NCBI GenBank assembly: GCA_964400475.1
Contig: CAYNTH010000003.1
Location: 3,283-67,282, forward strand
Length of the DNA stretch: 64,000 nt
Direction of reading: 5' to 3'
DNA from: an uncultured archaeon
GTDB lineage: Archaea; Aenigmatarchaeota; Aenigmatarchaeia; CG10238-14; SCSR01
Positions 1 through 64,000 of this stretch are shown here, piece after piece; within the stretch, counting starts at the first letter, position 1, and every line of letters starts with the position of its first letter. The position numbers were made by a program, and so were the translations under genes. Under the pieces are notes generated by a model, which saw only the letters and a program-made list of their open reading frames with translations, ran no database searches and was not told the origin of the DNA.

Positions 1-205
1 TTATTAATGAAGAATATATCTTTTCACCGAATCTTATCTGACATGGTACACTCCCACCCCTTTGGGATAACCCGTGAAGTTCCGACATCTTAACATCGTA
101 ACCCTCCTTTAGTGCAGCTTCTGATATGATTCCGCCCAATGTCAATATACCTTGACCACCGACTCCCACAACTACAACATTAAATTCTTTACAATCCCTT
201 GTCAT
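1..205 (-). CDS. iorB: Indolepyruvate:ferredoxin oxidoreductase beta subunit, N-terminal part (gene runs off the window start)
   Basis: Not in the ORF track because it is truncated. Reverse translation from the ATG at 205..203 gives MTRDCKEFNVVVVGVGGQGILTLGGIISEAALKEGYDVKMSELHGLSQRGGSV, with the GxGGQG loop typical of IorB/gamma-type 2-oxoacid:Fd oxidoreductase subunits. It starts 9 nt after the iorA stop. Confidence 0.7.
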   Translation of the reverse strand, partial: MTRDCKEFNVVVVGVGGQGILTLGGIISEAALKEGYDVKMSELHGLSQRGGSVPCQIRFGEKIYSSLI

Positions 206-213
206 TCTAACAC

Positions 214-2112
214 CTAATCCTTCTTTGGTTTTATTTTACCCTTTTCAAACAATTTAACACATGAAGCACATCCCCAGCACATCGTACTGTCTATTTCGTA
301 GTTATCTTTTTCATCGGTTCTATATGCCGGGCACGCATATTCCTTGGCTATTTCTTTTTCATCATCAGTCAATTTTTCAGCGATTTCGAATTTTGGTATT
401 TTTATACCCTTTTTTCTCCTATCACGATAATCTAACAAATAACACTGCCTTTTAGCAACTATTACAGAAACTGTGTCATTATCCAAGAACTCTTTCACCG
501 TTTTTTCCATCTCTTCCATATCGAATGGATCAACCACCTTCACATGCTCCACACCACATGCCTTCACTATATCTTCAATTTTTATCTCCTTTGTCGGGTC
601 ACCCCTTCCAGTAACCCCTGTTCCCGGATGTGGCTGATGTCCAGTCATAGCCGTTATCCTGTTGTCCATTACAACGACCAACGCATTCGATTTATTGACG
701 ACCATATTTATCAGTGGTGGTATTCCCGCATGGAAGAATGTCGAATCTCCTAAAAATGTTATAACCTTTTGTTCGTTGCCTGTTTCATTTACGGCCTTCT
801 TAATACCGTGGCCGATTCCTTCGCTCGCACCCATGGAGATTATGTAATCTTGTGTTTCGAACGGTGGGAAAATCCCCAGTATGTAACACCCTATGTCCCC
901 TCCGAATACGGCGTCTTCACCTGCTGCTTTTTTGACAGCGTAGAACGTTGCTCTATGCGGACATCCCGGACAAAATACCGGGAATCTTCTAGGCATCTCG
1001 ATTTTAGAGTATTTGTCCATGTGTGAATCATAATCGAAATCCAATTCTTTTTCCAATGCTTTGCCGAGTGCCTTCAATACGATTTCTGTTGTATATTCGC
1101 CTGCGGTTGGGAAGTACTTCTCGTCTGGATTCCTTTTGCCGATTATCTTTAAGTCTGGATTTACTTCTCTTGCCAGGATGTTTATTTCCTTTTCCATAAC
1201 AGGTTCCAGTTCTTCAACAACCATCAGGGTTTCCAAATCCTTTATGAATTCCTTTATTCTGTTTTCAGGTAATGGGAACGTCATTCCCAGTTTGAGAACA
1301 GGTAGTTCTATATCCAAGTCATTCATCGCATCCATTATGTAATTGAATGATACACCGGATGTTATTACACCGAACTTATCGTTGGCACCCTCATTTACTA
1401 TCCTGTTAATTTCGTGTTCTTCGAACATCTTCCTAATATCGTCGGTTCTTTTGATAACATCTTTGTGCATTTGGATTACTTTTGGTGGAAGGTTATTGTA
1501 TTTGTCAATATCTTTTACGAATTCCGCCTTCCTATCACCTTTTTCGATATCGTCAAATTCGACTATTCCCCTTGTATGGCTCACTCTAGTAGTCAATCTT
1601 ATAAAAACGGGTGTCTTGAATTTCTCGGATAAATCAAACGCGATTTTAACAAAATCTATACATTCTTGAGAATTGGACGGTTCCAGCATGGGGATATAAG
1701 TCAATCTTGAGTAACATCTACTGTCCTGCTCGCTCTGTGCACTGCTCCATCCATTCGGGTCATCTGAGAACGCTATTACAAATCCACCTTCCACACCAAC
1801 GTAACTCACCGGTGCTACGGAGTCGGCTGCTACATTTAATCCGAAATGTTTGAAAGCCACCATTGATCTGATTCCGGAGAATGCCGCGCCAGCAGCGGAT
1901 TCGAACGCAACTTTCTCATTCGTACTGTATTCAAAATAAACACCAGCGTCTTTCGCTATCTTAGAAAACGTGTCTCCTATTTCGCTTGCAGGGGTCCCAG
2001 GATATGTTGATGCATATTGTACACCCGATTCCAACGCACCCCTAACTATTGCCTCGTTGCCTAGAAGTATGGACTTTCCCCCACTTTTCCCAGAATAAAC
2101 CTCTGCACTCAT
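214..2112 (-). CDS. iorA: Indolepyruvate:ferredoxin oxidoreductase alpha subunit
   Basis: 632 aa. TPP-binding region (GDSTFFHAGIPPLIN), CPGCPH motif and a C-terminal Cys cluster (CWGCASCVK). Length and the iorA-iorB order fit. Confidence 0.85.
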   Translation of the reverse strand: MSAEVYSGKSGGKSILLGNEAIVRGALESGVQYASTYPGTPASEIGDTFSKIAKDAGVYFEYSTNEKVAFESAAGAAFSGIRSMVAFKHFGLNVAADSVAPVSYVGVEGGFVIAFSDDPNGWSSAQSEQDSRCYSRLTYIPMLEPSNSQECIDFVKIAFDLSEKFKTPVFIRLTTRVSHTRGIVEFDDIEKGDRKAEFVKDIDKYNNLPPKVIQMHKDVIKRTDDIRKMFEEHEINRIVNEGANDKFGVITSGVSFNYIMDAMNDLDIELPVLKLGMTFPLPENRIKEFIKDLETLMVVEELEPVMEKEINILAREVNPDLKIIGKRNPDEKYFPTAGEYTTEIVLKALGKALEKELDFDYDSHMDKYSKIEMPRRFPVFCPGCPHRATFYAVKKAAGEDAVFGGDIGCYILGIFPPFETQDYIISMGASEGIGHGIKKAVNETGNEQKVITFLGDSTFFHAGIPPLINMVVNKSNALVVVMDNRITAMTGHQPHPGTGVTGRGDPTKEIKIEDIVKACGVEHVKVVDPFDMEEMEKTVKEFLDNDTVSVIVAKRQCYLLDYRDRRKKGIKIPKFEIAEKLTDDEKEIAKEYACPAYRTDEKDNYEIDSTMCWGCASCVKLFEKGKIKPKKD

Positions 2113-2201
2113 TATATCACAGTGTTATATTTTTATGTAAACTACAAACTTAAGTTTAACTGTCTTTGAAAAGTTTTATCCCCCGAATACCAATAATTCT
2201 T

Positions 2202-2471
2202 ATGAATATTAGAATATCCGCGACTTACGAAGGAGTCTGTGATATATGCGGCAAAGAGAAGTCTGTTTTTACTGCAGGAGACGAGGATAGTAAGAAGGTC
2301 GTTACTTTGTGCAAGGATTGCGTGAATTCGTTGGGTGACATGAAAACATCTGACGTAATTGAAAAACATGGTAAGATAAATGAAGACATATTCAAAGACA
2401 GCGGGATGAAAATCAAGGGTATAGAGAAATTGCAGGAAGAGATGGATAAATTAAAGAAGAAAGACGATTAG
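2202..2471 (+). CDS. Small CxxC...CxxC zinc-ribbon protein, hypothetical
   Basis: The track ORF is 2166..2471; an internal ATG at 2202 (MNIRISATYEGVCDICGKEK...LCKDCVNSL) is the more plausible start. Two CxxC pairs and a charged tail. Confidence 0.4.
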   Translation: MNIRISATYEGVCDICGKEKSVFTAGDEDSKKVVTLCKDCVNSLGDMKTSDVIEKHGKINEDIFKDSGMKIKGIEKLQEEMDKLKKKDD

Positions 2472-2528
2472 TAATAGCGGAAATGAGCATACTCAATTGT
2501 TATATTTTTCATTGCATAATATGATTTC

Positions 2529-3707
2529 GTGAAAGTAGATTATAGTAAGACCCTGGACAAGGTAAAATTTTGGAAGGACGTTGTGGAAAACGTTAAGGAT
2601 TTCACTGGCACGAGTCCGCCATCCGTTTTTTGTGGCAGTTATGGGTATCCGAAGGTCTATCTGGGTGTTCTTTCACCAACCACTCACAAGGAATCGAATC
2701 AAGCGGAGATACTCGATTCCCCGGAAAAATGGTACGAGTCGGGCGCATCCATAGACGATATACTCAACTTTCGGGGTCAGATGGTATATTCGAGATTTGT
2801 TTCACCTGTCAAAAGACCATCGAGTAAGTTGGTCGATATAACACAGGAAATTGCGATGTCCAAGAGACCGGCAGATGTTGAGATAGAGTTGAAAAAACGT
2901 CCAAGATTCAACATGGATTTCAACCACTGGTCAAAACCAATAAGCAATCCTGCTCCAATCGATAAGATAAGACTGACCGAAAATGTCAATATCGAGAGAA
3001 AGGTCGATTACCTCGTTTCTGATACTGATCTTAAGGCAAACAATGCGATAGTCCGTTTATATGATTATGGCGTTCCAGTGAGTAGGATACAGAAAATATT
3101 TTCTTCTGGTTTATTGGGTGTTAGGGTTCAGAGGAAGTTGGTCCCTACGAGATGGTCTATAACGGCCGTTGACGATACTCTGAGCAAATCTATAATTAAC
3201 AATGTTAAAAAATACAGACAATTGGACGAATTCCGATTATTCCACAATGAATATCTTGGTAATCATTATGAAGTGATTCTTATACCTGGATCGTATGAAT
3301 ACGAACTTGTTGAATCATGGAATGTTGATTCTCCATGGCCCAAGTTCGGAGCGGACTATGAGAAATATGGTTTCAGGAAAAAATATGCGAGTAGTACGCA
3401 TGGTGCTTTTTACAGTGGTAGATTAGCTGTTGGTGAATACCTGGATAAGATAAAAAGACAATCGATGGCATTGATAGTCCGTGAAGTCCTACCAGAATAT
3501 TATGCACCGGTCGGTATATGGCAATTGAGGGAATCCGTGAGAGATGCTTTTAACAAACCGTTCGAGAAATTCTATACACTCGGCGATGCGATAAATAGGG
3601 TATGCTCCAGATTGAATATAGGGGATAAATGGGTATCTAAGAGCAAATTATTGAAGAACCTGCGCGAACAGACTAGGATAAGGCAATTCCTTAAGCCAAC
3701 TATTTAA
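2529..3707 (+). CDS. Archaeal Nre-family DNA repair protein (Nre_N/Nre_C, DUF650/651-like)
   Basis: 392 aa. N-terminal TSPPSVFCGSYGYPKVYLGVLSP matches the Nre signature as I recall it. The C-terminus carries a PIP-box-like QTRIRQFL. GTG start. Confidence 0.6.
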   Translation: MKVDYSKTLDKVKFWKDVVENVKDFTGTSPPSVFCGSYGYPKVYLGVLSPTTHKESNQAEILDSPEKWYESGASIDDILNFRGQMVYSRFVSPVKRPSSKLVDITQEIAMSKRPADVEIELKKRPRFNMDFNHWSKPISNPAPIDKIRLTENVNIERKVDYLVSDTDLKANNAIVRLYDYGVPVSRIQKIFSSGLLGVRVQRKLVPTRWSITAVDDTLSKSIINNVKKYRQLDEFRLFHNEYLGNHYEVILIPGSYEYELVESWNVDSPWPKFGADYEKYGFRKKYASSTHGAFYSGRLAVGEYLDKIKRQSMALIVREVLPEYYAPVGIWQLRESVRDAFNKPFEKFYTLGDAINRVCSRLNIGDKWVSKSKLLKNLREQTRIRQFLKPTI

Positions 3708-3731
3708 TATATTGAAAACAACTTTATTTTT

Positions 3732-4016
3732 ATGAAAACCATCAACTCCAAGATAAAATACAAGAAGGATGCTTCTAGATGGGAGCTCTTAGTTAGATTA
3801 ATATATGCTATACCAATTGCCGTAGTGATTTGGATATTTTCGTTGGTAATGGGTGTGGTGCTCTTTGTACAATGGTTCCACATACTGTTATTGGGTGAGA
3901 GGCACAAATCATTGCACAATCTGATATCGACATATCTAATCTACGTTTTCAGGGTAAGGACTTATCTTAATTTGGGTACCGATGAGAGACCACCCATTGT
4001 GCCAGAAGAATTTTAG
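3732..4016 (+). CDS. DUF4389-like two-TM membrane protein
   Basis: 94 aa. The pattern RWELLVRLIYAIPIAVV...WFHILLLGERHKSLHNLISTYLIYVFRVRTYLNLGTDERPP resembles DUF4389. Confidence 0.5.
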   Translation: MKTINSKIKYKKDASRWELLVRLIYAIPIAVVIWIFSLVMGVVLFVQWFHILLLGERHKSLHNLISTYLIYVFRVRTYLNLGTDERPPIVPEEF

Positions 4017-4099
4017 TCGGTGGACCTCTTTTTTTTAGTTTTATTTACTACCTCTAGTCCTATATTAAATGATTGTATACCATTTATCAAAATTGAAAT

Positions 4100-4555
4100 A
4101 TGGAAAAAATCTTTTTTGCCCTATTTGTTGTCTTGTTGGGTGTTGGAGTATTCATTTATTATCCAGATGATAAACAATCGAATTGTTCTGGGTCGGCGAA
4201 ATGTTTCAGTGGACAATTGGATAAAATAATAGACGGCGACACCATAATGATCGGTGGTGAATTGATAAGGCTTTCTTTAGTGAACACACCGGAGAAATCT
4301 GATATCGGGTACAACGAATCAATAAGATTTGTTGAATCTGTCTGTCCGGTGGGAAGCGAAGTTTTGGTCGACGAAGACGATCTGCAGATATCCAGAAGTC
4401 ATAGGAGGATAGTGGCTGTTGTCTATTGTGGGGAAAAAATGATCAATCTAAATGAATATCTTCTAGACAACGGTCATGGGGAGATATTGGATATTTATTG
4501 TGATAAAAGCGAATTTTCAAACGACGAATGGGTTAAATCATCGGGCATCTGTTAG
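4100..4555 (+). CDS. Secreted or membrane-anchored staphylococcal-nuclease-like thermonuclease
   Basis: N-terminal hydrophobic segment followed by IIDGDTIMIGGELIRLSLVNTPE, the SNase DGDT...TPE motif. Confidence 0.7.
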   Translation: MEKIFFALFVVLLGVGVFIYYPDDKQSNCSGSAKCFSGQLDKIIDGDTIMIGGELIRLSLVNTPEKSDIGYNESIRFVESVCPVGSEVLVDEDDLQISRSHRRIVAVVYCGEKMINLNEYLLDNGHGEILDIYCDKSEFSNDEWVKSSGIC

Positions 4556-4556
4556 G

Positions 4557-4733
4557 CTATTTTTCGGATTTCTTCTTTTTGGCATTCTTTTTTATGGTTT
4601 CAATTTTCCTAGGTTTGACATCGCCAAATTCTAGGACAGATTTACATTTTTTACAAGTTGGCAGTCCGTCTCTTATCATTATATTATCGAATTTCAATCT
4701 TCCATGTTTTGGACAATAGCATTTTGCTTTCAT
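4557..4733 (-). CDS. 58-aa zinc-ribbon protein with Lys-rich tail (below ORF-track cutoff)
   Basis: Manual translation: MKAKCYCPKHGRLKFDNIMIRDGLPTCKKCKSVLEFGDVKPRKIETIKKNAKKKKSEK. It fills an otherwise empty gap. Confidence 0.35.
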   Translation of the reverse strand: MKAKCYCPKHGRLKFDNIMIRDGLPTCKKCKSVLEFGDVKPRKIETIKKNAKKKKSEK

Positions 4734-4774
4734 ATCGTAAATCTCCTTAAAATTTAGAAATTATGCGGATTCAA

Positions 4775-5200
4775 CTATCCACCAGTATGCCCTGGGATCT
4801 TCATTGAAATCAAGTTTGCAATACTTGCCACTAGTTTGGGTTCCACGACTACAATGTCACTTGCCGTTACTATGCCTTTGAGTTTTCCATCCTCCACTAC
4901 GGGCAGTTTCTTTATTTTGTTCTCTATCATCAGATTAACTGCGTTTTCTATATTCTCGTCCGGTTTAATCGTTACAACCTTCCTAGTCATTATATCGCTT
5001 ATTTTGGTATCTTCTGGGGCCATGCCTTTTGCAACAGATTCTAGGACATTCCTCTCAGTGATTATACCTGCTATTTCAGTCCCTTCTAGAACAACAAGAC
5101 TCCCTATTTTATATTTACTCATTACCTCGGATGCTTCCTTTATTGTCGCTCCCGATTTCGCTACTACAACATTCTTATTCATAACATCTTTTACTAACAT
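4775..5200 (-). CDS. CBS domain pair protein
   Basis: 141 aa with two CBS repeats (VMNKNVVVAKSGATIKEA... and IMTRKVVTIKPDENIENA...KKLPVVEDGKLKGIVTASDI). Confidence 0.75.
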   Translation of the reverse strand: MLVKDVMNKNVVVAKSGATIKEASEVMSKYKIGSLVVLEGTEIAGIITERNVLESVAKGMAPEDTKISDIMTRKVVTIKPDENIENAVNLMIENKIKKLPVVEDGKLKGIVTASDIVVVEPKLVASIANLISMKIPGHTGG

Positions 5201-5323
5201 TAAAAATAATTTTATTATTTCATACTATTAAATCTAAGCATCCCGAAAATGTCTAGTATTATAGAGAAATTAATTTAACTCAGTATAACAAATATTAAGG
5301 TACAGGAACGGTGGGAGTTTTTA

Positions 5324-5581
5324 ATGGGTCAAATCGATGATGTTTTGGGCGTCCTGCGGGACATGAAAAAAAGAAACGACGGGCCACTGTCGCTTCAAAA
5401 AATATTCAAATCTCTTATAGACGAAGGTATATGTGATTCCAGTAAATCGGTTTCAGAATGTCTTAAGAAGTTAAGCATATCAGGTAAGATAAAGACGCTC
5501 AATGCTGGTGTGAACATAGAATTATTGGAGGAAGTTAAGGTAAACTATGTTCAATCTTCGCTCTTGTCGTTAGACAAATGA
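5324..5581 (+). CDS. Hypothetical small protein (possible winged helix)
   Basis: 85-aa ORF. Its 3' end overlaps the next gene convergently. No diagnostic motif. Confidence 0.35.
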   Translation: MGQIDDVLGVLRDMKKRNDGPLSLQKIFKSLIDEGICDSSKSVSECLKKLSISGKIKTLNAGVNIELLEEVKVNYVQSSLLSLDK

Positions 5582-6387
5582 TCGCCTTTCTCTTCTTTAT
5601 TCTTATAGAATTGTAGGCCATAACCAGTTATTGTTAATAGTGCTCCTATTGAGAATACTAATAATAGGTTGTCCATAATCGGATTAAGTATATTTCCGAT
5701 TATGGGTGTGAAATCTATGCCCAGTTCGGACATGGTTTGTTGTGTATCTGGTGAGATTTTTGATATCATATAATCCCTAGAGAACGTTAGTATGAAATAT
5801 GATGAGCCAACGAATAACATCGAAAATCCCAGCGACTTTAGTTTAGATTCTATTTTTTTCGCAGACGTTATTATCAGTATACCACCGAGTGCTGTACCGA
5901 TGAAAAGATATTTTTGTATATTTACAAAGAAGTCATGTCCTTTCGCAGACATTATTATTGATGGCTTTCCCGTTAGTATGCATCCAAGGAACGAACAGTC
6001 GTATTCCTTGTAGTATGTTTCGTCGAAGAACGATGCAATCAACATATTTTTGACATCGGTTTTCATCTGGGTGTTGTTGTCTGCATTTATTGATCTCACA
6101 TCATCACATTTGATGGTTATAGTGTCGCTCTCGTCTTCACTTATTGGTAGGGTTATCCAATCTTTGCCCTCGCACATCATCAACAGAATTTCATATCCCT
6201 GTGTGGGATCTATTTGGGATGTTATGTCCGTGTTTTCCATTTGTGGACCTAGAATGTTGATAAAAATAGATTTCATGTTGTTGTATTTTGTGAATTCTAT
6301 AAAACCGGTTGACATAAGTGACGCAGTCAATAATGTAGTAAAGAGTATGACCCCCAATGCTTTGCCAAATGATCTTAGTATACTCAT
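5551..6387 (-). CDS. Hypothetical membrane protein
   Basis: 278 aa. N-terminal TM, a central soluble region with Cys residues, several C-terminal TM segments and an acidic tail. Confidence 0.5.
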   Translation of the reverse strand: MSILRSFGKALGVILFTTLLTASLMSTGFIEFTKYNNMKSIFINILGPQMENTDITSQIDPTQGYEILLMMCEGKDWITLPISEDESDTITIKCDDVRSINADNNTQMKTDVKNMLIASFFDETYYKEYDCSFLGCILTGKPSIIMSAKGHDFFVNIQKYLFIGTALGGILIITSAKKIESKLKSLGFSMLFVGSSYFILTFSRDYMISKISPDTQQTMSELGIDFTPIIGNILNPIMDNLLLVFSIGALLTITGYGLQFYKNKEEKGDHLSNDKSED

Positions 6388-6422
6388 ATATATTCTTAGA
6401 GAATTTTCCTTAATAATTATTC

Positions 6423-7298
6423 TTAAACAAGCTTTTTCAATTTCTCTGTATTTTGCCCTTCTTGTAATATCATTTCTCTCTCGATTAATTTCTTTGTTTG
6501 GGGCATTTGTATCCTGCTACTAGTTGATTCAAATATTTTATTTTTTATCCTGTAGAATGTCTGTTCAAACCTGTTGGGCGGTTCATATTTTTCTCCACTT
6601 AGGTTCGCCGCTAATTTCATGAACCCTATTGTCGCCGGAGAAACCGGACTGTAGTTGACTATCGGCGTGTTCATAACAATGCTTTTGTCGAGTCTATCAT
6701 CGAACGGTATTTCACCCACTATCGGGATATTCATAACATCCTGTATGGCGTTATTGAAAAGTTCATGGCTATCACCAGTCACCATATTCAGTATCACACC
6801 AGCTTTCTTATCGCCCATCTGTTTTAATACATTTACGGACCTTATAACATCATTGACAACTGGCACGAATGGCGTTGTCACGAACAATAATTCATTTGCA
6901 GAATGCAGGACGCATATTGCTTCCCTCCCTAGACCAGGGGCGGAGTCCAATATTATATAATCATATTCATCCGGATTGATTGTTTTTTGAATCGTCTTTT
7001 TGAAAAGTCTTAAATCGACCCCGATTAAATCCTGGAGTTTCAAGGATGATGGGATGAATCTCACGCCATCATAATTGTAAATTGCATCTTCTGGTTCTAC
7101 CCGGTCAGCGATTATATCGTTAAGGGTGTATTGGTAGTTGTTCACACCGAGATAATAGCTCAGATGTGGAGTTGAGAGATTGCAGTCTACCAGTAGAACT
7201 TTTTCATCTAGTTTGTTTAACGCGATTGCCAAGTTCGCAGAAACAGTACTTTTACCAACGCCACCTTTGCCTGAAGATATACCTATTATTCTAGTCAA
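6423..7298 (-). CDS. minD: MinD/ParA-family P-loop ATPase
   Basis: Deviant Walker A SSGKGGVGKSTVSANLA; DSAPG switch region. Confidence 0.8.
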   Translation of the reverse strand: MTRIIGISSGKGGVGKSTVSANLAIALNKLDEKVLLVDCNLSTPHLSYYLGVNNYQYTLNDIIADRVEPEDAIYNYDGVRFIPSSLKLQDLIGVDLRLFKKTIQKTINPDEYDYIILDSAPGLGREAICVLHSANELLFVTTPFVPVVNDVIRSVNVLKQMGDKKAGVILNMVTGDSHELFNNAIQDVMNIPIVGEIPFDDRLDKSIVMNTPIVNYSPVSPATIGFMKLAANLSGEKYEPPNRFEQTFYRIKNKIFESTSSRIQMPQTKKLIEREMILQEGQNTEKLKKLV

Positions 7299-7499
7299 AT
7301 TATCACCTTGTCAATAGCCAGATAAATCGATTCTCGCTATATCATCCGCACTATTTTTAACCCCCTTTTTAAATAGATTTTACCGTACCTAACCCCGGTT
7401 AAACTTTAATTTAGGTTTTGCTTTAAATAAGCTTTTTGATTAAGAATATAATTAACAAAATTCAAATGATAGATTAGTTTTTGTTTTAGTTGATGATCG

Positions 7500-8135
7500 A
7501 TGGCGAGGAAAAATAGCTTTTTCTTCTACCAACCCATGGTAGTCAAGAAGCGCAGACGGAAAAAACCTAGATGGACAATCTTATTTATCGGGTTTTGTGT
7601 TTCTATGTTCTTCTTAGATTTATTTTTACCACTGTCGTCATATTTTGCATTTGTACCATCCCGTGTTTTGGAAGAACCATGGACCTTAATCACTTCCGTT
7701 TTTTTACACGCTGATATAGATCACCTATTTTTCAACATGTTCGCATTGTTCATTTTCGGTTTATATCTGGAGTCACGGGTTAAGGAGGAACAATTCTTGT
7801 TAATATTCTTCCTTGCAGGTATATTGGGTAATCTGGCGTATCTCCTTGTTTCACCTTCGAGTATCATACCAGCTGTTGGTGCGAGCGGGGCAATATATGG
7901 TGTTATGGGTACGCTCGCTGTTCTATATCCAGGACTAGTCGTATATTTTTTCGGAATAGCCCCGATGCCGATGATATTCGCTGCAGCTATCTGGGGTCTC
8001 ATGGAATTCACAGGAATGTTCGTGCCGTCGAATATATCCCACGAAGCCCACCTGGCAGGACTAATAATTGGCATGTTATATGGTCTCTACGTCAAGAGAG
8101 AAAGGAATAAGCTTGTGTTCTTTTGGGAAACATGA
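7500..8135 (+). CDS. Rhomboid-family intramembrane serine protease
   Basis: Multi-TM protein with the catalytic GASGAIYG motif and a downstream HLAG histidine. Confidence 0.8.
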   Translation: MARKNSFFFYQPMVVKKRRRKKPRWTILFIGFCVSMFFLDLFLPLSSYFAFVPSRVLEEPWTLITSVFLHADIDHLFFNMFALFIFGLYLESRVKEEQFLLIFFLAGILGNLAYLLVSPSSIIPAVGASGAIYGVMGTLAVLYPGLVVYFFGIAPMPMIFAAAIWGLMEFTGMFVPSNISHEAHLAGLIIGMLYGLYVKRERNKLVFFWET

Positions 8136-8157
8136 TATAGATTTAATTCTAAAGAAA

Positions 8158-8277
8158 CTATTCAGACTTCTTTTTCTTGCTTTTGGCGTACTTGCTCCGT
8201 TTGAAGCCCTTTTTGTAAGATTTGTACTTCTTTTTCTTCTTTTTCTTAGGCTCGTAATTTTTCCAATGTTCTTTCAT
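8158..8277 (-). CDS. Candidate 39-aa extremely basic micro-protein
   Basis: Manual translation: MKEHWKNYEPKKKKKKKYKSYKKGFKRSKYAKSKKKKSE, preceded by AAGGTGA 4 nt upstream of the ATG. Speculative. Confidence 0.2.
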   Translation of the reverse strand: MKEHWKNYEPKKKKKKKYKSYKKGFKRSKYAKSKKKKSE

Positions 8278-8286
8278 AAAATCACC

Positions 8287-8373
8287 TTATAATGAAAAAA
8301 TGGGACAAATCAAATTTAGCATTTTTTCTTCTTCGATTTCTTCTTTTTCTTCTTGGATTTGCATCCCATCCAT
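8287..8373 (-). CDS. Candidate 28-aa acidic micro-protein
   Basis: Manual translation: MDGMQIQEEKEEIEEEKMLNLICPIFSL, preceded by AAGGTGA. Speculative. Confidence 0.2.
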   Translation of the reverse strand: MDGMQIQEEKEEIEEEKMLNLICPIFSL

Positions 8374-8384
8374 GTTCACCTTAG

Positions 8385-9752
8385 TTAGTCTTTATTTTGA
8401 GCTTTTTTATTACTTTCTTTCCATTTTTCCCTTAGTCTTTCCCAGTCGTCTCTAGCCCTGCTCTTTTTGAGCCATTTTTTGTCTCCCCTGTTTTTTATGA
8501 ACAAGAATGCAGCGCCTGCAATCCCGAATACCACTATTGTTGACAGCAGTGTCGTTATTCGGTTTTTGAATATCGAAGAAATCGAAAATGACATCCCTTC
8601 TTTCTTACATTCGTAATCAGAGCAATAATAGCCACTTACACAGTCCTCTGCTGTACAACATTCCACGTATTCTATGGAAGACGTGCAGAGATTTATCCCC
8701 CTGCTGGAATCATATTCGCACGTGAACACTTCCTTTTTCTTGTCCAGACATTTGGTTCCGCCACAATCTTCATCTTCTTGGCACTCATCCACCAAAGGAG
8801 TCGTTATACTTTCAGAACTTTTCTCAATTGTTTGGATTGATGAACCAATCGGCGTTCCTTCTATTATTGCATCTTCGTTTGAATCCGCCCCACGCGCACT
8901 CACTATTGCAATGTCGAATTTAAAGTCCTTGCCGTTCTCCCCATCTTTAAATTCGTATATTATTGTGAAAGATGTGCTCGTATTCTTATCAATTTTGAAT
9001 CCATCTTCCAGTTCAAATGAACACAAACCATCATCCCTGGTATATTCACAATACCCCACCATCGTTTCGTTTTCTTCGCCTATGCCATTGTTGTTTGCAT
9101 CATGTATCAGACCCGCATACTTTACATCGGAGCTCTCGTTTCCCGTACCAGATGCCCTCAAAGTCATCGAATATATTTTGACGTCTTCCACAGCACCGGA
9201 TGTTGCGTTGAATTGTATCATGGTTTTTTTCATACTATCTGATATATTGACTTGTCCGTTGCCCGGGGTTTCGGAACCGATTTCCAGTATAAGTTTTGGT
9301 TTAGGCGATTCTGTTATATTGAATCCCGATGATGTCAGACTATTGATGAAATCACCGCTTTCATTGTAGATACCGTCTTTATCGATGTCGGCCACTATAT
9401 CGTAACTCCCTATCTCAGGGTTATCCCATCTAGGATATCCTATGTAGTCGGTCGAGTTTATTTGGCCGCTGGAGTTGGTGTTTATTACCATATATCCAGA
9501 CGAGTCATCTTCCAATACATCGCCATCATCCCAATCGTTGTTATCATTTATTATATAAAGTCTGATTGATTGGGATGTTCCATCGGTTATATCATTGCTT
9601 GTGACATACACGGTCTCGTTATCGTAATATTCCCTTTTTGGATTCCCGTTGGAATCGCAAGTCCATATATCATCCGCCATTGACAGTTGCGGGGTTAGCA
9701 CAAGCACCAATAGCGTAATTGTTACAATAATGACAGTTCGGTCATAACCCAT
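8385..9752 (-). CDS. Surface protein with signal/anchor, beta-rich ectodomain, Cys-rich stalk, C-terminal TM and basic tail
   Basis: 455 aa. N-terminal hydrophobic segment, a DIDKDGIYNESGD Ca-binding-like loop, a Cys-rich block (VDECQEDEDCGGTKC...CCTAEDCVSGYYCSDYEC), a TM segment (LLSTIVVFGIAGAAFLFI) and a K/R/E tail. Confidence 0.6.
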   Translation of the reverse strand: MGYDRTVIIVTITLLVLVLTPQLSMADDIWTCDSNGNPKREYYDNETVYVTSNDITDGTSQSIRLYIINDNNDWDDGDVLEDDSSGYMVINTNSSGQINSTDYIGYPRWDNPEIGSYDIVADIDKDGIYNESGDFINSLTSSGFNITESPKPKLILEIGSETPGNGQVNISDSMKKTMIQFNATSGAVEDVKIYSMTLRASGTGNESSDVKYAGLIHDANNNGIGEENETMVGYCEYTRDDGLCSFELEDGFKIDKNTSTSFTIIYEFKDGENGKDFKFDIAIVSARGADSNEDAIIEGTPIGSSIQTIEKSSESITTPLVDECQEDEDCGGTKCLDKKKEVFTCEYDSSRGINLCTSSIEYVECCTAEDCVSGYYCSDYECKKEGMSFSISSIFKNRITTLLSTIVVFGIAGAAFLFIKNRGDKKWLKKSRARDDWERLREKWKESNKKAQNKD

Positions 9753-9833
9753 AAATTCTATATGGCTAGTAATAGAAATAAAGTTTAAAATAACGTGTTA
9801 GATTTTTAAACTAGCTTAGACTTACATTAAGTA

Positions 9834-10082
9834 ATGTCCAAGAAAAAATCCTTGATTAAAAGTTTTAGAAAAAAATTGGGTGGATTGGGTTTTAAAAAAC
9901 ACAAGAATAAGATACTTGGTACTGTCATACTTTTGGGATTTGTTGCATTATTTTCTGTTTTAGGTACAAAAATATTGGTCTCACTAAATTTGGATATACG
10001 GTTAATCTTGATAACAGCGTTCTCTGTTGTATTATTGCTTCTTTTATTGATAGAAGTAAAATCAAAAATAAAGAAAAAATAA
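9834..10082 (+). CDS. Hypothetical small membrane protein
   Basis: 82 aa, basic N-terminus and two hydrophobic segments. An overlapping minus-strand ORF (9827..10099) cannot be excluded. Confidence 0.3.
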   Translation: MSKKKSLIKSFRKKLGGLGFKKHKNKILGTVILLGFVALFSVLGTKILVSLNLDIRLILITAFSVVLLLLLLIEVKSKIKKK

Positions 10083-10092
10083 AGGGAATTTT

Positions 10093-11343
10093 TTAGCAAA
10101 CCGATACTTTACCCTTTGCCAGATCTTCGCAGAAGTTGTTTATATTCTCCAGTTCCTGGTCTATCACTTCCTGCACCTCGCTCCTGACCTCGTCAATTGA
10201 CCCATTTTCCATTATTATCTGTGCTGCTGCAATTTTTGGGTGGTCTATCTTTCTACCTATCTGGCTTAGCAACCATATGTATACCTCTTCTATCCCATTA
10301 ACATTCTGGTAAATTTCGTTCGCTATTTTATACGATAATATATTGTAAATTTTACCAACATGGCTTACGGGATTTTTACCGGCAGCTGCTTCTGCTGATT
10401 GCGGTCTGTTCAATGATATCAGCCCGTTTCCACGGTTGCCTCTTCCAACTTGTCCACAATCCGCACCATCCGCACTGGTCCCACCGACTGTCAGATACAC
10501 CCCACCAACACCACGTCCTTTTTCATCCAGTGTGTTTAAGTAGAACGCGACTTCCTCGAATTCACCGTTTACCTCTTTCAAAAATTCACGTATGTTGTCT
10601 TTTATCTCCTCTTTTTTCCTGAAATACTCCTTTTCAGATTCGACGAATCTGTCAACGAATGCCATTGATATGGTTAGGTGTATGTCTCGGCCCTGTCTCA
10701 ATCCCATTACTTTAATATCTTCTCCGGAAACAGGGAATTCCGATTTGAAACTCTTGGAATTGAGATATTTCTCCAAATCGAGTACAGTTTTCTCCGTAGA
10801 AGTATATGGTGCAAACCCAATCGCGGCTGATGTATCATTCGCACCCAATACCTTGTTTTTATCCTTCCTCTTGAATATATCAGTGAGTGCAGCTGATCCA
10901 CTCTTCAATTCATTTTGGAATTTAACATCTTTATCTGGGTCTACGAATCTCATGTTATTCTTGAACCAATCTTTCGCGGTTTTCAGTGCAATCTCATCAA
11001 CTGGTATCTCTTTGTCGCCTGCTCTGTATGTTGCCCTGTCCCCCATGACCAATAGCATGGGTTTAATTATCTCTCCACCACCGAATTTGTAATTAACCTC
11101 TCCGGCTGCCAATAATGATTTATCCGTGTTGTGATGAAGAACAGCCCCAACTTCTTTCAAGTACTCCTGGCTCAAGTTAATCGATATTTGATTCATGAGC
11201 TTATCACATATTGTATCAGGATGTCCCAATCCCTTCCTTTCAACTATTTCCACTCTCTGGTTCTCTACAGACTCGTTTTTCAATTTCTCTACAACAATAT
11301 TTCTAACAACGTGGTTTTCATCAACGACATTCATTTTAATCAC
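10093..11343 (-). CDS. metK: Archaeal-type S-adenosylmethionine synthetase
   Basis: [16 protein letters not shown] and [48 protein letters not shown] are hallmark archaeal MAT blocks. Confidence 0.9.
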
Positions 11344-11423
11344 TCAAATATTTCCCTAATAACAAATCTTTGTAATTAAGTTATTAATATCTGAGTGAAA
11401 GAAATATTCCTATAGGAATAATT

Positions 11424-11987
11424 ATGTTACCAAAGATTTCTGAAATCGGTAGAAAGCGCAAGGCACTTAACCTCACCCAGAAGGATTTGGCGCTCCGTTC
11501 AAACGTTAGTCAATCGTTGATTGCCAAGATCGAGTCCGGGAATGTAAATCCGAGTTACGATATCGTAAAGCGGATATTTCAGGTTTTTTCCAGTATAGAG
11601 AAAGATATGAATATTCGTGCTAGCGATATATTGAGCAAACCGGTCGTTTCCATTAACAGGGGCGAGAAAGTGGAAAAGGCGATTGATCTTATGAAGAAGC
11701 ACAACTATTCACAGTTGCCAGTAGTTGATAAAGGATATGTTGTCGGTACCATATCTGAAAAGACCATACTAGAGATAATATCGACTGGAAAAGCGTTGTC
11801 CGATATATTGAATAAAAAATCGGAATCTGTGATGACCTCTTGTCTGCCCAGGATAACCGAGGATGAGAACATAGATGTAATATCGACTCTCCTAAGAAAC
11901 AATCCAGCAGTTCTGGTAACCCGAAAAGGTAAAACTGTGGGTATAATATCCAAGGCGGATTTGTTCAAAATCGCCGACAAAAGGTAA
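11424..11987 (+). CDS. XRE-type HTH plus CBS-pair regulator
   Basis: N-terminal LTQKDLALRSNVSQSLIAKIESGNVNPSYD (HTH_3) followed by two CBS repeats. Confidence 0.65.
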   Translation: MLPKISEIGRKRKALNLTQKDLALRSNVSQSLIAKIESGNVNPSYDIVKRIFQVFSSIEKDMNIRASDILSKPVVSINRGEKVEKAIDLMKKHNYSQLPVVDKGYVVGTISEKTILEIISTGKALSDILNKKSESVMTSCLPRITEDENIDVISTLLRNNPAVLVTRKGKTVGIISKADLFKIADKR

Positions 11988-14285
11988 TCATCCGTAGTAA
12001 TCCGGTTCGTTGGATTTGACTCTTTCTTCGTGCATCATATGTCTTCTCTCTTCGAATTTGTTGTAATGCTCTTTGAGGTCCTTAGAGAGAGTTGGTACAG
12101 CCTTCTTCAATGCCTCTTCGAAATGTTTTGACGTGATTTCTTCTGTGTCTATGTTTTCACGCAGCGCGTTCAGTCCCGCTTCTCTAACAAGTGCCTCGAT
12201 GTCCGCACCTGAAAATCCGGCAGTTCTTTTGGCAATGTCCTTAAGGTCAACTCCTTTTAACGGCATGTTCTTTGTGTGTATCTGCAATATCTTCAATCTG
12301 GCCTCTTCATCAGGAGACGATACCAATATGAACCTATCAAACCTACCAGGTCTCAACAATGCAGGATCAATGATATCGGGCCTATTAGTTGCAGCTATTA
12401 CCACAACTCCTTGCAAATCCTCCAATCCAGACATCTCGGAAAGCAGCTGAGACACCACACTTTCAGTAACGTGTGACGATTTGTCACTTCCTCCTCTCCT
12501 GGGTGCCAACGCATCTATCTCATCAAAGAATATTATTGTCGGTGCCACCTGTCTAGCCCTTCTGAATATATCCCTAATCGCTTTTTCCGATTCTCCTACC
12601 CATTTGCTGTATACTTGTGGTCCTTTTATAGAAATGAAGTTAGCACCGGATTCTGTGGCAACTGCCCTTGCTAACAATGTTTTACCACACCCCGGAGGAC
12701 CATATAATAGAATGCCTTTCGGTGGTTTAATCCCGATTCGGTCAAAGCTTTCAGGACTATCGAGTGGCCATTCGACCATTTCCTTTAAGTTTTGTTTAAC
12801 GTTTTTCAGACCACCGACATCTTCCCATTGAACTTTAGGAACTTCTACCAATACTTCACGCATGGCACTAGGTTCAACTACTCTCAGCGCATTCTCAAAA
12901 TCAGTCCAATCAACGATGAGTTTTTCCATTATTTCTCTGGGCAATTGTTCTTCGTCCTTCCATTTTATCTCGGGTAGAACCCTTCTCAGTGCTGACATCG
13001 CGGCCTCTTTGACCAAAGCAGCAACATCAGCTCCTACATAACCATATGTCATGTCTGCCAATTTGCTTAAATCCAATCCCTTTGCTAATGGCATATTTCT
13101 CGTATGTATCTTCAATATTTCCAAGCGACCCTTTCTGTCTGGTACAGGGATTTCAATTTCTCTATCAAACCTACCACCCCGTCTCAATGCGGGGTCAACT
13201 GCGTTGGGTCTGTTAGTCGCAGCTATAACTATTACTTTACCCCTGGATTTTAGACCGTCCATTAGTGTAAGAAGCTGTGATACAACTCGTCTTTCAACCT
13301 CGCCCTTTGCTTCCTCCCTCTTGGGTGCAATAGAGTCTATCTCATCTATGAATATGATCGACGGCGAATTCTTTTCCGCATCTTCGAATATCTTTCTCAG
13401 GTTTTCCTCACTCTGTCCGTACCATTTGGACATGACCTCTGGACCACTTATAGAAATGAAGTTAGCACCGGATTCATTTGCTACAGCCTTCGCCAATAAT
13501 GTCTTACCTGTTCCAGGAGGACCATATAACAACACTCCCTTCGGTGCTTCTACACCAAGCCTTTCGAATATTTCTGGATGTCTCAGCGGTAACTCTATCA
13601 TTTCTCTTACTTTCTCTATAACTCCCTTCAATCCACCTATGTCTTCGTATGTCACAGTTGGTACAGCGCGTTGATCAAGATTCAAGTCTTTTGGTGCTCT
13701 GGGTTGTATTTTCAGGTTTGTAGCATCTGTGATAACAACAGGTCCTTGTGGTGCTACGTCCGTAACTATGAATCTCGTACTTTGAGTGAATGGTGTGAAG
13801 AACATCTCCATAAAATCGGATCCGAAGAAGTCCTCGAAGAAATTGGTTGTTTCACCGCCCCTTTTCCTGACAACTGGTGACGGAACTATTATATCGCCCT
13901 TCATAACAGGTCGTTTGTATATATTTTGCCTTACCAAATCTGGTGATATCTGGATTACTAAACCCTTTTCGGCTGGCGCTAATGTCACTTCTTTGGCTTC
14001 TTTGACATCCGCTTTTCTTATTTTCACCCGTTCGCCAACAGCGCTTCCGCAGTTCCTTCTCATTATACCATCCATTCTGATTATGTTCAATCCTACATCA
14101 GATGGATAAGAACGGACCGCTATAGCAGCTGTTTTCCTGGAACCTTCTATTTCAACAACCGTACCTTCTTTTATATTGAGTTTTTGCATAAATTCTGATC
14201 CTAATCTAACTATACCTCTTCCAGCTTCTGCTCTTTCCGTTAGTTCACCGACTTTTATCTTTATTTCCTCGACCATTCCCTTCAC
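11988..14285 (-). CDS. cdc48: CDC48/VCP-type AAA+ ATPase (two AAA domains)
   Basis: 765 aa. N-domain followed by two Walker A motifs ([26 protein letters not shown]) and two DEID/DEID Walker B motifs. Confidence 0.95.
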
Positions 14286-14330
14286 CGATTTTTAAACATA
14301 CCTTTTCTTTAATTAATATTTTGTCATTAT

Positions 14331-14645
14331 TCAAAAAATATCTTCTTCCAACAATACATTGAACGTTTTCCAAATCACCTTCTCGGACCATTCATCCAAA
14401 AAATTGAACAAGTGGTCTGCATCTTCTGTGTTTATAAAAAATGAACTCTGATCTACTTTTTTGTGCGGAATTTGATCCAAGAGCCCTTTTCTTTCATAAA
14501 CATATTTTTTCTTACCATCTTTCGTCTTTTTTCGTATTATCTGTTTCCACCCATACAATCCTCTGAAAAACTTATTCCTCTCATAATTGCTATCGAACTT
14601 GTCGCTTTTTACATTGTAACATATCAATATCGCACGAGTTCCCAT
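14331..14645 (-). CDS. Hypothetical protein
   Basis: 104-aa ORF with a beta-alpha-beta-beta-alpha-like pattern. No diagnostic motif. Confidence 0.4.
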   Translation of the reverse strand: MGTRAILICYNVKSDKFDSNYERNKFFRGLYGWKQIIRKKTKDGKKKYVYERKGLLDQIPHKKVDQSSFFINTEDADHLFNFLDEWSEKVIWKTFNVLLEEDIF

Positions 14646-14712
14646 ATAGTTAGTGTTTATGTAAATTAAACTTTTTAAATATTTTGGTTCATTATAGATT
14701 GCATTGAAGTTA

Positions 14713-14952
14713 CTACTTTCCGTTTTTGTTCATGAAGAATATGTAGAACAATAATGACACAGCGGATGCGACTGTTGTGCTGACCACCAGCAATACGATA
14801 AACACGAATTTCAAATCAGATGCGAGTGAACCCAATGGTACCGTCAATACAGTGAATACAAATGAGAATACTATACACACTGTCAATATGAAAAGTGGGA
14901 ATAATCCAATGATTTTAAATTCTTCCACATCATCCTTCCTTTTTTTGGCCAT
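14713..14952 (-). CDS. Hypothetical two-TM membrane protein
   Basis: 79 aa, charged N-terminus and two hydrophobic helices. Confidence 0.4.
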   Translation of the reverse strand: MAKKRKDDVEEFKIIGLFPLFILTVCIVFSFVFTVLTVPLGSLASDLKFVFIVLLVVSTTVASAVSLLFYIFFMNKNGK

Positions 14953-14984
14953 AATTAAGATTACTCTTTGAATAAAATATCTTT

Positions 14985-17303
14985 TTATTTTCCTTTAATT
15001 CCTTCCAATTTCTTTTCCGCTCTTTTTTGATATTTTTTTGCGGTTGATACAGACACGTCTAATTTGTCCGCTATTGTTTCGGGCCTCAGTCTCAATAAAC
15101 TCTTGGCAGTTGTCACTCTGCTCTTTTTCAGTATTTCGGCACCCTTTTCACCGATGCCCTTTATGTCAGTTATCTCTATTCTTTTCCTGGATTTTTTCTT
15201 CTTCTTTTTCACCTTGTCTTTGACCCAACTTTCCTTTGTCTTGCATTTATGGTTGATACACATCGTGTATGGTCGCTTGCCTTTTCTATTTACTTTTATC
15301 ATCATCATACCACATTCTTTGCAGGGTCTGTTTAATTTCGTTATATATCCATTTTGAGGCAGGGGAAATCCTGTTTTGCATTTGGGATATCCTCCACATC
15401 CTACAAAGCGCTTCTTGGTCCTCTTGGATACGATGACTTTTAATCTATTGTCGCAGTTGGGGCAGTCACCCATATCGTTTTCTTCTTTCCTAGCTTCTAT
15501 CAATCCTTTCAATAATTTTTTACCTATTTTTTTCTCCTTTTTCTTGAAGTCTTTCAGGGTGTCTGTTAATAATTCTTTGGCTTCCTGTACAATTTTCTCC
15601 CTTTTTTTCTCCCCTTTTGCCACATCTTCCATTTCTTTTTCGAATTTTTTGGTCATTTCTTCACTGAGTATCCTAGGACAGTACCCCTTTAGGACTTTGG
15701 TAACAGTCTCCCCCAGTTTAGTGACTTTGATGCTTTTTCCATTTATGTATTTTCTGTTATAGAGTGTTTGAAGTATTTCGGCTCTAGTCGCTCTTGTACC
15801 CAACCCCTTGGACTCCATCTTTTTTAGTATAGATCCCTGGCTGTATCTTCCTGGCGGGTTGGTTTCTTTCTCACCCAATCGGATTTTGCTAATTTCTAAT
15901 TCATCGTCTTTTTTCATGTCTGGGAGTTCTTGATCTTCGAATGACAAGAATTTTTTGTAGTATCTTGTCCACCCGGGTTCCAGTGTTTTCTTGCCCTTGA
16001 GTTTGAATTTGTGACCGTTAACATCCAATTCGACTGTAACGCTCTCCCGTACAGTCTTTTCGGAAAAAACCGACAGGAATCTTCTAACAATGAGGTCATA
16101 CATTTTTCTTTGTCTGTTGCTAAGCTTGGATAATTTCGGTGTTTCCGATGTTGGATATATTGCAGGGTGGGCAGGATCTTTCTTTTTACCTTCATTTGGT
16201 TCCAGTTTGGATTTTGTCAGTAGCTCTTGTGATGGACCCGAATAAGTTTTTAATTTAGACAAAGATTTTATTATTTTTTTATAATCAATACTTGGCGGGA
16301 GCTTTTGTGACGAAGATCTCGGGTATGAAACAGCACCTGCTTGGTATAAACTTTCCACTATTCTCAGTGTATATTTAGGAGAATATTTGAATTGAGAATA
16401 TGCCTCAGATTGGAGGTCGGTTGTATTGAATGGAACCGGTGGATTTTGGCTGTATTTCCTCTTTCTTATCTTTTTTACAACAGCCTTTGCCCCTTTTTTC
16501 TTACAATCCTTTTTGACATTTTTCGCATCTTTCTTGTTCCACATTCTTTTCTTTTTGTACGATGCGGTTAATTTTTTGTCATTCTTTTTTACATCTGCTT
16601 CTATCTGCCAATATGGTTTTGGCTTGAATTTTCTTATCTTGAGTTCCTTTTCAAGTAAAATATCCAGGGTCGGTCCTTGGACTCTTCCAGTAGATAGTAT
16701 CGCAAAGCCTTTATCAGCTGATTTTTTCATAGCTATTGTTAATGCTCTAGTCAGATTTATGCCCCAATAAAAATCTAGATAATGTCTGGTCAATCCAGAT
16801 TCTATTTGATTGAAATCCAGTTTTTCCATCCTATTTTCAAACGAGTCATTTAGTTCGTCTTTTGTCAGGGTTGAGAATTTCATTCGATGTGCGTTTTTCT
16901 CTCCTGACATGAAGCGTATTATGTTGTACCCTATTACGGAACCTTCTGTATCGTAATCGGTCGCTATTATAAAATTAGTTTTGGACTTGTCTTTAGATTT
17001 CTTTTCTATAACTTCTTTTATGTTCTTAAAATATTTTTTAGAGAATTCTGATCCCTTTTTCTCAAAACTAGGTATCCATTCGGTTTTGAATGTGGGATAA
17101 GTCCAACCGGAACCATCCTTTACAGTATCCAATGCGAATATATGTCCGACTGCGGGTAGGACTATGAATTCATCCCCGTCTTTCACGAATTCGTACCAAT
17201 ACGATCCACGCTTTTTCTTTTTTCTAACCTTTTTACCTGCTAGTGCTTCGGCTATCTTTGTTGAAGCGCTGGGTTTTTCTGTTATTAAAATATTTGTCTG
17301 CAT
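14985..17303 (-). CDS. topA: Type IA DNA topoisomerase with zinc ribbons and an appended C-terminal HhH module
   Basis: 772 aa. Toprim start (ILITEKPSAS), a TDYDTEGS acidic cluster, the catalytic-Tyr region (AVSYPRSSS), CPNC/CGGYPKC/CKEC zinc ribbons, then KKKKKKSRKR plus ITDIKGIGEKGAEILKK... Confidence 0.9.
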   Translation of the reverse strand: MQTNILITEKPSASTKIAEALAGKKVRKKKKRGSYWYEFVKDGDEFIVLPAVGHIFALDTVKDGSGWTYPTFKTEWIPSFEKKGSEFSKKYFKNIKEVIEKKSKDKSKTNFIIATDYDTEGSVIGYNIIRFMSGEKNAHRMKFSTLTKDELNDSFENRMEKLDFNQIESGLTRHYLDFYWGINLTRALTIAMKKSADKGFAILSTGRVQGPTLDILLEKELKIRKFKPKPYWQIEADVKKNDKKLTASYKKKRMWNKKDAKNVKKDCKKKGAKAVVKKIRKRKYSQNPPVPFNTTDLQSEAYSQFKYSPKYTLRIVESLYQAGAVSYPRSSSQKLPPSIDYKKIIKSLSKLKTYSGPSQELLTKSKLEPNEGKKKDPAHPAIYPTSETPKLSKLSNRQRKMYDLIVRRFLSVFSEKTVRESVTVELDVNGHKFKLKGKKTLEPGWTRYYKKFLSFEDQELPDMKKDDELEISKIRLGEKETNPPGRYSQGSILKKMESKGLGTRATRAEILQTLYNRKYINGKSIKVTKLGETVTKVLKGYCPRILSEEMTKKFEKEMEDVAKGEKKREKIVQEAKELLTDTLKDFKKKEKKIGKKLLKGLIEARKEENDMGDCPNCDNRLKVIVSKRTKKRFVGCGGYPKCKTGFPLPQNGYITKLNRPCKECGMMMIKVNRKGKRPYTMCINHKCKTKESWVKDKVKKKKKKSRKRIEITDIKGIGEKGAEILKKSRVTTAKSLLRLRPETIADKLDVSVSTAKKYQKRAEKKLEGIKGK
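14988..15179 (-). repeat. HhH-module repeat copy 1 (3' end of topA)
   Basis: Encodes IEITDIKGIGEKGAEILKKSRVTTAKSLLRLRPETIADKLDVSVSTAKKYQKRAEKK. By manual alignment about 85% of ~120 nt are identical to 46212..46379. Confidence 0.85.
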
Positions 17304-17359
17304 TTCACATCCTATAAATTACCTATATAATAAGGGAATATATATAATTGTTCCGGATT

Positions 17360-18820
17360 TTATTCTAACACTACTGCCTGTGTTTCAGAACTAGTTTGTA
17401 GCATTGATTCCATAGCGGATATTCTCGTTTCTAGATATACCAGTTTGTCAATCATTTCAGCGATTCTGTTGTCATAATCCTGGATATCGTTTTCCTTTGG
17501 GATGTTATCGACTGATTCTCCCATTTTCTTTATAACCCTTTCTAGTTTTGTTAGCCTATCGTTTATACTTGTCATTTCCTTTGCCATACCGGGCGATTTG
17601 GTACCAGTATCTCTTTTCACAGGGATTCTATTAACTTTTTCTCCTAGCTTATCTATCTCATTCCTCAACGATTCTACGTCATCTTCAGTTTTCCTCGCCT
17701 TCTTGACAGAAAACGCCATTTGATTCATGTCAGTTTTAACATCCTTCACTATTTCGTCAAGGTGTTTGACCTCTCGCTCGATACCCTTTATCTTGTTCAA
17801 TCTACCGTCGAGATCATCATATATAATTTCTACCCTATTGGAAAGACTTTTTATTTCATCCTTCATGAATCTGAATTGTTGAAGTTTTTTGTCAACCTCA
17901 TCTTCCAGTGCAGTTAATTTTTCAAATCCTTCGAATCTCTTCGCTACTCTTTCAACTTCGTTTACGTCTTTGCTCAGCTCCGATACCACTCTTTCTACAG
18001 AATCAACCCGAGTTTTCATAACCTCAAGACCTTTCCTGCTGTCCTTAACAACTTCCAATAACTTCTTCGGTACTTTTCCACCACCTGTTTTTTCCATCGA
18101 ATCTATTTTTTGTTCCAGTGAAGATATTTTCAGGTTTGTTTTGTTGTGCTTATCGTCCATTGTTTCGATTGCTGATCTAATTGATTTCAATTTAGAATTA
18201 ACATAATCAAAATCCGCTGTTTGTATCTGTGAACCTTTGATATGTCCCCTAATTTTTGTATCTATGTTGCTCTCGAGCTCCGTTATAGTCTTCTGCATGG
18301 ACTCGAAATTTCTCCCAAGAACATTCATATCTCTTTGTATGTCCGCTAGTTCCATCGAATCTATTTCAAGCGTCGGCCTTGATTTTAGTTCGGCAACCAC
18401 CTTTTCCAATTTTTTCAATCTTATTTTACCCTCTTCTGGTAATTCGGCAGTTATGTCAACCATCTGGGCAGCTGCTCTGGCCAGATTTTCAATTCTCTTT
18501 ACCCTACTTTTGATAATCGATACGTCTTCCTTGCTCACGGATGATTTGAATTCTTTATTCAGATTTTGCAGTATCTTCTTTAGTTCTATGATACCTGCTT
18601 GCTCTATAAGGATTAAATCTTCCAATTCTTCCATTCTTTCTTTGTCCAATTCCAGTTCTTTTACATCGACTTCTTTTAATTTGGATGATATTTCAGAAAC
18701 AGCGAACTCTAAATCAATAAATCTTTTCTGCATGCTGATTAGACTCATCTTTAGTCTGTCAGGGGTTACATCATCCTCTACATCGAATTTGTTCTCTTTT
18801 TCTTTATCAGTCAAATCCAT
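17360..18820 (-). CDS. Long coiled-coil protein, function unknown
   Basis: 486 aa, E/K/L-rich heptad-like sequence throughout, with no P-loop or TM segment. Overlaps the upstream gene by 10 nt. Confidence 0.6.
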   Translation of the reverse strand: MDLTDKEKENKFDVEDDVTPDRLKMSLISMQKRFIDLEFAVSEISSKLKEVDVKELELDKERMEELEDLILIEQAGIIELKKILQNLNKEFKSSVSKEDVSIIKSRVKRIENLARAAAQMVDITAELPEEGKIRLKKLEKVVAELKSRPTLEIDSMELADIQRDMNVLGRNFESMQKTITELESNIDTKIRGHIKGSQIQTADFDYVNSKLKSIRSAIETMDDKHNKTNLKISSLEQKIDSMEKTGGGKVPKKLLEVVKDSRKGLEVMKTRVDSVERVVSELSKDVNEVERVAKRFEGFEKLTALEDEVDKKLQQFRFMKDEIKSLSNRVEIIYDDLDGRLNKIKGIEREVKHLDEIVKDVKTDMNQMAFSVKKARKTEDDVESLRNEIDKLGEKVNRIPVKRDTGTKSPGMAKEMTSINDRLTKLERVIKKMGESVDNIPKENDIQDYDNRIAEMIDKLVYLETRISAMESMLQTSSETQAVVLE

Positions 18821-19398
18821 CCCTTATTTTTTAATTTATCCTGTACACTCCTAAGAATAGTTTGTTCTTTTTTGAATAATATTCTTTGCCTTTTAAGCCA
18901 TATCAACCAAACAAATAATATCGTTATTATCATTAGGGGCTGCCAAATTACACTGTGAAGCCAGTTTATGTATTGGGTACCGAATTTCGCCGTTAATAAC
19001 AATATACTGGAAATTCTCAATATGTTTGCCAAAAACACAAGAGATATTGCAATTAAGATGTTTCGTATTTTTCGGAATTTGTGTGGTACAGGAGATGCCA
19101 ACATGAGAGCAAATAATGTGTACATACTTTTCCATCCGGTACAGTCGGTATTTATGGTGATGCTCAGTACGAGCGGGGCTTGATCGAAGATTAGATTGAT
19201 GCCCTCCCTTCTAACAGAATATCCTATTATATTGAAAATTTGATATACTATATTCGACACAATTAGCTGAATTTGTGTGAATTCCATTCCTGATAAAATA
19301 ATCACGTATAATGGTATTGACAAAAGATTAAATTTTATCAAAAAGTCGACAAGTATTTCAATTTTTTCGAGATTAGAATCATTTAGTTTTATCATCAT
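18811..19398 (-). CDS. Exosortase/archaeosortase-family membrane protein (small Art-type)
   Basis: 195 aa, polytopic. The candidate Cys/Arg/His triad appears in the expected order: INTDCTGWKS, ANILRISS, NWLHSVIW. Confidence 0.55.
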   Translation of the reverse strand: MMIKLNDSNLEKIEILVDFLIKFNLLSIPLYVIILSGMEFTQIQLIVSNIVYQIFNIIGYSVRREGINLIFDQAPLVLSITINTDCTGWKSMYTLFALMLASPVPHKFRKIRNILIAISLVFLANILRISSILLLTAKFGTQYINWLHSVIWQPLMIITILFVWLIWLKRQRILFKKEQTILRSVQDKLKNKGWI

Positions 19399-19906
19399 TT
19401 TTCCTCCTTCTCTTTTTTATCGTGTTTCTTATGGCGGTTGTTATGTTTTCGTTTTTTCCCTTCAAGATTCTTGAGACAACCTTGTCGAATATGCTGTTTA
19501 ATCCAGTCCTGTCCAATGCCGATTTCACCTTTCTGAAAAGGAATCTGTTGCTTTTCCAAGCCTTTATAGCCGCTGCTAGTGCATCTTTCTCGTGCTTTCC
19601 CTTTATTTCGATTCCTGGTTCGGATTTTTTCAATAATGCTTGGAATTTCTTTACTAGTTTATGTTTTTCAGATACATTCATCGATTCCTCTGGTACGAAG
19701 AGTACGCTACCCATAGAACTTGCTATTTTTTCCACATTACTGGGTGCGGGGGACACGTCAGTTGCAACAATCAACGGGGTACCGTGTCTTGTGATGATCC
19801 TTATTATTTTTTCTGGACCAGTGTTCCTTCTGCTGGATAAATGTACGAGATTACCTTCTAAATCTATAATTGCTATTCCCGTATTGGTTCCAGGGTCTAC
19901 ACCCAC
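19379..19906 (-). CDS. RNase H-fold (RuvC/YqgF-like) protein resembling the DUF460/COG2433 N-terminal domain
   Basis: MGVDPGTNTGIAIIDLEGNLV...PLIVATDVSPAPSNVEKIASSMG matches my recollection of DUF460. At 175 aa it is much shorter than typical family members. Confidence 0.5.
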   Translation of the reverse strand: MGVDPGTNTGIAIIDLEGNLVHLSSRRNTGPEKIIRIITRHGTPLIVATDVSPAPSNVEKIASSMGSVLFVPEESMNVSEKHKLVKKFQALLKKSEPGIEIKGKHEKDALAAAIKAWKSNRFLFRKVKSALDRTGLNSIFDKVVSRILKGKNENITTAIRNTIKKRRRKNDDKTK

Positions 19907-19921
19907 TATTGTAGCTTTGAT

Positions 19922-20587
19922 CTATTCATCACCTTTATTAACGGAGCTCAGAATATTCCTCATATTGTGTGCCATTTTCTCACCGATTCCCCTCACCTTT
20001 TTCAATTCGTCCTCACTTGCGCTAAATACTCCCTCGATGCTCCCAAATTTATCCAATAAGCGTTTGCTGATAACAGAATTTATGCCAGGTATTCCGGATA
20101 TTATTTGTTCCTTCAATTTTTTCAAATCTTTGGATTTTTTACCAATCTTAATCGAAACCGGTCTGTTTCTCCCAATCTGTTCCTTGTTGGCTATCCAATA
20201 AATTGTCAATGCGGTGTCCTTGGGATTCTTTGTTGATATCACGGATGCACCGTAGTTTATGATTAGCGTTGACATAGCCGCTTTAAGTGCATTTATTGAT
20301 ATGTTTCTATTAGACGAACCTTCGATTATGAATACGGGCTTCTCGAACTCTTTCTTCATTATCCTGGCTTGATCGAACAATCTACCATCAATTATAGATG
20401 ATACAAAGTCTGGGTGGTCTTTTCTTTCAATGACAACTTGATCGGAAACAATGAAGTCCCCCACGGATAGCGGGGATTCACTGATATGCGCACCGAATGT
20501 TTTCAACGCGTTTATAACTTTCTTTTCCCTGTAATCACACGCCACGATTATTTTACCATCTGTTTTAATGATTTTTTGGGTTTTCAT
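19922..20587 (-). CDS. hef: ERCC4/XPF-type nuclease with C-terminal (HhH)2 (Hef nuclease half)
   Basis: ACDYREKK...GDFIVSDQVVIERKDHPDFVSSIIDGRLFDQ is the ERCC4 motif GDF..ERK. The C-terminal GIPGINSVISKRLLDKFGS...VRGIGEKMAHNM is the HhH pair. Confidence 0.8.
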   Translation of the reverse strand: MKTQKIIKTDGKIIVACDYREKKVINALKTFGAHISESPLSVGDFIVSDQVVIERKDHPDFVSSIIDGRLFDQARIMKKEFEKPVFIIEGSSNRNISINALKAAMSTLIINYGASVISTKNPKDTALTIYWIANKEQIGRNRPVSIKIGKKSKDLKKLKEQIISGIPGINSVISKRLLDKFGSIEGVFSASEDELKKVRGIGEKMAHNMRNILSSVNKGDE

Positions 20588-20596
20588 AAAAATCTA

Positions 20597-22135
20597 TCAT
20601 TTTGTCCAATCGAGCAGAGATTTTTTCCTTTTTATCCCCTTACCGTTCTTTAAGTCGTACAGTACCTTTTTCATTTTTTTCTCTTTGTTGACGGCCGACC
20701 AATAGTAAGCTTCATCTCTTGTATCTTTGGTGATTAGGAATATCACCTTACCGGTCACTTGACGTCCTACTCTTCCGCGTCTCTGGATAGTTCTTATAGC
20801 GCTTGCCACAGGTTCATAAAATATTGCATAATCGACCGATGGTACGTCTAACCCTTCTTCACCAACACTTGTAGCAACTAGTACATTGAATTTTTTATTT
20901 TTAAAATCTTTCAATATCTGGATTTGCTCATCCTGTTTCATCCCCTTTCCTTTCTTGGTCGCTTGTCCGATGAATTCATGAACGGATATTCCCTCATTTT
21001 CCAATATCTCTTTTATCTTGTCAACTGTTGCCCTGTAATTAGCGAAGATTATTATTCTGTCGCTTTTTCTATCATTGATGAGGTTCTTTACAAGTTCTTT
21101 TATTTTGTCCATCTTAGGATGTTCTTCATTCTCGTAGCACTCCTCTATTATTTCCAATATCTCTTCCATTCTCCTATTTTTCATGAGTCTTTTGTCAGTT
21201 TTCTTATCGCTTTTTTTCAGTTTGTCTAAGTAGTTTTTCAGAAACGTCACTCCTTGGGTTTCGAGCAGACCCATGGCATGGTCTAGTTTTATTGCCTCGG
21301 CAGTCCGTATCATTGCCCACATGTTTCCATAATTTTTTGATCCCTTGGAATATCTGGCTCCCAATTTCCTTTGAACACCCAGCAGCATTTTTTTACTGGG
21401 TTTGTCAGTGAATATGTAGTGTTTTTTCTTCAACCAGTCCACATCGTCTTGAAAACACTCCTTTAACAGTGACTTTATCCTCTTGTATTTTTCAGGAAAA
21501 TCAACATATATCCAATCCTTCTCAATACCTTTCACATATGGTTTTACGTCTTCATCTTCTTCGCTCCTGATTTCTACTTTTTTGATGAACAGATTGTCTA
21601 TAACTTCTGCAATTTTTTCTGTATTTCCACCCGGAGATGCCGTAAGACCAAGTATCACCGGATTTTCGGATTGCAACATGAATTTCTTCGCTATGTATGT
21701 ATATGCATAATTCCCGACAGCGCGATGGGCCTCGTCTATGGTCATGAATGAGAATTCTTTAAAATTCAGCTTTCCACTTTCCAGGTCGTTTCTAATGCAT
21801 TGGGGAGTTGCCGCGAATATCCTGCCTCTCTTGTATAATTTCTCTCTCTTTTTGGGTCTAACATTTCCTGTTATTAGTAGTATATCATCAGGATCTATAT
21901 TGGTGAATTCTTCAAAACTTTTCATATGTTGTGCGTTCAGTGGTCTGCTTGGCGCTGTTATCAATATTTTGCTTCCTGGTATAGATTTGAGCCTCTTGGC
22001 ACCAACTAAGACCGATATCAGTGTTTTACCCAGTCCTGTTGGCAATACGACTAGTGTATTGTTATCAGTGGCAGTTTTTGATATGTTTATCTGATATTCT
22101 CTCCTTTCAAATTTATCCTCGTCTAGAATAGACAA
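20597..22135 (-). CDS. hef: Hef/FANCM-type SF2 helicase (Hef helicase half)
   Basis: Walker A LPTGLGKTL, DEAH box (MTIDEAHRAV), motif VI QRRGRVGR. The stop lies 9 nt upstream of the nuclease ORF start. Confidence 0.85.
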   Translation of the reverse strand: MSILDEDKFERREYQINISKTATDNNTLVVLPTGLGKTLISVLVGAKRLKSIPGSKILITAPSRPLNAQHMKSFEEFTNIDPDDILLITGNVRPKKREKLYKRGRIFAATPQCIRNDLESGKLNFKEFSFMTIDEAHRAVGNYAYTYIAKKFMLQSENPVILGLTASPGGNTEKIAEVIDNLFIKKVEIRSEEDEDVKPYVKGIEKDWIYVDFPEKYKRIKSLLKECFQDDVDWLKKKHYIFTDKPSKKMLLGVQRKLGARYSKGSKNYGNMWAMIRTAEAIKLDHAMGLLETQGVTFLKNYLDKLKKSDKKTDKRLMKNRRMEEILEIIEECYENEEHPKMDKIKELVKNLINDRKSDRIIIFANYRATVDKIKEILENEGISVHEFIGQATKKGKGMKQDEQIQILKDFKNKKFNVLVATSVGEEGLDVPSVDYAIFYEPVASAIRTIQRRGRVGRQVTGKVIFLITKDTRDEAYYWSAVNKEKKMKKVLYDLKNGKGIKRKKSLLDWTK

Positions 22136-22208
22136 TTAACCACCTACTACAACAATTATTTAACTTTATTATTTTTAATTGATATCAAATTAATGTTGAG
22201 GTTATTTC

Positions 22209-22898
22209 ATGAAAGTTGCTGTTTTATTTTCAGGAGGGAAAGATTCTACCTATGCGTTGAAAAAAGCATTTGATAGTGGTTGGGATGTCGGATATATGAT
22301 TACATTGATACCCGAGAAAGATGATTCATGGATGTTCCACCATCCCTGCATAGAATTGACAAGATTACAGTCGGAATCGATAGGAATAAAACATTTGGTC
22401 AAAAATACAAGCGGAAACAAGGAAAGCGAACTAGAAGACCTCAATGAAGTATTAGCCGGTATCAGAGATGATATAGATGCGCTGGTGTCCGGTGCAATTT
22501 CAAGTAATTATCAGAAAGATAGGATAGATACAATCTGCGCGGATAACGATATAGAGAGCGTTACTCCTCTATGGGGGTTGGATCAGTCCGAACTTGTCAA
22601 AGATCAGATTGAATATGGGTTGGATATCATATTTTCTGGGGTATCTTCTGCTGGGCTGGATGAAACATGGTTGTTTCGTAAATTGGATGATCGGGCTTTG
22701 GGTGATTTGGAAAGAATCCATGACAAATATGGCATAAATATTGCTGGAGAGGGTGGAGAGTATGAGACTTTCGTAAAGGACGCTCCATTCTTTAGCAAGA
22801 ATATATTGATTGAAGATTTTGAGAAAAAATGGGACAATGAGACCGGCAGTGGGTATATAATTTGTAAAAAAGCTAAATTATTAGATAAGGTGATATAA
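22209..22898 (+). CDS. MJ0570/Dph6-type PP-loop ATPase (diphthine-ammonia ligase-like)
   Basis: MKVAVLFSGGKDSTYAL PP-loop, DDSWMFHHP and EGGEYETFV motifs. Confidence 0.7.
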   Translation: MKVAVLFSGGKDSTYALKKAFDSGWDVGYMITLIPEKDDSWMFHHPCIELTRLQSESIGIKHLVKNTSGNKESELEDLNEVLAGIRDDIDALVSGAISSNYQKDRIDTICADNDIESVTPLWGLDQSELVKDQIEYGLDIIFSGVSSAGLDETWLFRKLDDRALGDLERIHDKYGINIAGEGGEYETFVKDAPFFSKNILIEDFEKKWDNETGSGYIICKKAKLLDKVI

Positions 22899-23179
22899 TG
22901 AAATCTCCATTACTGATAGTCGCTGAATTGATATCGGGATTGATAATGGGCCTCATAGATTCCGTGATATTTGTTCTATCCAAATTTATAGAATTGATAA
23001 TAAGCCTGTTGTCAATATCTGTTTTAAGTACGACCGGGTTCGTGGTAGCGGTCCTTGCAGGTGCGGGAGTTTTCATATTCCTAACAGGATTTGTATTCAA
23101 GAGCGCAAAGACGCTGATATCCCTGGTCATAGCGTTCATAGCAGTTATCGCAGTACTTGCATTCTTTTCGGTGTTATGA
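22898..23179 (+). CDS. Hypothetical membrane protein
   Basis: 93 aa with 3 hydrophobic helices. The start overlaps the stop of the previous gene (ATGA). Confidence 0.4.
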   Translation: MKSPLLIVAELISGLIMGLIDSVIFVLSKFIELIISLLSISVLSTTGFVVAVLAGAGVFIFLTGFVFKSAKTLISLVIAFIAVIAVLAFFSVL

Positions 23180-23571
23180 CAAATGGTGTCGACATGGGCA
23201 TTCTAATTAATCTGGTCGGGATCATACTATCGCTTTTTTCATGGTTCAATCCGATTGGATTTGACCAAATGCTTCAAATATCGTTATTTATCTTGGGGTT
23301 TGACATGATGGGAGTATTGCCCAAGACAGCGATATTCGGGTTAAGTGTTATTTTCCCAAGATTCGGTGACAGACTAGGTAGCTTCTCATGGACTCTGATA
23401 TTCCTTTTCATGTCGGAGCTGATATTGTCAATTTTGCAATTGGAACGTCCTTACCGTATATTGATAAAACCATCCGCCGTGTTTCTAACATCTTTCATTT
23501 CACTCGGGATACAACCAGCTTTAATTATTTCTGGAATAGATTTATTGATAAATCTGACACATAAAGATTAG
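23176..23571 (+). CDS. Hypothetical membrane protein
   Basis: 131 aa, 4 hydrophobic helices, 4-nt overlap with the previous ORF. Confidence 0.45.
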   Translation: MTNGVDMGILINLVGIILSLFSWFNPIGFDQMLQISLFILGFDMMGVLPKTAIFGLSVIFPRFGDRLGSFSWTLIFLFMSELILSILQLERPYRILIKPSAVFLTSFISLGIQPALIISGIDLLINLTHKD

Positions 23572-23580
23572 ATAATATCT

Positions 23581-23663
23581 GCCGAGGTCGCATAATCAGG
23601 TAGTGCACCAGCCTCGAAAGCTGGCGTCCTTTGGACATCTGGGTTCAAATCCCAGCCTCGGCG
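23581..23663 (+). tRNA. tRNA-Ser (anticodon CGA), class II with long variable arm
   Basis: Hand-folded. Acceptor GCCGAGG/CCTCGGC, anticodon stem CCAGC/GCTGG with loop CTCGAAA, variable stem GTCC/GGAC, T arm CTGGG-TTCAAAT-CCCAG. No encoded CCA. Confidence 0.9.
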
Positions 23664-23787
23664 TTTTACGCCCTTATATTTATAAATGTAGCGTATAAAA
23701 TAGCAGTATAGAAGTTGAACTGGACGGAATTAATAAAAGTACGTTCTATTTTTAACTTTGATTAAACTATAAAGGAGGTTAACTTAA

Positions 23788-24261
23788 ATGAGATACGATA
23801 AAAGAGGATTCGGACGAAGCGGAGGTTTCCGCAAGAAAAGATACAACTTGCCCAAACCAGTAGATGTTGGGGAAGAGTACGATGTTGAAATCACAGAAAT
23901 TGGATCTAAGGGCGATGGTATAGCCAGGATCAAAAATTTCATCATATTCGTAAGCGGAGCCAATAAAGGCGAAAAAGTCAGGATCAAGATAACTGATGTA
24001 ATGAACAGGTTTGCTGTTGCAGAGAAAATCGGAGAAGCGACTGGTGAAGTCGAAGGATCTGAGGAATCTGAAGAAACTGAAGAAGCTACAGAAGAAGCAG
24101 AAACAGTTGAAGAAGCAGCGGAAGTTGAAGAGGAAGCAGTTGAGGAAGCAGAAGAATCTGCTGAAGAAACTGAAGAATCGGAAGAGACGCCTGAAGAAGC
24201 TGAAGAAGAATCCGTTGAAGAAACAAGCGAAGAAGACGCTGAAGAAAATACAGAAGAATAA
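23788..24261 (+). CDS. Stand-alone TRAM-domain protein with a long acidic tail
   Basis: A strong AAGGAGGT motif lies upstream. TRAM core: GEEYDVEITEIGSKGDGIARIKNFIIFVSGANKGEKVRIKITDV. This is followed by ~75 aa of E/A/T-rich low complexity. Confidence 0.75.
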   Translation: MRYDKRGFGRSGGFRKKRYNLPKPVDVGEEYDVEITEIGSKGDGIARIKNFIIFVSGANKGEKVRIKITDVMNRFAVAEKIGEATGEVEGSEESEETEEATEEAETVEEAAEVEEEAVEEAEESAEETEESEETPEEAEEESVEETSEEDAEENTEE

Positions 24262-24339
24262 CTAAATTGATGTGAGTGATTGAGTCATTTTTTTCTTTTG
24301 ACTCACCAATTTATTTTCTTTAAATTACAAAATTATAGT

Positions 24340-25104
24340 ATGCCTAGAAGTAAATGGGTATCCGATTTGCCCGAGATTAAGTATGAACAGACCGAAGAAA
24401 TCGATTCTAATAATCCTGGTTCTAAGACTGGTAAAGAGAAAAAAGTTAGAAAGGGAGTTGATGGTAAAAAAACACCTTCCACAGATAACAATAATAAAAA
24501 ATTTACCAGAAGACCTAAGATAGTTTTGAAAAGAACGATGCGTTCCTATCTCTATAATTATTTGTTGATAGGGTTGATGTTAGTTTTTTTCTATCTTTTA
24601 TGGAACAATTATGAATTAAGTTTGGTGATCCCTCCCAAAACATTGGGGGATGTTTTGGGGGTATTGGTCGTATTCGCCTTTTTCGGCGTGTTATTATATC
24701 TATTCAAGGAACCTGCGATAGAGCGTAAGTTTAGAAAATTTATAATAACCGATGATGAGATTGTAAGGTCAGAAGGGATATTCAGAAGGAGTAGGATTGT
24801 GATACCATACCATTCGGTATCTAACATAGATGTCTATAAAGGGGTGATTGGCAGATTGATGAGATTCGGTGATATAAGAATTGTTGGATTCAGGAATGAA
24901 ATATCCATGAATGGCATACATGATCCTGATAAATATTATAATATAATTCAGAAAAGGATGTCTAAGAAATCTGATTCTAAAAAATCAAAACCAGATAATG
25001 ATATGCCTGATAATGAGATGGAATCTTACAATTCAGAAAAAAAATTTTTGGATAGAATAGTGAAGACTTTCGATAAGTTGATTAAACCAAAAGATAATAA
25101 ATAA
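24340..25104 (+). CDS. Membrane protein with bacterial PH (bPH_2/DUF304, YdbT-like) domain
   Basis: The track ORF starts at 24280; ATG 24340 (MPRSKW) is more plausible. Two TM segments, then ITDDEIVRSEGIFRRSRIVIPYHSVSNIDVYKGVIGRLMRFGDIRI. Confidence 0.55.
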   Translation: MPRSKWVSDLPEIKYEQTEEIDSNNPGSKTGKEKKVRKGVDGKKTPSTDNNNKKFTRRPKIVLKRTMRSYLYNYLLIGLMLVFFYLLWNNYELSLVIPPKTLGDVLGVLVVFAFFGVLLYLFKEPAIERKFRKFIITDDEIVRSEGIFRRSRIVIPYHSVSNIDVYKGVIGRLMRFGDIRIVGFRNEISMNGIHDPDKYYNIIQKRMSKKSDSKKSKPDNDMPDNEMESYNSEKKFLDRIVKTFDKLIKPKDNK

Positions 25105-25145
25105 TGCTTACTAATTAGTGAAGAACGTGGTTTCTCCTTTGTGGG

Positions 25146-26279
25146 GTGTTAAGATTGAATAACGGTGTTAAAAACGCATTCATAATACAAGCTATAAATG
25201 CTTTCATTTATGGAGTGATATTTATAATTGTGCCATTGCTCATGGTCGATCGGGGTGTCACGGTCGAATATATGGGGCTGATTTTTGCGGTACTTCCCAT
25301 AATTACGCAAACGAGCAGATTATTTTTTGGGACAGTATCGGATTATGTTGGTCGTAAAAAGTTTTACTTTCTCAACGGGATACTTAACCTGGTCTTTTTG
25401 GGGTCCTATTATTTTGCCACAACCGCTGTTGGATTCCTTATTGGTAAGATAGGTGAAGGGGTGAGAAGCGCTTCCCTCTGGGCCGTTAATAGGGCATATC
25501 TTATAGATCACATAGATGAACAAGAAGAAGCTCTGATAAAACTAAAGGGTATCAACAGCGTGTTCCAGGCCTTGGGTATGTTGCTTTCGGGATTCCTTTT
25601 AACATTTCTATTTTATGATAAAACTCTCATATTGTTGATGGCACTTTCAGTTTTCCTATTCCCGAATATCAGGATGCTGAACGATATTAAAACAAGGATA
25701 CTTAATCTAAAGGTCGCTCTCTTATCCCTAGATTTCAGGCATAAATCTGAGAAGTTCAAAAATTTCATAGGTATATTTTTCTTGATAGGACTTTCGTGGG
25801 GACTTATAACTGGTTATATATTGCCATTATACCTTAAATTGAGTGGTGTGGCCACAGAGAATATAGGGCTGTTATTGGGTGTACGGATTCTCTTGAATGG
25901 GATATCAGTTTATGTGTTCAGTTTAATGTGGGAGGGTAAAAAGAAAATACTTGTTGGTGGGATATTATATTCGTTGATATTGGTACTTTTCCCATATTCC
26001 AATTATTCGACATTGCCAATCTTAATAGTTTTGTGGGGCACAATCAGTGGAATTGCAGATGCTGGGATAGAGACAATATTTGTAAATATATCTAATGAGA
26101 AGACCGTTGCCAAAGATATAGGAACTCTTATGATAGGTACACACGCTGGGATAACTATAACTCAGGCCCTTTCGGGATTCGTGATAACTAGATTAGGATT
26201 CCATACACTATTCTTTCTGTCAGCGATGTTATATGTGTTGTTTTCATTCACGGCTTATTATAACATGAACGGTGAATGA
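25146..26279 (+). CDS. MFS transporter
   Basis: 377 aa, about 10-12 TM segments, motif A-like GTVSDYVGRKK. Confidence 0.7.
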   Translation: MLRLNNGVKNAFIIQAINAFIYGVIFIIVPLLMVDRGVTVEYMGLIFAVLPIITQTSRLFFGTVSDYVGRKKFYFLNGILNLVFLGSYYFATTAVGFLIGKIGEGVRSASLWAVNRAYLIDHIDEQEEALIKLKGINSVFQALGMLLSGFLLTFLFYDKTLILLMALSVFLFPNIRMLNDIKTRILNLKVALLSLDFRHKSEKFKNFIGIFFLIGLSWGLITGYILPLYLKLSGVATENIGLLLGVRILLNGISVYVFSLMWEGKKKILVGGILYSLILVLFPYSNYSTLPILIVLWGTISGIADAGIETIFVNISNEKTVAKDIGTLMIGTHAGITITQALSGFVITRLGFHTLFFLSAMLYVLFSFTAYYNMNGE

Positions 26280-27195
26280 TTGGGTAACCATTAAAAGGTT
26301 AAAAGATTTTATTCTATTTATGCCAGTTAACGCAGGACCTGAATATTACAATGCAGAGAAGAAATATGCAGATGCTAAGACCAAGGAAGATAAGGTAAAG
26401 GCATTGGAAGAAATGATTCGAACGCTTCCCAAACATAAATCTAGCGAGAATCTATTGGCTAGTCTGAAGAAGAGACTGTCGAAATTAAAAAAGGAAAAAA
26501 CGGTGCAGGCAAAGGCCAAGCCGAAGTTTTCTATAAGCAAGGATGGTGCTGCACAGGTCTGTATATTCGGATTTACAAATAGTGGTAAGAGCACATTATT
26601 GAAACAATTGACAAATGCTAATGTTGAAATAGGAAATTATTCATATACAACAGCCAAACCGACAGTTGGAATGTTGGATTACACCGGCGTTAAGATACAA
26701 TTGGTCGAAATCCCATCAACATTTTCGGCTGATGTGATGTCTATTGTTAGAACATGTGATTTACTTTTGATATTGTTGAATGGGACTAATGATTTGGAAT
26801 CCCAGTTGAGTGAAATAATCGATATATTAGACGAGCATGGAATAGATGATAAGAACATTTTAATAGTTTCTAATAAGTCAGACAAGAAAAAAAATGAACA
26901 TGTTCTGGAAATTTCTGCTAAAAGCGGAGATGGGTTTGAAGAATTGACGGATGCGATATGGGGTAGTTTAAATCTAATTAGAGTTTATACAAAATCACCT
27001 AATACACCAAAATCGAAAAAACCCCTAACGCTAGAAAAAGGATCCACGGTAAAAGATGTTACAAAATCGGTTCATAAAACACTGCTAAAGAATTTCCGCT
27101 TTGCAAGAATATTTAATGATACAAAATATAGTGGGAGGCAGGTTGGATTGGAATATGTTCTTTCTGATTTAGATACAGTTGAAATACATTCGTGA
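26272..27195 (+). CDS. DRG/Obg-family GTPase with C-terminal TGS domain
   Basis: G1 motif FGFTNSGKSTLL, then NKSD, then a TGS-like C-terminus (IRVYTK...TVKDVTKSVHKTLLKNFRFARIF...VLSDLDTVEIH). An alternative start MPVNAG lies 16 codons downstream. Confidence 0.7.
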   Translation: MNDWVTIKRLKDFILFMPVNAGPEYYNAEKKYADAKTKEDKVKALEEMIRTLPKHKSSENLLASLKKRLSKLKKEKTVQAKAKPKFSISKDGAAQVCIFGFTNSGKSTLLKQLTNANVEIGNYSYTTAKPTVGMLDYTGVKIQLVEIPSTFSADVMSIVRTCDLLLILLNGTNDLESQLSEIIDILDEHGIDDKNILIVSNKSDKKKNEHVLEISAKSGDGFEELTDAIWGSLNLIRVYTKSPNTPKSKKPLTLEKGSTVKDVTKSVHKTLLKNFRFARIFNDTKYSGRQVGLEYVLSDLDTVEIHS

Positions 27196-27201
27196 TATAA
27201 A

Positions 27202-28284
27202 ATGACCAAGGTTTATGCAGAAGTTTATGGTTGTCCATCAAATATAGCCGATTATGAGATCTCTTTGGGACTCTTGAATAAAGCAGGGTTCGAATTCGTC
27301 GATTCCCCGAAAGAATCAGACATCAATATAATTTTTACATGTGTAGTGAAAGAACCGACTTCAAAAAGGATGGAATATGTTATCGGTAACATGGTAAAAT
27401 TGGATACACCGCTTCTAGTGGCTGGGTGTATGCCCAGGATATACCAAGATAAGATAAATATGTTGGCGCCAGATGCAAGTATGTTGGGACCAGATTCCAT
27501 AGAAAAAGTTGTCGATGTTGTTAATATGGTTTTGGACGGGGAAAGAGTGATATTTATAGAAAATTTACGTAAGTCCAAGATGGAGTTCGATAGATTGAGA
27601 AAATATGATGATGTTGGGATAATACCGATTTCAATTGGATGCAATCAGAAATGTACATATTGTTGTGTGAAGTTTGCAAGAGGCGAGCTATATTGTTACC
27701 CTCCAGAAGACGTCATTGATGATGTGAAAACTGCTGTGAATGATGGCTGTGATGAAATATGGATTACATCCCAAGATAACGCGTCTTATAATTATGATGG
27801 TATCAGATTACCCGAGTTTCTTGGTATGGTATGTGAAGTACCAGGTGATTTTATAATTAGGGTAGGTATGATGAATCCAACGTATCTTAAAGATGATAAG
27901 ATGTTGGATAATTTGTTGCATGTTTACAATAACAAAAAAATTAAGAAATTTTTGCATATACCCGTACAAAGTGGTTCTAACAGTGTCTTGAAATCAATGA
28001 AAAGAGGGTACAGTGTCGGAGATTTTAAAAATATTGTCAAAAGATTTAGAAAAGAAATACCGGATATATTCCTGAGCACGGATATCATAGTCGGGTTCCC
28101 CACTGAAACAGAGGACGATTTCCGAAAAACGATAGAATTGATTACTGAAATAAAACCGGATAATGTTAATGTGTCAAAATTCGGCCCCAGACCAGGTACA
28201 AAATCCGAAGAAATGAACCAGCTCGGTGAAGATATAATCAATAGGAGGAGTCGGGATTTGTATCACGTTATTTCTTCTCTTTGA
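27202..28284 (+). CDS. MiaB/MtaB-family radical-SAM methylthiotransferase lacking the C-terminal TRAM domain
   Basis: UPF0004 N-domain (VYAEVYGCPSNIAD), radical SAM CNQKCTYCCV. It ends after the radical-SAM core at 360 aa. Confidence 0.8.
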   Translation: MTKVYAEVYGCPSNIADYEISLGLLNKAGFEFVDSPKESDINIIFTCVVKEPTSKRMEYVIGNMVKLDTPLLVAGCMPRIYQDKINMLAPDASMLGPDSIEKVVDVVNMVLDGERVIFIENLRKSKMEFDRLRKYDDVGIIPISIGCNQKCTYCCVKFARGELYCYPPEDVIDDVKTAVNDGCDEIWITSQDNASYNYDGIRLPEFLGMVCEVPGDFIIRVGMMNPTYLKDDKMLDNLLHVYNNKKIKKFLHIPVQSGSNSVLKSMKRGYSVGDFKNIVKRFRKEIPDIFLSTDIIVGFPTETEDDFRKTIELITEIKPDNVNVSKFGPRPGTKSEEMNQLGEDIINRRSRDLYHVISSL

Positions 28285-29731
28285 GAACACTCTTGACTAT
28301 TTTTTTTACTTCCTGTGGATTTGATTTTCCACGGACCTTGCTCATCGTTATCCCATATAATTTATTTTCGGATAAGTCCGGATTTTCATCGAATACGTCT
28401 TTCACTATTTTTTCGATCTCTTTTTTTGATAACAGTTCTATGCCCAATTCTTTGATAGTATTTGACATAGAGTGATTCGGATTTTTAGATAAGTGAGTTA
28501 GGATTTCTATTATACTTTCCTTTACAATTCTATTTTTATTTAAGAACTTGAAAACATCCATAAAGTGTCCTTCTTTAAGATTATCTATTTCCACACCTCC
28601 CCTGCGTAATTCAACAAGAGATGAAGTGAATGTATTCGCAACTACCGTGTTGTCTACTTTCGGATATTTTTCGGTTATTTTTTCGAATAGTTCAAGATAA
28701 TCCGAACTTATGAGTTGGTTGGCAATATCTTCCGGGAGCTTAAATTCATCCTTGAGTTTTTCCAATTTATCTGTTAACGATTCCGGTAACCTTTGTTCAA
28801 TATCCTTGATCCATTTTTTATCTATACATATCGGCAATATATCCGTTTCTGGGTACATTCTAGCTGCGCCCGGTAATGGTCGGCTGAAATCTGTACTACC
28901 GTCCTCATTTGTAGATCTCGTCTCTTCTTTGACTTTATCCAGTTTGAGTTGTCTTTCAACTTCAAGTTTTACAACCTTTGAAAGCATTTTCAGATTTTGT
29001 ACCCCCTTGATTTCAACCCTGTTATCATTCTTAATACTGACATTTACATCCTGTCTTATACTGCCAATCCCGTGTTTGACTTTTCCTGTACTCCTGCAGG
29101 TTAATCCTATCATATATGCTATTTCTTGTATTTCTTCGGGTAGTAATCCAGTTAGTGTTCCAGTCGTGATTTCTACCAACGGTATTCCTAATCGATTAAG
29201 CCTGTAAATAGTTTTGTTTTTCCCCGTATTTACTCGTGCAGCAGAGTCTTCTTCCAAACAAATCTGATTTATTTCGATTTTTTTGTCATTGTATTTTAAC
29301 CAACCGTTTGTTCCTATCACCATCGTTCGTTGGAATGCACTGGGATTACTCCCATCAGTTATGGCCTTTCTCATCACTTGTATTTCATCGGGTATATCGC
29401 AGTTGAATAAAAGTGAAATTTCTATAGCGGTTTTTAGAGCATTTTTGTTCAATTTATGTGGTGGCTCCTCATCTATATCTACTAAACAGGTTTCTTCGTC
29501 GAATAATTGATAAATGAAATCCATATTTTTCATATGTTCATGTTTAGAAGCGATATCCACTTCGCCAAGCTCACTCATGACAGGATGTTGTTTTCTCTGA
29601 ATAGTTTTTTTGACTTCATCTTCTTTCATGCCAGTCGAACACTTACAGAATAATTTTTTATCAGTATCGAGCTGTTGATGGATTTCTAATCCTGCTTTTA
29701 ATTTTATTTTTTCATAATCTCTATTTTTCAT
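28268..29731 (-). CDS. gatE: Glu-tRNA(Gln) amidotransferase subunit E (short form)
   Basis: GLEIHQQLDTDKKLFCKCS, IRQDVNVSI, RPLPGAARMYPETD. Sits directly downstream of gatD. At 487 aa it is shorter than the ~600+ aa I recall for GatE. Confidence 0.8.
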   Translation of the reverse strand: MKNRDYEKIKLKAGLEIHQQLDTDKKLFCKCSTGMKEDEVKKTIQRKQHPVMSELGEVDIASKHEHMKNMDFIYQLFDEETCLVDIDEEPPHKLNKNALKTAIEISLLFNCDIPDEIQVMRKAITDGSNPSAFQRTMVIGTNGWLKYNDKKIEINQICLEEDSAARVNTGKNKTIYRLNRLGIPLVEITTGTLTGLLPEEIQEIAYMIGLTCRSTGKVKHGIGSIRQDVNVSIKNDNRVEIKGVQNLKMLSKVVKLEVERQLKLDKVKEETRSTNEDGSTDFSRPLPGAARMYPETDILPICIDKKWIKDIEQRLPESLTDKLEKLKDEFKLPEDIANQLISSDYLELFEKITEKYPKVDNTVVANTFTSSLVELRRGGVEIDNLKEGHFMDVFKFLNKNRIVKESIIEILTHLSKNPNHSMSNTIKELGIELLSKKEIEKIVKDVFDENPDLSENKLYGITMSKVRGKSNPQEVKKIVKSVLKEKK

Positions 29732-31114
29732 TTAGAGTTCCTCCAGTTTAGTCCTTTCACTAATCTCGCCAGATATATTTTCCAGCATCATTTTTTCAAC
29801 TTTTTTCATCGATTTCGTATGGCCCAATACCCACATAAGTTTGACAAGGGCGGTTTCTGGTGTCCAATCACAACCATTACCGATGATTCCTATGTTATCC
29901 AATATTCTGCCGGTTTCGTAGACATTCATGTTGAGTCTCCCGTATATGGTTTGTGGTGCGAATACGACCGGTATTCCGGAGTCAATCAACGACTTTAGTG
30001 AAGGTAGTATGCTTTTTGCCAATTTACTTCCCTTCGGGTTGGTTGGAACGTGTCCAAGTCCTGTTGCAGCAATTACAATTCCGTCATAAAAATCTGAAAG
30101 CTTTTCTACAAATTTTGGTTTCAATCCGGGATGACTATAAATAATCCCAACATCTGGATTAATTTTATTATCTAGTTTTACCTTCCCTTTACTGCGTTTA
30201 TTATAATCATCTCTTAAGTATTCTATCTCCCTGTTTTCGTATTGTATCTTAGCAAATGGCTCGGCATTTATACTTCTGAACGTGTCTCTTCTACTCGTGT
30301 GCATCTTTCTTACCTTAGTACCTTGGTGAAATATGCAATAGTTGTCAGATGTTGTTCCATGCATACATATACCAACTTCAGCAATTTCGGATTCTGCTGC
30401 AATCGTGGACGAGCATATTAAATTCATAGAATTATCACTGCTACCTCTGTCAGAACTCCTCTGAGATCCGACTAATACGATAGGAATTGACGGATTCTGG
30501 ACCATGAAACTGAGGGCTGCGGCTGTATAGTGCATTGTGTCAGTACCATGCATCAATACTATTCCGTCAGATTTTGATTTTATCTCCTTCACGACTTCCT
30601 TTGAGATAATCTTCCAGTGTTCCGGAGTCATATCTTCTGAAAAAATATTGAACAATTTCCTAGCTTTAACATTCGCTATGTTCTTTAGTTCTGGAAAACT
30701 GATTAACATATCATCTGGTGAAAATGCTGGGAATACGGCGCCTGTTTTATAATCAACTCGGCTGGCTATTGTACCTCCTGAACCCAGAATCGATATTGTT
30801 GGTTTTTTCGGGTCTTTTTTTACCTTTATCTTGGATTCCTTGAACTCTATCTTTTTTCCACCTTTCATTTTTTCGATTTTTACGCCTTTTTCGTATCTAA
30901 TCCCTATGTTATAGCCGTTATCCAGTTTTATAACAATCGAATTATCGTCGCCCACGTCTATTTTGGGTATGAGAATGCCCTCATATTCTTTTTCACCCTT
31001 CTTGATTTTAATTCTATTGCCGGTTTTTATTTTCTTCTTCTTGAACATCTTGTCGAGTTTCTTCGAATACAAACAATCACTAAATAATTTATGAATTACG
31101 GAATTATAAAACAA
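29732..31114 (-). CDS. gatD: Glu-tRNA(Gln) amidotransferase subunit D
   Basis: N-terminal GatD beta-domain (IVIKLDNGYNIGI) plus an asparaginase fold (GGTIASRVDYKTG, HGTDTMHYTAA). The true start is probably the internal MFKKKK about 22 codons downstream. Confidence 0.9.
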   Translation of the reverse strand: MFYNSVIHKLFSDCLYSKKLDKMFKKKKIKTGNRIKIKKGEKEYEGILIPKIDVGDDNSIVIKLDNGYNIGIRYEKGVKIEKMKGGKKIEFKESKIKVKKDPKKPTISILGSGGTIASRVDYKTGAVFPAFSPDDMLISFPELKNIANVKARKLFNIFSEDMTPEHWKIISKEVVKEIKSKSDGIVLMHGTDTMHYTAAALSFMVQNPSIPIVLVGSQRSSDRGSSDNSMNLICSSTIAAESEIAEVGICMHGTTSDNYCIFHQGTKVRKMHTSRRDTFRSINAEPFAKIQYENREIEYLRDDYNKRSKGKVKLDNKINPDVGIIYSHPGLKPKFVEKLSDFYDGIVIAATGLGHVPTNPKGSKLAKSILPSLKSLIDSGIPVVFAPQTIYGRLNMNVYETGRILDNIGIIGNGCDWTPETALVKLMWVLGHTKSMKKVEKMMLENISGEISERTKLEEL

Positions 31115-31120
31115 ATTGAT

Positions 31121-32785
31121 TTATTCTGTTGAAGCTGCTGCTTTTATAAATCCTTTGAACAGTGAATTAGGTTTTAGAGGCCTTGATGTGAATTCCGGAT
31201 GGAATTGGGATCCTATGAAGAATGGATGTTCGGGCAGTTCTCCTATCTGCATGACTCTTTCACCTTTAGTGTATTTGTCATCAGCTTCTCCAGAAAATAC
31301 GAAACCGTTTTTTTCCAGGATGTCGATATATTTTGGATTTATCTCGTACCTGTGTCTAAATCGTTCAGTTACTTCTTTCTTTCCGTATAATTTCCTTGCA
31401 AGCGTGTTTGTCTTTATTTTTGTAGTTTGTCCTCCCAATCTCATGGTTGCACCGTATTTCGATTCTTCTATTAGTTTTCTCTGCCATGGCAAGAAATCCA
31501 CAACAGGATTTTCAGTATTTTCGTTTATTTCAGTGGAATGAGCATCTTCAATATTACACACATTCCTGGCAAATTCTATTACAGCCAATTGCAATCCAAA
31601 ACACAGACCCAGATATGGTATATTATTTTCTCTCGCGAATTTTATCGCCTTTATTTTTCCTTCCACACCAGAGCTTCCGAACCCTCCAGGGACTATTATA
31701 CCATCCATCTCGTTTAGAATATCCAATTTTTTATCATCCTTTTCAAAATCCTTAGCATCTATCCAATTTACCTCGGATTTTATATTGTTCGCAGCTGATG
31801 CGTGTTTTATCGCCTCCAAAACGGATACATATGAATCCGGTAATTTGTAATCCCCTATATCTACGTACTTGCCGACTACCCCGATTTGTATGGCTTTTTT
31901 GGGGTTGTTGGTAGAATCAACGAATTTTTTCCAATCTTTCAAATCGGATTCCTTTTCTTCCATTCCAAACTTTTTCAATATCTTATTCCCAAAATTCTGT
32001 TTTTTGAATTCCATCGGGATTTCGTATATATTCTTCACATCCGGGTTTGACAATATACAGTCCTTCTCTATGCTGCAGAATAACGATATCTTGTTGATCC
32101 TCGGCTCATCCAATTCATTTTCAGATCTACAAACTATGAAATCTGGTTGTATCCCGAGCTCACGCAGAGCCCTTACAGAATGTTGGGTGGGTTTTGTTTT
32201 CATTTCTCCCAGGGATTTCAATAACGGTAGATATACGACGTGTACGAACATTGTGTTGTTTTTTTCCATCTTGAGCTGTCTGGCAGCTTCCAGAAATAAT
32301 ACGTTCTCATAATCGCCTACAACTCCGCCTATCTCTATGAGAACAAAGTCTACATCATTTTCATCAGATACTCTCTTTATCCTCCTTTTTATCTCGTCCG
32401 TTATGTGGGGTATTGGTTGAACGGTTTTTCCCAAATATTCTCCCCTCCGCTCTTTATCTATCACTTCTTTGTAGACTTGTCCGGTTGTTATATTGTGGTC
32501 CTTGCTGATAGTCTGGTTCATGAATCTCTCATAATGTCCTAAATCTTGGTCTATCTCACCACCGTCTTCGGTTACCCAAACCTCCCCATGTTCAGTGGGT
32601 CTGAGTGTACCAGCATCGTAATTTATATATGGATCTATCTTTATTGCGGTAACTTTGTGGCCTTTTGATTTGAGAAGTAGTCCTAATGAAGATGTTGTTA
32701 TTCCCTTGCCCAATCCAGAAACAACACCACCTGTAACAAAAATATATTTCGTGCCGTTTTTGTTGTAAGTAGAATTTGTTTGCAT
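31121..32785 (-). CDS. pyrG: CTP synthase
   Basis: KYIFVTGGVVSGLGKG; GATase domain with GLCFGLQ; HRYE. Confidence 0.95.
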   Translation of the reverse strand: MQTNSTYNKNGTKYIFVTGGVVSGLGKGITTSSLGLLLKSKGHKVTAIKIDPYINYDAGTLRPTEHGEVWVTEDGGEIDQDLGHYERFMNQTISKDHNITTGQVYKEVIDKERRGEYLGKTVQPIPHITDEIKRRIKRVSDENDVDFVLIEIGGVVGDYENVLFLEAARQLKMEKNNTMFVHVVYLPLLKSLGEMKTKPTQHSVRALRELGIQPDFIVCRSENELDEPRINKISLFCSIEKDCILSNPDVKNIYEIPMEFKKQNFGNKILKKFGMEEKESDLKDWKKFVDSTNNPKKAIQIGVVGKYVDIGDYKLPDSYVSVLEAIKHASAANNIKSEVNWIDAKDFEKDDKKLDILNEMDGIIVPGGFGSSGVEGKIKAIKFARENNIPYLGLCFGLQLAVIEFARNVCNIEDAHSTEINENTENPVVDFLPWQRKLIEESKYGATMRLGGQTTKIKTNTLARKLYGKKEVTERFRHRYEINPKYIDILEKNGFVFSGEADDKYTKGERVMQIGELPEHPFFIGSQFHPEFTSRPLKPNSLFKGFIKAAASTE

Positions 32786-32837
32786 AGTAAATAATAATAT
32801 TTAACAAAAATAAGGATTTCGGCGTAAGAAATATAAG

Positions 32838-34016
32838 TTATTTTCTGGTTATAATTTCTATGACATCGTTATTTTTTAATTCATGTGACGCTGATAGTTT
32901 TCTTTTAGTTCTTGCATCAACACCGCATATGAATTTGTCCCCGAGGTCGGTATGTACTTTGTAAGCCAATTCCTTTACCGTGGTTCCCCTTGGAATTATA
33001 AGTGAATCTGGTAATACATTTCCATCTTTGTCGGTCAGGTCGTTCTTATTTGCCACAGGATAAACGACGATGTTGTCCAGTATATCGATGACCGCCTTGT
33101 TCAAACATTTCTGGACACCCGTATGGCCGTATTTACCCAGGATTCTCATCTTTATAAAATCAAGTGCCTTTTTTTGTTCCTTTTCCAATTCTTTTTCGGT
33201 TGTGAAACTGTTCCCTGGTAGATAATGTATGTATCCATTTTCATCCGCCCTTTTCAATGCGATTTCGGTCTCAGCACTGGTGGGTACGATATTATCATAT
33301 TTTTCCTTCAAATCCTCGAAATTATCCTGCGCCTTTGATAGGTCTACTTTATTGGCTGCTATGATTATCGGTTTCGATGTTTTCCTGAGTTCCCCTGCAA
33401 AATTTAGAATACTGCTGCTATCCTTTAGATCCAATTTATCCACTTTATCCAATGCCGATTCGATTTCCTGTTTGTCAATACTCAGTCCAGATAATTGTTC
33501 TGATAGAATCTTCGATAGATCCGATTTGCCAGCTTTCGACAATTTTCTTTCAAATTTTTTCAATGCCTTTTCTATTATTGTTGAAAACCATAGATCTATC
33601 TCCCTTTCCAAAAATTCTATGTCATCGATCGGGTCTCCTTCCCCAGGATTTCCTTCTTGGTCGGTTTCCCCTGTTGCATCAACTATGTGTATCAGTGCAG
33701 ATGCCTGTCTGAGGTCGTCGAGAAACTGGTTCCCAAGTCCTCTGCCTTTATGCGCATCTGGCACAAGTCCTGCAACATCTACAACTTTTACAGGGATATA
33801 TCTCTTGCCGTTTTTACAATGGCCATGTTTTGGGTTGCATTCTACTCCGAATTCTTGACAAACGCAATCTACTATTATATTGCCTACACCAACATTTGGT
33901 TCTATTGTGGTGAAAGGGATACTAGATATTTTTACATCTATCATAGTGATTGCTTTAAACATCGTTGATTTCCCTGAACTGGGCTTACCGACAAGGCCTA
34001 TCATCATTTTTTTCAA
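32838..34016 (-). CDS. ychF: YchF/OLA1-type Obg-like ATPase/GTPase with TGS domain
   Basis: GLVGKPSSGKSTMF, DVAGLV, NKVD. C-terminal TGS-like region TVKELAYKVHTDLGDKF. Confidence 0.75.
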   Translation of the reverse strand: MKKMMIGLVGKPSSGKSTMFKAITMIDVKISSIPFTTIEPNVGVGNIIVDCVCQEFGVECNPKHGHCKNGKRYIPVKVVDVAGLVPDAHKGRGLGNQFLDDLRQASALIHIVDATGETDQEGNPGEGDPIDDIEFLEREIDLWFSTIIEKALKKFERKLSKAGKSDLSKILSEQLSGLSIDKQEIESALDKVDKLDLKDSSSILNFAGELRKTSKPIIIAANKVDLSKAQDNFEDLKEKYDNIVPTSAETEIALKRADENGYIHYLPGNSFTTEKELEKEQKKALDFIKMRILGKYGHTGVQKCLNKAVIDILDNIVVYPVANKNDLTDKDGNVLPDSLIIPRGTTVKELAYKVHTDLGDKFICGVDARTKRKLSASHELKNNDVIEIITRK

Positions 34017-34088
34017 CTGATTCTTTTATAAATTTATCCAAAGAAAACTTATGAGTTGAAATATATAGTATTAACTGAATGTGAGTAC

Positions 34089-35879
34089 ATGTCTGACAAA
34101 AAAACAAACAGAATAGCAGTGATAGACAGGGAATTGTGTAAGCCAAATAAATGTCAAATGGTTTGTGTGAAAAGTTGTCCCATAGTGAGGAGTGGAGAAG
34201 ACTGTATTTTTTATGAGGAGGTCGAGGGAAAGAAGGTCATCGGGATAGACGAGGAGATGTGTGTTGGGTGTGGGATATGTGTTAAGAAATGTCCTTTCGA
34301 TGCACTTTCAGTGGTTAATTTGCCTAAGGAGTTGGAAGAGAGTCCGATACATCGATATGAGCCAAATGGATTTGCACTTTACAGGCTACCGTTCCCATCC
34401 AAGAATGAAATTGTCGGAATTGTTGGTCCGAATGGGGTTGGTAAGACAACTGCGCTTAGAATATTGTCAGGTGAAATTTCGCCAAATCTGGGGGTATTCG
34501 ATGAGAAAGTCGATTTGTCCGATGCTATCGAAATATTCAGAGGAACGGAGATGCAATCTTATCTGGAAGATTTGGGTGATAGTGATATAAAGACATCCAT
34601 AAAACCACAACGGGTGGACCAATTACCCAAAATATATGACGGCTCGGCTATTGATTTGTTGGAAAAAATTGACGAACGTGGTATAGTGGACGATTTGATC
34701 AAGGAGTTCGGTATTGATAATATAAGGGATAGGGACATATCCAAGCTTTCGGGTGGAGAACTTCAACGTATTGCAATTATAGCTTGTATAGCAAGGGATG
34801 CAGATATCTATTATTTCGATGAACCAACAAGTTTTTTGGACGTGTTCCAGAGATTGAAGATAGCCAAGCTCATAAGAAAGTACTGTAGGGACAAATCCGT
34901 TATGATAGTTGATCACGATTTGGCCACCTTGGATTTCATGGCAGACCGGATTCATATATTCTACGGTGTTCCCGGTGTTTATGGTGTAGTATCTAAACCC
35001 AAAGGGGTGAGAGTTGGAATTAATACATTCTTAGACGGGTACATAAAGGAGGATAACGTTAGATTCAGAGAATCACCAATCAGATTTTCGGATTTGGAGC
35101 TCGTTGAAAGGCAGATTTCGCCCGAGATTGTCGTATCATTTGATGATATAGTAAAAAAATTCAACGAATCGTTTAATTTGACGATTGGTTCTGGTAGCAT
35201 ACACAAGAAAGAGATATTGGCCGGATTGGGTGCGAACGCATTAGGTAAGACAACATTCGCCAAAATAATCGCTGGAGAAATCGAACCAGAGAAGGGTGAG
35301 ATGAGCGAGAATGTAACCATATCATATAAACCACAGTATATCAGGACGGATTTCAGTGGTAGAACCGAAGATTTAATAGAAACCGTAGCTTCAATTACGA
35401 GTGATTTAAAAATAGAGATAATTAGGCCATTGGGATTGGAACGGTTGTTGGATAAGAATGTTGATGATTTATCTGGTGGTGAATTACAGAGAGTCGCAAT
35501 TGCAATGTGTCTTTCGCGAGATGCTGATTTGTATTTGCTAGACGAACCATCGGCGTTTCTGGATGTCGAACAGAGATTATCACTCACGAAATTATTGGAT
35601 AGGGTGATAAATGTCAGAGAAAAGGCCGCATTTGTTATAGATCATGACTTGTTGTTTTTGAGCCAGGTCGGTCATCGTGGTATGGTATTTATTGGCGAAC
35701 CGTCCGTGGAAGGAAAAGTCGATGGTATAATCGATATGAAGGATTCTCTTAACAAATTCTTGGAGCGTGTTGGTGTAACATTCCGAAAGGATCCACAAAC
35801 CGGCCGACCGAGAGCAAACAAGCCTGAATCACAACTTGATAGAGAACAAAAGGACGATGGCAATTACTTCGAGATTTAA
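34089..35879 (+). CDS. abce1: ABCE1 / RNase L inhibitor ribosome-recycling ATPase
   Basis: N-terminal 2x[4Fe-4S] region (CKPNKCQMVCVKSCP, CVGCGICVKKCP) and two ABC cassettes (GPNGVGKTT, LSGGELQR twice). The track ORF begins at 34056; ATG 34089 (MSDKKTNRIAVID) is preferred. Confidence 0.95.
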   Translation: MSDKKTNRIAVIDRELCKPNKCQMVCVKSCPIVRSGEDCIFYEEVEGKKVIGIDEEMCVGCGICVKKCPFDALSVVNLPKELEESPIHRYEPNGFALYRLPFPSKNEIVGIVGPNGVGKTTALRILSGEISPNLGVFDEKVDLSDAIEIFRGTEMQSYLEDLGDSDIKTSIKPQRVDQLPKIYDGSAIDLLEKIDERGIVDDLIKEFGIDNIRDRDISKLSGGELQRIAIIACIARDADIYYFDEPTSFLDVFQRLKIAKLIRKYCRDKSVMIVDHDLATLDFMADRIHIFYGVPGVYGVVSKPKGVRVGINTFLDGYIKEDNVRFRESPIRFSDLELVERQISPEIVVSFDDIVKKFNESFNLTIGSGSIHKKEILAGLGANALGKTTFAKIIAGEIEPEKGEMSENVTISYKPQYIRTDFSGRTEDLIETVASITSDLKIEIIRPLGLERLLDKNVDDLSGGELQRVAIAMCLSRDADLYLLDEPSAFLDVEQRLSLTKLLDRVINVREKAAFVIDHDLLFLSQVGHRGMVFIGEPSVEGKVDGIIDMKDSLNKFLERVGVTFRKDPQTGRPRANKPESQLDREQKDDGNYFEI

Positions 35880-35915
35880 TAAGAAATAAAAGGTTCGGTA
35901 TTGGTTAGTTTTAAC

Positions 35916-36308
35916 ATGAAAGTATACGTATTATGTCCTGACGGGAATAATAGGGGAGAGATTTATGTTCCTGGTCAAGGATATCTATACTTGAATTTGG
36001 ATGATCCGATATTATATGATTCTGCATCTATTCGATACGGGAGACATCCCAGCGAAAATTTCAAAATATTAGATAATAGTGATTATAGGCCTATTGATAT
36101 CGATGATGATTTGATTATGGACGTTGTTGATAGATTAAGACGTGTGGACAATGTGAAGCGAGATATCACATCGTTGGAAACTGAACGCACACGCTTTTTG
36201 AAAGCATACAGATACAAGAAAGAATCTAAGTGTTCCGATTTGGAAAAATTAAAAGAATCCTTGAGTTCCCCCATATCCATGGTTAAAGAAAAAATAGATT
36301 CTGATTAA
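35916..36308 (+). CDS. Hypothetical protein
   Basis: 130-aa ORF taken from ATG 35916. No motif recognised. Confidence 0.35.
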   Translation: MKVYVLCPDGNNRGEIYVPGQGYLYLNLDDPILYDSASIRYGRHPSENFKILDNSDYRPIDIDDDLIMDVVDRLRRVDNVKRDITSLETERTRFLKAYRYKKESKCSDLEKLKESLSSPISMVKEKIDSD

Positions 36309-36309
36309 A

Positions 36310-36573
36310 TTATTCACAGAACCCTCTTATTTCATTCACGAGTCTTTCAATATTCTGTAATCTGGCGTTTATTGCCTCGTGCTGTATTCTCATGTTTTCG
36401 ATTTGAGAGTGGATTATCTCGACCTCCGCTTTTAATCCTGACATGTTGTCGCTCTTTGTAATTGGCGTTGTACTTAATTCCCGCGTCGCACTTCTTCTTT
36501 CTGGCAATCGTGGGTCATCGAGTGTCGATTTTTTTCTCGTGAACAATCTTTTTATCCTATCTATTATTCCCAT
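36310..36573 (-). CDS. Hypothetical small coiled-coil protein
   Basis: 87 aa with a C-terminal heptad-like helix. Confidence 0.35.
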   Translation of the reverse strand: MGIIDRIKRLFTRKKSTLDDPRLPERRSATRELSTTPITKSDNMSGLKAEVEIIHSQIENMRIQHEAINARLQNIERLVNEIRGFCE

Positions 36574-36635
36574 ATGATTAATTTTCGGTTTTGGACTAAA
36601 TTAAATTTATGTAATCACAAATTTCTACCATAGTT

Positions 36636-37235
36636 ATGCACCCAAAAACATACTTAGAACATTTTTATGATTATGAGGATGAACTGAGGAACAGAGCTGA
36701 AAAAACCGGCATAACAATTACTGTTTCTGGTCCTTCTTCATCGGGAAAGACCACAATATGTAAGGAATTATCCGATAGATTTGGTCTGAAGTATGTATCG
36801 GCTGGTAAGATATTCAGGGAATATGCGAAGGAAAGAAATATGCCGATTGAAAAATTTTCCAAAGTTCGTGATAAGATCGTGGATTATGAGATAGACAAGC
36901 AGACATTGAAAGAAGCCATGACAGGTGGTTGTGTAATGGATGGCCGGCTGAGTGGGTGGGTAGCTGGGGATTGGGCTGATATTAAGATATACGTAGAGTG
37001 TAACGCTGTTACAAGAGCTAAAAGGTATTCTAAAAAGATGGATATTGACTTTGAAGATGCGCTGAGGAAAATCGAAAAAAGAGACAAACATGATAATGGA
37101 AAGTATCTAAAATTATACGGTGTTGATTTGTTCGACAAATCGATATATGATGTAATAATTGTTAACGAGAGCATGTCAATCCGTGAATTCAAAAAAGTTG
37201 CAATTGAGAAAGTTAAAGAGCTTTTGGACGAATGA
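36636..37235 (+). CDS. cmk: Archaeal-type cytidylate (CMP) kinase
   Basis: ITVSGPSSSGKTTICKELSDRFGLKYVSAGKIFRE, DGRLSGW. Confidence 0.75.
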   Translation: MHPKTYLEHFYDYEDELRNRAEKTGITITVSGPSSSGKTTICKELSDRFGLKYVSAGKIFREYAKERNMPIEKFSKVRDKIVDYEIDKQTLKEAMTGGCVMDGRLSGWVAGDWADIKIYVECNAVTRAKRYSKKMDIDFEDALRKIEKRDKHDNGKYLKLYGVDLFDKSIYDVIIVNESMSIREFKKVAIEKVKELLDE

Positions 37236-37236
37236 T

Positions 37237-38025
37237 TCAATATTTTATCAATGTCCCTATTTTTTCACCTAATATGGCCGATTTCAAGTTATTCGGTTTT
37301 AATCCGTTGATTATTTGGCAGGTTACACCCATTTTGGATATCTGCAACAGCTTTTTCACTTTATTTTTCATCCCACCGGTAACGTCCGGTACATCTATTG
37401 AGAAATTAACACCATTTATGTTATCTTTGGTAATAATCTCGATTATATCGGAATTAGGGTTATGTTTAGGGTTCTCCCTAAATATCCCGTCAACATCTGT
37501 TGCCATTATGATTTTATCTGCTTCCCATCTTTCGGCTAATTTAATCGCCAAGTCATCACCCGATATTATTTTGCCGTTAATGTCGTCTCCATACACGGAT
37601 AATATCTTCCCCTCTTCCAGTAACATTTCTGTTATCTCCCATAGATAATCTATATTGAGGTCTTCACCAAAGCTACAACTTTTGGACGGTGATATCGGAA
37701 CAATTGGTAGATTTAATTCCCTGAGCTCTTCAACGAATTTTTCATTTAGATGTCTAACGGATTCGTTTATATCTTCGTGTGGAACACCATGTTCGACTAA
37801 AAAATGACCAAAAGGACCTGCACCATTTATAATGATTAATTCTATATTGTTGGAGCTTAAAGCGTCTTTAATCTCATTACCGAGTCTCTTGACAACCTTT
37901 TTTCTTATGTACCTGTTGGATTTCTTCTTGATTTCTCCTATATCCAGTGGGAAGTCATAAACATCTTTTTCAGTGATTAGCGAGCCGCCTATTTTGATAA
38001 TAATCTTTTGTTTCATTTCATCCAC
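37237..38025 (-). CDS. ipk: Isopentenyl phosphate kinase (amino-acid-kinase fold)
   Basis: IIKIGGSLITEK, INGAGPFGH, ATDVDGIF. Confidence 0.8.
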   Translation of the reverse strand: MDEMKQKIIIKIGGSLITEKDVYDFPLDIGEIKKKSNRYIRKKVVKRLGNEIKDALSSNNIELIIINGAGPFGHFLVEHGVPHEDINESVRHLNEKFVEELRELNLPIVPISPSKSCSFGEDLNIDYLWEITEMLLEEGKILSVYGDDINGKIISGDDLAIKLAERWEADKIIMATDVDGIFRENPKHNPNSDIIEIITKDNINGVNFSIDVPDVTGGMKNKVKKLLQISKMGVTCQIINGLKPNNLKSAILGEKIGTLIKY

Positions 38026-38039
38026 CGAAAATAGAAAAA

Positions 38040-38600
38040 TTAGCGACCTGGTCTTACACCTGCCCCGGTCAATTCGGGTGTTTCATAAGACATTCCCAAT
38101 TCCTTCCGTATAGCATCCACAAATTTGTAAGTCCGTTCCTGTAGTATCTGTATGTATCTCCTTCGAGTTTCCGTGTATATCAATTTGTGATAAGACCATA
38201 CAAATGGCATTCCTATAATCTTTTCAAATTTGTTGTAGAATTTATATTCTGTTGTTATTTCTGGTTTTATTTCCAAATATATCTTTCCATTCGGGTCATT
38301 TGGATCAGAAGGCTGCATACCAAATGCCTTTATCTTTATTTCAAATGTCGTGAATTTATCGAATTTATCGTCGCCGTATTTTAATTTGAAATAAAATTCT
38401 CTAGGATCGGTTGTGATATCCCATTTGAAGCTCTCTTCGAAAATATTTTTACCTTTACCATGGAATATTTTTTTCATCAATCCAGGTAGCATTAGATAAA
38501 TTCTAAAAGGGTTAGGCCCGTTGTATTCTATTTTTACTTTATCTTCGGGCGCAAGTACATAATCGAATATCTTATATGTTTTTTTTGCCTTTTTAGCCAT
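38040..38600 (-). CDS. Uncharacterised protein, paralog A of a tandem pair
   Basis: 186 aa. Shares the ordered blocks (E/S)Y(N/S)GPNP, FKWD, DKF and TEY with 38649..39182. Confidence 0.55.
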   Translation of the reverse strand: MAKKAKKTYKIFDYVLAPEDKVKIEYNGPNPFRIYLMLPGLMKKIFHGKGKNIFEESFKWDITTDPREFYFKLKYGDDKFDKFTTFEIKIKAFGMQPSDPNDPNGKIYLEIKPEITTEYKFYNKFEKIIGMPFVWSYHKLIYTETRRRYIQILQERTYKFVDAIRKELGMSYETPELTGAGVRPGR

Positions 38601-38648
38601 TTATACCAACTAATAATTGGTCTTATCTTAATTTATTTTTAGTAAAGT

Positions 38649-39182
38649 CTAATATCTGGATTTTACAAGTAGATTGAAAAATTCCTTTAGCTCATTTTGG
38701 ATTTGTAAAATCTCATCTCTACACTCCATTATCCATTCGTATCTTTTTTCCCTGTAGAAGAATTTATGATATAATGTTCTAAACATCTCATAGAAGAAGC
38801 TTCTTTCCCATAACGTGTCTTGAGGATATTCCGTTCTTATCATTCCTCCTATAGAAAATTTAACAGACCCCTCCTTTTCGAAATCTTCGCTGGGCTTGAC
38901 AGTTCCACTCATCGAAATTTCGAGATACATATAGCTGAATTTGTCCAAATCTTTTATTATTTCGAAAGATGCCTTGAATTTTTCTTCTGGTTTGGATCTA
39001 TCCCATTTGAATCCTTTTTCTTGTATATTCTCTCTGGGTATATTCAGACTTCTAGTTAGTATATCTATTAATTTAGGATATGCCTTATCTGGATTAGGTC
39101 CGCTATAGCTGAATTCTATTTTCGGACTGTACGTGAGGCAACGGTCTTCAAGTAAAAGTTTTGATCTGGCAAATATAGGCAC
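38649..39182 (-). CDS. Uncharacterised protein, paralog B of a tandem pair
   Basis: 177 aa. See paralog A. Confidence 0.55.
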   Translation of the reverse strand: MPIFARSKLLLEDRCLTYSPKIEFSYSGPNPDKAYPKLIDILTRSLNIPRENIQEKGFKWDRSKPEEKFKASFEIIKDLDKFSYMYLEISMSGTVKPSEDFEKEGSVKFSIGGMIRTEYPQDTLWERSFFYEMFRTLYHKFFYREKRYEWIMECRDEILQIQNELKEFFNLLVKSRY

Positions 39183-39242
39183 TTAATCACACTCTAATAC
39201 ATTTTTTATTAAAACAGCTATTAATATATAATATAGATTAAC

Positions 39243-39401
39243 ATGATCAGAATAATAATCGGTGCTATAGTTTCTTTGTTGGGGCTACTGATGCTTATAT
39301 TCGGTCCGGGGGGTCGGGGACAGATAGATGCCTATGGTAATACAGCCAGGTTGATAGGTTTTATATTGCTGGTTATAGGTGTGTTATTGATTAAATTATA
39401 A
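39243..39401 (+). CDS. Candidate 52-aa two-TM micro-protein
   Basis: Manual translation: MIRIIIGAIVSLLGLLMLIFGPGGRGQIDAYGNTARLIGFILLVIGVLLIKL. Lies directly upstream of the 589-aa ORF. Confidence 0.3.
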   Translation: MIRIIIGAIVSLLGLLMLIFGPGGRGQIDAYGNTARLIGFILLVIGVLLIKL

Positions 39402-39414
39402 TCCAGGTGATTGT

Positions 39415-41184
39415 TTGGGAAGCGCTATATCTACATTGCATAAAAAGAAAGAGGTTAGAGCTGGTCATACACCTGATTGGCCTGTTAGTGAAGGTGCATT
39501 TGCAATAGAGGGCGAGTTATATCATATTTGTCCCCTTAGCGCGAGTAAAAATAATATAAATTTCACATCCTTTCCAGGAAAGTGTAGTGGCACCCTATTT
39601 AGCATGATGTTCTGGTTGGGTAAAGCCGGGTATGATATTTTTAAGATAGACGATGCAATGGAAGTATCACCGTTGGATGCAAAATATTACCAGATTACCA
39701 TACAGCAAAAACAAGCATTGGAAAGACAGATAAAAGAGGGGTTGGCCGGTATATCATCTGCTATAAGCGATTTCGAACTGTTGTTCCATGATCTGCGCCA
39801 GTATAAGGATTTCCTAGATTATTTTAGGGACCGGGATTTGGCAATCAGGACCGATAATGATGAATTGAAGGAAAAAACCGAACAGAGCCTGAAATCCATA
39901 TTCATAGATCAGGTGGATGTTCATACTGGCGAAGGCGTGGCATTAAAATTGATTGCGCCCAGATGGCCTACAATAATATCGGATTTCATGAAATTGGACG
40001 ATGTGGATGTTTCGCCAGAGAAGATATCCAATAAATACAGAGTTTCCGAAGCGGAAGGGGTTGTTTTGGCAACAAAAAATAAACTTTATCAGGAATGGAG
40101 AGATAGTTTTGAGAAGGTCGTGAAAGAGAGGTATAATAGAATATTAAGCCAGGTAAAAGCACGTAAATTCTCTATAGACGAGTACAAGAAGATGCTGAAA
40201 CCTTATGTTGAAAGATACCAGTCAATACATGAAGCTACGAGAGAACGAAGTGGTAGGAGCAAGTTGAGACAATTATCTTGGTTGAAGCCTGGTGCACAAG
40301 CGTCGTCTTTTGATTGGTCGACAATATGGGCATTTAAGACATTGGGCAGAGCTGAGCCAGACAGACTTTCATATGAAGCACCTAGTGGAAAAGAAAATAT
40401 ACTTAAAATTCCCTTTTGTTCAAGTTTCAAGAACGTTATAAAAAAGAATATTGACTATTTGAAAAATGAAGGATTGGGTGAGTTAAAACTTTCATCAACA
40501 GGTATAGAACCGTTTGATAAATGGGTATGGGCGCTCTACAAATACATAGAAGATTACTATACCGATAAATATGGATTTACGATAAGATTTAGCTTGAAAG
40601 AACTTCTAGACATCCGGAATGATTTTATATCTGGATGGGGCGGCGAAGTCGAACCTTATTACAAATGTTTTGATATAGGAGTTGACAGAGTTATCATAAG
40701 ATTGCCCGATGGTACCGAATTGGAGGATATGACATTTGATCCTCTTTATTGTTTTTTTGAAACACAGAATATGATGCTTTTACGCCTTATAGAGGTTAAG
40801 GCAAAGGATAAAGCGATGGAGAGATATTTGGATGAAATGATTGGAGATACTACAAAAAATAAGAAAATGGATGAGTTGGTAGAAGAATACGAAAAATTAT
40901 TCGGTGAATACGGTTCGAATTCTACACTGGAAAAAGATTATGGTGTTGCCAGCGGACAGTATTTGAGAAATGAGCGAGAAAAAGCACAGTCTCAGGTTAT
41001 GAAGGAAGTCACACAGATGAGTAAACCATACAAAATTATCAAGAAGGGCGATTATGAACCCAGATTCGACGATGTTATAACTGGTCCTTATTTTACGGAT
41101 GTCGGCGGTACCAATGTAAAGCTGTGGAACTTTTTGAAAGCCAAGTTCGATGTGCCGGGTTTCGGGATTAAAGGTTTGAAGTGA
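39415..41184 (+). CDS. Large uncharacterised protein (589 aa)
   Basis: Long ORF with a TTG start 4 nt after CCAGGTGA. No P-loop, TM segment or metal-cluster motif recognised. The stop abuts the next ORF. Confidence 0.6.
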   Translation: MGSAISTLHKKKEVRAGHTPDWPVSEGAFAIEGELYHICPLSASKNNINFTSFPGKCSGTLFSMMFWLGKAGYDIFKIDDAMEVSPLDAKYYQITIQQKQALERQIKEGLAGISSAISDFELLFHDLRQYKDFLDYFRDRDLAIRTDNDELKEKTEQSLKSIFIDQVDVHTGEGVALKLIAPRWPTIISDFMKLDDVDVSPEKISNKYRVSEAEGVVLATKNKLYQEWRDSFEKVVKERYNRILSQVKARKFSIDEYKKMLKPYVERYQSIHEATRERSGRSKLRQLSWLKPGAQASSFDWSTIWAFKTLGRAEPDRLSYEAPSGKENILKIPFCSSFKNVIKKNIDYLKNEGLGELKLSSTGIEPFDKWVWALYKYIEDYYTDKYGFTIRFSLKELLDIRNDFISGWGGEVEPYYKCFDIGVDRVIIRLPDGTELEDMTFDPLYCFFETQNMMLLRLIEVKAKDKAMERYLDEMIGDTTKNKKMDELVEEYEKLFGEYGSNSTLEKDYGVASGQYLRNEREKAQSQVMKEVTQMSKPYKIIKKGDYEPRFDDVITGPYFTDVGGTNVKLWNFLKAKFDVPGFGIKGLK

Positions 41185-41196
41185 TTGGTGTTATTT

Positions 41197-43098
41197 ATGA
41201 CAGATGATAAATTGAAATTCAGTGTTGGGGTGTCCAGTGGAATATATGGTGCTGCACGTTCACCCGAATTGGGTTCTATAGTACGTAAACTGGGGTTTTC
41301 GCTTACACGCGGGACGAAGTCAATAGAATTGGCCGGTGATGTTCCTCATGAAATAGATTATACCCAGGGAAATGAACTCAGATACATCGCTGAAAAACAG
41401 AATTTGACATTGCTGTTTCATGGTTCGTTGACAGTACATATGTGCATGCCGGAACGGGGGTCATGGAGGGATGCACAGAATCATATTGAGAAGTCTGTAA
41501 AATCTGCTGTTATGGGTGGCTGTAAATATGTCAATTTCCATTCTTGTCTAAACTATTGGCTGGAGATGATAACATATGCCGGACGCAAACTCTCGCTTTC
41601 ATTTTGTGATCATGAAGGTAAATTTATTTCTGATATATTATATGAAAATGAGTATCTGAGAGAGTGGTTTATTGATGAGAAAGGAATGGACTATTTAAGG
41701 GATATTCTTCCTCGAGAAACGATTAGTGAAGCCAGTTCGAGAGCAAGTGCAAGTGCTAGTGAATGGAGGAGTGAAGAAATCAGAAATAGGTTGCTCGGTA
41801 TTGGTTTGACACAAGACCAGATAGAACGTATAATAAATCAAGGATTCTTTCCAGAGGGAAGAGAGGAAGAAGTTAGAAGTATAATATCGAAAGTGAATGA
41901 AGAATATGCTGGTATAACTTCAAAATATGAAGTGAGAGAACTCAAGGCTGAAATTAGGAAGAAGCTTGGGAATCCAGATGAATCTGAAAGAGAATGGGAG
42001 AGCAACGAGTTACGGGCTGTTGTGGGCGTTATAGATGGATATCATATTATTGCTCATTATTTGTACTATGAGAATGATCCTATATGGAAAATAATGTATG
42101 AGATGTACAAAGACGTGATTGAGGGCGAATACGTTGAACTGGAATATTTAAAGAAAGGCAGAACTTACAAATATGGGTCATTTTCATCTGCTGATCCAAG
42201 GGATGTAGATTATTGGCTTGATGCTGCATGGGAGAAAGCCGAGAAATACAATGATCGAGAATTTAAAGAATTTTATTATTCTGTTTGCGCCGCCAAGTTC
42301 ATAGAGGGACATATGAAGAAAACAATCAAATGGGTTGAGGGTGAGGGTCCGAATAGTTTGATGTCGGAGATAAAAAGGGTTGTTAAAGATGAAGATGAAC
42401 AAGAAAAACTGAAAAAAATAGCAGACGAGCTTAAAATCACTCTGGAAATACCCGATGCGAGATCTCCCGAATATGCAGGTCTTTATTTAATTTGTAGGCC
42501 TAAACAGATATACGCTTCTGTTAAAGCATTGAGAAAAAAAATGAATACAGATAAGGTTTCTATATTAATAGATTTTGAACATATTGCAACTCAAGGATTT
42601 GATCCCTTGCACGAAATAAGAGAATTTGTGAAGCTTGCACCCGATGCTGGTAAATACATATTATCTTTGCATGTAACAAAACCTACCCCATTGCATCATC
42701 ACATACAAGTTGAGATAGGTGATGTTGAAGTTTACAAACTTTTATGGGAACTTGTTGATAAAGCGGAGCTAGGTAAACACCACTTGACTTATCTGATATA
42801 TGAGAGAGGGGGCGAACGAGATCCGTACAAACAGAGTGTAACAGCATTGAAATTGATGGTCGACCAGTTGAATAAAAGAACTCCTCCAGATGAATTAATT
42901 GCAAAACCAGAATTTTTCGGTGTTGCTGGCCCAACATTAGGTTCAGAAGAGAGGCAAAGGGTTATAATATCAGAACATACAGAGGATCCACTGGAAGGCC
43001 TGTTGATTACTACAGAGGAAAGCCATACATTCCTGGGAAGGGCCGCCACTTCTAAGGGGTCCACCCCAGATAAATGGAAAAAGGAGGAGCTCAAATAA
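41197..43098 (+). CDS. Xylose-isomerase/endonuclease-IV-like TIM-barrel protein with a large internal insertion
   Basis: N-terminal part: SVGVSSGIYG...IELAGD...LLFHGS...KYVNFHSC. C-terminal part: ILIDFEHIATQG...LSLHVTKP...LIYERGG. The ATG at 41197 is preferred over the track TTG at 41185. Confidence 0.55.
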   Translation: MTDDKLKFSVGVSSGIYGAARSPELGSIVRKLGFSLTRGTKSIELAGDVPHEIDYTQGNELRYIAEKQNLTLLFHGSLTVHMCMPERGSWRDAQNHIEKSVKSAVMGGCKYVNFHSCLNYWLEMITYAGRKLSLSFCDHEGKFISDILYENEYLREWFIDEKGMDYLRDILPRETISEASSRASASASEWRSEEIRNRLLGIGLTQDQIERIINQGFFPEGREEEVRSIISKVNEEYAGITSKYEVRELKAEIRKKLGNPDESEREWESNELRAVVGVIDGYHIIAHYLYYENDPIWKIMYEMYKDVIEGEYVELEYLKKGRTYKYGSFSSADPRDVDYWLDAAWEKAEKYNDREFKEFYYSVCAAKFIEGHMKKTIKWVEGEGPNSLMSEIKRVVKDEDEQEKLKKIADELKITLEIPDARSPEYAGLYLICRPKQIYASVKALRKKMNTDKVSILIDFEHIATQGFDPLHEIREFVKLAPDAGKYILSLHVTKPTPLHHHIQVEIGDVEVYKLLWELVDKAELGKHHLTYLIYERGGERDPYKQSVTALKLMVDQLNKRTPPDELIAKPEFFGVAGPTLGSEERQRVIISEHTEDPLEGLLITTEESHTFLGRAATSKGSTPDKWKKEELK

Positions 43099-43146
43099 AT
43101 CACTACTGATAAGTGATGGATATCTTTAAATAACAAGTCCCAATAA

Positions 43147-44019
43147 ATGATATATATGTCCCCAAAGAAATCGAATTCTAGCAAAGATCTTGAAGAATTA
43201 GAAAAGGAACTAGGAGAAGCAAGTTTAGCAGTTAGTGAAAACGATTTCGACAGCGATTCCAAGAGAGAAATAATTAAGAAAGTGATAAAGTTCACCAAGG
43301 TATCTAAAAAACAATATGGCGATATTGTGAAATCTGTTCTTATATTTGGATCAGCTGCCAGGGATAAGATGAAAAAGAACTCTGATATAGATGTATGGGT
43401 TGTGTTGGACGATACTGCTGCAAAAAGCACATCCGATTTCGATAAGGTCAATAAGCATCTTCACCTCATAGCACATCAGCTCGAGGATTTGCACATACAA
43501 ACGACTAAACTGACTCAGTTTTGGAAATGGATGAAGATGGGTAGTCCAGAACTTGTTAATTTTTTGAGATATAGCCTGCCGATATATGACACGGGATTCA
43601 TTAAACCAATAAAGAGGATGCTTGAGATGGGGTTATTGCCTCCAAGTGATGAGACTATAAAATTGAAAGCTAAGTCTTCCCAGGCTAGGATGAAAAAGAT
43701 AGAACTTGATATAAAATCTATGGTGTTTGAATTGAGATACTCTACTTTGGATATTTGTCAGTCAGTTGCCATGAGTGTATATAAAGAACAGCCGGATGCC
43801 AAAGCAGTGCCAAATTTCCTGAAGAAATTGGTAAAGGATGGTAAGCTCGATAAGAAATATGTTAAGAAGTTCAAGGAGTTGAATAAATTGTGGAAAGATA
43901 TCGATCACAAGAAGGTAAAGGAAATAGATGTTGAATACTTGAAAAACGCGATGGAACTGGCAAGGGATATACAGAAGAAGATGATGGAGCTTTTGCCCAA
44001 AGAGGTTGTAAGCGAATAA
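43147..44019 (+). CDS. Nucleotidyltransferase (MNT-type) fused to a helical HEPN-like domain with a degenerate Rx4H
   Basis: LIFGSAARDKMKKNSDIDVWVVLDD. At the position where the paralog has RKKIEH, the C-terminal helical region reads WKDIDH. Confidence 0.65.
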   Translation: MIYMSPKKSNSSKDLEELEKELGEASLAVSENDFDSDSKREIIKKVIKFTKVSKKQYGDIVKSVLIFGSAARDKMKKNSDIDVWVVLDDTAAKSTSDFDKVNKHLHLIAHQLEDLHIQTTKLTQFWKWMKMGSPELVNFLRYSLPIYDTGFIKPIKRMLEMGLLPPSDETIKLKAKSSQARMKKIELDIKSMVFELRYSTLDICQSVAMSVYKEQPDAKAVPNFLKKLVKDGKLDKKYVKKFKELNKLWKDIDHKKVKEIDVEYLKNAMELARDIQKKMMELLPKEVVSE

Positions 44020-44031
44020 TTTAGTGATATT

Positions 44032-45219
44032 ATGGCAAAGAAAAAGAAATCCAAGAAAAAGAAGAAAAAAGGTCTTAAGACAAAGAAGGCTCGGATGAAA
44101 GAAGTTAAAAAATTCAAAGAGAAAGTTCTGGATAAATACGGGGAAATCGTTAAAACTATCGTAGTGATGGGTTCCGTTGCTAGGGAGGAATTCAAACCAG
44201 AAAGTGATATAGATGTTTTTGTTGTTATAGACGATACTAAAGAGAAACTATCTAAACAAAAACACGATGAGATAAACGCTACTCTGGAGAGAATGGCCAA
44301 GGATATATCGAAGTCAGGTGTTTTGTCGATACAGCCAACTTATACACTGACCGAGTTTTGGAATTATGCCAGGGTCGGACATCCGATAATATACAATTTT
44401 ATCAAGGAGGGTGTTCCGGTATACGATGTCGGATTCTTTATGCCCATTAAAAGGTTGTTGAACATGGGCAAGATACCTTCCACGCGCGAAGCCATAGAGA
44501 GCTATATGGAAGGTGCGCCAAAGAAATTGATGAGAGCGAAGACGGTGAAGTTACTGATGTTGGCAGAGGATTGTTATTATGCTATGTTGAATACTACTCA
44601 GGCAGTCCTGATGTTCATGGGAGTCGAGCCGCCAGTCCCGAGCAAGGCGCATAAAGCTGTTCAGAAATATCTGATCGAACCCAAAATACTTGATGAGAAG
44701 TACGCTGATTGGTTGAAGGATATTATCGAACTACGGAAGAAAATAGAGCACAAGGAAATAATGGATGTAGAGGGTAGTTATGTGGATGAATGGTTGGGCC
44801 GGGCCGAGAAATATGTGGAGAAAATGTTCAATCTTTTGGGGGCATTGGAATTGCGTAAAAAGGAAAAAGTGCTTCAGAGAACACACGACGTCATGTATAA
44901 GGCGGCTATAACCGCGTTGAAGAGTTTGAAGAAGGAACCTGAGAAGGAATCAGAAATTCCAATCCAGTTCAGAAAAGAATTTATAAAAACCGATCTCATA
45001 GAGGGATATTATTGGGATATATGGGAACGGATTGAAAAGATGAAGGAAACCGTCGATGAAGATAAAAAGAATATAAAGGATATACCAGAGAAAGACGTTT
45101 ATCAGATGCGTGAGTACGTAAGGAAGATGATACGTGATTTAGCCAAGGCACTTAAGAAAAATGGTATAGAAAATACTGTTGACACTTTGCCTGATAATAA
45201 AAAGAAAAAAGAAGATTAA
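44032..45219 (+). CDS. Nucleotidyltransferase (MNT-type) fused to a HEPN-like domain (Rx4H present)
   Basis: Lys-rich N-terminus, VVMGSVAREEFKPESDIDVFVVIDD, then a helical domain with ELRKKIEHKE (R-x4-H). Confidence 0.65.
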   Translation: MAKKKKSKKKKKKGLKTKKARMKEVKKFKEKVLDKYGEIVKTIVVMGSVAREEFKPESDIDVFVVIDDTKEKLSKQKHDEINATLERMAKDISKSGVLSIQPTYTLTEFWNYARVGHPIIYNFIKEGVPVYDVGFFMPIKRLLNMGKIPSTREAIESYMEGAPKKLMRAKTVKLLMLAEDCYYAMLNTTQAVLMFMGVEPPVPSKAHKAVQKYLIEPKILDEKYADWLKDIIELRKKIEHKEIMDVEGSYVDEWLGRAEKYVEKMFNLLGALELRKKEKVLQRTHDVMYKAAITALKSLKKEPEKESEIPIQFRKEFIKTDLIEGYYWDIWERIEKMKETVDEDKKNIKDIPEKDVYQMREYVRKMIRDLAKALKKNGIENTVDTLPDNKKKKED

Positions 45220-46394
45220 TCTTCTTTAGATTTGTTTTCGACTTCTTCTTCTATACCGAGTCTATCTATCATTTCTTTGTATCTGTTCCTGATGGTGACT
45301 TCTGTTACACCCACTATATCAGCGACCTCTCTTTGTGTCCTCTTCTCTCCTTCAAGAACACACGCTACATATATGGCAGCCGCTGCGACTCCTGTAGGTC
45401 CTTTACCCGAAGTTATGTCGAATTTTTTGGCCTTTTTCAAAATTTCTATTGCTTTTGCTTGGACCTTATCACTCAGCTTCAACATAGAACAGAATCTTGG
45501 AACATAATCTGCTGGATCTGCCGGCAATATTCTTATATTAAGTTCCCTTGCAACATACCGATATGTCCTCCCGATTTCCCTTTTATCAACACCGCTAGCT
45601 TTCGATATCTCTTCTAGGGTTCTCGGCGAACCGAATTCTCGACTAATCGCATATGTCAATGCAGCGACCACAGATTCTATACTCCTACCTCTGACCAATC
45701 CCTTGTTAACAGCTTGTTCGTAATATCTGGCTATCCTCTCGTGCACAGGTCTGGGTAAATTCAAAAATGAGACTATCCTCTGTAGTTCGGATAATGCAAA
45801 TGACAAATTTCTATCCTTGGATTTTATTAGTCTTTTGTGCCATTTTGTGAGTCTATAATATTGTGCCCTCTTCTTAGCAGGTACCTTGTACAATTCTCCA
45901 AGGCCTTTGCCTATTTCAGTTGTCAATCCCTTGTCATGTTTTGTAAATGTCAACGGGGCACCTCCTCTCGCACGCCTCTTCATTTGCTCACTGTCGAATG
46001 CCCTCCATTCTTGCCCAGTGTCAACTATTTCTTCTTTGATAATTGCTCCGCATTTAGCACAGTATCTCTCTGCTCTGGAAGAATCCTCTATGAATTTTGT
46101 GCCACCGCACTCTGGACAGGCACCTGACTTTGTTTTAGAAGTTTTAGCTTTTTTCATAGCTTTCTTTTTGGGTTTCTTTCCTTTTTTACTTTTTCTTTTC
46201 TTGCCTTTCAGCTTTTCCGCTCTTTTCTGATATTTTTTAGCAGTTTCAACAGAAACGTTTAATTTGTCTGCGAGTGTTTCTGGATTCAATCTCAATAAAC
46301 TCTTGACAGTGGTCACCCTGCTCTTTTTCAGAACTTTGGCACTCTTCTTCCCTATTCCCTTAACCTTTGTAACTGGTATTCTTTTCTTAGCCAT
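45216..46394 (-). CDS. tfb: Transcription factor B (TFIIB homolog) with an N-terminal HhH module and Lys-rich linker
   Basis: Zn ribbon CPECGGTKFIEDSSRAERYCAKCG, B-reader/linker and two cyclin repeats. It is preceded by MAKKRIPVTKVKGIGKKSAKVLKK... and KGKKRKSKKGKKPKKK. The track ORF extends to 46430; ATG 46394 is preferred. Confidence 0.9.
   Translation of the reverse strand: MAKKRIPVTKVKGIGKKSAKVLKKSRVTTVKSLLRLNPETLADKLNVSVETAKKYQKRAEKLKGKKRKSKKGKKPKKKAMKKAKTSKTKSGACPECGGTKFIEDSSRAERYCAKCGAIIKEEIVDTGQEWRAFDSEQMKRRARGGAPLTFTKHDKGLTTEIGKGLGELYKVPAKKRAQYYRLTKWHKRLIKSKDRNLSFALSELQRIVSFLNLPRPVHERIARYYEQAVNKGLVRGRSIESVVAALTYAISREFGSPRTLEEISKASGVDKREIGRTYRYVARELNIRILPADPADYVPRFCSMLKLSDKVQAKAIEILKKAKKFDITSGKGPTGVAAAAIYVACVLEGEKRTQREVADIVGVTEVTIRNRYKEMIDRLGIEEEVENKSKED
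46212..46379 (-). repeat. HhH-module repeat copy 2 (5' end of tfb)
   Basis: Encodes IPVTKVKGIGKKSAKVLKKSRVTTVKSLLRLNPETLADKLNVSVETAKKYQKRAEK. Closely matches 14988..15179. Confidence 0.85.
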
Positions 46395-46572
46395 GATAAT
46401 CACATTTTTTGTTACTTCAAAGTGAAACAAAATTTCAAACTTATTTAACTATATACCAAAAGCTATTTAAATGTTTCTATATTTACAAGAATTTTGCATT
46501 CTGTTTTGGGTGTTCTGGGAAAAACAAAGAAATAAAACTATCCAGTCATAATTTTATTAAAGGTGTAATTTT

Positions 46573-46788
46573 GTGGTTAAAGATTTCCCGTCAAGTCCGA
46601 TTGAGCGCGTTATAAGAAACTCGGGTGCGGAAAGGGTTTCTTCGTCTGCAGTTAAAGAAATGAAAGATATAATGCTGGATATAGCTGACAAGATATCTAT
46701 TGAAGCGGTTCTGGCCGCCAGGCATGCTGACAGAGTTACGGTCAAGAAAGACGATATAGAACTTGTTACCAGACTTAGTAGAAGATGA
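46573..46788 (+). CDS. Archaeal histone (HMf family)
   Basis: SPIERVIRNSGAERVSSSAVKEMKDIMLDIADKISIEAVLAARHADRVTVKKDDIELV aligns along its whole length with HMfB as I recall it. GTG start after AAGGTG. Confidence 0.9.
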   Translation: MVKDFPSSPIERVIRNSGAERVSSSAVKEMKDIMLDIADKISIEAVLAARHADRVTVKKDDIELVTRLSRR

Positions 46789-46797
46789 TGTGATTAT

Positions 46798-47184
46798 ATG
46801 AAAAAGACAGCAGACATAACCAAGCTGAAGTCGGGCGGGTTCATTATAATTGATGATGTTCCTTGTAAAATCGATAAAGTATCAAAATCGACTTCTGGTA
46901 AACACGGCGCAGCTAAGGTAAGGGTCGATGCCATCGGATTGTTAGACAACAAACGGAGGAGCATAGTTAAACCTTCGGGCGACTCTGTTTATGTTCCTAT
47001 AGTTGATAAGAGGATCGCCCAGGTGCTTTCGATGTCTGGTAATAGGGTTCAATTGATGGATGTTGAGAACTATGAGGTATTTGAATTGGAAATACCCGAG
47101 GAAATAAAGGACGAGATTAAGGCCGGTACAGAAACAAGTTATTTCATTGTTGCAGGAGAGAAGACATTGAAACGAGTTAAATAA
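46798..47184 (+). CDS. eif5a: Translation initiation factor 5A
   Basis: Hypusine-loop motif STSGKHGAAKV. 128 aa, SH3-like plus OB layout. Confidence 0.9.
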   Translation: MKKTADITKLKSGGFIIIDDVPCKIDKVSKSTSGKHGAAKVRVDAIGLLDNKRRSIVKPSGDSVYVPIVDKRIAQVLSMSGNRVQLMDVENYEVFELEIPEEIKDEIKAGTETSYFIVAGEKTLKRVK

Positions 47185-47185
47185 A

Positions 47186-47500
47186 TTAATCCATCACTAC
47201 CTTACAACTCCCTTCAATACATTCGCAATGACCCTGACCACAGTCCATTGTCCCTGGTTCGCATACTTCTGTACAAAATACGTCAGTACAGTCTGGTGCC
47301 TGGTTTCTCGGAATACAAGATGTTGCATGACAGCATGTTGCGGGTACACAATCATTCGATGTTAAGCATCCCTTTTCAAGTGTATTCAACATCCCGACTT
47401 CGCTAAGGAACACGAACGATATTAATATTATCATCAATCCGAGCACGGCCATAACGAATTTGTTGTTCGATTTTTCGAAGAGTTTCTCGGTTTTAGACAT
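47186..47500 (-). CDS. Small anchored or secreted Cys-rich protein
   Basis: 104 aa. N-terminal hydrophobic segment, then 14 Cys in about 65 aa (CLTSNDCVPATCCHATSCIP...CGQGHCECIEGSC). Confidence 0.5.
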   Translation of the reverse strand: MSKTEKLFEKSNNKFVMAVLGLMIILISFVFLSEVGMLNTLEKGCLTSNDCVPATCCHATSCIPRNQAPDCTDVFCTEVCEPGTMDCGQGHCECIEGSCKVVMD

Positions 47501-47559
47501 AGATATTAATTCCCTTTGTTAGTTTATAATTTTTTAAGCAAGGAATGTTAAAATAGATT

Positions 47560-48075
47560 ATGGACTTAAAGGAAAAAAGAAAGCTGATAATGTTTTCAAC
47601 CCTGTTTGGATTGATAATTACTCTTGTATCATCATTACTCATCAATTCCTATGTTATAGGCGAATTTCCTAATATAGTGTTTGTTTCAATACCCATACTA
47701 GGTGTCAGGTATTTTGGATATCCCTTGCCCTGGTTGAAAGAAATCGTATACCCTGGATCACCGAAGAATTTTATATATGTACACCTGTTCATAGATTTCT
47801 TGTTCTGGACTGGATTCGTTGCCCTTCTTAAATTGGCAAAAATGGACTTAAGCGAGCCGAAAAAGAAGATATCGAAAAAGACAACTAGAAAGGATGCCCC
47901 TGTCACAGATATAAATGGAATCGGAAAGAAAACCGCGGAGAAATTGGCCAAAAGTAGAATCAAAACCGTTAGGGGATTATTATCACTGAATCCAGAGACA
48001 TTGGCCGAAAAAATCGACGTGAGTGTGGAAACGGCCAAGAAATACCAGAAGAGGGCCAAGAAAATATCTAAATAG
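47560..48075 (+). CDS. Membrane protein (3 TM) with a C-terminal HhH module
   Basis: Three hydrophobic helices, a Lys-rich linker (EPKKKISKKTTRK), then VTDINGIGKKTAEKLAKSRIKTVRGLLSLNPETLAEKIDVSVETAKKYQKRAKK. Confidence 0.6.
   Translation: MDLKEKRKLIMFSTLFGLIITLVSSLLINSYVIGEFPNIVFVSIPILGVRYFGYPLPWLKEIVYPGSPKNFIYVHLFIDFLFWTGFVALLKLAKMDLSEPKKKISKKTTRKDAPVTDINGIGKKTAEKLAKSRIKTVRGLLSLNPETLAEKIDVSVETAKKYQKRAKKISK
47902..48072 (+). repeat. HhH-module repeat copy 3 (more diverged)
   Basis: Protein-level homolog of the topA and tfb modules. Nucleotide similarity is lower but still visible. Confidence 0.7.
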
Positions 48076-48076
48076 A

Positions 48077-48340
48077 TTATATTCTGAGTCTACCGCCCTT
48101 TAGAATAATCTTTGTTGCCTGTTCTTTGGCTTTTTTATTTATTTTGTATTTGTTTTCATCATCGCCCTGTTTGATCAGACTCTTCTTTTCCAGTTTCTTA
48201 ATGTATCTTTTCACACTCTTCCTCTGACGCCTGGCGAATTTTTGTATAACTTCGTTCTTGTCCACGGATTTCCTTGTAGAACCATCACTCAATGCGTAGA
48301 ATGCCATAAGTACTGTTTTTTCCATTTCCGTGAGTTTCAT
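48077..48340 (-). CDS. Small winged-helix-like DNA-binding protein, hypothetical
   Basis: MKLTEMEKTVLMAFYALSDGSTRKSVDKNEVIQKFARRQRKSVKRYIKKLEKKSLI. The start at 48340 is preferred over 48349. Confidence 0.45.
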   Translation of the reverse strand: MKLTEMEKTVLMAFYALSDGSTRKSVDKNEVIQKFARRQRKSVKRYIKKLEKKSLIKQGDDENKYKINKKAKEQATKIILKGGRLRI

Positions 48341-48464
48341 ATGCAACATATGTTGGGTTTTTCTATAATTAAGTTTTTTGGATTTTTAACTCAATAGGAG
48401 AAACATTAAATTTTTAAAACCTTTTGGTAAAGATTAATTAGTTCGTAATTGCGGTATTTGCCCG

Positions 48465-48749
48465 GTGAAAATGTTGATAACCCAAAAAAAGACAAAAGGT
48501 TCAACTGAGGATACCGTATATGAATACATATGCGAAAATCCCGGACTGTGTACTTATGAGTTGGCCAAAAGGTTGAGGATGAGTGGAGGGAATTTACGCT
48601 CTGCGCTATCGCGGCTGCACAAAAAAGGGTTAGTTTCTTTTAAGTTCGATAAGAAGAACCCCAGAATTAAAAAATTGACTTATCCTGTTGAGTTTAGAGA
48701 ACTCCTTCCTGATGTAATTAAGGATTTGATTAAGAAAAAATTCGGATAG
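48465..48749 (+). CDS. Small winged-helix (MarR/ArsR-like) protein
   Basis: VYEYICENPGLCTYELAKRLRMSGGNLRSALSRLHKKGLVSF. Confidence 0.5.
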   Translation: MKMLITQKKTKGSTEDTVYEYICENPGLCTYELAKRLRMSGGNLRSALSRLHKKGLVSFKFDKKNPRIKKLTYPVEFRELLPDVIKDLIKKKFG

Positions 48750-48780
48750 TTTAATATCATTTGATGAGAGAATATTTTTT

Positions 48781-48960
48781 ATGTCAGATGACAAACTAGA
48801 AGAGATTGAAAAGGAAGTCGTTGAGCAGGAAGATGAGATGGTTGAGAAGGATAAATCAATTTCTGATGAAGGCATTGGTATTGAAGAAAAGGAAGAAGCC
48901 GGTGAAGAGCCGAGACCAGAGATAGAAGATGTGTTGGGCGAAGAAGCTGACGAATTGTGA
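48781..48960 (+). CDS. Candidate 59-aa highly acidic protein
   Basis: Manual translation: MSDDKLEEIEKEVVEQEDEMVEKDKSISDEGIGIEEKEEAGEEPRPEIEDVLGEEADEL. Below the track cutoff. Confidence 0.25.
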   Translation: MSDDKLEEIEKEVVEQEDEMVEKDKSISDEGIGIEEKEEAGEEPRPEIEDVLGEEADEL

Positions 48961-48999
48961 CACCATAAAAATAAATGTAATTAACTCGTTTTTATTTAA

Positions 49000-50211
49000 A
49001 TGAATCTGACGAGAGAATATGTTACAATCATTCTTATAATGATTACCGAGGTTCTCGGGTTTTCATTGATATTGCCATTTCTCCCGTTTTATGCACAGGA
49101 GTTTGGTGCAACCCCCATCCAAATAGGGATGATATTGACATCGTTTTCGTTTTTCCAATTCTTATCAGCCCCTGTAATGGGACGGTTGAGCGATCATTAT
49201 GGCAGAAGGCCTCTTTTGATACTCTCGCAACTGTCTACAATGGTAAGCTTCGTAATATTGGGATTCGCTAATTCATTATGGATGATATTTCTGTCTAGAA
49301 TAGTTGACGGTATGCTTGGTAGCAATTTCACAATAGCGCAGGCGTATCTATCCGACATATCTTCCAACGAGGATAGAACAAAGGCCTTTAGTGTTGGTGG
49401 AATAGCATTTGGGATAGGATTCCTCATAGGACCTGGGGTTGGTGGTTTTTTGGCCAGTATAGATTATTCGATACCATCCTTCATAGCAGCTGGCATAACA
49501 TGTTTGACAATACTGATAACTTTCTTCGTTTTACCAGAAACAGTTAAAAGAAAGAAAAAATTCACCATGGATTTGAGAATCTTCCATCTGGATGATTTTA
49601 GACGATATTTCAAGAAAGAGAGGTTGTCTTACAGATTCTTGCAATTATTTACATACATATTGGCCCATGTTATCTGGACAAGTTCTTTTGCATTATATGC
49701 TGAAAGGCAGATAGGTTTGGGAACGATTGGCGTGGGTTACCTTTTGACGTATATAGGATTGATTAGTATCATACTGCGGGGTGGAGTGTTGCCCAGATTG
49801 ATAGATATGTTCGGCGAGAATGTTTTAAAATACGTTGGAACAATTTCTATCATAATTGGTATGATAGGTACTATTTTCATAAGTAGTTGGGAAGGGTTGA
49901 TATTGGTTGCTACATTCTATTCGTTCGGTAGCGGAATGGTGAGGCCAATAATGTCCAGCAATATATCTAGGTCAGTTTCACATAGAGAACAAGGCGCTGT
50001 AATGGGTGTTTCTGGGTCGCTTGGGAGCTTGGCTCAAATTATAGGCCCCCTTGTCGGTGGTTATACAATAAGTTATTTCTCTGCAGGCGTGGTTGGTGCT
50101 GTATCAGCAGCTGTAATGATAGCTGGTTTGATTTTTATGATGGGGGAAGAGATGAAATATGGAAATTTTAAATTGGGCGATTCATTAAGTTATTTTAGAT
50201 ATTACAGATAA
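49000..50211 (+). CDS. MFS transporter (drug:H+ antiporter-like)
   Basis: 12 TM segments, motif A GRLSDHYGRRPLL. Confidence 0.85.
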   Translation: MNLTREYVTIILIMITEVLGFSLILPFLPFYAQEFGATPIQIGMILTSFSFFQFLSAPVMGRLSDHYGRRPLLILSQLSTMVSFVILGFANSLWMIFLSRIVDGMLGSNFTIAQAYLSDISSNEDRTKAFSVGGIAFGIGFLIGPGVGGFLASIDYSIPSFIAAGITCLTILITFFVLPETVKRKKKFTMDLRIFHLDDFRRYFKKERLSYRFLQLFTYILAHVIWTSSFALYAERQIGLGTIGVGYLLTYIGLISIILRGGVLPRLIDMFGENVLKYVGTISIIIGMIGTIFISSWEGLILVATFYSFGSGMVRPIMSSNISRSVSHREQGAVMGVSGSLGSLAQIIGPLVGGYTISYFSAGVVGAVSAAVMIAGLIFMMGEEMKYGNFKLGDSLSYFRYYR

Positions 50212-50224
50212 GTGGGTTGGTAAA

Positions 50225-50560
50225 ATGGCAAATTGTGCTAAATGCAACAAATCGATAACAGGACTACCGTACACTTGCAGGTACTGTGGTAAGATATTTT
50301 GTCCAGATCACCAGCTACCCGAAAATCACGATTGTGAGGGATTGGAAAAATGGAAGAAAGGTGATTTGAGAGGGTTCAAGAAGGACATAAAGAGTAGACA
50401 GTATACAGCTACGGACATACTCCGTACGAATCCTATAGCAGAACCCATTGGACGAACAAAATTGGATGATTTGAGAAAACTTTTACATGAAAAGCGAAAG
50501 TTAGTAATAATACTTTTGGTTATTATATTCGCCATAGTGTTGATATTGTTGATGCTGTGA
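50225..50560 (+). CDS. AN1-type zinc-finger protein with a C-terminal membrane anchor
   Basis: CAKCNKSITGLPYTCRYCGKIFCPDHQLPENHDC fits the AN1 Cys/His spacing. The C-terminus is LVIILLVIIFAIVLILLML. Confidence 0.6.
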   Translation: MANCAKCNKSITGLPYTCRYCGKIFCPDHQLPENHDCEGLEKWKKGDLRGFKKDIKSRQYTATDILRTNPIAEPIGRTKLDDLRKLLHEKRKLVIILLVIIFAIVLILLML

Positions 50561-50647
50561 AAAAATTTAAAAGCCTTTAAAATCATTTTTATTATCTAAA
50601 ATTAAAGTATTTAGAGCTAAAAATTATTCAAATAAAGGTCGTTGATT

Positions 50648-51064
50648 ATGGTATCTGTTAAAAAGAGGAAGATGATACTTCTTGAGAAACTCGAAATATC
50701 CAGTTTAAAGAAAATTTGTAGGATAGAGAATATATCCTCGGAAGGTACGAAGGAAGAGCTTGTGGAACGGGTTGCTAAGCATTTGTATTTGGCACCGACA
50801 AGGCTTTATGTAAAGAGGCTGGGGCTTAATGAGGAGATATCGCTTTTCAATCACGATCTAGTACCGACCCATAGGATTTTGGAAGACGATGAAAGGAAGA
50901 AGCTGTTCAAGAAATATTCCATAACTCCTAAGAACCTCCCGAGACTGAAGGTAAGGGATCCTGCTGCGATGACTATAGGTGCTAGGAGGGGGGATATAGT
51001 CGAGATAAGTCGGAAAAGTAAAACCGCGGGAGAAATCAAATATTACAGAGTCGTTGTTAGATAA
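50648..51064 (+). CDS. rpoH: RNA polymerase subunit H (Rpo5) with an N-terminal SAP/HeH-like extension
   Basis: The C-terminal ~75 aa (HDLVPTHRILEDDERKKLFKKYSITPKNLPRLKVRDPAAMTIGARRGDIVEISRKSKTAGEIKYYRVV) form the RpoH core. The N-terminal ~60 aa contain LEISSLKKICRIENISSEGTKEELVERVAKHL. Confidence 0.75.
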   Translation: MVSVKKRKMILLEKLEISSLKKICRIENISSEGTKEELVERVAKHLYLAPTRLYVKRLGLNEEISLFNHDLVPTHRILEDDERKKLFKKYSITPKNLPRLKVRDPAAMTIGARRGDIVEISRKSKTAGEIKYYRVVVR

Positions 51065-51111
51065 CTAATTCTACCATTTATTAAAAAAGAAAAAAAAAGG
51101 AAAAGAAATTT

Positions 51112-51444
51112 TTATTTTTTACCTAACTCATATATAGCTTTTAATGAAACAATGACTACTGCTGGTGCTACCAGTGTAGCTATGTTTGTTACTATAGGGC
51201 CTATCAATATTCCAATCGCTGGTAATTCTTCTAGACCAGCTGCTCCTGTGAGAAGCAATGCGATAGAAGCGACTAGGAAATCAGTGACCTCTTTTTCGCT
51301 TATGTTCAATACACCAATTATCACTCCTAGTACTATTAGTGTCATTGCTATTGTTTCTTGGTATAGTGTGCCCATCAATCCTGCTAGTATAGCCAGAACG
51401 ATTCCTATGAGAAAGGACCAGTGTCCTATTTCTGCCTTTTTCAT
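51112..51444 (-). CDS. Hypothetical 3-TM membrane protein
   Basis: 110 aa, hydrophobic throughout. Confidence 0.5.
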   Translation of the reverse strand: MKKAEIGHWSFLIGIVLAILAGLMGTLYQETIAMTLIVLGVIIGVLNISEKEVTDFLVASIALLLTGAAGLEELPAIGILIGPIVTNIATLVAPAVVIVSLKAIYELGKK

Positions 51445-51508
51445 TTAATACACCTAATAATTCTTATTCAATATCCGCTTATAAATATTCACATTTCCAT
51501 TTCAATAT

Positions 51509-53074
51509 CTACAATCCCTTGGAAACATATAGCCCGTCTTTTTTATAACCGTTTTTATAGTAATATTCTCTAACACCAATCCCGCTTATTACAACAATTT
51601 TATCTTTGTCAAATTCATTTTTCGCAATATCTTCCGCCCTTTTCAGCAGTTTGCTCCCGAATCCTTTGTGTTGATAAGCGTGGTCCTTGGATTTTCCTAT
51701 TGGAACCAGCGGGCCGTATATATGTAGTTCCCTTACAATCGCTGACTTTTCCGTTATTTCTGCTCTGAACGGGTCTGACGGGATTCTCAATCTCAAAAAA
51801 CCTATCAAAACGTCATTTTCAACATCTTCATAACTTAAAAATATTTCTTTCCCGCACGATGCATCATATCTCAGTTCGCATAATCTGACATTGTCATAAT
51901 CGACCTTTTCAGAGTGTCCTACTTCTCTATACCGTATCTCCTTTATATCCGTGTTGTTATCAATTGCCGCCCTTTCGGCTAATTCCCGCAGATTGCTCTT
52001 GTCGACTCCCTTCTCGATTTCGTCAACCGATATCGTCCTCTGAACCCTTACAACTCTGCAATATTTTGGTATGTATAACATAACCTTAGACAGCAATTTT
52101 ACAGCGGTGTCAGTATCCAATGGTGTGTATTCACCTCTTTTCCACATCTCGTATAGTTCAGTGCCCTTAACAACAAGGGTTGGATATATTTTCAATGCGT
52201 CTGGTCTGAAATTAGAATTCCCAAATATTTTTCTCATTTGTTTCAAGTCGTTTTCAAAGTCAACGCCGGGCAGCCCAGGCATCATATGATAATTTACCTT
52301 GAACCCCGAATCCTTCAATAATTTTGTAGATTCCGTAACATCCTTAATAGTGTGGTTTCTCCTGCATTTATCCAATACATCAGGATAAATTGATTGTACA
52401 CCCAGTTCAACCATCGTGGTCCCATAGTTCAGCATTTCATCAATGTGATCCTTTTTACAATAATCCGGCCTGGATTCGATTATCAATCCGATACACCTGT
52501 TATCGGACTTTTCATTCATTTTTTTCGCATCTTCTAATGTAGCAGAGTCTACACCATTCATAGAATCGAATATCCTCTTTATGAATTTCCTTTTGTACTC
52601 TTTATTTCTGGCCAGAAAGGTTCCTCCTATAATGATAATTTGAATCTTGTCTGTTGGATGACCCATCATCTTGTATTGTTCTATCCTATTCCGTACCTGC
52701 TGATACGGGTCGTAATCGTTGTGTTTGGCTCTCATTATAGCCGGTTCCGTTCCAATGTAGCTTTGTGGTGAATTTTCACCTCTCGGACAGTAAATACACT
52801 CCCCCGGACATTCACCTGGTTCTGGAACTACTGTTATAATTGTAACTCCGGAAATCGTTCTTACTGGTTTTGTAAGGAGAACATTTCTTAACAGCCTTTT
52901 TTCTTCTCCACCGCATTTTGCTAATATATCTACGTTTGTTGGCATCTTTTCCAATGAATACTTCTTGCACACTTTCTTTGTTAGTTTCCACGCCCTTTTC
53001 TTAGTTAGATTGTTCTCCTTTAGAAGATTTTTAATTATCTCTTCCAAGTGCTCATCTTCGATTTTACGAGACAA
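51509..53074 (-). CDS. elp3: Elp3-type radical-SAM / GNAT tRNA wobble-uridine modification enzyme
   Basis: Radical-SAM cluster CPGECIYCP and a C-terminal GNAT domain (ELHIYG...QHKGFGSKLL). Confidence 0.9.
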   Translation of the reverse strand: MSRKIEDEHLEEIIKNLLKENNLTKKRAWKLTKKVCKKYSLEKMPTNVDILAKCGGEEKRLLRNVLLTKPVRTISGVTIITVVPEPGECPGECIYCPRGENSPQSYIGTEPAIMRAKHNDYDPYQQVRNRIEQYKMMGHPTDKIQIIIIGGTFLARNKEYKRKFIKRIFDSMNGVDSATLEDAKKMNEKSDNRCIGLIIESRPDYCKKDHIDEMLNYGTTMVELGVQSIYPDVLDKCRRNHTIKDVTESTKLLKDSGFKVNYHMMPGLPGVDFENDLKQMRKIFGNSNFRPDALKIYPTLVVKGTELYEMWKRGEYTPLDTDTAVKLLSKVMLYIPKYCRVVRVQRTISVDEIEKGVDKSNLRELAERAAIDNNTDIKEIRYREVGHSEKVDYDNVRLCELRYDASCGKEIFLSYEDVENDVLIGFLRLRIPSDPFRAEITEKSAIVRELHIYGPLVPIGKSKDHAYQHKGFGSKLLKRAEDIAKNEFDKDKIVVISGIGVREYYYKNGYKKDGLYVSKGL

Positions 53075-53930
53075 TTATTTCGCCCTCTTTCTTGAGATCA
53101 TCTTTCAATTTTTCGATATATGCCTCCAGTGGACTTTCATATCCTTTTGTCCTACCAGAATTCCTAGTGTATCCGTGTTTTTTGGCCAATTTCTTTATTC
53201 CTTTTTGTATACCAGAGCTATATTGGAAAGCCTTCTTGGGCATCATTGCTATCTTTTTAGATAATCCACAATCCAACGCCACTTCTCTAAGTATGTGTTT
53301 TCTGATTTCGTCATCTTTACCATTTATCTTCATCTTCACAGGCACCTTAAGCGCAAAATCGATTAATTCCTTTTTTAATAATGGCGTGTCGTATTCAATG
53401 CCGAATCTAGACGACGCCATGTCGAATATCTGTTTTTTATCAAATTCGGCTATCCTAATAGTTTCTAACATGTACTTTTTAATATCATCCTCTTTAGGAT
53501 AAAATCCCAAATATCTATTATAACCGCAAAACAATTCGTCTGCGCCATTGGCGGATATCAATTTTTTTATATCCTTTGTGAATGCTATTTCAAGGACGTG
53601 ATAGAATCCTATAGCTGTGTTCAAACTTGAAAATTTCCTATAATGTATGTTCGCCAACAAATCCTTCAATGTTCTTTCCAATTCTTCCAGTTCTATTTTC
53701 ATATAATTCAGTGGTAATTCTAATTCCCTTGCTGATATCTTGGCTATTTTAATATCCCTGTCCTTCGAAAATGCTACAGTGAAAAGTTCGACGGTTTTCC
53801 CACAATCCTTGGATATTTTGGCCAGTAATGAGCTGTCCACACCACCTGAGAATGATACGCCTATGCGGTCTTCCTCGATATCTCCTATTATTTTGTAGAG
53901 TTTGTTCTTGAGTTCGCTTTTATAATCCAT
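53064..53930 (-). CDS. Asparagine-synthetase-like PP-loop amidoligase (no glutaminase domain)
   Basis: IGVSFSGGVDSSLLAKI PP-loop, NGADELFCGYNRY, and C-terminal MPKKAFQYSSG. Overlaps the elp3 start by 11 nt. Confidence 0.65.
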   Translation of the reverse strand: MDYKSELKNKLYKIIGDIEEDRIGVSFSGGVDSSLLAKISKDCGKTVELFTVAFSKDRDIKIAKISARELELPLNYMKIELEELERTLKDLLANIHYRKFSSLNTAIGFYHVLEIAFTKDIKKLISANGADELFCGYNRYLGFYPKEDDIKKYMLETIRIAEFDKKQIFDMASSRFGIEYDTPLLKKELIDFALKVPVKMKINGKDDEIRKHILREVALDCGLSKKIAMMPKKAFQYSSGIQKGIKKLAKKHGYTRNSGRTKGYESPLEAYIEKLKDDLKKEGEIIVS

Positions 53931-54016
53931 ATTATCCTATGTTAGTTCAGAATTTATTAAAATAACTAAAGGATGTAGCTGTGGCTATCTGAGATTTCCA
54001 TTATTAAATATTCTTT

Positions 54017-54325
54017 TTAGTTGATTTTTCCACCAAGTCTTCTTATTGGATACGTGGCCAATTCTTTGACAGTATCGAGGGTCAATTCATCCGAGTGCTC
54101 TGCGTAGAAATCCTCATGTTCCTTGTTGTATCTACTTTCTACCTTCGGATCCGCTTCTAATACTATGTGCATTCTTATTGCACCGGGGCCCGATTTCGTT
54201 TTGAATCCACATCCGTCTACAGGGCAGACAAACCTTTCGATGACCTCTCCTGCATCGTCTTGTAAAACATATTTCATCAAGTTTTTATCCAATTCTTTGA
54301 GATCTTTTTTACCATATTTGGACAA
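54017..54325 (-). CDS. Hypothetical protein with a CxxxxC...H zinc-finger-like element
   Basis: 102 aa, containing FVCPVDGCGFKTKSGPGAIRMH. Confidence 0.4.
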   Translation of the reverse strand: MSKYGKKDLKELDKNLMKYVLQDDAGEVIERFVCPVDGCGFKTKSGPGAIRMHIVLEADPKVESRYNKEHEDFYAEHSDELTLDTVKELATYPIRRLGGKIN

Positions 54326-54422
54326 AATATCACCAATTAGACATTATATCTGATACTTAAATTCCATTAGGGAATATAGCTAACGCTAATTCGGTAAAGA
54401 AAAAGGAAGTGAAACTACCGTT

Positions 54423-54450
54423 TAGGATCAAACTATTTATCAAGATTTAG
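54423..54450 (-). promoter_or_regulatory. 3' arm of the pre-23S processing stem
   Basis: Complementary to 57563..57590 as 13 bp, a 3-nt bulge, 6 bp, a 3-nt bulge on the opposite strand, then 6 bp. Confidence 0.75.
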
Positions 54451-57562
<3,112 letters not shown>

Positions 57563-57590
57563 CTAAACCTCCTTGATTAGTTTGATCCTA
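57563..57590 (-). promoter_or_regulatory. 5' arm of the pre-23S processing stem
   Basis: The RNA TAGGATCAAACTAATCAAG-GAG-GTTTAG pairs with CTAAAT-CTTGAT-AAA-TAGTTTGATCCTA at 54423..54450. Confidence 0.75.
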
Positions 57591-57965
57591 TGGTAGTATC
57601 ATAATTTGTGGCTCATTTAGACAGTTCGATCCTCACTCATCGGAAAACACACCGTCCTAAGACGGGCTCACTGTGTTTATTACTCCGTGTCAGATACATG
57701 TCTTTTTAATCACAGCCTCAACTCTTCAACCCCGAGGTTCAGTCGGGATTTGCATATTACATAATTTCGCCAAGTGTCGCTTTGCGAATTTATCGTCCAA
57801 AGAACGCTCAATTGCTTTAACGCAACTTACCCGCTTAGCATCGCAAGGTGTCCTTGTCATCATCGAATCAGAAACAGAACACGCTCATCGCTAAGCAAAG
57901 TAGAAAAGTGAGCGTATATATTATTCCTGCATAGCGACACCGACTATCTCTATTATAGTCATAAC

Positions 57966-57973
57966 TATTTAAA
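57966..57973 (-). promoter_or_regulatory. Candidate TATA box for the 23S transcription unit
   Basis: The minus-strand sequence reads CTTTTTAAATAGTTATG. TTTAAATA lies about 380 nt upstream of the processing stem. Confidence 0.35.
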
Positions 57974-58056
57974 AAGCTTTCGTACAGAAATCCAACATGT
58001 CATGTATGTAAATCCCTCTATGTGAATCGATTTAATTCATTGTATGGATCATCATA

Positions 58057-58164
58057 TCATATCTTTATTTTTCCATTCACCATGTGATGCTCTAATTCTA
58101 CGTGTTTTTTGAGTTCTTGTTTAGTTTCGAAAACTGCATCGCAATATATGCAATGCTCTAACAT
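58057..58164 (-). CDS. 35-aa C2H2 zinc-finger micro-protein (copy 1)
   Basis: Manual translation: MLEHCIYCDAVFETKQELKKHVELEHHMVNGKIKI, with C-x2-C-x12-H-x4-H spacing. Confidence 0.45.
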   Translation of the reverse strand: MLEHCIYCDAVFETKQELKKHVELEHHMVNGKIKI

Positions 58165-58267
58165 GATATCTAGTTAAAGATGATATCATGGTAGATAAAA
58201 GTATTGTTATCGCTAGCTTAGTGATAATCCTAGAAGAATAGCTAGTTACTGGACATTACTTAAAAAA

Positions 58268-58375
58268 TCAAAGCTTAACTTGTCCCCTGGCCCTGGAGTG
58301 GCTTTCTGCTACATGTGATTCCAGCTCTTTCCTGGTGCTGAAAGTAGCATCACACAATATGCAATTTTCTGCCAT
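58268..58375 (-). CDS. 35-aa C2H2 zinc-finger micro-protein (copy 2)
   Basis: Manual translation: MAENCILCDATFSTRKELESHVAESHSRARGQVKL, with the same length and Cys/His spacing as copy 1. Confidence 0.45.
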   Translation of the reverse strand: MAENCILCDATFSTRKELESHVAESHSRARGQVKL

Positions 58376-58423
58376 CTTATATCTAATTAGATACGTGTTG
58401 GTATCAATAAAAGTTTAACTGAG

Positions 58424-59470
58424 TCAATTTATTTCTTTTAGGTCGTATCCTCGTTCACCCATCCCAAATTTCTCCCCGAACTCCACGTGCGATTTCGGGT
58501 CCACACCCTGTATCTCCTGTAATTTCTTTCCGATTTCATCCTCGATCAAGTCGATCGATGCCTCATCTATTGCCACAGGATTATCTGATATTACTATTCC
58601 CACGTCAGGCGCTATTATCGGGCCTGCATCGCTTGCACAATCACATCTTTTGCTTATGTCTGTTAATATATTCACGAATATATTTTTCTTAGGTTTGTTG
58701 TTTTCGTCATATTTATTCAGACACGCATATGCGGCTGCTGCCAACATTTCGTGGAAATTCTCACCCTTCCAAACAAGTCCGTTGTAATCGCATGTTTCAA
58801 CACATTTTTCACAACCAAGGCATTTTCCATAATCTATTACCAATTTGTCTTCAATTGATATTGCCTTCATCGGACATGCTTCTACGCAAGCACCACATAA
58901 TTGACATTGTTCATGGTTGATTACAGGTGCACCAGCAGCGTGTATGAACCCCTTCGATTCCTTGGACACTCCCCCCATCCCGAATGCTTTGATCGATCCG
59001 CCAAAGCCGGTCATTCCATGGCCTTTACCATGTGCTATTGATAGAACGAATTCGGATTTACATAATTCCTCGGCTACTTCGAATCCATAAGTATTATCCC
59101 CGACATCTACGTTTATCGTATAACCTTCGTTGCCTATAACCACATCGCATATATCATCGAATCCGTGATCTTTTGAGGTTTCTGCATATTTTTCTTTGGT
59201 ATCACGACCACCAGGATATTTCACGGCTGTATCGAACAGAAATGGATTAGAGTTTATATTTTCTAGGATATTGACAAAGTGTTTGATGAAATCCGGCTTG
59301 ATGTAGAATTTGTTGCCTCTTTCACCCATATGCAATTTCACCAGTACGTCTTTGCCCGAGAATTCGTCAAATCCAAATTCTTTAAGGGCGGACTCTACTT
59401 TGCCCATATGTTCTCCTTTTTCAAATGATTTCCTATTGCCCCTGATCAAAATTACTTTCGACATATACAT
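58424..59470 (-). CDS. DUF362-family protein with an inserted 2x[4Fe-4S] ferredoxin domain
   Basis: KVILIRG...DVLVKLHMGERGN at the N-terminus, with CQLCGACVEACP and CLGCEKCVETC. The track ORF (to 59545) runs into tRNA-Ala, so the start at 59470 or 59464 is preferred. Confidence 0.65.
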   Translation of the reverse strand: MYMSKVILIRGNRKSFEKGEHMGKVESALKEFGFDEFSGKDVLVKLHMGERGNKFYIKPDFIKHFVNILENINSNPFLFDTAVKYPGGRDTKEKYAETSKDHGFDDICDVVIGNEGYTINVDVGDNTYGFEVAEELCKSEFVLSIAHGKGHGMTGFGGSIKAFGMGGVSKESKGFIHAAGAPVINHEQCQLCGACVEACPMKAISIEDKLVIDYGKCLGCEKCVETCDYNGLVWKGENFHEMLAAAAYACLNKYDENNKPKKNIFVNILTDISKRCDCASDAGPIIAPDVGIVISDNPVAIDEASIDLIEDEIGKKLQEIQGVDPKSHVEFGEKFGMGERGYDLKEIN

Positions 59471-59504
59471 CAATACCATTAAATTGTTGTTTCTAAAATA
59501 AAAG

Positions 59505-59576
59505 TGGACCGACCGGGACTTGAACCCGGAGCCTCTTCCGTGCAAGGGAAGCGATCTACCATTGATCTATCAGCCC
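59505..59576 (-). tRNA. tRNA-Ala (anticodon UGC)
   Basis: Hand-folded. Acceptor GGGCTGA/TCGGTCC with the G3:U70 Ala identity pair, anticodon loop CTTGCAC, T arm CCGGG-TTCAAGT-CCCGG. No encoded CCA. Confidence 0.9.
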
Positions 59577-59615
59577 ATGTCGTATATGCTCTATTGTTGT
59601 ATAAGAAAATAAGTT

Positions 59616-59756
59616 TTATTTATTATAAAAGTCTCTTTTGTCCCCATTATTGAAATTGGGCTCATACCCACCAATAGCATCCCATTTTTTTCTCAGTTCT
59701 TTTATCGCTTGATCAAAATCTTTTTGCGTTGTCTCTATTTTGTAAGTATCTTCCAT
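59616..59756 (-). CDS. Candidate 46-aa small protein
   Basis: Manual translation: MEDTYKIETTQKDFDQAIKELRKKWDAIGGYEPNFNNGDKRDFYNK. Starts 6 nt after the stop of the upstream gene. Confidence 0.2.
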   Translation of the reverse strand: MEDTYKIETTQKDFDQAIKELRKKWDAIGGYEPNFNNGDKRDFYNK

Positions 59757-59762
59757 CTATCA

Positions 59763-60194
59763 TCACCTTCTAATATGTGTGCCCCTTTGTTTTCTATAAG
59801 CATTGTATCTATCTGTTTCAAATTTATATGCCTCTTCAGAAATTTTATCTATTATAAGATTTACTGGTTCATTATCTTCTTCTGAAATCCCATCACTGAT
59901 GTATTTTTTTAGAGAATTCATAAGCGGCTTAACATTTTCCATAACATCTAACGGTAATACCTTACCTGGTCCATTTTTTAACAATTCTAAATCTATCTTC
60001 GTGTACCATTCAGCTATTTCCAAAATCTCACTGGTACAGGAATTATATAAGGCCGAATCTTCATCGAGCGAGCCTTTAGATTTTAGATAGATCGCACTCC
60101 TAAAACCAGTCAGTTTGTTTTGAATCGACCTATCATACTCCTTCCACAATTCCATTTCTTCCTTACTTAAAACAACGTCATTCAATATAATCAC
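59763..60194 (-). CDS. Hypothetical helical protein
   Basis: 143-aa ORF. No motif recognised. Confidence 0.4.
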   Translation of the reverse strand: MIILNDVVLSKEEMELWKEYDRSIQNKLTGFRSAIYLKSKGSLDEDSALYNSCTSEILEIAEWYTKIDLELLKNGPGKVLPLDVMENVKPLMNSLKKYISDGISEEDNEPVNLIIDKISEEAYKFETDRYNAYRKQRGTHIRR

Positions 60195-60239
60195 TGTTAC
60201 TATTAAATAGTGACTACTATATAAGTATTTCGAAATTCT

Positions 60240-60593
60240 TTATATTTTCTCTATTTCGCCTTTATCCAGAATTAACAATGGTCTGGATTCCGATAGCGAT
60301 CTAGCGACTTTTTTCCTTGCAGATTTCAACAATCGCCAAACAGTGCCTCTGGAAGTGCCCATATTTTCAGCGGCTTCTTCTTGCGTCAGTTCCTCCAAAT
60401 CCGATAGTCTTAAAGTCTCGTATTCAGGATATGTCATTTTGATAGGGTCGTTGTTCTTTGTGGGTATGGGTCGGAATTCCTTCGAATGTGGTATATGGGA
60501 TAAATATAAATCATCGAAAGGTCTCCCCGGTCCTTTCCTCCTTTGTTTCCAACGCCACCCTCTACCTTTACCTCTACCTCTTCTTCTAGGCAT
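60240..60593 (-). CDS. DUF134 (UPF0251) predicted DNA-binding protein
   Basis: MPRRRGRGKGRGWRW... then YETLRLSDLEELTQEEAAENMGTSRGTVWRLLKSARKKVA, a sigma-70 region-4-like HTH. ATG 60593 is preferred over the track start at 60617. Confidence 0.7.
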   Translation of the reverse strand: MPRRRGRGKGRGWRWKQRRKGPGRPFDDLYLSHIPHSKEFRPIPTKNNDPIKMTYPEYETLRLSDLEELTQEEAAENMGTSRGTVWRLLKSARKKVARSLSESRPLLILDKGEIEKI

Positions 60594-60635
60594 ATAACCA
60601 CTAATTCTTATTATCAATCGATAGATTTAAATATT

Positions 60636-60674
60636 TGCATATGCACATAATTATACATTGTGTGCAATAGCACA
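60636..60674. promoter_or_regulatory. Two palindromes in the divergent DUF134 / DUF5320 intergenic region
   Basis: TGCATATGCA (60636..60645, a perfect 10-bp palindrome) and TGTGC-AATA-GCACA (60661..60674). A TTTAAATATT TATA-like element lies at 60626..60635. Confidence 0.4.
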
Positions 60675-60696
60675 AAAAAGATAAGAGGTGAAAAAT

Positions 60697-61083
60697 GTGC
60701 CGTATGGAAATAGAACTGGACCTTTTGGTGAAGGACCAATGACTGGTCGAGGTTTAGGGCATTGTTCAGGATATGATTCTCCTGGATATGTCAAGGGAAA
60801 CTTTGGATGTCGTTTTGGTCGTGGGTTAAGAAGAGGACGAGGGTTTGGTAGAGGTAGACGATTTAGAAATTGGACTCGTATTGAGCTTCCCACATTTGGT
60901 AGGACATCCGTTCGAAATTCAACCCTTCGAAATAGTAATTTGAATCGATCAAATTTAGATAGTAATGAAGAAATCAATTTGCTTGAACAACACATCAATG
61001 TCATAGAAGATGAGAAAAGGTTGCTAGAACAAGATTTGGATGCAATAAAGAAAAGACTTAACGAGCTCAAGAATAATAAATAA
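60697..61083 (+). CDS. DUF5320-family protein (Gly/Arg-rich N-terminus, coiled-coil C-terminus)
   Basis: PYGNRTGPFGEGPMTGRGLGHCSG matches the DUF5320 N-terminal signature. The GTG at 60697 lies 6 nt after GAGGTG; the track start is GTG 60688. Confidence 0.6.
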   Translation: MPYGNRTGPFGEGPMTGRGLGHCSGYDSPGYVKGNFGCRFGRGLRRGRGFGRGRRFRNWTRIELPTFGRTSVRNSTLRNSNLNRSNLDSNEEINLLEQHINVIEDEKRLLEQDLDAIKKRLNELKNNK

Positions 61084-61095
61084 TTAAGTGATTAG

Positions 61096-61275
61096 ATGCC
61101 TAAAATTCGTGGAAAAAATATAAAGGGTCGATTTGGTGTTGGTCCTGGCGGGGATTGTATTTGCCCTAAATGCGGACATAAAATGTCGCATAGTATGGGA
61201 GTCCCATGTTATACGTTGAAGTGTCCGGAATGTGGCAGCAATATGACAAGAAGTCGCCCCATGATTAGAAAGTAG
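61096..61275 (+). CDS. 59-aa zinc-ribbon protein typical of DUF5320/NifX-like clusters
   Basis: Manual translation: MPKIRGKNIKGRFGVGPGGDCICPKCGHKMSHSMGVPCYTLKCPECGSNMTRSRPMIRK. Below the track cutoff. Confidence 0.5.
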   Translation: MPKIRGKNIKGRFGVGPGGDCICPKCGHKMSHSMGVPCYTLKCPECGSNMTRSRPMIRK

Positions 61276-61278
61276 GTT

Positions 61279-62640
61279 ATGAAAACATCATCCACAGGGG
61301 ATTGTATGGGAACTGACAAAAAATTGAAAAAAGGAGAAAGAGCTGCAATAATAAGCATCTTAGTATCGTTATTTCTATCAATAATAAAGGCTATCGTTGG
61401 ATATCTATCCGGTAGCATAGTCTTGATTACGGATGCTGTTCATAGTGGGGCGGATTCCATAACTGGATTTGCTTCGTGGTTTGGATTGAGGATTGCCCAG
61501 AAAAAACCTAGTGAAAGGTTCCCTTATGGTTATTACAAAGCAGAAAATATAGCTACATTGATAGTATCTGTTTTTATCTTTTATGCAGCTATTGGATTGA
61601 TGCAGAAAGGATATTCGAAACTTTTTGTTATTCCCGAGTTGAGTAGACCATATGAGGCACTTGCGGTAGCATTGTCTTCTTCTATAGTTTCTTACTTCCT
61701 TTCTAGATATATGAAGAAGGTTGGTGAGGAGGTTAATTCACAATCTTTGATTGCTAATGCGCAGGAGAGGAGAGTTGATATATTGTCTTCTATGATAGTA
61801 TTTGTTGCGATAGTTCTGACATATTATAATATACCATATGCAGAAGGGGCGATAACGATATTTATTTCGTTACTTGCGTTGAAAGTCGGAATTGAAGTTG
61901 CCAGGGATTCGGTATATTCTTTGATGGACGTTAGTCCCGATATGGAAGTTGAAAATAAAATAAGAAGTGTTTTGGATAGTAATACGGGTATAGAGAGTTT
62001 TGATTCCCTTAAATTAAGAAAATCAGGGCCTACAATTTTTGGCGAAGTTAATGTTAAGATAAGAAAAAATGTTGACGTTAAGAGAGCTCATGATATATCC
62101 AATACTATAGAAAACCACGTCAAACATGAGATAAATGATTTGGAATCTTTGACAATACACGTTGAACCATATCAGACTGAAAAAGAAACAGTTGTATTGC
62201 CTATAAAGAACAAGAAAGGACTCAGTTCAGATATCATGTCTCATTTCGGCCGGGCCAAGTATTTTATTTTTGTGGAGATTGATAGAAAGAATGGGGATAT
62301 TGCATCAAATTACATCAAGGAGAATCCTTATGTTGAGGAAGAATTACGTGCAGGGTTCAAGGCTGCAAATTTCGTAAAAGATGAAAAGATAGACGCGCTA
62401 ATAACTCTGGAAATAGGCGGTATATCTATACACACTCTTAGAGATAATTTGGTGGATGTCTACAAGACAGATGGTGGTAAAGTTAAAATCATTGTTGAGA
62501 AATATATTAATGGAAAGTTAGAACCTTTGAAAACACCGACCAAAGATTTGGGGGAGTTATCTGATAAGATTGACGATGATGAGTCCGATGAACCTGGGAT
62601 TAATCGTTGGTGGGGTCGGAGAAGAAGGGGTAGAAAATAA
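61279..62640 (+). CDS. Cation diffusion facilitator transporter fused to a C-terminal NifX/NifB-like (COG1433) domain
   Basis: CDF signature LITDAVHSGADSITGFASWFGLRIAQKKPSERFPYGYYKAENIATL with 6 TM segments and a cytoplasmic domain. This is followed by VVLPIKNKKGLSSDIMSHFGRAKYFIFVEID..., similar to the two stand-alone NifX-like ORFs downstream. Confidence 0.8.
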   Translation: MKTSSTGDCMGTDKKLKKGERAAIISILVSLFLSIIKAIVGYLSGSIVLITDAVHSGADSITGFASWFGLRIAQKKPSERFPYGYYKAENIATLIVSVFIFYAAIGLMQKGYSKLFVIPELSRPYEALAVALSSSIVSYFLSRYMKKVGEEVNSQSLIANAQERRVDILSSMIVFVAIVLTYYNIPYAEGAITIFISLLALKVGIEVARDSVYSLMDVSPDMEVENKIRSVLDSNTGIESFDSLKLRKSGPTIFGEVNVKIRKNVDVKRAHDISNTIENHVKHEINDLESLTIHVEPYQTEKETVVLPIKNKKGLSSDIMSHFGRAKYFIFVEIDRKNGDIASNYIKENPYVEEELRAGFKAANFVKDEKIDALITLEIGGISIHTLRDNLVDVYKTDGGKVKIIVEKYINGKLEPLKTPTKDLGELSDKIDDDESDEPGINRWWGRRRRGRK

Positions 62641-62655
62641 TTAGAGGTGAATTAA

Positions 62656-63051
62656 ATGAAAATAGCTATTTCGGCATTGGGTAAGGGGCTAGACGCAAAG
62701 ATTGATCCAAGATTCGGGAGATGTGATTATTTTGTGATAGTTGAAGTTGAAAATGGTGACATAAAGGGAGTCGAGAATATCGATAATGATGCAGCGGAAT
62801 CATCAAGAGGCGCGGGCATCCGAGCAGCTCAAATTGTTGCAAATACGGGGGTCAATATTGTAATAAGTGGAAACATGGGTCCAAATGCATTCGATGCATT
62901 ATCTAAAGCGGGTATAGATGTCTTTACTGCACAAGTTGGAATTTCGGTGGAGGACGCAGTTAAAAAATGTATTGGAGATGAGTTGGAAGCTATGTTATCT
63001 TCCAATAGGGGAGTAGGTCATGGGATGAGAAAGGGCAGAGGAAGAAGATGA
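62656..63051 (+). CDS. NifX/NifB-like (dinitrogenase FeMo-cofactor-binding family, COG1433) protein
   Basis: MKIAISALGKGLDAKIDPRFGRCDYFVIVEVENGD. Confidence 0.75.
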   Translation: MKIAISALGKGLDAKIDPRFGRCDYFVIVEVENGDIKGVENIDNDAAESSRGAGIRAAQIVANTGVNIVISGNMGPNAFDALSKAGIDVFTAQVGISVEDAVKKCIGDELEAMLSSNRGVGHGMRKGRGRR

Positions 63052-63052
63052 G

Positions 63053-63397
63053 ATGTTGAATATGAAGATAGCAATTTCATGCGACGGAGATACAGTGAGT
63101 GAGCATTTTGGCAGATGTGAGAAATATGTCATATTTGAAGTTGAAAATGGTGAGATGAAAAATAAAAACGATGTGGATAATCCTGGACACAAGCCTTTTT
63201 TCCTTCCCAAATTTTTGAATGAAAAAGGAATCGATAAAATAATTTGTAAAGGAATTGGTCCTCGTGCAATGGATCTGTTTGAAGACATGGGGATTGAAGT
63301 TCTTCCAGGTGTTTCAGGAAAGGTATCGGACGTTATTGAAAAGTTTTTAGATGGTGAATTGAATACATCTGCATCTAGTTGTGAACATTTCAAATGA
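63053..63397 (+). CDS. NifX/NifB-like (COG1433) protein
   Basis: MKIAISCDGDTVSEHFGRCEKYVIFEVENGE. The start is ATG 63053 or 63062. Confidence 0.75.
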   Translation: MLNMKIAISCDGDTVSEHFGRCEKYVIFEVENGEMKNKNDVDNPGHKPFFLPKFLNEKGIDKIICKGIGPRAMDLFEDMGIEVLPGVSGKVSDVIEKFLDGELNTSASSCEHFK

Positions 63398-63411
63398 TTT
63401 GGTGGTAATCC

Positions 63412-63795
63412 ATGGATGAATTAGAAAGAATTAAAAAGGAAAAGGTTAGAAAAATGTTGGAAAAAAAATCCTATCCAGATAGACCCGTTAAAGTTAATGA
63501 CAATGATTTCGAATCTTTTGTCAGTAAATATCCATTTGTAGTAATTGATTGTTGGGCAAATTGGTGCGGACCTTGTAAGATGTTGGGTCCAGTTATCGAC
63601 GAGTTGTCTAAGAAATATAAGGGTAGAATAATCTTTGGTAAGTTGGACGTGACCCAAAATAAAATAGTGCCCGATAAATATAATGTGAGGAGTATACCAA
63701 CTCTACTGATTTTCAAGAAAAGTGAGCTCATTGATAAATTAATCGGATTCAATTCAAAGGCCGAATTGGAATCTAAATTGAGTGGGTACCTGTAA
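63412..63795 (+). CDS. trx: Thioredoxin
   Basis: Active site WANWCGPCKMLGP and RSIPTLLIF. Confidence 0.9.
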   Translation: MDELERIKKEKVRKMLEKKSYPDRPVKVNDNDFESFVSKYPFVVIDCWANWCGPCKMLGPVIDELSKKYKGRIIFGKLDVTQNKIVPDKYNVRSIPTLLIFKKSELIDKLIGFNSKAELESKLSGYL

Positions 63796-63823
63796 ATTAA
63801 TAATTGGGTTCAGTTGGGATAAT

Positions 63824-64000
63824 ATGGATATAATAGCTTCTACCGGGGCGAAAGGTGGAGTAGGAAAATCGACTTTTGCTGTTTTATTGTCATTTAAATT
63901 CCTCAAGGATGGCAAAAAAGTTGTATTATGCGATTGTGATGTAGAATGTCCCAATGATCATCTTATTTTGGGCAAAGATTTGGATGATGACAAGTCTGAA
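63824..64000 (+). CDS. MinD/Mrp-superfamily P-loop ATPase, N-terminal part (likely the COG1149 type with an inserted ferredoxin domain; runs off the window)
   Basis: MDIIASTGAKGGVGKSTFAVLL...VLCDCDVECPNDHLILG. Confidence 0.6.
   Translation, partial: MDIIASTGAKGGVGKSTFAVLLSFKFLKDGKKVVLCDCDVECPNDHLILGKDLDDDKSE

Follow-up and report, generated by a model that had tools for sequence, protein, structure and literature searches.

The (HhH)2 domain, whose prototype is the N-terminal domain of RadA/Rad51, corresponds to the Pfam family HHH_5 (PF14520) and is found on several kinds of host. In the topoisomerase I (TopA) of Methanosarcinales (NF005555/PRK07220), exemplified by a Methanococcoides gene (contig L002, 1871..4162), the Toprim, Topoisom_bac, and Zn ribbon regions are followed by a basic linker and a C-terminal (HhH)2 domain. 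In ComEA-type proteins and in archaeal proteins with two transmembrane (TM) segments, an N-terminal membrane anchor precedes a C-terminal (HhH)2 domain; the HhH of ComEA faces outward, and many archaeal metagenome proteins (MRxDYxLY...) combine a membrane anchor and (HhH)2 in this layout. In the wider HhH family, fusion partners include the ribosomal proteins S6e, L13e, L22, and L32e as well as 2-TM proteins and a KaiC/RadA-like ATPase. In Topo V of Methanopyrus kandleri, (HhH)2 domains are appended to a nucleic-acid enzyme as 12 tandem units, and Topo V-DNA structures are among the contents of PMC9489208. Engineered fusions exist as well: PMC8313265 reports a Phi29 polymerase-HhH chimera with enhanced salt tolerance and replication performance. 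A T7 RNA polymerase chimera whose salt tolerance is improved (PMC12630135) also turned up in the HhH literature.

Here we describe a modest though clear-cut instance of domain shuffling in a 64-kb stretch of DNA (hereafter the window) from an Aenigmarchaeota-like DPANN archaeon. It adds no new type of system; the promiscuity of HhH domains is already known, as is their fusion to TopA. A module of 56 aa occurs three times in the window, and no more by BLASTN and TBLASTN: on TopA, on transcription initiation factor B (TFB), and on a small membrane protein (table 1). TBLASTN between the copies gives E values of 1e-20 to 1e-26, with the next best match in the window at E about 0.01-0.05, and the window proteins score about 125-128 bits against a profile of the three-copy alignment under local scoring. 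An XPF-like HhH near 19958-20146 proved unrelated to the module in TBLASTN within the window.

Table 1. Position of the three module copies, their host genes and adjoining segments in the window
Feature	Coordinates	Strand	Basis or remark
topA, archaeal type IA DNA topoisomerase I, 772 aa	14985..17303	-	ORF, Pfam, NCBIfam
KLEGIKGK, 3' of TopA module	14988-15011	-	stop codon then at 14985-14987
HhH module copy 1 (TopA aa 709-764)	15012..15179	-	BLASTN, TBLASTN, in-register alignment; local HMM 117 bits
TopA Lys-rich linker, aa 694-708, VKDKVKKKKKKSRKR	15180..15224	-	matches Lys-rich C-terminal tail ending relatives' proteins
tfb, transcription initiation factor B, 392 aa from ATG at 46394	45216..46394	-	ORF, Pfam, NCBIfam
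TFB Lys-rich linker, aa 62-91, LKGKKRKSKKGKKPKKKAMKKAKTSKTKSG, module to Zn ribbon	46122..46211	-	equals relatives' basic N-terminal tail
HhH module copy 2 (TFB aa 6-61), immediately 3' of MAKKR codons	46212..46379	-	BLASTN, TBLASTN, alignment
Small membrane protein, 171 aa	47560..48075	+	ORF, hydropathy, syntenic orthologue
HhH module copy 3 (membrane protein aa 113-168)	47896..48063	+	TBLASTN, Pfam HHH_5

A preliminary description of this DNA had reported near-identical peptides at the C-terminus of topA and the N-terminus of tfb. The three host ORFs agree with that description, in which the minus-strand orientation of topA and tfb went unmentioned. The two modules are indeed 77% identical in amino acids and, with all 56 codons in register, 78% in nucleotides (131/168), and the manual estimate of about 100 matches in 120 nucleotides agrees with the 96 of 114 identical over the same 38-aa stretch. 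Self-BLASTN of the window, a check set beforehand, returned a significant match between topA 15012-15161 and tfb 46212-46361 (82% over 150 nt, E 1e-38). A shorter match joins tfb to the membrane copy (74% over 70 nt, E 1e-7), and none was detectable between topA and the membrane copy. The latter, which had been described as a third and more diverged copy, is readily detected by TBLASTN; it is the most diverged at the nucleotide level, sharing 102/168 and 105/168 positions in register with the other two, and the remaining two window pairs are 70 and 64% identical in amino acids. At all three hosts a Lys-rich stretch joins the copy to the protein, as had been proposed.

By sequence and structural model, the module is an (HhH)2 domain belonging to a narrow subfamily of HHH_5. 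Against the Pfam gathering score of 27 bits, the membrane copy reaches 34.5, the tfb copy 23.1, and the topA copy 17.1; two close relatives, P0125 and P0134, reach 32.7 and 40.3 bits. An AlphaFold (AF2) model (pLDDT 86) has helices at residues 10-19, 25-30, 33-40, and 44-55 and a short turn at the N-terminus, which is the pattern expected for an (HhH)2 domain. Foldseek superposes this model on the N-terminal (HhH)2 of RadA/Rad51 with TMq of 0.75-0.87 and rmsd of 1.5-2.0 A; when the thumbs of Y-family polymerases (Pol iota/Dpo4) are included, the values are 0.72-0.87 and 1.5-2.4 A over 52-55 residues. Taken with the model, these matches give two helix-hairpin-helix motifs and a connector helix in a five-helix pseudo-symmetric fold. 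PDB sequence matches comprise Pol IV, Topo V, XPF, and ComEA, those to the Topo V repeats and ComEA being weak. Weak Pfam matches to HTH or sigma-70 region 4 over the last two helices (E 5e-4 to 0.02) were overruled by the fold match. Compared with HHH_5, the predicted helical arrangement is alike, with a canonical first hairpin, K-G-I-G-x-K, whose G-I-G is invariant across all copies, and a long C-terminal helix after the second hairpin. In contrast, the second hairpin departs from G[IV]S/G and is degenerate, with [DN]-V-S in its place (in full [DN]-V-S-V, not G-h-G or G-h-S), the "AG[IV]" following helix 2 becomes K-S-R-[VI], and the last helix bears the subfamily signature TAKKYQKRA. The subfamily comprises three clusters at 50% identity among the best 150 of 201 matches in 1.84 billion representative proteins. 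The earlier assignment to an HhH DNA-binding domain is thus supported by Pfam, by the RadA/Rad51 fold match and by the PDB sequences, and the module would be expected to bind double-stranded DNA independently of sequence.

TopA of the window runs from Toprim through Topoisom_bac and Zn ribbons to the Lys linker and the HhH module (Pfam Topoisom_bac 3e-124, Toprim, Zn_ribbon_Top1). With 703.1 bits over aa 7-642, it exceeds the cutoff of 458 for TIGR01057 (topA_arch). Against the HhH-tailed model NF005555 (PRK07220) it scores 579.2 bits, below the cutoff of 635, in an end-to-end alignment that takes in the tail (aa 5-761 onto model positions 3-738 of 740). The combination of TopA and a C-terminal HhH is already known from other archaea, namely the Methanosarcinales; however, the Methanococcoides tail is 34-38% identical to the window module, as against the 77% shared by the topA and tfb copies. 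The nearest sequenced relatives are distant, with TopA identity of at most 72%, and 69/69 of the nearest TopA sequences (53-72%) are devoid of the module. These proteins stop 8-57 aa past the last Cys (one outlier, 107 aa), mostly in K-rich tails. Since the nearest relatives have no such tail domain, the HhH-tailed TopA arose independently here. Unlike Topo V, the window hosts carry a single unit on a Lys-rich linker, and the topoisomerase is of type IA, not type IC; a transcription factor and a membrane protein moreover bear the unit too, which sets the window apart from both Topo V and the engineered chimeras.

In TFB the order is module, Lys linker, Zn ribbon, and two cyclin/TFIIB repeats (Pfam TFIIB 4e-45 in two stretches; Zn_Ribbon_TF aa 92-133), and the protein scores 409.2 bits over aa 80-382 against NF001658, above the cutoff of 384. 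An identical 392-aa TFB is present in the database. Among the 120 best TFB relatives (79-91% identity, 72-86% query coverage), not one aligns over the module. The 15 longest of the top matches start with MAKKK or MARKK and continue in a tail of 20-80 aa that is mostly K/R-rich and free of HhH. No TFB-HhH fusion was found among the relatives retrieved or in the literature searched, where DPANN HhH fusions and Aenigmarchaeota Lys-rich tails also gave nothing relevant.

The membrane protein has hydrophobic segments at aa 10-33 and 72-92 and a Lys linker at aa 93-112, as judged by hydropathy. Its basic N-terminus and basic tail would lie on one side of the membrane, and by the positive-inside rule the tail is predicted to be cytoplasmic. 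In the nearest syntenic relative (contig L042), TFB, histone, and aIF5A are accompanied by a 153-aa orthologue with the same TM core and a K/R tail at its end, without HhH. The window protein shares with ComEA-type and archaeal 2-TM proteins the N-terminal anchor and C-terminal (HhH)2, but the TM cores of the latter are not evidently homologous to its own (judged by eye), its linker is Lys-rich rather than Pro/Gln-rich, and its HhH tail is predicted to be cytoplasmic and not, as in ComEA, outward-facing.

At the window hosts the module is placed inside a Lys/Arg-rich tail, and the relatives checked mostly have a bare basic tail there. Because these relatives have no module but bare basic tails, and the module lies inside that very tail, it is, on the sequences compared, a lineage-specific gain. 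This upholds the proposal that the module was shuffled among unrelated genes, given its absence from the 69 TopA, the 120 TFB relatives and the syntenic membrane orthologue; whether relatives have TopA and TFB free of it had been set beforehand as a check. The history of the module also differs from that of its hosts: in a tree of 56 columns the tfb and topA modules group with 94% bootstrap, and the Methanococcoides TopA tail is only 34% identical. The clade of all three window copies receives 44%, too little to establish that the membrane copy shares a single intragenomic origin with the other two.

Outside the window, the nearest module (P0125, on contigs L044/L045; 82 bits, 55-62% identity) is C-terminal to a TFIIE_alpha homologue (TFE). 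As in the window TFB, a K/R-rich linker connects it to a basal transcription factor, but the host is TFE rather than TFB, the terminus is the other one, and so is the lineage. A TFE gene or copy was looked for in the 64-kb window and not found. A metagenome scan recovered one close relative, a 58-aa HhH ORF (L026, identical to P0124). This "stand-alone" ORF probably represents the C-terminal end of a longer protein interrupted by a frameshift, since a K-rich linker stays open in frame upstream. The GTDB representative genomes, a set without the window genome and its close relatives, contained no close module, the matches being generic HhH only (Bacillus, Lachnospiraceae, others) plus the Methanococcoides TopA tail.

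The relative age of the copies bears on how their similarity should be explained. The preliminary description had spoken of high nucleotide identity and of recent shuffling or gene conversion. The former holds for the topA/tfb pair, where pS is still 0.53 and no exact run exceeds 16 nt, and not for the other pairs; the latter finds no support in the same pair (dS about 0.9, dN/dS 0.15) or in the membrane copy, whose synonymous sites are saturated. One could envisage that old copies were kept alike through ongoing gene conversion among the three loci, as topA and tfb use the same codon at 29/43 identical residues, against 16.3 expected from codon usage (z = 4.2), and their pS is well under the saturated 0.78-0.95 between window and L042 orthologues. 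Nevertheless, the two modules differ at 22% of nucleotides, the differences are spread along the module and lie mostly on third positions (21/37), the alignment shows no mosaic tract, and the membrane copy retains no codon-level similarity (10/36 and 11/39 same codons versus 13.8 and 14.3 expected). A single duplication of intermediate age fits these data equally well, and we hold gene conversion to be quite unlikely; the similarity is maintained by purifying selection. The data allow relative dating only, and by this the topA/tfb event came after the split from L042.

A module ancestral at least to TopA, and lost repeatedly in the relatives, would be in keeping with the HhH-tailed TopA of Methanosarcinales and with the end-to-end alignment to PRK07220. 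This scenario is already largely refuted, and we regard it as very unlikely: the nearest TopA and TFB sequences and the syntenic membrane orthologue all have no module, the topA copy resembles its own tfb copy far more than the Methanococcoides tail, and the PRK07220 score falls below the cutoff. Separate horizontal acquisitions, in which each host drew on another donor of a mobile HhH family and no intragenomic copying took place, seem unlikely. The window copies are mutual best matches, with at most 62% identity to any outside module among the matches listed from the 1.84 billion representative proteins, and the topA/tfb pair keeps nucleotide-level ancestry, although the narrow subfamily also occurs on TFE in another DPANN-like lineage (and as L026), the three-copy clade is weak, and the membrane copy has reached saturation against the other two. 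Finally, an assembly or binning artefact, that is, chimeric joins duplicating one sequence, is hardly credible. The contig is of metagenome type, A-rich low-complexity DNA can misassemble, and the probable frameshift of L026 lies in such a tract; yet the copies differ at 22-39% of nucleotides, are in frame in intact hosts on one contig, and show the low dN/dS and the third-position bias noted above.

In this context, we consider it probable that an (HhH)2 domain was duplicated within this lineage, inserted in frame into the existing Lys-rich tails of at least three proteins, and kept by selection. The insertion sites would be the C-terminal tail of TopA, the N-terminal tail of TFB, and the C-terminal tail of the 2-TM membrane protein. 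The older copy may be that of the membrane protein or an unseen one elsewhere in the genome, the topA/tfb pair representing the youngest event. Each copy could serve as a "hand" that grips DNA, carried by a flexible polycationic "arm". The TopA copy might raise DNA affinity or processivity, much as the repeated HhH units of Topo V and the TopA tails of Methanosarcinales may do. On TFB, it may provide an extra non-specific DNA contact by the RNA polymerase dock/Zn-ribbon side and so stabilise the pre-initiation complex. On the membrane protein, whose tail is predicted to be cytoplasmic, it might for this reason tether chromosomal DNA to the membrane.

The window thus offers an unusually clean example of natural domain shuffling at intermediate age, involving three unrelated proteins within one 64-kb stretch, with module-less orthologues representing the "before" state, a bare polycationic tail. 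The N-terminal HhH of TFB suggests a testable idea, namely that genome-reduced archaea strengthen promoter or DNA engagement in this way, and the natural fusions mirror the Topo V HhH-polymerase chimeras of engineers. A broader and doubtful reading is that the Lys-rich tails of nucleic-acid-handling DPANN proteins are "landing pads", the purine-rich (AAR)n DNA capturing an (HhH)2 cassette in frame by microhomology-mediated recombination, so that it spreads within and between genomes. If so, one module could spread onto TopA, TFB, TFE, S6e, L13e, L22, L32e, and membrane anchors, in a prokaryotic, intron-free analogue of exon shuffling. As a corollary, a non-specific DNA clamp of TFB's own would alter how a minimal archaeal pre-initiation complex sits on AT-rich promoters.

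For the window copies, illegitimate or microhomology-mediated recombination in the purine-rich (AAR)n encoding the Lys tails might be the route of insertion. The three copies are not flanked consistently by either inverted or direct repeats, and no repeat signature speaks for any specific insertion mechanism. A mobile element (MITE/IS-like) was considered and rejected, the copies having no shared terminal inverted repeats or target-site duplications. The low-complexity word GAAAAGA recurs by both borders of the topA and tfb copies.

Self-alignment of the window by BLASTN and TBLASTN confirms the repeat claimed in the preliminary description, with its coordinates and peptides correct. BLASTN pairs topA 15012-15161 with tfb 46212-46361 at 82% identity over 150 nt (E 1e-38), and the tfb copy with that of a small membrane protein at 74% over 70 nt (E 1e-7); the earlier estimate of about 100 of 120 identical positions is also right, the count here being 96/114 nt. 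TBLASTN with each module returns exactly three copies, matching one another at E 1e-20 to 1e-26, and no other match in the window is better than E ~0.01. Each lies within a basic tail: the TFB begins MAKKR-module-LKGKKRKSKKGKKPKKK..., TopA ends ...KKKKKKSRKR-module-KLEGIKGK and stop, and the membrane protein ends ...KKKISKKTTRKD-module-ISK and stop.

Pfam places the module in HHH_5: with a gathering score of 27, the membrane copy passes at 34.5 bits, and the copies on tfb and topA stay lower, at 23.1 and 17.1 bits. An AlphaFold model from the three copies (mean pLDDT 86) has the helix pattern expected for (HhH)2, and Foldseek matches it in the PDB to the N-terminal (HhH)2 of archaeal RadA and eukaryotic Rad51 and to the Y-family polymerase thumb (TMq 0.72-0.87, rmsd 1.5-2.4 A, 52-55 residues). 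A profile search of PDB sequences retrieved Pol IV, the HhH repeats of Topoisomerase V, XPF and ComEA. All copies share a canonical first hairpin, K-G-I-G-x-K, followed by a degenerate second one, [DN]-V-S-V. The module thus amounts to one (HhH)2 unit, and together the matches uphold the original HhH assignment. Known (HhH)2 units contact the backbone of DNA in a sequence-independent manner, and the same is predicted for the module.

The host identities of TopA and TFB are solid as judged by profile matches: TopA scores 703 bits against TIGR01057 topA_arch (cutoff 458), with Topoisom_bac, Toprim and Zn_ribbon_Top1 in Pfam, and TFB 409 bits against NF001658 (cutoff 384), with Zn_Ribbon_TF and two stretches of TFIIB. 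The mechanical tfb ORF begins at a TTG at 46430; an identical database protein has 392 aa, and relatives begin MAKK or MARK. The membrane protein has two strongly hydrophobic segments, aa 10-33 and aa 72-92. The gene convergent with tfb encodes a Lys-rich tail at its start (...KKKKSKKKKKKGLKTKKARMKEVKK...) and lacks the HhH module, and its product is another basic-tailed protein that the module did not reach; its positional counterpart in a syntenic relative (contig L042) has NTP_transf_2/Polbeta domains. A second, unrelated HhH pair (..ELKKVRGIGEKMA..) forms the C-terminus of a 221-aa ORF adjoining a 512-aa ORF; it looks like an XPF/Hef-type nuclease tail, outside the repeated module family.

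Features of the window discussed in the text
Feature	Position	Strand	Remarks
topA	14985-17303	-	real ORF, 772 aa
221-aa ORF	19922-20587		
unrelated HhH pair	~19958-20146	-	C-terminus of 221-aa ORF
basic-tailed gene	44032-45219	+	adjoins tfb, convergent
tfb	45216-46394	-	real ORF, 392 aa counted from ATG
archaeal histone	46573-46788	+	between tfb and membrane protein
aIF5A	46798-47184	+	between tfb and membrane protein
Cys-rich 104-aa protein	47186-47500	-	N-terminal hydrophobic segment; between tfb and membrane protein
small membrane protein	47560-48075	+	real ORF, 171 aa
23S rRNA, archaeal	54446-57568	-	complete
23S/tRNA-Ala spacer	57569-59504		
373-aa ORF	58424-59545	-	start overlaps tRNA
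tRNA-Ala(UGC)	59505-59576	-	~1.9 kb upstream of 23S rRNA

When 1.84 billion representative proteins were searched exhaustively with a module HMM, only 201 matched at E <= 1e-3, of which 21 reached E <= 1e-10. Among the best 150 of the 201, a narrow subfamily with the signature K[SN]R[VI].T..LL.L.PET.A.K..[VI]SV..A.KYQ.RA consists of three clusters, namely the window membrane protein, P0124 and P0125. P0125, found on two ENA contigs, is homologous to TFIIE_alpha and carries the module at its C-terminus together with a K/R-rich linker; both it and P0124 lie beside rhomboid and SpoIIM genes. The P0124 metagenome locus (L026, 18-502) encodes a 'stand-alone' HhH ORF of 58 aa that shares 4 nt with the end of a coiled-coil ORF of 103 aa. 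Because the HhH frame stays open for 18 codons further upstream, across a K-rich linker, P0124 is probably a C-terminus frameshifted in an A-rich tract, by sequencing error or in reality. In more remote members of the family the fusion partners are ribosomal proteins S6e, L13e, L22 and L32e, coiled-coil and membrane proteins and a KaiC/RadA-like ATPase. In the ribosomal fusions (P0189, P0232/P0173, P0171 and P0135; four tandem units with L32e), metagenome proteins that are apparently archaeal, HHH_5 sits on Lys-rich linkers. A large metagenomic set of the type '2-TM + Pro/Gln linker + (HhH)2' was also seen: a widespread 150-220-aa family (L027-L029, L031-L035, L037, L038, L041). The N-terminus of these proteins is conserved (MR[SL]DY.LY..AIIFFI), two TM helices and a spacer rich in Pro/Gln come next, and the C-terminal (HhH)2 finishes with KWIENAK.

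Could the module be an ancestral part of its hosts, later lost in relatives? Going by the labels of the top TFB and TopA matches, the window belongs to Aenigmarchaeota/Aenigmatarchaeota. Relatives without the module were found for all three hosts. The 120 best TFB relatives are 79-91% identical in the core, with alignments that reach over only 72-86% of the query. Reading of the 15 longest showed ~20-80 residues of N-terminal tail ahead of the Zn ribbon in every one, rich in Lys/Arg with few exceptions, and an HhH in none. Likewise, a module-profile search at maximum sensitivity found the module in none of the 69 nearest TopA relatives (53-72% identity), and in most of these 8-57 residues, usually forming a Lys-rich tail, follow the final cysteine of the zinc ribbon. 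On L042 (GCA_016933765.1, JAFGAH010000025.1) the gene order is conserved as TFB, PIN, histone, aIF5A and a 153-aa protein; the histone-aIF5A pair beside tfb is kept, the PIN gene is additional and no Cys-rich protein is called. The 153-aa protein, equivalent to the window membrane protein in position and orientation, shares its TM core (IGEFPNI...GYPL...YPGS) and has no HhH, ending instead in a Lys/Arg-rich tail. The module is thus no ancestral component shared universally by these proteins, the condition under which the preliminary description would have failed. Ancestry followed by loss fits less well, and sequence comparison indicates that the module is a lineage-specific gain in the window's lineage. 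A qualification is that a C-terminal (HhH)2 also occurs on TopA elsewhere: the window TopA aligns end to end with PRK07220, an NCBIfam TopA model, although its score of 579 is short of the cutoff of 635, and Methanococcoides TopA (L002) finishes in a domain of this type. However, the identity of that tail to the window module is only 34-38%, against 77% between the topA and tfb modules; the module and its hosts therefore have separate histories, and the TopA-HhH architecture arose independently in the window's lineage. L042 carries archaeal TFB, histone, aIF5A and ELP3, yet the source names its proteins 'Kosmotogaceae bacterium', apparently through taxonomic mislabelling or contamination of the bin; the TopA match P0289 is on a 49,967-nt contig, as L042, under the same label.

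The age of the copies bears on whether they are being homogenized. By Nei-Gojobori counts over 56 in-register codons, topA and tfb share 131/168 nt (pS 0.53, dS ~0.93, dN 0.14, dN/dS 0.15), with 21/37 differences at third codon positions; the membrane copy shares 102/168 nt with topA (pS 0.91, dN 0.30) and 105/168 with tfb (pS 0.94, dN 0.25), dS being saturated in both. At identical residues, topA and tfb use the same codon in 29/43 cases (16.3 expected from window codon usage, z = 4.2), and the membrane copy in 10/36 against topA (13.8 expected) and 11/39 against tfb (14.3 expected); it is similar at the protein level only. Window-L042 orthologues, used for calibration, have reached saturation (pS 0.78-0.95); the nucleotide-level ancestry shared by the topA and tfb modules evidently postdates the separation from the L042 lineage, which fits the module's absence there. 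The 'recent' shuffling or active conversion of the preliminary description was nonetheless overstated: the topA and tfb modules differ at 22% of nucleotides with no exact run beyond 16 nt, and purifying selection explains the similarity of the copies. Ongoing gene conversion, separate horizontal acquisitions by the hosts and an assembly artefact each fit less well than the copying proposed below. In a neighbour-joining tree of the module, tfb and topA group with 94% bootstrap and P0124 with P0125 with 93%. The three window copies group with only 44%, so for the membrane copy a single origin within the genome is likely, not certain.

In this context, we think it probable that copies of a small (HhH)2 cassette arose within the lineage and were inserted in frame into pre-existing polycationic tails. 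Such tails are common on Aenigmarchaeota TopAs and, as low-complexity stretches, on TFBs (P0002-P0034); on core DNA-transaction proteins they appear to form a trait of the lineage by themselves. At the nucleotide level, topA and tfb are homologous from GAAAAGAATA (codons K-R-I) onward, with the signal tailing off past GAGCGGAAAAG (A-E-K), and the flanks of the three copies carry no inverted repeats or target-site duplications; insertion might have proceeded through microhomology in purine-rich Lys-codon tracts. Each copy would now clamp DNA non-specifically, carried on a flexible basic arm. The TFB Zn ribbon docks on RNA polymerase, and a module N-terminal of it could give an extra DNA contact and a steadier pre-initiation complex. 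In the membrane protein, N-terminus and tail are both basic, and the HhH is therefore predicted to be cytoplasmic by the positive-inside rule, suggesting a chromosome-membrane tether rather than an external ComEA-like receptor. The TopA module may parallel the HhH-tailed TopA of Methanosarcinales, and the Topo V HhH arrays and engineered HhH-polymerase chimeras described in PMC9489208 and PMC8313265.

HhH promiscuity and TopA-HhH fusions are already known. A TFB with an N-terminal HhH was found neither in the searchable literature nor among the relatives retrieved; in a representative library clustered at 50%, though, fusions of this sort would be concealed. The passage from basic tail to basic linker plus HhH, in three hosts of one genome, offers a neat evolutionary snapshot. 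Aenigmarchaeota are a DPANN group; that Lys-codon tracts are general landing pads for the HhH cassette across DPANN, a form of intron-free domain shuffling, strikes us as rather unlikely.

The window also holds a 23S rRNA gene and a tRNA-Ala; 16S and 5S rRNA have no match anywhere in it. A 373-aa ORF occupies part of the 23S/tRNA-Ala spacer, and the rRNA genes may be unlinked or the spacer may contain an insertion.

Follow-up and report, generated by a model that had tools for sequence, protein, structure and literature searches.

What do two adjacent genes of an archaeal chromosome, here called A and B, encode, and do they belong to a mobile defence island? The question was raised by a preliminary description of a 64,000-nt stretch of DNA (the window), which had placed the pair in a "defence-flavoured" island. 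The host is a small symbiotic archaeon. Both genes are real open reading frames, each with hundreds of homologues, and no described system covering the pair was found in searches of Pfam, NCBIfam, PADLOC and PHROGs or with Foldseek. Our results indicate that the A-B pair is not a mobile defence island but has a fixed place in the chromosomes of an entire archaeal phylum, at the heart of a gene cluster that is chromosomal and inherited vertically in Aenigmatarchaeota and their relatives.

Position and inheritance of the gene cluster

The conserved cluster consists of genes for an 87-aa coiled-coil protein (S87), two ∼180-aa paralogs (P186 and P177), a 52-aa two-helix membrane protein (TM52), A, B, and two NTase-HEPN paralogs (NT1 and NT2). 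The features of the window are the following.

36310..36573, minus strand: S87, 87 aa, N-terminal amphipathic segment and C-terminal coiled coil
38040..38600, minus strand: P186, 186 aa, orphan, paralog of P177, in 75 of 84 loci
38649..39182, minus strand: P177, 177 aa, orphan, paralog of P186, in 79 of 84 loci
39183..39242, no strand: 60-nt AT-rich divergent intergenic region, read directly from the sequence, containing TTTTTATTAAAA and ATTAATATATAATATAG
39243..39401, plus strand: TM52, 52 aa, two transmembrane helices and a short loop, first gene of the plus-strand operon
39415..41184, plus strand: A, 589 aa, TTG start, orphan family, AlphaFold2 model
39655..40224, plus strand: residues 81-270 of A, its most conserved part, stalk and distal tip
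41185..43098, plus strand: B, mechanical ORF of 637 aa, PF01261-type barrel, of type B2 in the window
41218..41547, plus strand: barrel strands 1-4 of B, residues 12-121, with invariant E56, H79, and H119
41548..42432, plus strand: insertion of B, residues 122-416, between strands 4 and 5
42433..42873, plus strand: barrel strands 5-8 of B, residues 417-563, with E421, D463, H466, H496, H504, H506, and E540
42874..43095, plus strand: C-terminal tail of B, residues 564-637
43147..44019, plus strand: NT1, 290 aa, pol-beta superfamily nucleotidyltransferase (PF01909), Pfam match
44032..45219, plus strand: NT2, 395 aa, nucleotidyltransferase with a HEPN/HepT-like C-terminal domain, profile matches

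The unassigned block had been drawn at 38040..45219; such a block exists, but it is larger, as 39243..39401 and 36310..36573 also belong to it. For A, the TTG start 4 nt past CCAGGTGA was read correctly: CCAGGTGA ends at 39410, with TTGT in between. The B gene always lies directly after the A gene. We observed this order in 80 of 84 related loci, the other four contigs ending inside A or just after it, and also in a distant subfamily with short A. The gap between the two genes has a median of 0 nt and is ≤60 nt in 79 of the 80. In the window, the stop codon of A occupies 41182..41184 and the mechanical ORF of B starts at the next nucleotide, so the earlier statement that the two genes abut holds for that ORF. 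It does not hold for the likelier start of B, the ATG at 41197 (633 aa), which is favored by a GGTG 6 nt upstream and by the NCBI product of this gene, also 633 aa long, and gives a spacing of 12 nt instead of 0.

TM52 homologues occur at this place in 74 of 84 loci, at a median of 25 nt from A (13 nt in the window), with a family alignment of two hydrophobic helices around a conserved FP..YQPE loop; the most hydrophobic 19-residue window reaches 2.66 on the Kyte-Doolittle scale. P177 and the A-B operon are transcribed in divergent directions, and the intergenic region between them probably holds the promoters of both operons. P186 and P177 are separated by a median of 4 nt. S87 homologues were found with jackhmmer in 62 loci, in 55 of them directly downstream of P186, and in most relatives S87 is the last gene of a minus-strand operon P177-P186-S87; in the lineage of the window, cytidylate kinase and isopentenyl-phosphate-kinase-like genes have been inserted between P186 and S87. 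Against Pfam, S87 gave coiled-coil matches only, all below threshold. One P177/P186 profile matches both genes of the window. The joint P177/P186 alignment (A4) had no match in Pfam or PDB, P177 itself had none in Pfam, NCBIfam, PADLOC or PDB, and hhalign detected no relation of P177 to A or B.

Downstream of B, NT1 is present in 56 of 84 loci at a median gap of 64 nt (up to 2.7 kb), with unrelated genes lying between B and NT1 in several loci. It has a helical C-terminal domain and is a paralog of NT2 (NT2 profile match, 6e-47). NT2 is kanamycin-nucleotidyltransferase-like, with a Lys-rich N-terminal tail and a HepT-like domain matched in 5 of 27 members. Matches of both proteins to named NCBIfam models were all below cut-offs. 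Five loci lack NT1; in four of them NT2 is still directly downstream of B, and there TFB has moved. The synteny of NT1 and NT2 with the pair could simply reflect the frozen gene order of small genomes. Across the 84 loci, the pair keeps its synteny with the upstream paralogs and usually also with the NTase-HEPN genes, a point that the preliminary description had suggested checking, and neither A nor B gave a confident match to an unrelated housekeeping family.

Can this cluster be a mobile island? Its relatives occur in 143 species-level genomes, on one contig each, and those that are named are all Aenigmatarchaeota. Only a single metagenome-assembled genome carries two loci (L012 and L019), which we read as mixed binning. 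The neighborhood is constant across divergent genomes (ABCE1/RLI, cytidylate kinase, TFB, histone, and eIF5A), and the G+C content of the cluster is ordinary for the window. A, P177, P186, NT1, and NT2 co-diverge (Spearman correlations, 0.41 to 0.88). Searches of PADLOC and PHROGs with A, B, P177, and P186 gave no match, and A was not found in the viral contigs of IMG/VR. Its place between housekeeping genes and its absence from viral contigs argue against a defence island, and the "defence-flavoured" label is not supported. In addition, NT2 identity is 60 to 72% across the compared loci except the most divergent one (42%, L070), close to that of TFB (69 to 85%), which is unlike fast-evolving toxin-antitoxin genes.

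Protein A, a coiled-coil protein of an orphan family

The A family comprises 234 representative clusters (50% identity, 1.84 billion proteins), with shorter forms in Nanohaloarchaea. The view that A has no known relatives was borne out by empty searches: A had no match in Pfam, NCBIfam, PHROGs, PADLOC, PDB or viral structure libraries, no Pfam family recurs among 49 members, and a Foldseek search with the A model returned nothing at E ≤ 1e-3 in PDB or BFVD. The Foldseek matches above that value are coiled-coil stalks only (SMC, dynein, and RipA). Its sequence had been described as lacking a P-loop, a transmembrane segment, and a Cys/His cluster, and we agree: a motif scan found no P-loop, CxxC or HxnH cluster, and no 19-residue window exceeds 0.87 on the Kyte-Doolittle scale. 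The N-terminal strings quoted earlier are present in the translation.

The AlphaFold2 model of A is confident (pLDDT 81, pTM 0.75) and consists of an N-terminal beta-rich domain (residues 28-84), an antiparallel coiled-coil stalk (89-270), an alpha/beta domain (296-450), and C-terminal helices. Its long helices (89-146, 149-170, and 212-270) and alpha/beta C-terminal part agree with the helical and globular parts predicted before. Mean column conservation is 0.56 to 0.85 in residues 81-270, with the motifs FIDQVDVHTGEG, RWPTIIxDFM, and SEAEGVVLATKNKL, compared to 0.24 to 0.64 elsewhere, and in short forms of A (∼400 aa) this region is the largest of the parts retained. The stalk region 81-270 is the candidate partner-binding or substrate-binding site.

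Protein B, a TIM-barrel metalloenzyme

B is a metalloenzyme whose TIM barrel belongs to the xylose-isomerase/endonuclease-IV superfamily. PF01261 is recorded for most B homologues, and without the insertion 16 of 17 members match it (best E-value, 4.7e-12). The AlphaFold2 model (pLDDT 85, pTM 0.84) matches ketose 3-epimerases and endonuclease IV in Foldseek with a probability of 1.0 and TM-scores of 0.6 to 0.69 relative to the target; a profile search of PDB with B was empty. The fold and the conserved residues fit the earlier reading of B as a TIM barrel that is split by an insertion and has plausible His/Asp/Glu metal ligands, and all the barrel motifs quoted for it occur in the translation. 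The insertion had been put at ∼280 residues; a helical insertion was found, but its size in the model is ∼295. Most of it is modeled with pLDDT >90, and strands 5-8 are modeled within residues 417-539. Over three B types, the insertion combines a variable charged helical hairpin (∼163-280, conservation 0.03 to 0.3) with conserved segments that include G145, W161, Y286, and G375-H376; of these, G145, W161, and G375 never vary, and H376 is ≥90% conserved.

These three types (B0, B1, and B2) are deeply diverged, at 27 to 31% identity. They do not track the phylogeny of the neighboring genes, with at least nine switches, and all keep the catalytic residues and the C-terminal tail. Divergent B types have been swapped in place repeatedly, a conflict-like feature of the cluster. 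The tail is the best-conserved segment across the three types (mean column conservation, 0.55 to 0.73) and is also present in a distant 499-aa B homologue (L086). It is poorly predicted from ∼580 onward, with the lowest pLDDT in B (37 to 54 from residue 581), and may be a peptide by which B docks to a conserved partner.

The ligands of the three metals of endonuclease IV have their counterparts among the conserved residues of B. We verified the nine ligand residues of the enzyme in the Escherichia coli sequence; in a MAFFT alignment, seven of them fall on H79, H119, D463, H466, H496, H504, and H506 of B (H79 and H119 with H69 and H109), and E421 and E540 are situated at the ends of strands 5 and 8 in the model. 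This correspondence is one of motif and strand position, not of residue-level structural superposition. In 75 B sequences of the three types, E56, H79, H119, E421, D463, H496, and H506 are invariant, and H376, H466, and E540 are ≥90% conserved. Eight of the nine metal-binding positions are thus invariant or near-invariant His, Asp or Glu; the ninth, H504 (D229 in Nfo), is replaced by Ala or Gly in the B type found most often. Endonuclease IV entries 1qtw, 1qum, and 8rly gave the lowest rmsd to B (6.0 to 6.4 Å; TM-scores, 0.67 to 0.69). Sequence similarity to endonuclease IV is not significant (hhalign probability <1%, no match to the nfo model), and it is within this non-significant match that hhalign gives the same register for four ligands. 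Since the putative catalytic residues are invariant across types of 27 to 31% identity, B is likely an active enzyme.

Our best guess, which we hold tentatively, is a membrane-tethered complex with B as a three-metal phosphoesterase and A as its scaffold. B would be the catalytic subunit, its active site on the C-terminal face of the barrel being capped by the 295-residue insertion, which may supply at least one conserved His (H376). A, devoid of a catalytic motif, would provide a coiled-coil scaffold or determine specificity. The tail of B, conserved and poorly ordered, may dock on the conserved stalk tip of A, which would explain how B types could be exchanged without change in A. TM52 would tether the complex to the membrane, and P177, P186, and S87, encoded divergently, may be further subunits or substrates. 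Gene order and conservation are what point to the complex, the docking, and the tethering. As substrate, we favor a nucleic-acid phosphodiester, for example in 3' end cleaning or at an abasic site, with the reaction linked to the nucleotidyltransferases encoded next door; our second choice would be a membrane phospholipid or a glycan phosphodiester. We lean toward nucleic acid because NT1 and NT2, both conserved downstream of B, are basic (pI 9.3 to 9.4), because the tail of NT2 is rich in Lys, and because in one locus (L092) an NT2-like gene has been relocated beside the gene for a second PF01261 protein (294 aa), which matches nfo weakly. The acidity of A (pI 6.2) and B (pI 5.6), unlike the nearby basic nucleic-acid-binding proteins, weighs against such a role.

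Could B instead be a sugar or sugar-phosphate isomerase, epimerase or dehydratase with one divalent metal (as in the JGI annotation), and A an unrelated neighbor or regulatory partner? Source databases name B homologues "sugar phosphate isomerase/epimerase", the best Foldseek E-values are those of D-psicose/D-allulose/D-tagatose 3-epimerases and xylose isomerases (ketose 3-epimerases at 1.6e-4, better than endonuclease IV at 1e-2), and the Glu-Asp-His-Glu set of epimerases is a subset of the conserved B residues. However, B also keeps invariant H79 and H119, the D-x-x-H of strand 6 (its His ≥90% conserved), and H506; the equivalents of these residues serve metal sites 1 and 3 in endonuclease IV and are not known to be needed by single-metal epimerases. 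Strict translational coupling to A, a conserved tail, and a membrane peptide are unexpected for a soluble metabolic isomerase, and no conserved sugar-metabolism genes adjoin A-B. We consider this explanation improbable.

An anti-virus or conflict system, with B as nuclease effector, A as sensor or scaffold, and the NTase-HEPN proteins as signaling or toxin-antitoxin parts, would fit the repeated exchange of B, a pattern common in conflict genes. NT1 and NT2 also match PADLOC models of candidate-system NTases and MntA/HalB-type proteins, below cut-offs, and some loci have PIN/MazE and other NTase-HEPN pairs close by. The single contig per genome and fixed place among housekeeping genes, the ordinary G+C content, the empty PADLOC, PHROG, and viral-contig searches, the vertical co-divergence of the neighbors, and the near-TFB conservation of NT2 make it unlikely.

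A third possibility is that A-B resembles the DUF692 pairs MbnB-MbnC and TglH-TglI and forms a two-component oxidative enzyme that modifies TM52, P177/P186 or S87. MbnB-type enzymes have the same barrel and a three-metal site laid out as in endonuclease IV, and they need an adjacent partner protein, with a small substrate ORF alongside; TM52, A, and B are similarly co-linear. In contrast to this expectation, the Pfam matches of B are to PF01261 only, DUF692 (PF05114) not being among them, and no MbnB or TglH structure is among its top 50 Foldseek matches. TM52 is an ordinary membrane hairpin without Cys or a leader/core organization. Position 466 would presumably be Asn in MbnB, whereas B, like endonuclease IV, has His there. 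Judging by sample names, many hosts come from anoxic groundwater or sediment, where O2-dependent chemistry would be improbable. We regard such an activity as quite unlikely. Finally, a structural or membrane-remodeling assembly, built of coiled coils from S87, A, and the B hairpin with TM52 as anchor and B mainly structural, would suit the coiled-coil richness of three of the six orphan products, the membrane protein at the head of the operon, and the stalk-only Foldseek matches of A, but it is very improbable given the invariant putative catalytic residues of B and the lack of similarity to ESCRT-III, PspA, dynamin or other known remodeling proteins in Foldseek and Pfam searches.

Comparison with known systems

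The cluster families fit the description of the lineage-specific Module 128 of Aenigmarchaeota, "completely lacking functional predictions" (Castelle et al. 2021, PMC8204110), to which we liken them by description only; the passages retrieved from that paper by a term search do not mention a gene cluster, a structure or B-type variation.

Like kanamycin-nucleotidyltransferase-like and MNT-HEPN enzymes, NT1 and NT2 have a PF01909 NTase followed by a helical HEPN/HepT-like domain. They differ in that both domains are fused in proteins of 290 to 395 aa with Lys-rich tails and are fixed in place beside A-B. With the DUF692 enzymes, whose partners are unrelated to A, the pair may share a partner-dependent TIM barrel, a three-metal site, and a small ORF alongside, which we use as a working analogy.

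The sugar isomerases of PF01261 (D-psicose 3-epimerase, L-ribulose 3-epimerase, and UlaE; Foldseek E-values to B of 1.6e-4 to 1e-2) have in common with B the fold and the Glu-Asp-His-Glu ligands, to which B adds five conserved His ligand candidates, the insertion, the tail, and the partner gene. Endonuclease IV (Nfo/Apn1), a three-zinc AP endonuclease and 3'-diesterase of PF01261, belongs to the same (beta/alpha)8 barrel superfamily. Like this enzyme, B has His in strands 3 and 4, Glu in strand 5, D-x-x-H in strand 6, His in strand 7 followed by an X-x-H loop, and Glu in strand 8. Unlike endonuclease IV, it has His in place of D229 in types B1 and B2 and has lost this ligand in type B0, and it carries ∼295 residues between strands 4 and 5, the additional conserved residues E56 (invariant) and H376, a conserved 75-residue C-terminal tail, and a constant partner gene, A.

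Gene order and distribution of the cluster

The window is archaeal, as judged from its 23S rRNA, TFB, histone, and eIF5A genes. A preliminary description had singled out two abutting ORFs in it, one encoding an orphan protein (A) and the other an interrupted TIM barrel (B), as the core of a candidate undescribed, defense-flavored module. The ORFs, their abutment, and every motif quoted for them were confirmed in the window. The genes of the surrounding cluster are as follows.

Genes of the cluster and their positions in the window
36310..36573, minus strand: S87, an 87-aa coiled-coil protein, part of the conserved cluster
38040..38600, minus strand: P186, an orphan protein paralogous to P177
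38649..39182, minus strand: P177, an orphan protein paralogous to P186
39243..39401, plus strand: TM52, a 52-aa two-helix membrane hairpin whose FP..YQPE loop is conserved, immediately upstream of A
39415..41184, plus strand: A, 589 aa, with a TTG start 4 nt past CCAGGTGA
41185..43098, plus strand: B, an insertion-split TIM barrel directly abutting the stop codon of A
43147..44019, plus strand: NT1, a nucleotidyltransferase (NTase)
44032..45219, plus strand: NT2, an NTase paralogous to NT1

B probably starts in fact at the ATG at 41197, since this codon has a GGTG 6 nt ahead of it and the corresponding NCBI product is 633 aa long. Elsewhere, the window holds an archaeal 23S rRNA gene (54446..57568, minus strand), with no adjoining 16S gene within the window, and two tRNA genes, one spanning 83 nt (23581..23663, plus strand) and the other at 59505..59576 (minus strand).

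How constant is this arrangement? Relatives of A were found at 143 loci in species-representative genomes, and the named ones are all Aenigmatarchaeota MAGs. In the gene-order sample (84 loci at which ORFs were called and then classified with profiles), B lies directly after A at 80 loci, with a median gap of 0 nt, and the contigs of the remaining 4 stop inside A or just past it. TM52 precedes A at 74/84 loci (median gap, 25 nt); P177 and P186 lie on the divergent strand at 79/84 and 75/84 loci, respectively, with a median of 4 nt between them; and S87 directly follows P186 at 55 of 62 loci. The paralogs NT1 and NT2 have their usual place after B, at 56/84 loci each, with variable spacing (median of 64 nt between B and NT1, range up to 2.7 kb). 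Literature searches found no description of the A-B pair. The proposal of an undescribed module with conserved synteny is supported.

The outer genes (ABCE1/RLI, TFB, histone, and eIF5A) are housekeeping genes whose position is often conserved; in some clades they have moved and the cluster is intact. In the lineage of the window, a cytidylate kinase gene and an amino-acid-kinase-family gene, the latter probably encoding isopentenyl phosphate kinase, are inserted between P186 and S87 (36636..38025). The TFB ORF of the window (45216..46430, minus strand) encodes 404 aa, with a Lys-rich N-terminal extension and a helix-hairpin-helix-like motif (VKGIGKKSAKVL); TFB is 315 to 346 aa long in related loci. 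The N-terminal extension of a halophile-like A homolog (P0370) is also helix-hairpin-helix-like in appearance.

Short forms of A (∼390 to 410 aa) occur in other Aenigmatarchaeota and in one Nanohaloarchaea MAG. Because the gene downstream of short A is a B homolog wherever it could be classified, the minimal conserved unit is A plus B. In a complete ∼875-kb Aenigmatarchaeota genome (CP066684.1, locus L089), the B homolog (11263..13116) carries an N-terminal glutaredoxin domain; next come genes for a 470-aa NTase and a methyltransferase of the Trm1-like kind, with mevalonate-pathway genes about 5 to 7 kb upstream. At locus L092 (10146..12373, minus strand), an NT2-like gene has moved away from B and adjoins the gene of another PF01261 protein, which is 294 aa long and matches nfo weakly; at least this genome encodes two barrel enzymes from the superfamily. 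The L092 arrangement suggests a recurrent link between NTases and PF01261 barrel proteins.

Five of the six core families, all save B, have no detectable relatives: A, P177, P186, S87, and TM52 are orphan families. A Pfam scan and a profile search of PDB with 60 P177/P186 sequences gave no match, and their homology to a domain of A or B was rejected at an hhalign probability of <1%. Pfam searches with S87 and TM52 returned sub-threshold coiled-coil or noise matches only. TM52 was also considered as a ribosomal-peptide precursor, a reading that we rejected for a conserved two-helix membrane hairpin without Cys; at loci L002 to L004, a second ORF of ∼50 aa lies ahead of TM52. Likewise, NT2 was rejected as an archaeal CCA-adding enzyme, with tRNA_NucTransf2 matching 0/27 members; a weak match in one homolog is limited to the N-terminal NTase core.

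Could the cluster be a defense or conflict system? Its PADLOC matches are limited to NT1 and NT2 and are to generic NTase models of candidate systems. Neither PADLOC (PADLOC-DB 2.0) nor PHROG gave a match for A, B, P177, P186, or TM52. A patchy, mobile distribution in variable genome islands was not seen; in different species, at some 80 loci, the cluster keeps a fixed place among housekeeping genes. Over the whole window G+C varies little, with an ordinary value for the cluster, and a viral origin was rejected with no relative of A found in IMG/VR contigs. NT2 is 60 to 72% identical across the loci compared, save the most divergent (L070, 42%), values that come close to those of TFB (69 to 85%). 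A single MAG gave two loci (JAWCME01, L012 and L019), each a complete cluster including TFB; compared with A of the window, their A proteins show 46% and 37% identity. The difference between the two loci suggests mixed binning, so that they probably come from two organisms and not from a duplication. The chromosomal position being fixed and the five proteins unmatched, the defense flavor seen in the initial reading is unsupported, and we regard a defense or conflict role as unlikely.

Modeled structure of A and predicted metal site of B

A scan of the A sequence for a P-loop, a Cys/His cluster, or a hydrophobic segment found none. The structure model of A (pLDDT 81, pTM 0.75) comprises an N-terminal beta-rich domain, an antiparallel helical stalk (residues 89 to 146, 149 to 170, and 212 to 270), an alpha/beta region (296 to 450), and C-terminal helices. 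A Foldseek search of the PDB and the viral structure library BFVD with this model returned nothing below an E value of 1e-3, and the weak matches are coiled-coil noise with TM-scores of ≤0.21. Pfam, NCBIfam, PHROGs, and PADLOC scans of A gave nothing consistent, nor did a Pfam scan of 49 family members taken singly, and the A profile matched no PDB sequence. An exhaustive search of 1.84 billion representative proteins with this profile retrieved 234 clusters, all of the A family. Conservation peaks in the stalk and its tip (residues 81 to 270), with the motifs FIDQVDVHTGEG, RWPTIIxDFM, and SEAEGVVLATKNKL.

The AlphaFold2 model of B (pLDDT 85, pTM 0.84) places strands 1 to 4 in residues 12 to 121 and strands 5 to 8 in residues 417 to 539, on either side of a helical insertion (residues ∼122 to 416). 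Foldseek matched it in the PDB to ketose 3-epimerases, xylose isomerases, and endonuclease IV, all with a probability of 1.0; target-relative TM-scores were 0.55 to 0.69 across many xylose-isomerase-like barrel members, and endonuclease IV gave TM-scores of 0.67 to 0.69 and the lowest rmsd (6.0 to 6.4 Å). Intact window B scored 17.9 bits against PF01261 (AP_endonuc_2), under the 31.1-bit cutoff; deletion of the insertion raised the score to 25.3 bits (E = 1.5e-5), which for the window copy is still below the cutoff. With the insertion deleted, 16 of 17 family members matched PF01261 (best E value, 4.7e-12), most B homologs carry PF01261 on record, and by this profile membership in the xylose-isomerase-like barrels holds at the family level. 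On the basis of the Foldseek matches and of the PF01261 matches once the insertion is removed, B is a member of the xylose-isomerase-like TIM barrel superfamily with a new architecture.

The nfo model (TIGR00587) matched neither B nor 17 insertion-deleted members at E ≤ 0.05, and a profile search of PDB sequences with insertion-deleted B returned no barrel matches and no endonuclease IV. Alignment of B to E. coli endonuclease IV (Nfo) by hhalign had a nonsignificant probability of 0.5% and was used solely for alignment register. The full-length B profile had a sole match among PDB sequences, a weak one (E = 0.014, 17 bits) between 65 residues of B (133 to 197; window 41581..41775; motif DHxxxFI...LRxWF) and the N-terminal domain of PriL. 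We rejected the insertion as a primase large subunit N-terminal domain (a DHxxHF...LRxWF helix pair), and judged the match spurious, since no B type conserves the His in the DH pair; no PriL structure was among the top Foldseek matches of B.

Does B retain a metal site? A sequence check of E. coli nfo confirmed H69, H109, E145, D179, H182, H216, D229, H231, and E261, the nine ligands of the three-zinc cluster. When Nfo was added with MAFFT to the insertion-deleted alignment, seven of the nine ligands paired with H79, H119, D463, H466, H496, H504, and H506 of B. The model puts E421 and E540 of B where its predicted strands 5 and 8 end, so that they would be the counterparts of E145 and E261. 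By alignment and strand position, every B type conserves 8/9 putative ligand positions; the exception is the counterpart of D229, occupied by His in B1 and B2 but by Ala/Gly in B0.

These residues bear on what B might do. A sugar isomerase or epimerase would agree with the Foldseek matches to both kinds of enzyme. Single-metal epimerases require just a Glu-Asp-His-Glu subset; B has additional conserved His residues, which for this reason favor a site with several metals, like that of endonuclease IV, and we give the isomerase or epimerase reading little chance. DUF692 iron enzymes share the endonuclease-IV-type metal layout, and B could on this account be a DUF692-like oxidative modifier acting with a partner. 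B did not match DUF692 (PF05114), PF01261 being the only barrel family to match, whether at E ≤ 0.1 or at E ≤ 0.01, and we consider such a modifier quite improbable. A mainly structural assembly, to which the stalk of A and the coiled coil of S87 could belong, is very improbable given the conserved putative ligand positions of B. The preferred reading of B is a three-metal phosphoesterase.

Exchange of B types in place

Among 75 full-length sequences, B falls into three types (B0, n = 42; B1, n = 21; B2, n = 12, the window included), with sequences of one type sharing about 48% identity and those of different types 27 to 31%. For A, P177, P186, NT1, and NT2, pairwise identities correlate mutually (Spearman 0.41 to 0.88); those of B are uncorrelated with these five proteins (Spearman 0.17 to 0.37). 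Compared by BLASTP with the window, locus L008 has an A protein that is 61% identical over its full length (761 bits) and a B protein that aligns over the last 233 residues only (37%, 118 bits). At locus L083, A is 37% identical (319 bits) and B is 47% identical over its full length (512 bits).

On neighbor-joining trees of A, NT2, P177, or P186, B type requires 9 to 10 changes, compared to a possible minimum of 2 and to 22 to 28 changes with shuffled labels. No mosaic pattern tracking B type was found in A, the exchange being confined to B. An origin of the three types from tandem B paralogs was rejected, with two full B genes present in 0/80 loci. We conclude that B was repeatedly replaced in place, or that ancient alleles were sorted, while its neighbors were inherited vertically. 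Over the window, L001, L008, L083, and 70 other loci, the in-place exchange of B amounts to at least 9 events, and the flanking genes share a phylogeny.

Which parts of B stay constant? Invariant in all three types are E56, H79, H119, G145, W161, G375, E421, D463, H496, P500, and H506; H376, H466, and E540 are ≥90% conserved across the types, and H504 is lost in B0. The most variable part is the helical hairpin of the insertion (conservation, 0.03 to 0.3). The best-conserved stretch is the C-terminal tail (residues ∼564 to 637; mean conservation, 0.55 to 0.73), which from residue 581 has the lowest confidence in the model (pLDDT 37 to 54) and is also present in a distant 499-aa B homolog (L086). 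Conserved yet unstructured in the model, the tail may be a peptide that becomes ordered on binding a conserved partner, for which the conserved stalk tip of A would be the obvious candidate. Docking of the tail there would account for the exchange of B types with A left unchanged. A swap of B in place that keeps the active site and the putative docking tail clearly illustrates how a subunit can be replaced as a module in nature.

Proposed function and relation to known systems

The joint explanation that we tentatively prefer is a complex in which B would be a three-metal phosphoesterase capped by its own insertion, A a noncatalytic coiled-coil scaffold or specificity subunit gripping B via the B tail, TM52 the membrane anchor, and P177, P186, and S87 additional parts. 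As to substrate, a site resembling that of endonuclease IV and the basic, conserved NTase-HEPN proteins encoded nearby make us lean toward nucleic-acid end processing; with a membrane peptide present and both A and B acidic in pI, a lipid or glycan phosphodiester is possible. The remaining probability belongs to an explanation as yet unimagined.

The genomes of Aenigmatarchaeota and other DPANN archaea related to them are very small; these organisms are probably host dependent and carry lineage-specific genes that are mostly unannotated. A broader and more doubtful proposal is that the cluster encodes an unrecognized lineage-defining molecular machine of Aenigmatarchaeota and Nanohaloarchaeota, a membrane-anchored coiled-coil assembly (S87, P186, P177, TM52, A, and B, perhaps joined by NT1 and NT2) presenting an exchangeable three-metal enzyme, whose swaps would be adaptations to different external substrates, e.g., host-derived lipids or nucleic acids. 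If the complex does process host-derived molecules or perform organism-specific nucleic-acid repair, it would offer a direct entry into Aenigmatarchaeota/DPANN biology.

The six- to eight-gene cluster defined here is real and phylum-wide, retained by nearly every sampled member, and it combines a concrete, predicted catalytic role with an unusual pattern of subunit exchange. The putative endonuclease-IV-like three-metal site, in a barrel of new architecture, gives a mechanistic handle on it, and confident structure models are provided for both large proteins, A and B.

How does the cluster compare with what has been described? The one relevant statement found in the literature, a passage in Castelle et al. 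(2021; PMC8204110), concerns a module confined to Aenigmarchaeota, for whose families there is no functional prediction; the genes of the cluster fit this passage, a likeness by description only. The cluster assembly as a whole is previously undescribed. At the sequence level, B falls outside the endonuclease IV family (Nfo; NCBIfam TIGR00587); it is new as an architectural variant of a known barrel superfamily.

What the first reader, a model, noticed from the sequence alone, without database searches (positions are those of the whole stretch)
45216..46394. TFB with an N-terminal HhH DNA-binding appendage
Established knowledge: archaeal TFB normally starts with the Zn ribbon that contacts RNA polymerase.

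Seen in sequence: here about 95 residues precede the ribbon (CPECGG...CAKCG). They comprise an HhH module plus a KGKKRKSKKGKKPKKKAMKKAKTSKTK linker.

Inference:
- An extra sequence-independent DNA anchor on the general initiation factor could change promoter recognition or compensate for weak BRE/TATA contacts in an AT-rich genome.
- Together with the SAP-like extension on RpoH, it points to a lineage-specific remodelling of the basal transcription machinery.
Basis: partly seen in the sequence, partly recalled or inferred. Interest (0 to 1): 0.6.

Follow-up and report, generated by a model that had tools for sequence, protein, structure and literature searches.

The report
TFB with a tethered HhH domain
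In one tiny symbiotic (DPANN) archaeon, the general transcription factor TFB carries an extra small DNA-gripping domain on a lysine-rich leash, but the same domain was also pasted onto four unrelated proteins, so it is a general add-on and not a redesign of transcription.

Summary
The minus-strand ORF 45216-46394 encodes a 392-aa TFB. Residues 1-62 form an (HhH)2 domain, residues 63-92 a polybasic linker, and a canonical zinc ribbon plus two cyclin repeats follow.

The extension is translated:
- It has four paralogues in the same genome, with dN/dS of 0.08-0.15 and synonymous sites near saturation.
- Only this frame is open.
- ATG 46394 has a well-placed GTGAT Shine-Dalgarno motif.
- An independent assembly carries the identical ORF.

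The other four copies sit on topoisomerase I, ValRS, an ApgM-type mutase and a small membrane protein. In each case the module lies in a lysine-rich tail that relatives carry bare. An earlier scan note (e1-2788183) had seen three of the five copies.

Syntenic TFB orthologues in the same genus have 56-68-aa polybasic tails and no HhH. I found no other TFB-HhH fusion in 371 genomes of the phylum, in two protein-database searches or in the literature searched. A related module does end four TFE-alpha proteins from another lineage.

The most likely function is a non-specific nucleic-acid tether. This is inferred, not shown. It is a new variant of a known kind, of modest interest.

The parts
45216..46394 (-). 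Whole gene: HhH-linker-TFB fusion, 392 aa plus stop
   Evidence: ORF and translation. Pfam and NCBIfam domains. The identical ORF was called on an independent Logan contig.
46209..46394 (-). N-terminal (HhH)2-type module, aa 1-62 (GIG hairpin at aa 13-15, second hairpin NVSV at 46-49)
   Evidence: HHH_5 at aa 8-54, 23.1 bits. Five-copy alignment with 28 invariant columns. dN/dS 0.08-0.15. AF2 pLDDT 85.8 with RadA/Rad51-NTD and Pol iota thumb as top fold matches. PDB sequence hit to Pol IV 7yll, E = 4e-6.
46119..46208 (-). Polybasic linker, aa 63-92 (17 K/R, 0 D/E), predicted disordered
   Evidence: Composition. pLDDT below 50 for aa 66-89 in the full-length model. It corresponds to the bare K/R/T/S tails of orthologues.
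46155..46157 (-). Internal ATG (Met80), 13 residues before the ribbon: the position of the canonical TFB start, and a possible relic or alternative start
   Evidence: The NCBIfam TFB model begins at aa 80. Short-tailed homologues start a median of 13 aa before the ribbon. Fifteen of 31 long-tailed TFBs keep a Met at -27..-9. No SD-like motif lies upstream.
45996..46118 (-). TFB zinc ribbon (C93, C96, C112, C115), aa 93-133
   Evidence: PF08271, 54.7 bits. The four cysteines are invariant in 42 TFBs.
45219..45995 (-). B-reader/B-linker and two cyclin-fold repeats (TFB core), aa 134-392
   Evidence: PF00382, two stretches, 152 bits. 79-91% identity to Aenigmatarchaeota TFBs. High pLDDT for the cyclin repeats.
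46399..46403 (-). GTGAT Shine-Dalgarno-like motif starting 9 nt upstream of ATG 46394
   Evidence: The 16S 3' end is GGATCACCTCC. Genome-wide, 43 of 51 GTGAT upstream of long ORFs start at -8 to -10. Sequence.
46464..46471 (-). TTTAAATA, a TATA-box-like octamer about 70 nt upstream of the ATG, in the 178-bp intergenic region shared with the divergent histone gene
   Evidence: Read directly from the sequence. Its promoter function is inferred, not tested.
15015..15179 (-). Paralogous module at the C-terminus of topoisomerase I (closest copy: 76% aa, 78% nt)
   Evidence: tblastn and ORF extraction. TIGR01057 topA_arch, 703 bits. Orthologues in relatives end at the lysine tract.
47896..48060 (+). 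Paralogous module at the C-terminus of a 171-aa membrane protein (ORF 47560-48075)
   Evidence: HHH_5, 34.5 bits. 69% aa identity to the TFB copy. The G002 orthologue matches only aa 7-110.

Best explanation
The gene encodes one polypeptide. A roughly 60-residue (HhH)2 domain is joined by a roughly 30-residue disordered, lysine-rich linker to an otherwise canonical and highly conserved TFB. This TFB is the positional orthologue of the main Aenigmatarchaeota TFB.

Shown here:
- The ancestral TFB of this clade already had a variable polybasic N-terminal tail.
- In this species' lineage, one HhH module family spread within the genome into the lysine-rich tails of five proteins: TFB, topoisomerase I, ValRS, an ApgM-type mutase and a membrane protein.
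- All five copies have since been kept under purifying selection.

Inferred, not shown:
- The module plus linker acts as a sequence-independent nucleic-acid tether. The HhH hairpins and flanking lysines would contact the phosphate backbone.
- On TFB this would raise general DNA affinity, and hence residence at or search for promoters.
- The linker leaves the ribbon that docks on RNA polymerase. It is long enough to let the domain reach promoter DNA near the complex, much as the flexibly tethered alpha-CTD of bacterial RNA polymerase reaches upstream DNA.
- A shorter canonical isoform starting at Met80 may be made as well.
For: Fusion and translation:
- One open frame; the other two frames carry 8 and 7 stops.
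- GTGAT lies at -9 of ATG 46394, the genome's preferred SD position.
- Five paralogous modules show pS 0.54-0.95, pN 0.12-0.25 and dN/dS 0.08-0.15. There is no stop between the module and the ribbon, so any ribosome that translates the module makes the fusion.
- An independent Logan contig carries the identical ORF.

Fold:
- pLDDT is 85.8. RadA/Rad51 N-terminal domain and Pol iota thumb are the top fold matches.
- Sequence hits reach Pol IV, Topo V, XPF and ComEA HhH regions.
- Invariant residues include G13-I14-G15 and the basic residues K17, R26, K44, K53, K54 and R58.
- The linker is predicted disordered.

History:
- The syntenic orthologues in G001, G002 and G013 keep the order NTase-NTase-TFB-histone-aIF5A-membrane protein. 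The two same-genus orthologues (G001, G002) have 68- and 56-aa basic tails without HhH.
- Orthologues of topo I, ValRS, ApgM and the membrane protein have bare lysine tails.

Recurrence:
- G083 has 7 copies on other host proteins.
- Four TFE-alpha proteins end in the same module.
Against:
- The TFB copy alone scores below the Pfam HHH_5 cut-off (23.1 against 27).
- Two hosts, a glycolytic mutase and a membrane protein, have no obvious need for DNA binding. That weakens a promoter-specific reading and leaves room for another role of the module.
- The fusion is known from one metagenome-assembled genome only, so it could be a young and nearly neutral acquisition on TFB.
- Met80 sits exactly where canonical TFBs start, so the long form may be a minor product.
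Confidence: 0.62

Rival explanations
1. The functional TFB starts at Met80 and is canonical. The upstream HhH-coding stretch is either not joined to TFB in the cell or is a minor by-product. At most two isoforms are made and the short one does the work.
For: - The NCBIfam TFB model starts at aa 80.
- Met80 lies 13 aa before the ribbon, which is the median start of short-tailed homologues.
- Fifteen of 31 long-tailed homologues keep a Met at -27..-9. Met density there is 2.7%, against 0.9% further upstream.
Against: - The module is under strong purifying selection at the protein level (dN/dS about 0.1), so it is translated.
- No stop separates it from the ribbon.
- ATG 46394 has a well-placed SD-like motif and Met80 has none.
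- Sixteen of 31 long-tailed homologues have no internal Met in that window.
- A dual-isoform version is not excluded.
Confidence: 0.12
2. The module is mainly a protein-protein or localisation tag rather than a promoter-DNA anchor. For example, it could bring five proteins to a common site such as the nucleoid surface, the membrane protein that carries the same domain, or another partner. (HhH)2 domains can mediate dimerisation, as in XPF-ERCC1.
For: - The host set is heterogeneous: a mutase, ValRS and a membrane protein.
- One copy is membrane-anchored.
- XPF HhH regions are among the sequence hits.
- A RAD51 N-terminal lobe bound to a histone tail is among the fold hits.
Against: - The GIG hairpin and six basic residues are invariant across copies, and every copy abuts a polylysine tract. 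That is the signature of backbone binding.
- The best fold and sequence matches are DNA-contacting HhH units of polymerases, Topo V and RadA.
Confidence: 0.16
3. The TFB fusion is an effectively neutral by-product of recombination between lysine-codon tracts, that is, domain shuffling with no transcription phenotype. The sequence constraint seen reflects the module family as a whole and not a role on TFB.
For: - The fusion is a singleton among 371 genomes of the phylum and in the protein databases searched.
- Every insertion lies in a pre-existing lysine tail.
- Stretches of about 90% nucleotide identity between the TFB and topo I copies hint at exchange between copies.
Against: - The TFB copy itself shows pN 0.13-0.22 against pS 0.54-0.92 in every pairwise comparison. 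It has therefore been maintained in frame and intact over a long time.
- The TFE-alpha fusion is conserved in four diverged proteins of another lineage. That shows this module can be stably kept on an initiation factor.
Confidence: 0.1

Closest known systems
Archaeal TFB / eukaryotic TFIIB (NCBIfam PRK00423; Pfam PF08271 + PF00382)
   Same: Residues 80-392 are a full, highly conserved TFB with zinc ribbon, B-reader/linker and two cyclin repeats. They are 79-91% identical to other Aenigmatarchaeota TFBs, and the gene sits in the conserved genomic position.
   Different: It carries 92 residues before the ribbon instead of the usual 10-20: an (HhH)2 domain plus a polybasic linker. I found no other TFB with an HhH domain.
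(HhH)2 domains: RadA/Rad51 N-terminal domain, Y-family polymerase thumb (Pol iota, Dpo4-type Pol IV), Topo V repeats (Pfam HHH_5, PF14520)
   Same: The predicted fold is the same (rmsd 1.1-1.9 A over 53-58 columns). It has a GIG hairpin and basic residues, and there is direct sequence similarity to Pol IV 7yll (E = 4e-6).
   Different: The module is free-standing on a flexible basic tether and is attached to non-repair proteins. The TFB copy scores just under the Pfam cut-off. DNA binding was not tested.
C-terminal domain of the bacterial RNA polymerase alpha subunit (alpha-CTD) binding UP elements
   Same: Functional analogy only. Both are small HhH-containing domains on a flexible linker attached to the initiation machinery, able to reach DNA beside the core promoter.
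   Different: There is no homology signal; PF03118 is not among the Pfam hits of this protein. The module sits on an initiation factor and not on a polymerase subunit. No UP-like element has been identified.
Topoisomerase I with C-terminal HhH (NCBIfam PRK07220 / PRK14973 types) and engineered HhH-polymerase chimeras (from my own knowledge of Topo V HhH fusions that add processivity and salt tolerance)
   Same: An HhH unit is used as a generic, sequence-independent DNA-affinity add-on at a protein terminus. The topo I of this genome carries the closest paralogue of the TFB module.
   Different: Here the add-on sits on a transcription initiation factor. Same-genus topo I orthologues lack it, so it is not inherited from a standard topo I architecture.
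TFE-alpha with a C-terminal polybasic linker and the same HhH module (metagenome proteins P0130, P0271-P0273; undescribed as far as I could find)
   Same: The module family is the same (56-74% identical) and so is the lysine-rich tether. It is also attached to a basal initiation factor.
   Different: The factor is different (TFE-alpha), the terminus is different (C-terminal), and so is the lineage: the TFE core has no close match in this genome's order.

Membership tests
TFB/TFIIB | N-terminal zinc ribbon with four Cys (CxxC...CxxC) | tested here: met
   PF08271, 54.7 bits against a cut-off of 29, aa 92-133. C93, C96, C112 and C115 are invariant in 42 TFBs.
TFB/TFIIB | Two cyclin-fold core repeats | tested here: met
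   PF00382, two stretches, 152 bits. The AF2 helical core has pLDDT 74-93.
TFB/TFIIB | Whole-protein score above the curated family cut-off | tested here: met
   NF001658 PRK00423, 409.2 bits against a cut-off of 384, aa 80-382.
TFB/TFIIB | Orthology with the main TFB of the clade (conserved gene neighbourhood) | tested here: met
   The order NTase-NTase-TFB-histone-aIF5A-membrane protein is conserved in G001, G002 and G013. The core is 81-82% identical to same-genus TFBs.
TFB/TFIIB | Recruits RNA polymerase to TBP-DNA and supports initiation | not testable with these tools
   Needs in vitro transcription.
(HhH)2 domain (Pfam HHH_5, PF14520) | Score above the Pfam gathering cut-off | tested here: inconclusive
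   The TFB copy scores 23.1 bits against 27. The membrane-protein copy (34.5) and the ApgM copy (31.2) pass. The ValRS copy scores 22.5.
(HhH)2 domain (Pfam HHH_5, PF14520) | Two helix-hairpin-helix units with a G-hydrophobic-G first hairpin, packed as a five-helix bundle | tested here: met
   G13-I14-G15 is invariant. The AF2 model has pLDDT 85.8 with helices 16-24, 30-35, 38-45 and 49-68. Foldseek probability is 1.00 to RadA/Rad51 NTD and the Pol iota thumb.
(HhH)2 domain (Pfam HHH_5, PF14520) | Sequence-independent binding of the nucleic-acid backbone | not testable with these tools
   Needs EMSA or anisotropy with the purified module.
Bacterial RNAP alpha-CTD (PF03118) | Sequence membership of the alpha-CTD family | tested here: not met
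   PF03118 is not among the 18 Pfam families hit at E <= 0.1. The comparison is a functional analogy only.
RadA/Rad51 recombinase | N-terminal HhH domain followed by a RecA-type ATPase core | tested here: not met
   A TFB follows the domain, not an ATPase. The genome's true RadA lies elsewhere (C12) and its HhH is only 27% identical.

The most novel reading that the evidence does not exclude
A portable 'polylysine leash plus (HhH)2' cassette is spreading by recombination between lysine-codon tracts in several Aenigmatarchaeota-like lineages. It has been captured independently by two basal initiation factors: the N-terminus of TFB here, and the C-terminus of TFE-alpha elsewhere. On these factors it would work as an archaeal counterpart of the bacterial alpha-CTD. 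That means an extra, sequence-independent contact with DNA flanking the core promoter, which changes promoter affinity or selectivity in small AT-rich genomes. Initiation at Met1 or Met80 might give tethered and untethered TFB isoforms.
Probability: 0.22. Interest if true: 0.65.

Novelty: new variant of a known kind. Interest (0 to 1): 0.42.

Why it matters
TFB is normally one of the most architecturally constant proteins in archaea, and its N-terminus docks on RNA polymerase. An additional tethered DNA-binding domain at that end would be the first natural example I could find of an archaeal general initiation factor with a built-in non-specific DNA anchor.

Together with the TFE-alpha fusions and the polybasic TFB tails of the clade, it suggests that reduced DPANN genomes raise the DNA affinity of core machinery by bolting on generic modules. 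It also gives a clean natural experiment, with orthologues with and without the module, for testing how extra DNA contacts affect archaeal promoter use.

The limits are clear. It rests on one metagenome-assembled genome, there are no functional data, and the same module sits on non-transcription proteins.

Tried and rejected
- A mixed alignment of full-length TFBs and the four module fragments (A1) misplaced the fragments. I dropped it and made separate alignments, A2 (module) and A3 (TFBs).
No read-level or RNA evidence for the start codon or the junction could be obtained.
- A word-based search with aa 1-66 in the length range of TFB found only the query itself.
- phmmer of aa 1-135 against 1.84 billion representatives gave no protein combining HhH and a TFB ribbon among the best 150. 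Clustering at 50% identity can hide rare fusions; the query itself is not a representative.
- I asked whether the genome lacks TFE, which could make the TFB add-on compensatory. The result is inconclusive. TFE-like hits are below the Pfam cut-off in this genome and in most relatives alike.
- I considered an in-frame selfish DNA element of recent spread. It is unlikely, because synonymous sites between copies are near saturation. Flanking repeats were not searched.
- I considered an assembly chimera through a repeat. It is unlikely, because the copies are only 61-78% identical at DNA level and an independent assembly agrees.
- Five literature searches found no description of a TFB-HhH fusion or of polybasic TFB tails.
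Full report
**What is there**

The minus-strand ORF from ATG 46394 to the stop at 45216-45218 encodes 392 residues. Pfam finds HHH_5 at aa 8-54 (23.1 bits, cut-off 27), the TFIIB zinc ribbon at 92-133 (54.7 bits) and two TFIIB cyclin repeats (152 bits). The NCBIfam TFB model PRK00423 scores 409 bits, above its cut-off of 384, and aligns from residue 80.

Ninety-two residues precede the first ribbon cysteine. Residues 1-62 are the HhH module (19 K/R, 4 D/E).

**Organism and paralogues**

The window lies in a 649-kb, 15-contig, 88%-complete genome. Its closest TFBs are labelled Aenigmatarchaeota, a DPANN group. The genome has three TFB genes:
- this one;
- a plain copy of about 308 aa on contig 2;
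- a 542-aa copy on contig 5 with a roughly 220-aa C-terminal extension.

The gene studied here is the conserved main TFB. Its core is 79-91% identical to many Aenigmatarchaeota TFBs. It sits in a conserved neighbourhood (NTase, NTase, TFB, histone, aIF5A, membrane protein) shared with G001, G002 and G013.

**Is the extension translated?**

Several independent lines say yes.
- Only the TFB frame is open over the 92 codons. The other two frames carry 8 and 7 stops.
- The 16S rRNA 3' end is GGATCACCTCC. Genome-wide, GTGAT upstream of long ORFs starts at -8 to -10 in 43 of 51 cases. ATG 46394 has GTGAT at -9, and Met80 has nothing comparable.
- The module has four paralogues in the same genome. 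They are 64-78% identical in protein and 61-78% in DNA, with pS 0.54-0.95, pN 0.12-0.25 and dN/dS 0.08-0.15. This is the strongest line. Constraint of that kind exists only if the stretch is read as protein. No stop separates it from the ribbon, so reading it produces the fusion.
- An independent Logan assembly (a 19.9-kb contig) carries the identical 392-aa ORF with the same neighbours.

One caveat stands. Met80 lies 13 residues before the ribbon, exactly where short-tailed TFBs start. Fifteen of 31 long-tailed homologues keep a Met in that window. A second, canonical isoform cannot be excluded.

**Fold**

An AlphaFold2 model of aa 1-69, built on the five-copy alignment, has a mean pLDDT of 85.8. 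Its best PDB fold matches are RadA/Rad51 N-terminal domains and the thumb of DNA polymerase iota (probability 1.00, rmsd 1.1-1.9 A over 53-58 columns). A profile of the five copies hits the HhH regions of a Pol IV (7yll, E = 4e-6), Topo V, Pol iota, XPF, ComEA and RadA by sequence.

G13-I14-G15 and six basic residues are invariant among the copies. In the full-length model the linker (aa 66-89) has pLDDT below 50, while the ribbon and cyclin core are confidently folded. This is the picture of a flexibly tethered domain.

**Where the module came from**

The five copies are found by tblastn and ORF extraction:

| Host protein | Position of module | Identification |
|---|---|---|
| TFB | N-terminus | |
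| Topoisomerase I | C-terminus | TIGR01057, 703 bits |
| ValRS | C-terminus | NF009687, 888 bits |
| ApgM-type phosphoglycerate mutase | N-terminus | PF10143 |
| 171-aa membrane protein | C-terminus | window 47560-48075 |

Every copy abuts a lysine/arginine tract.

Relatives carry the tails without the module. The syntenic same-genus TFBs have polybasic tails of 56 and 68 aa and no HhH. Orthologues of topo I, ValRS, the mutase and the membrane protein in relatives stop at or start from bare lysine tracts.

Among the 119 closest TFB homologues, the pre-ribbon tail has a median of 16 aa. It reaches 30 aa or more in 30 of them and 88 aa at most, with 43% K+R in the long tails. None contains an HhH. 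The polybasic tail is therefore a clade feature, and the HhH was added to its far end in this lineage only.

**How unusual is the TFB fusion?**

The TFB fusion turned up nowhere else in these searches:
- The module was searched in 371 genomes of the phylum. Strong matches occur only in this genome (5) and in G083, a member of another family (7). The remaining weak matches lie mostly in ORFs of about 310-340 aa, the length of RadA, which I did not inspect one by one.
- In G083 the hosts are a nucleotidyltransferase (a homologue of window gene 44032-45219), two membrane proteins, a KaiC/RadA-like ATPase, a coiled-coil protein, topo I and a small ORF. TFB is not among them.
- A word-indexed search of 5.8 billion proteins with aa 1-66 returned only the query.
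- phmmer of aa 1-135 against 1.84 billion cluster representatives gave no HhH-plus-ribbon TFB among the best 150.

That last search did turn up a TFE-alpha with a C-terminal polybasic linker and a closely related module (P0130: PF02002 63 bits, HHH_5 32.7 bits). It is present on contigs from two samples. A follow-up search found three more diverged TFE-alpha proteins with the same tail. Their TFE core has no close counterpart in this genome's order, yet the modules are 56-74% identical to the copies here. Within each genome the copies resemble each other more than copies elsewhere. That fits spread or homogenisation within genomes.

**Interpretation**

The structural and evolutionary statements above are shown by tool results. 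The function is inferred.

An (HhH)2 unit with conserved hairpin glycines and lysines, always next to a polylysine tract, is most simply a sequence-independent nucleic-acid tether. On TFB it would add general DNA affinity. The tether leaves the ribbon, which in known initiation complexes sits on the polymerase dock (established knowledge of TFIIB/TFB structure). A 30-residue disordered linker can span roughly 100 A, so promoter-flanking DNA is within reach. The closest working analogy is the bacterial alpha-CTD, but Pfam gives no alpha-CTD signal.

That view gains some support from the SAP domain on RpoH and from the TFE fusions. It is weakened by two facts. The module sits on a mutase, an aminoacyl-tRNA synthetase and a membrane protein. 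SAP-RpoH also has a different and wider distribution (G002, G011, G037). No paper describing a TFB-HhH fusion or polybasic TFB tails was found.

**Relation to earlier scan notes**

Note e1-2788183, on this same window, had already reported the shared module on topo I, TFB and the membrane protein. I confirmed that independently. I also added the ValRS and mutase copies, the selection analysis, the start-codon evidence, the second multi-copy genome and the TFE-alpha fusions.

**Verdict**

This is a real, translated TFB variant with a tethered (HhH)2 domain. It is one instance of a promiscuous module, known so far from a single genome, and its function is untested. I class it as a new variant of a known kind, of modest interest.

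Noticed in passing
window 50642-51064 (+): RpoH is 140 aa with an N-terminal SAP domain (PF02037, 26.5 bits against a cut-off of 23.9, aa 15-48) in front of the Rpb5_C core. Full-length matches occur in G002, G011 and G037. G002 and G011 also keep a second, short RpoH. Most relatives have only the roughly 80-aa core.
   Followed up: partly
G000 contig C5:48693-50321 (+), outside the window: A third TFB paralogue of 542 aa has a normal ribbon and two cyclin repeats plus a roughly 220-aa C-terminal extension with no Pfam match. G001 has a 575-aa open frame matching it.
   Followed up: no
L073:232-1065 and L074:2288-3121 (metagenome contigs); proteins P0130, P0271, P0272, P0273: TFE-alpha proteins from another, unplaced lineage end in a polybasic linker plus the same HhH module family (56-74% identical to this genome's copies). 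The fusion is conserved in four diverged proteins.
   Followed up: partly
G083 loci L065-L071: A second genome, in the same class but another family, carries 7 copies of the module. The hosts are a nucleotidyltransferase, two membrane proteins, a KaiC/RadA-like ATPase, a coiled-coil protein, topo I and a small ORF.
   Followed up: partly
window 44032-45219 (+): The nucleotidyltransferase gene converging on TFB (a 4-nt overlap of the two 3' ends) starts with the polybasic tail MAKKKKSKKKKKKGLKTKK. A homologous protein in G083 carries the HhH module on that tail.
   Followed up: no
window 46209-46394 versus 15015-15179: The TFB and topo I module copies reach 90% DNA identity in two 30-nt stretches, against 57% at the 5' end of the module. 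This may be a trace of gene conversion between copies about 31 kb apart.
   Followed up: no
whole genome G000: Twelve of 891 ORFs of 100 aa or more contain a 20-residue window with at least 13 K/R, mostly at protein termini. Polybasic tails are a recurrent feature of this proteome.
   Followed up: no
window 48498-48734 (+) and G000 C6:42312-42479: No TFE-alpha reaches the Pfam cut-off in this genome. The best hits are 20.9 bits in a 103-aa winged-helix ORF next to the membrane-HhH gene, and 18.3 bits in a 309-aa ORF. Relatives show equally weak hits, so TFE is probably just divergent in this clade.
   Followed up: partly
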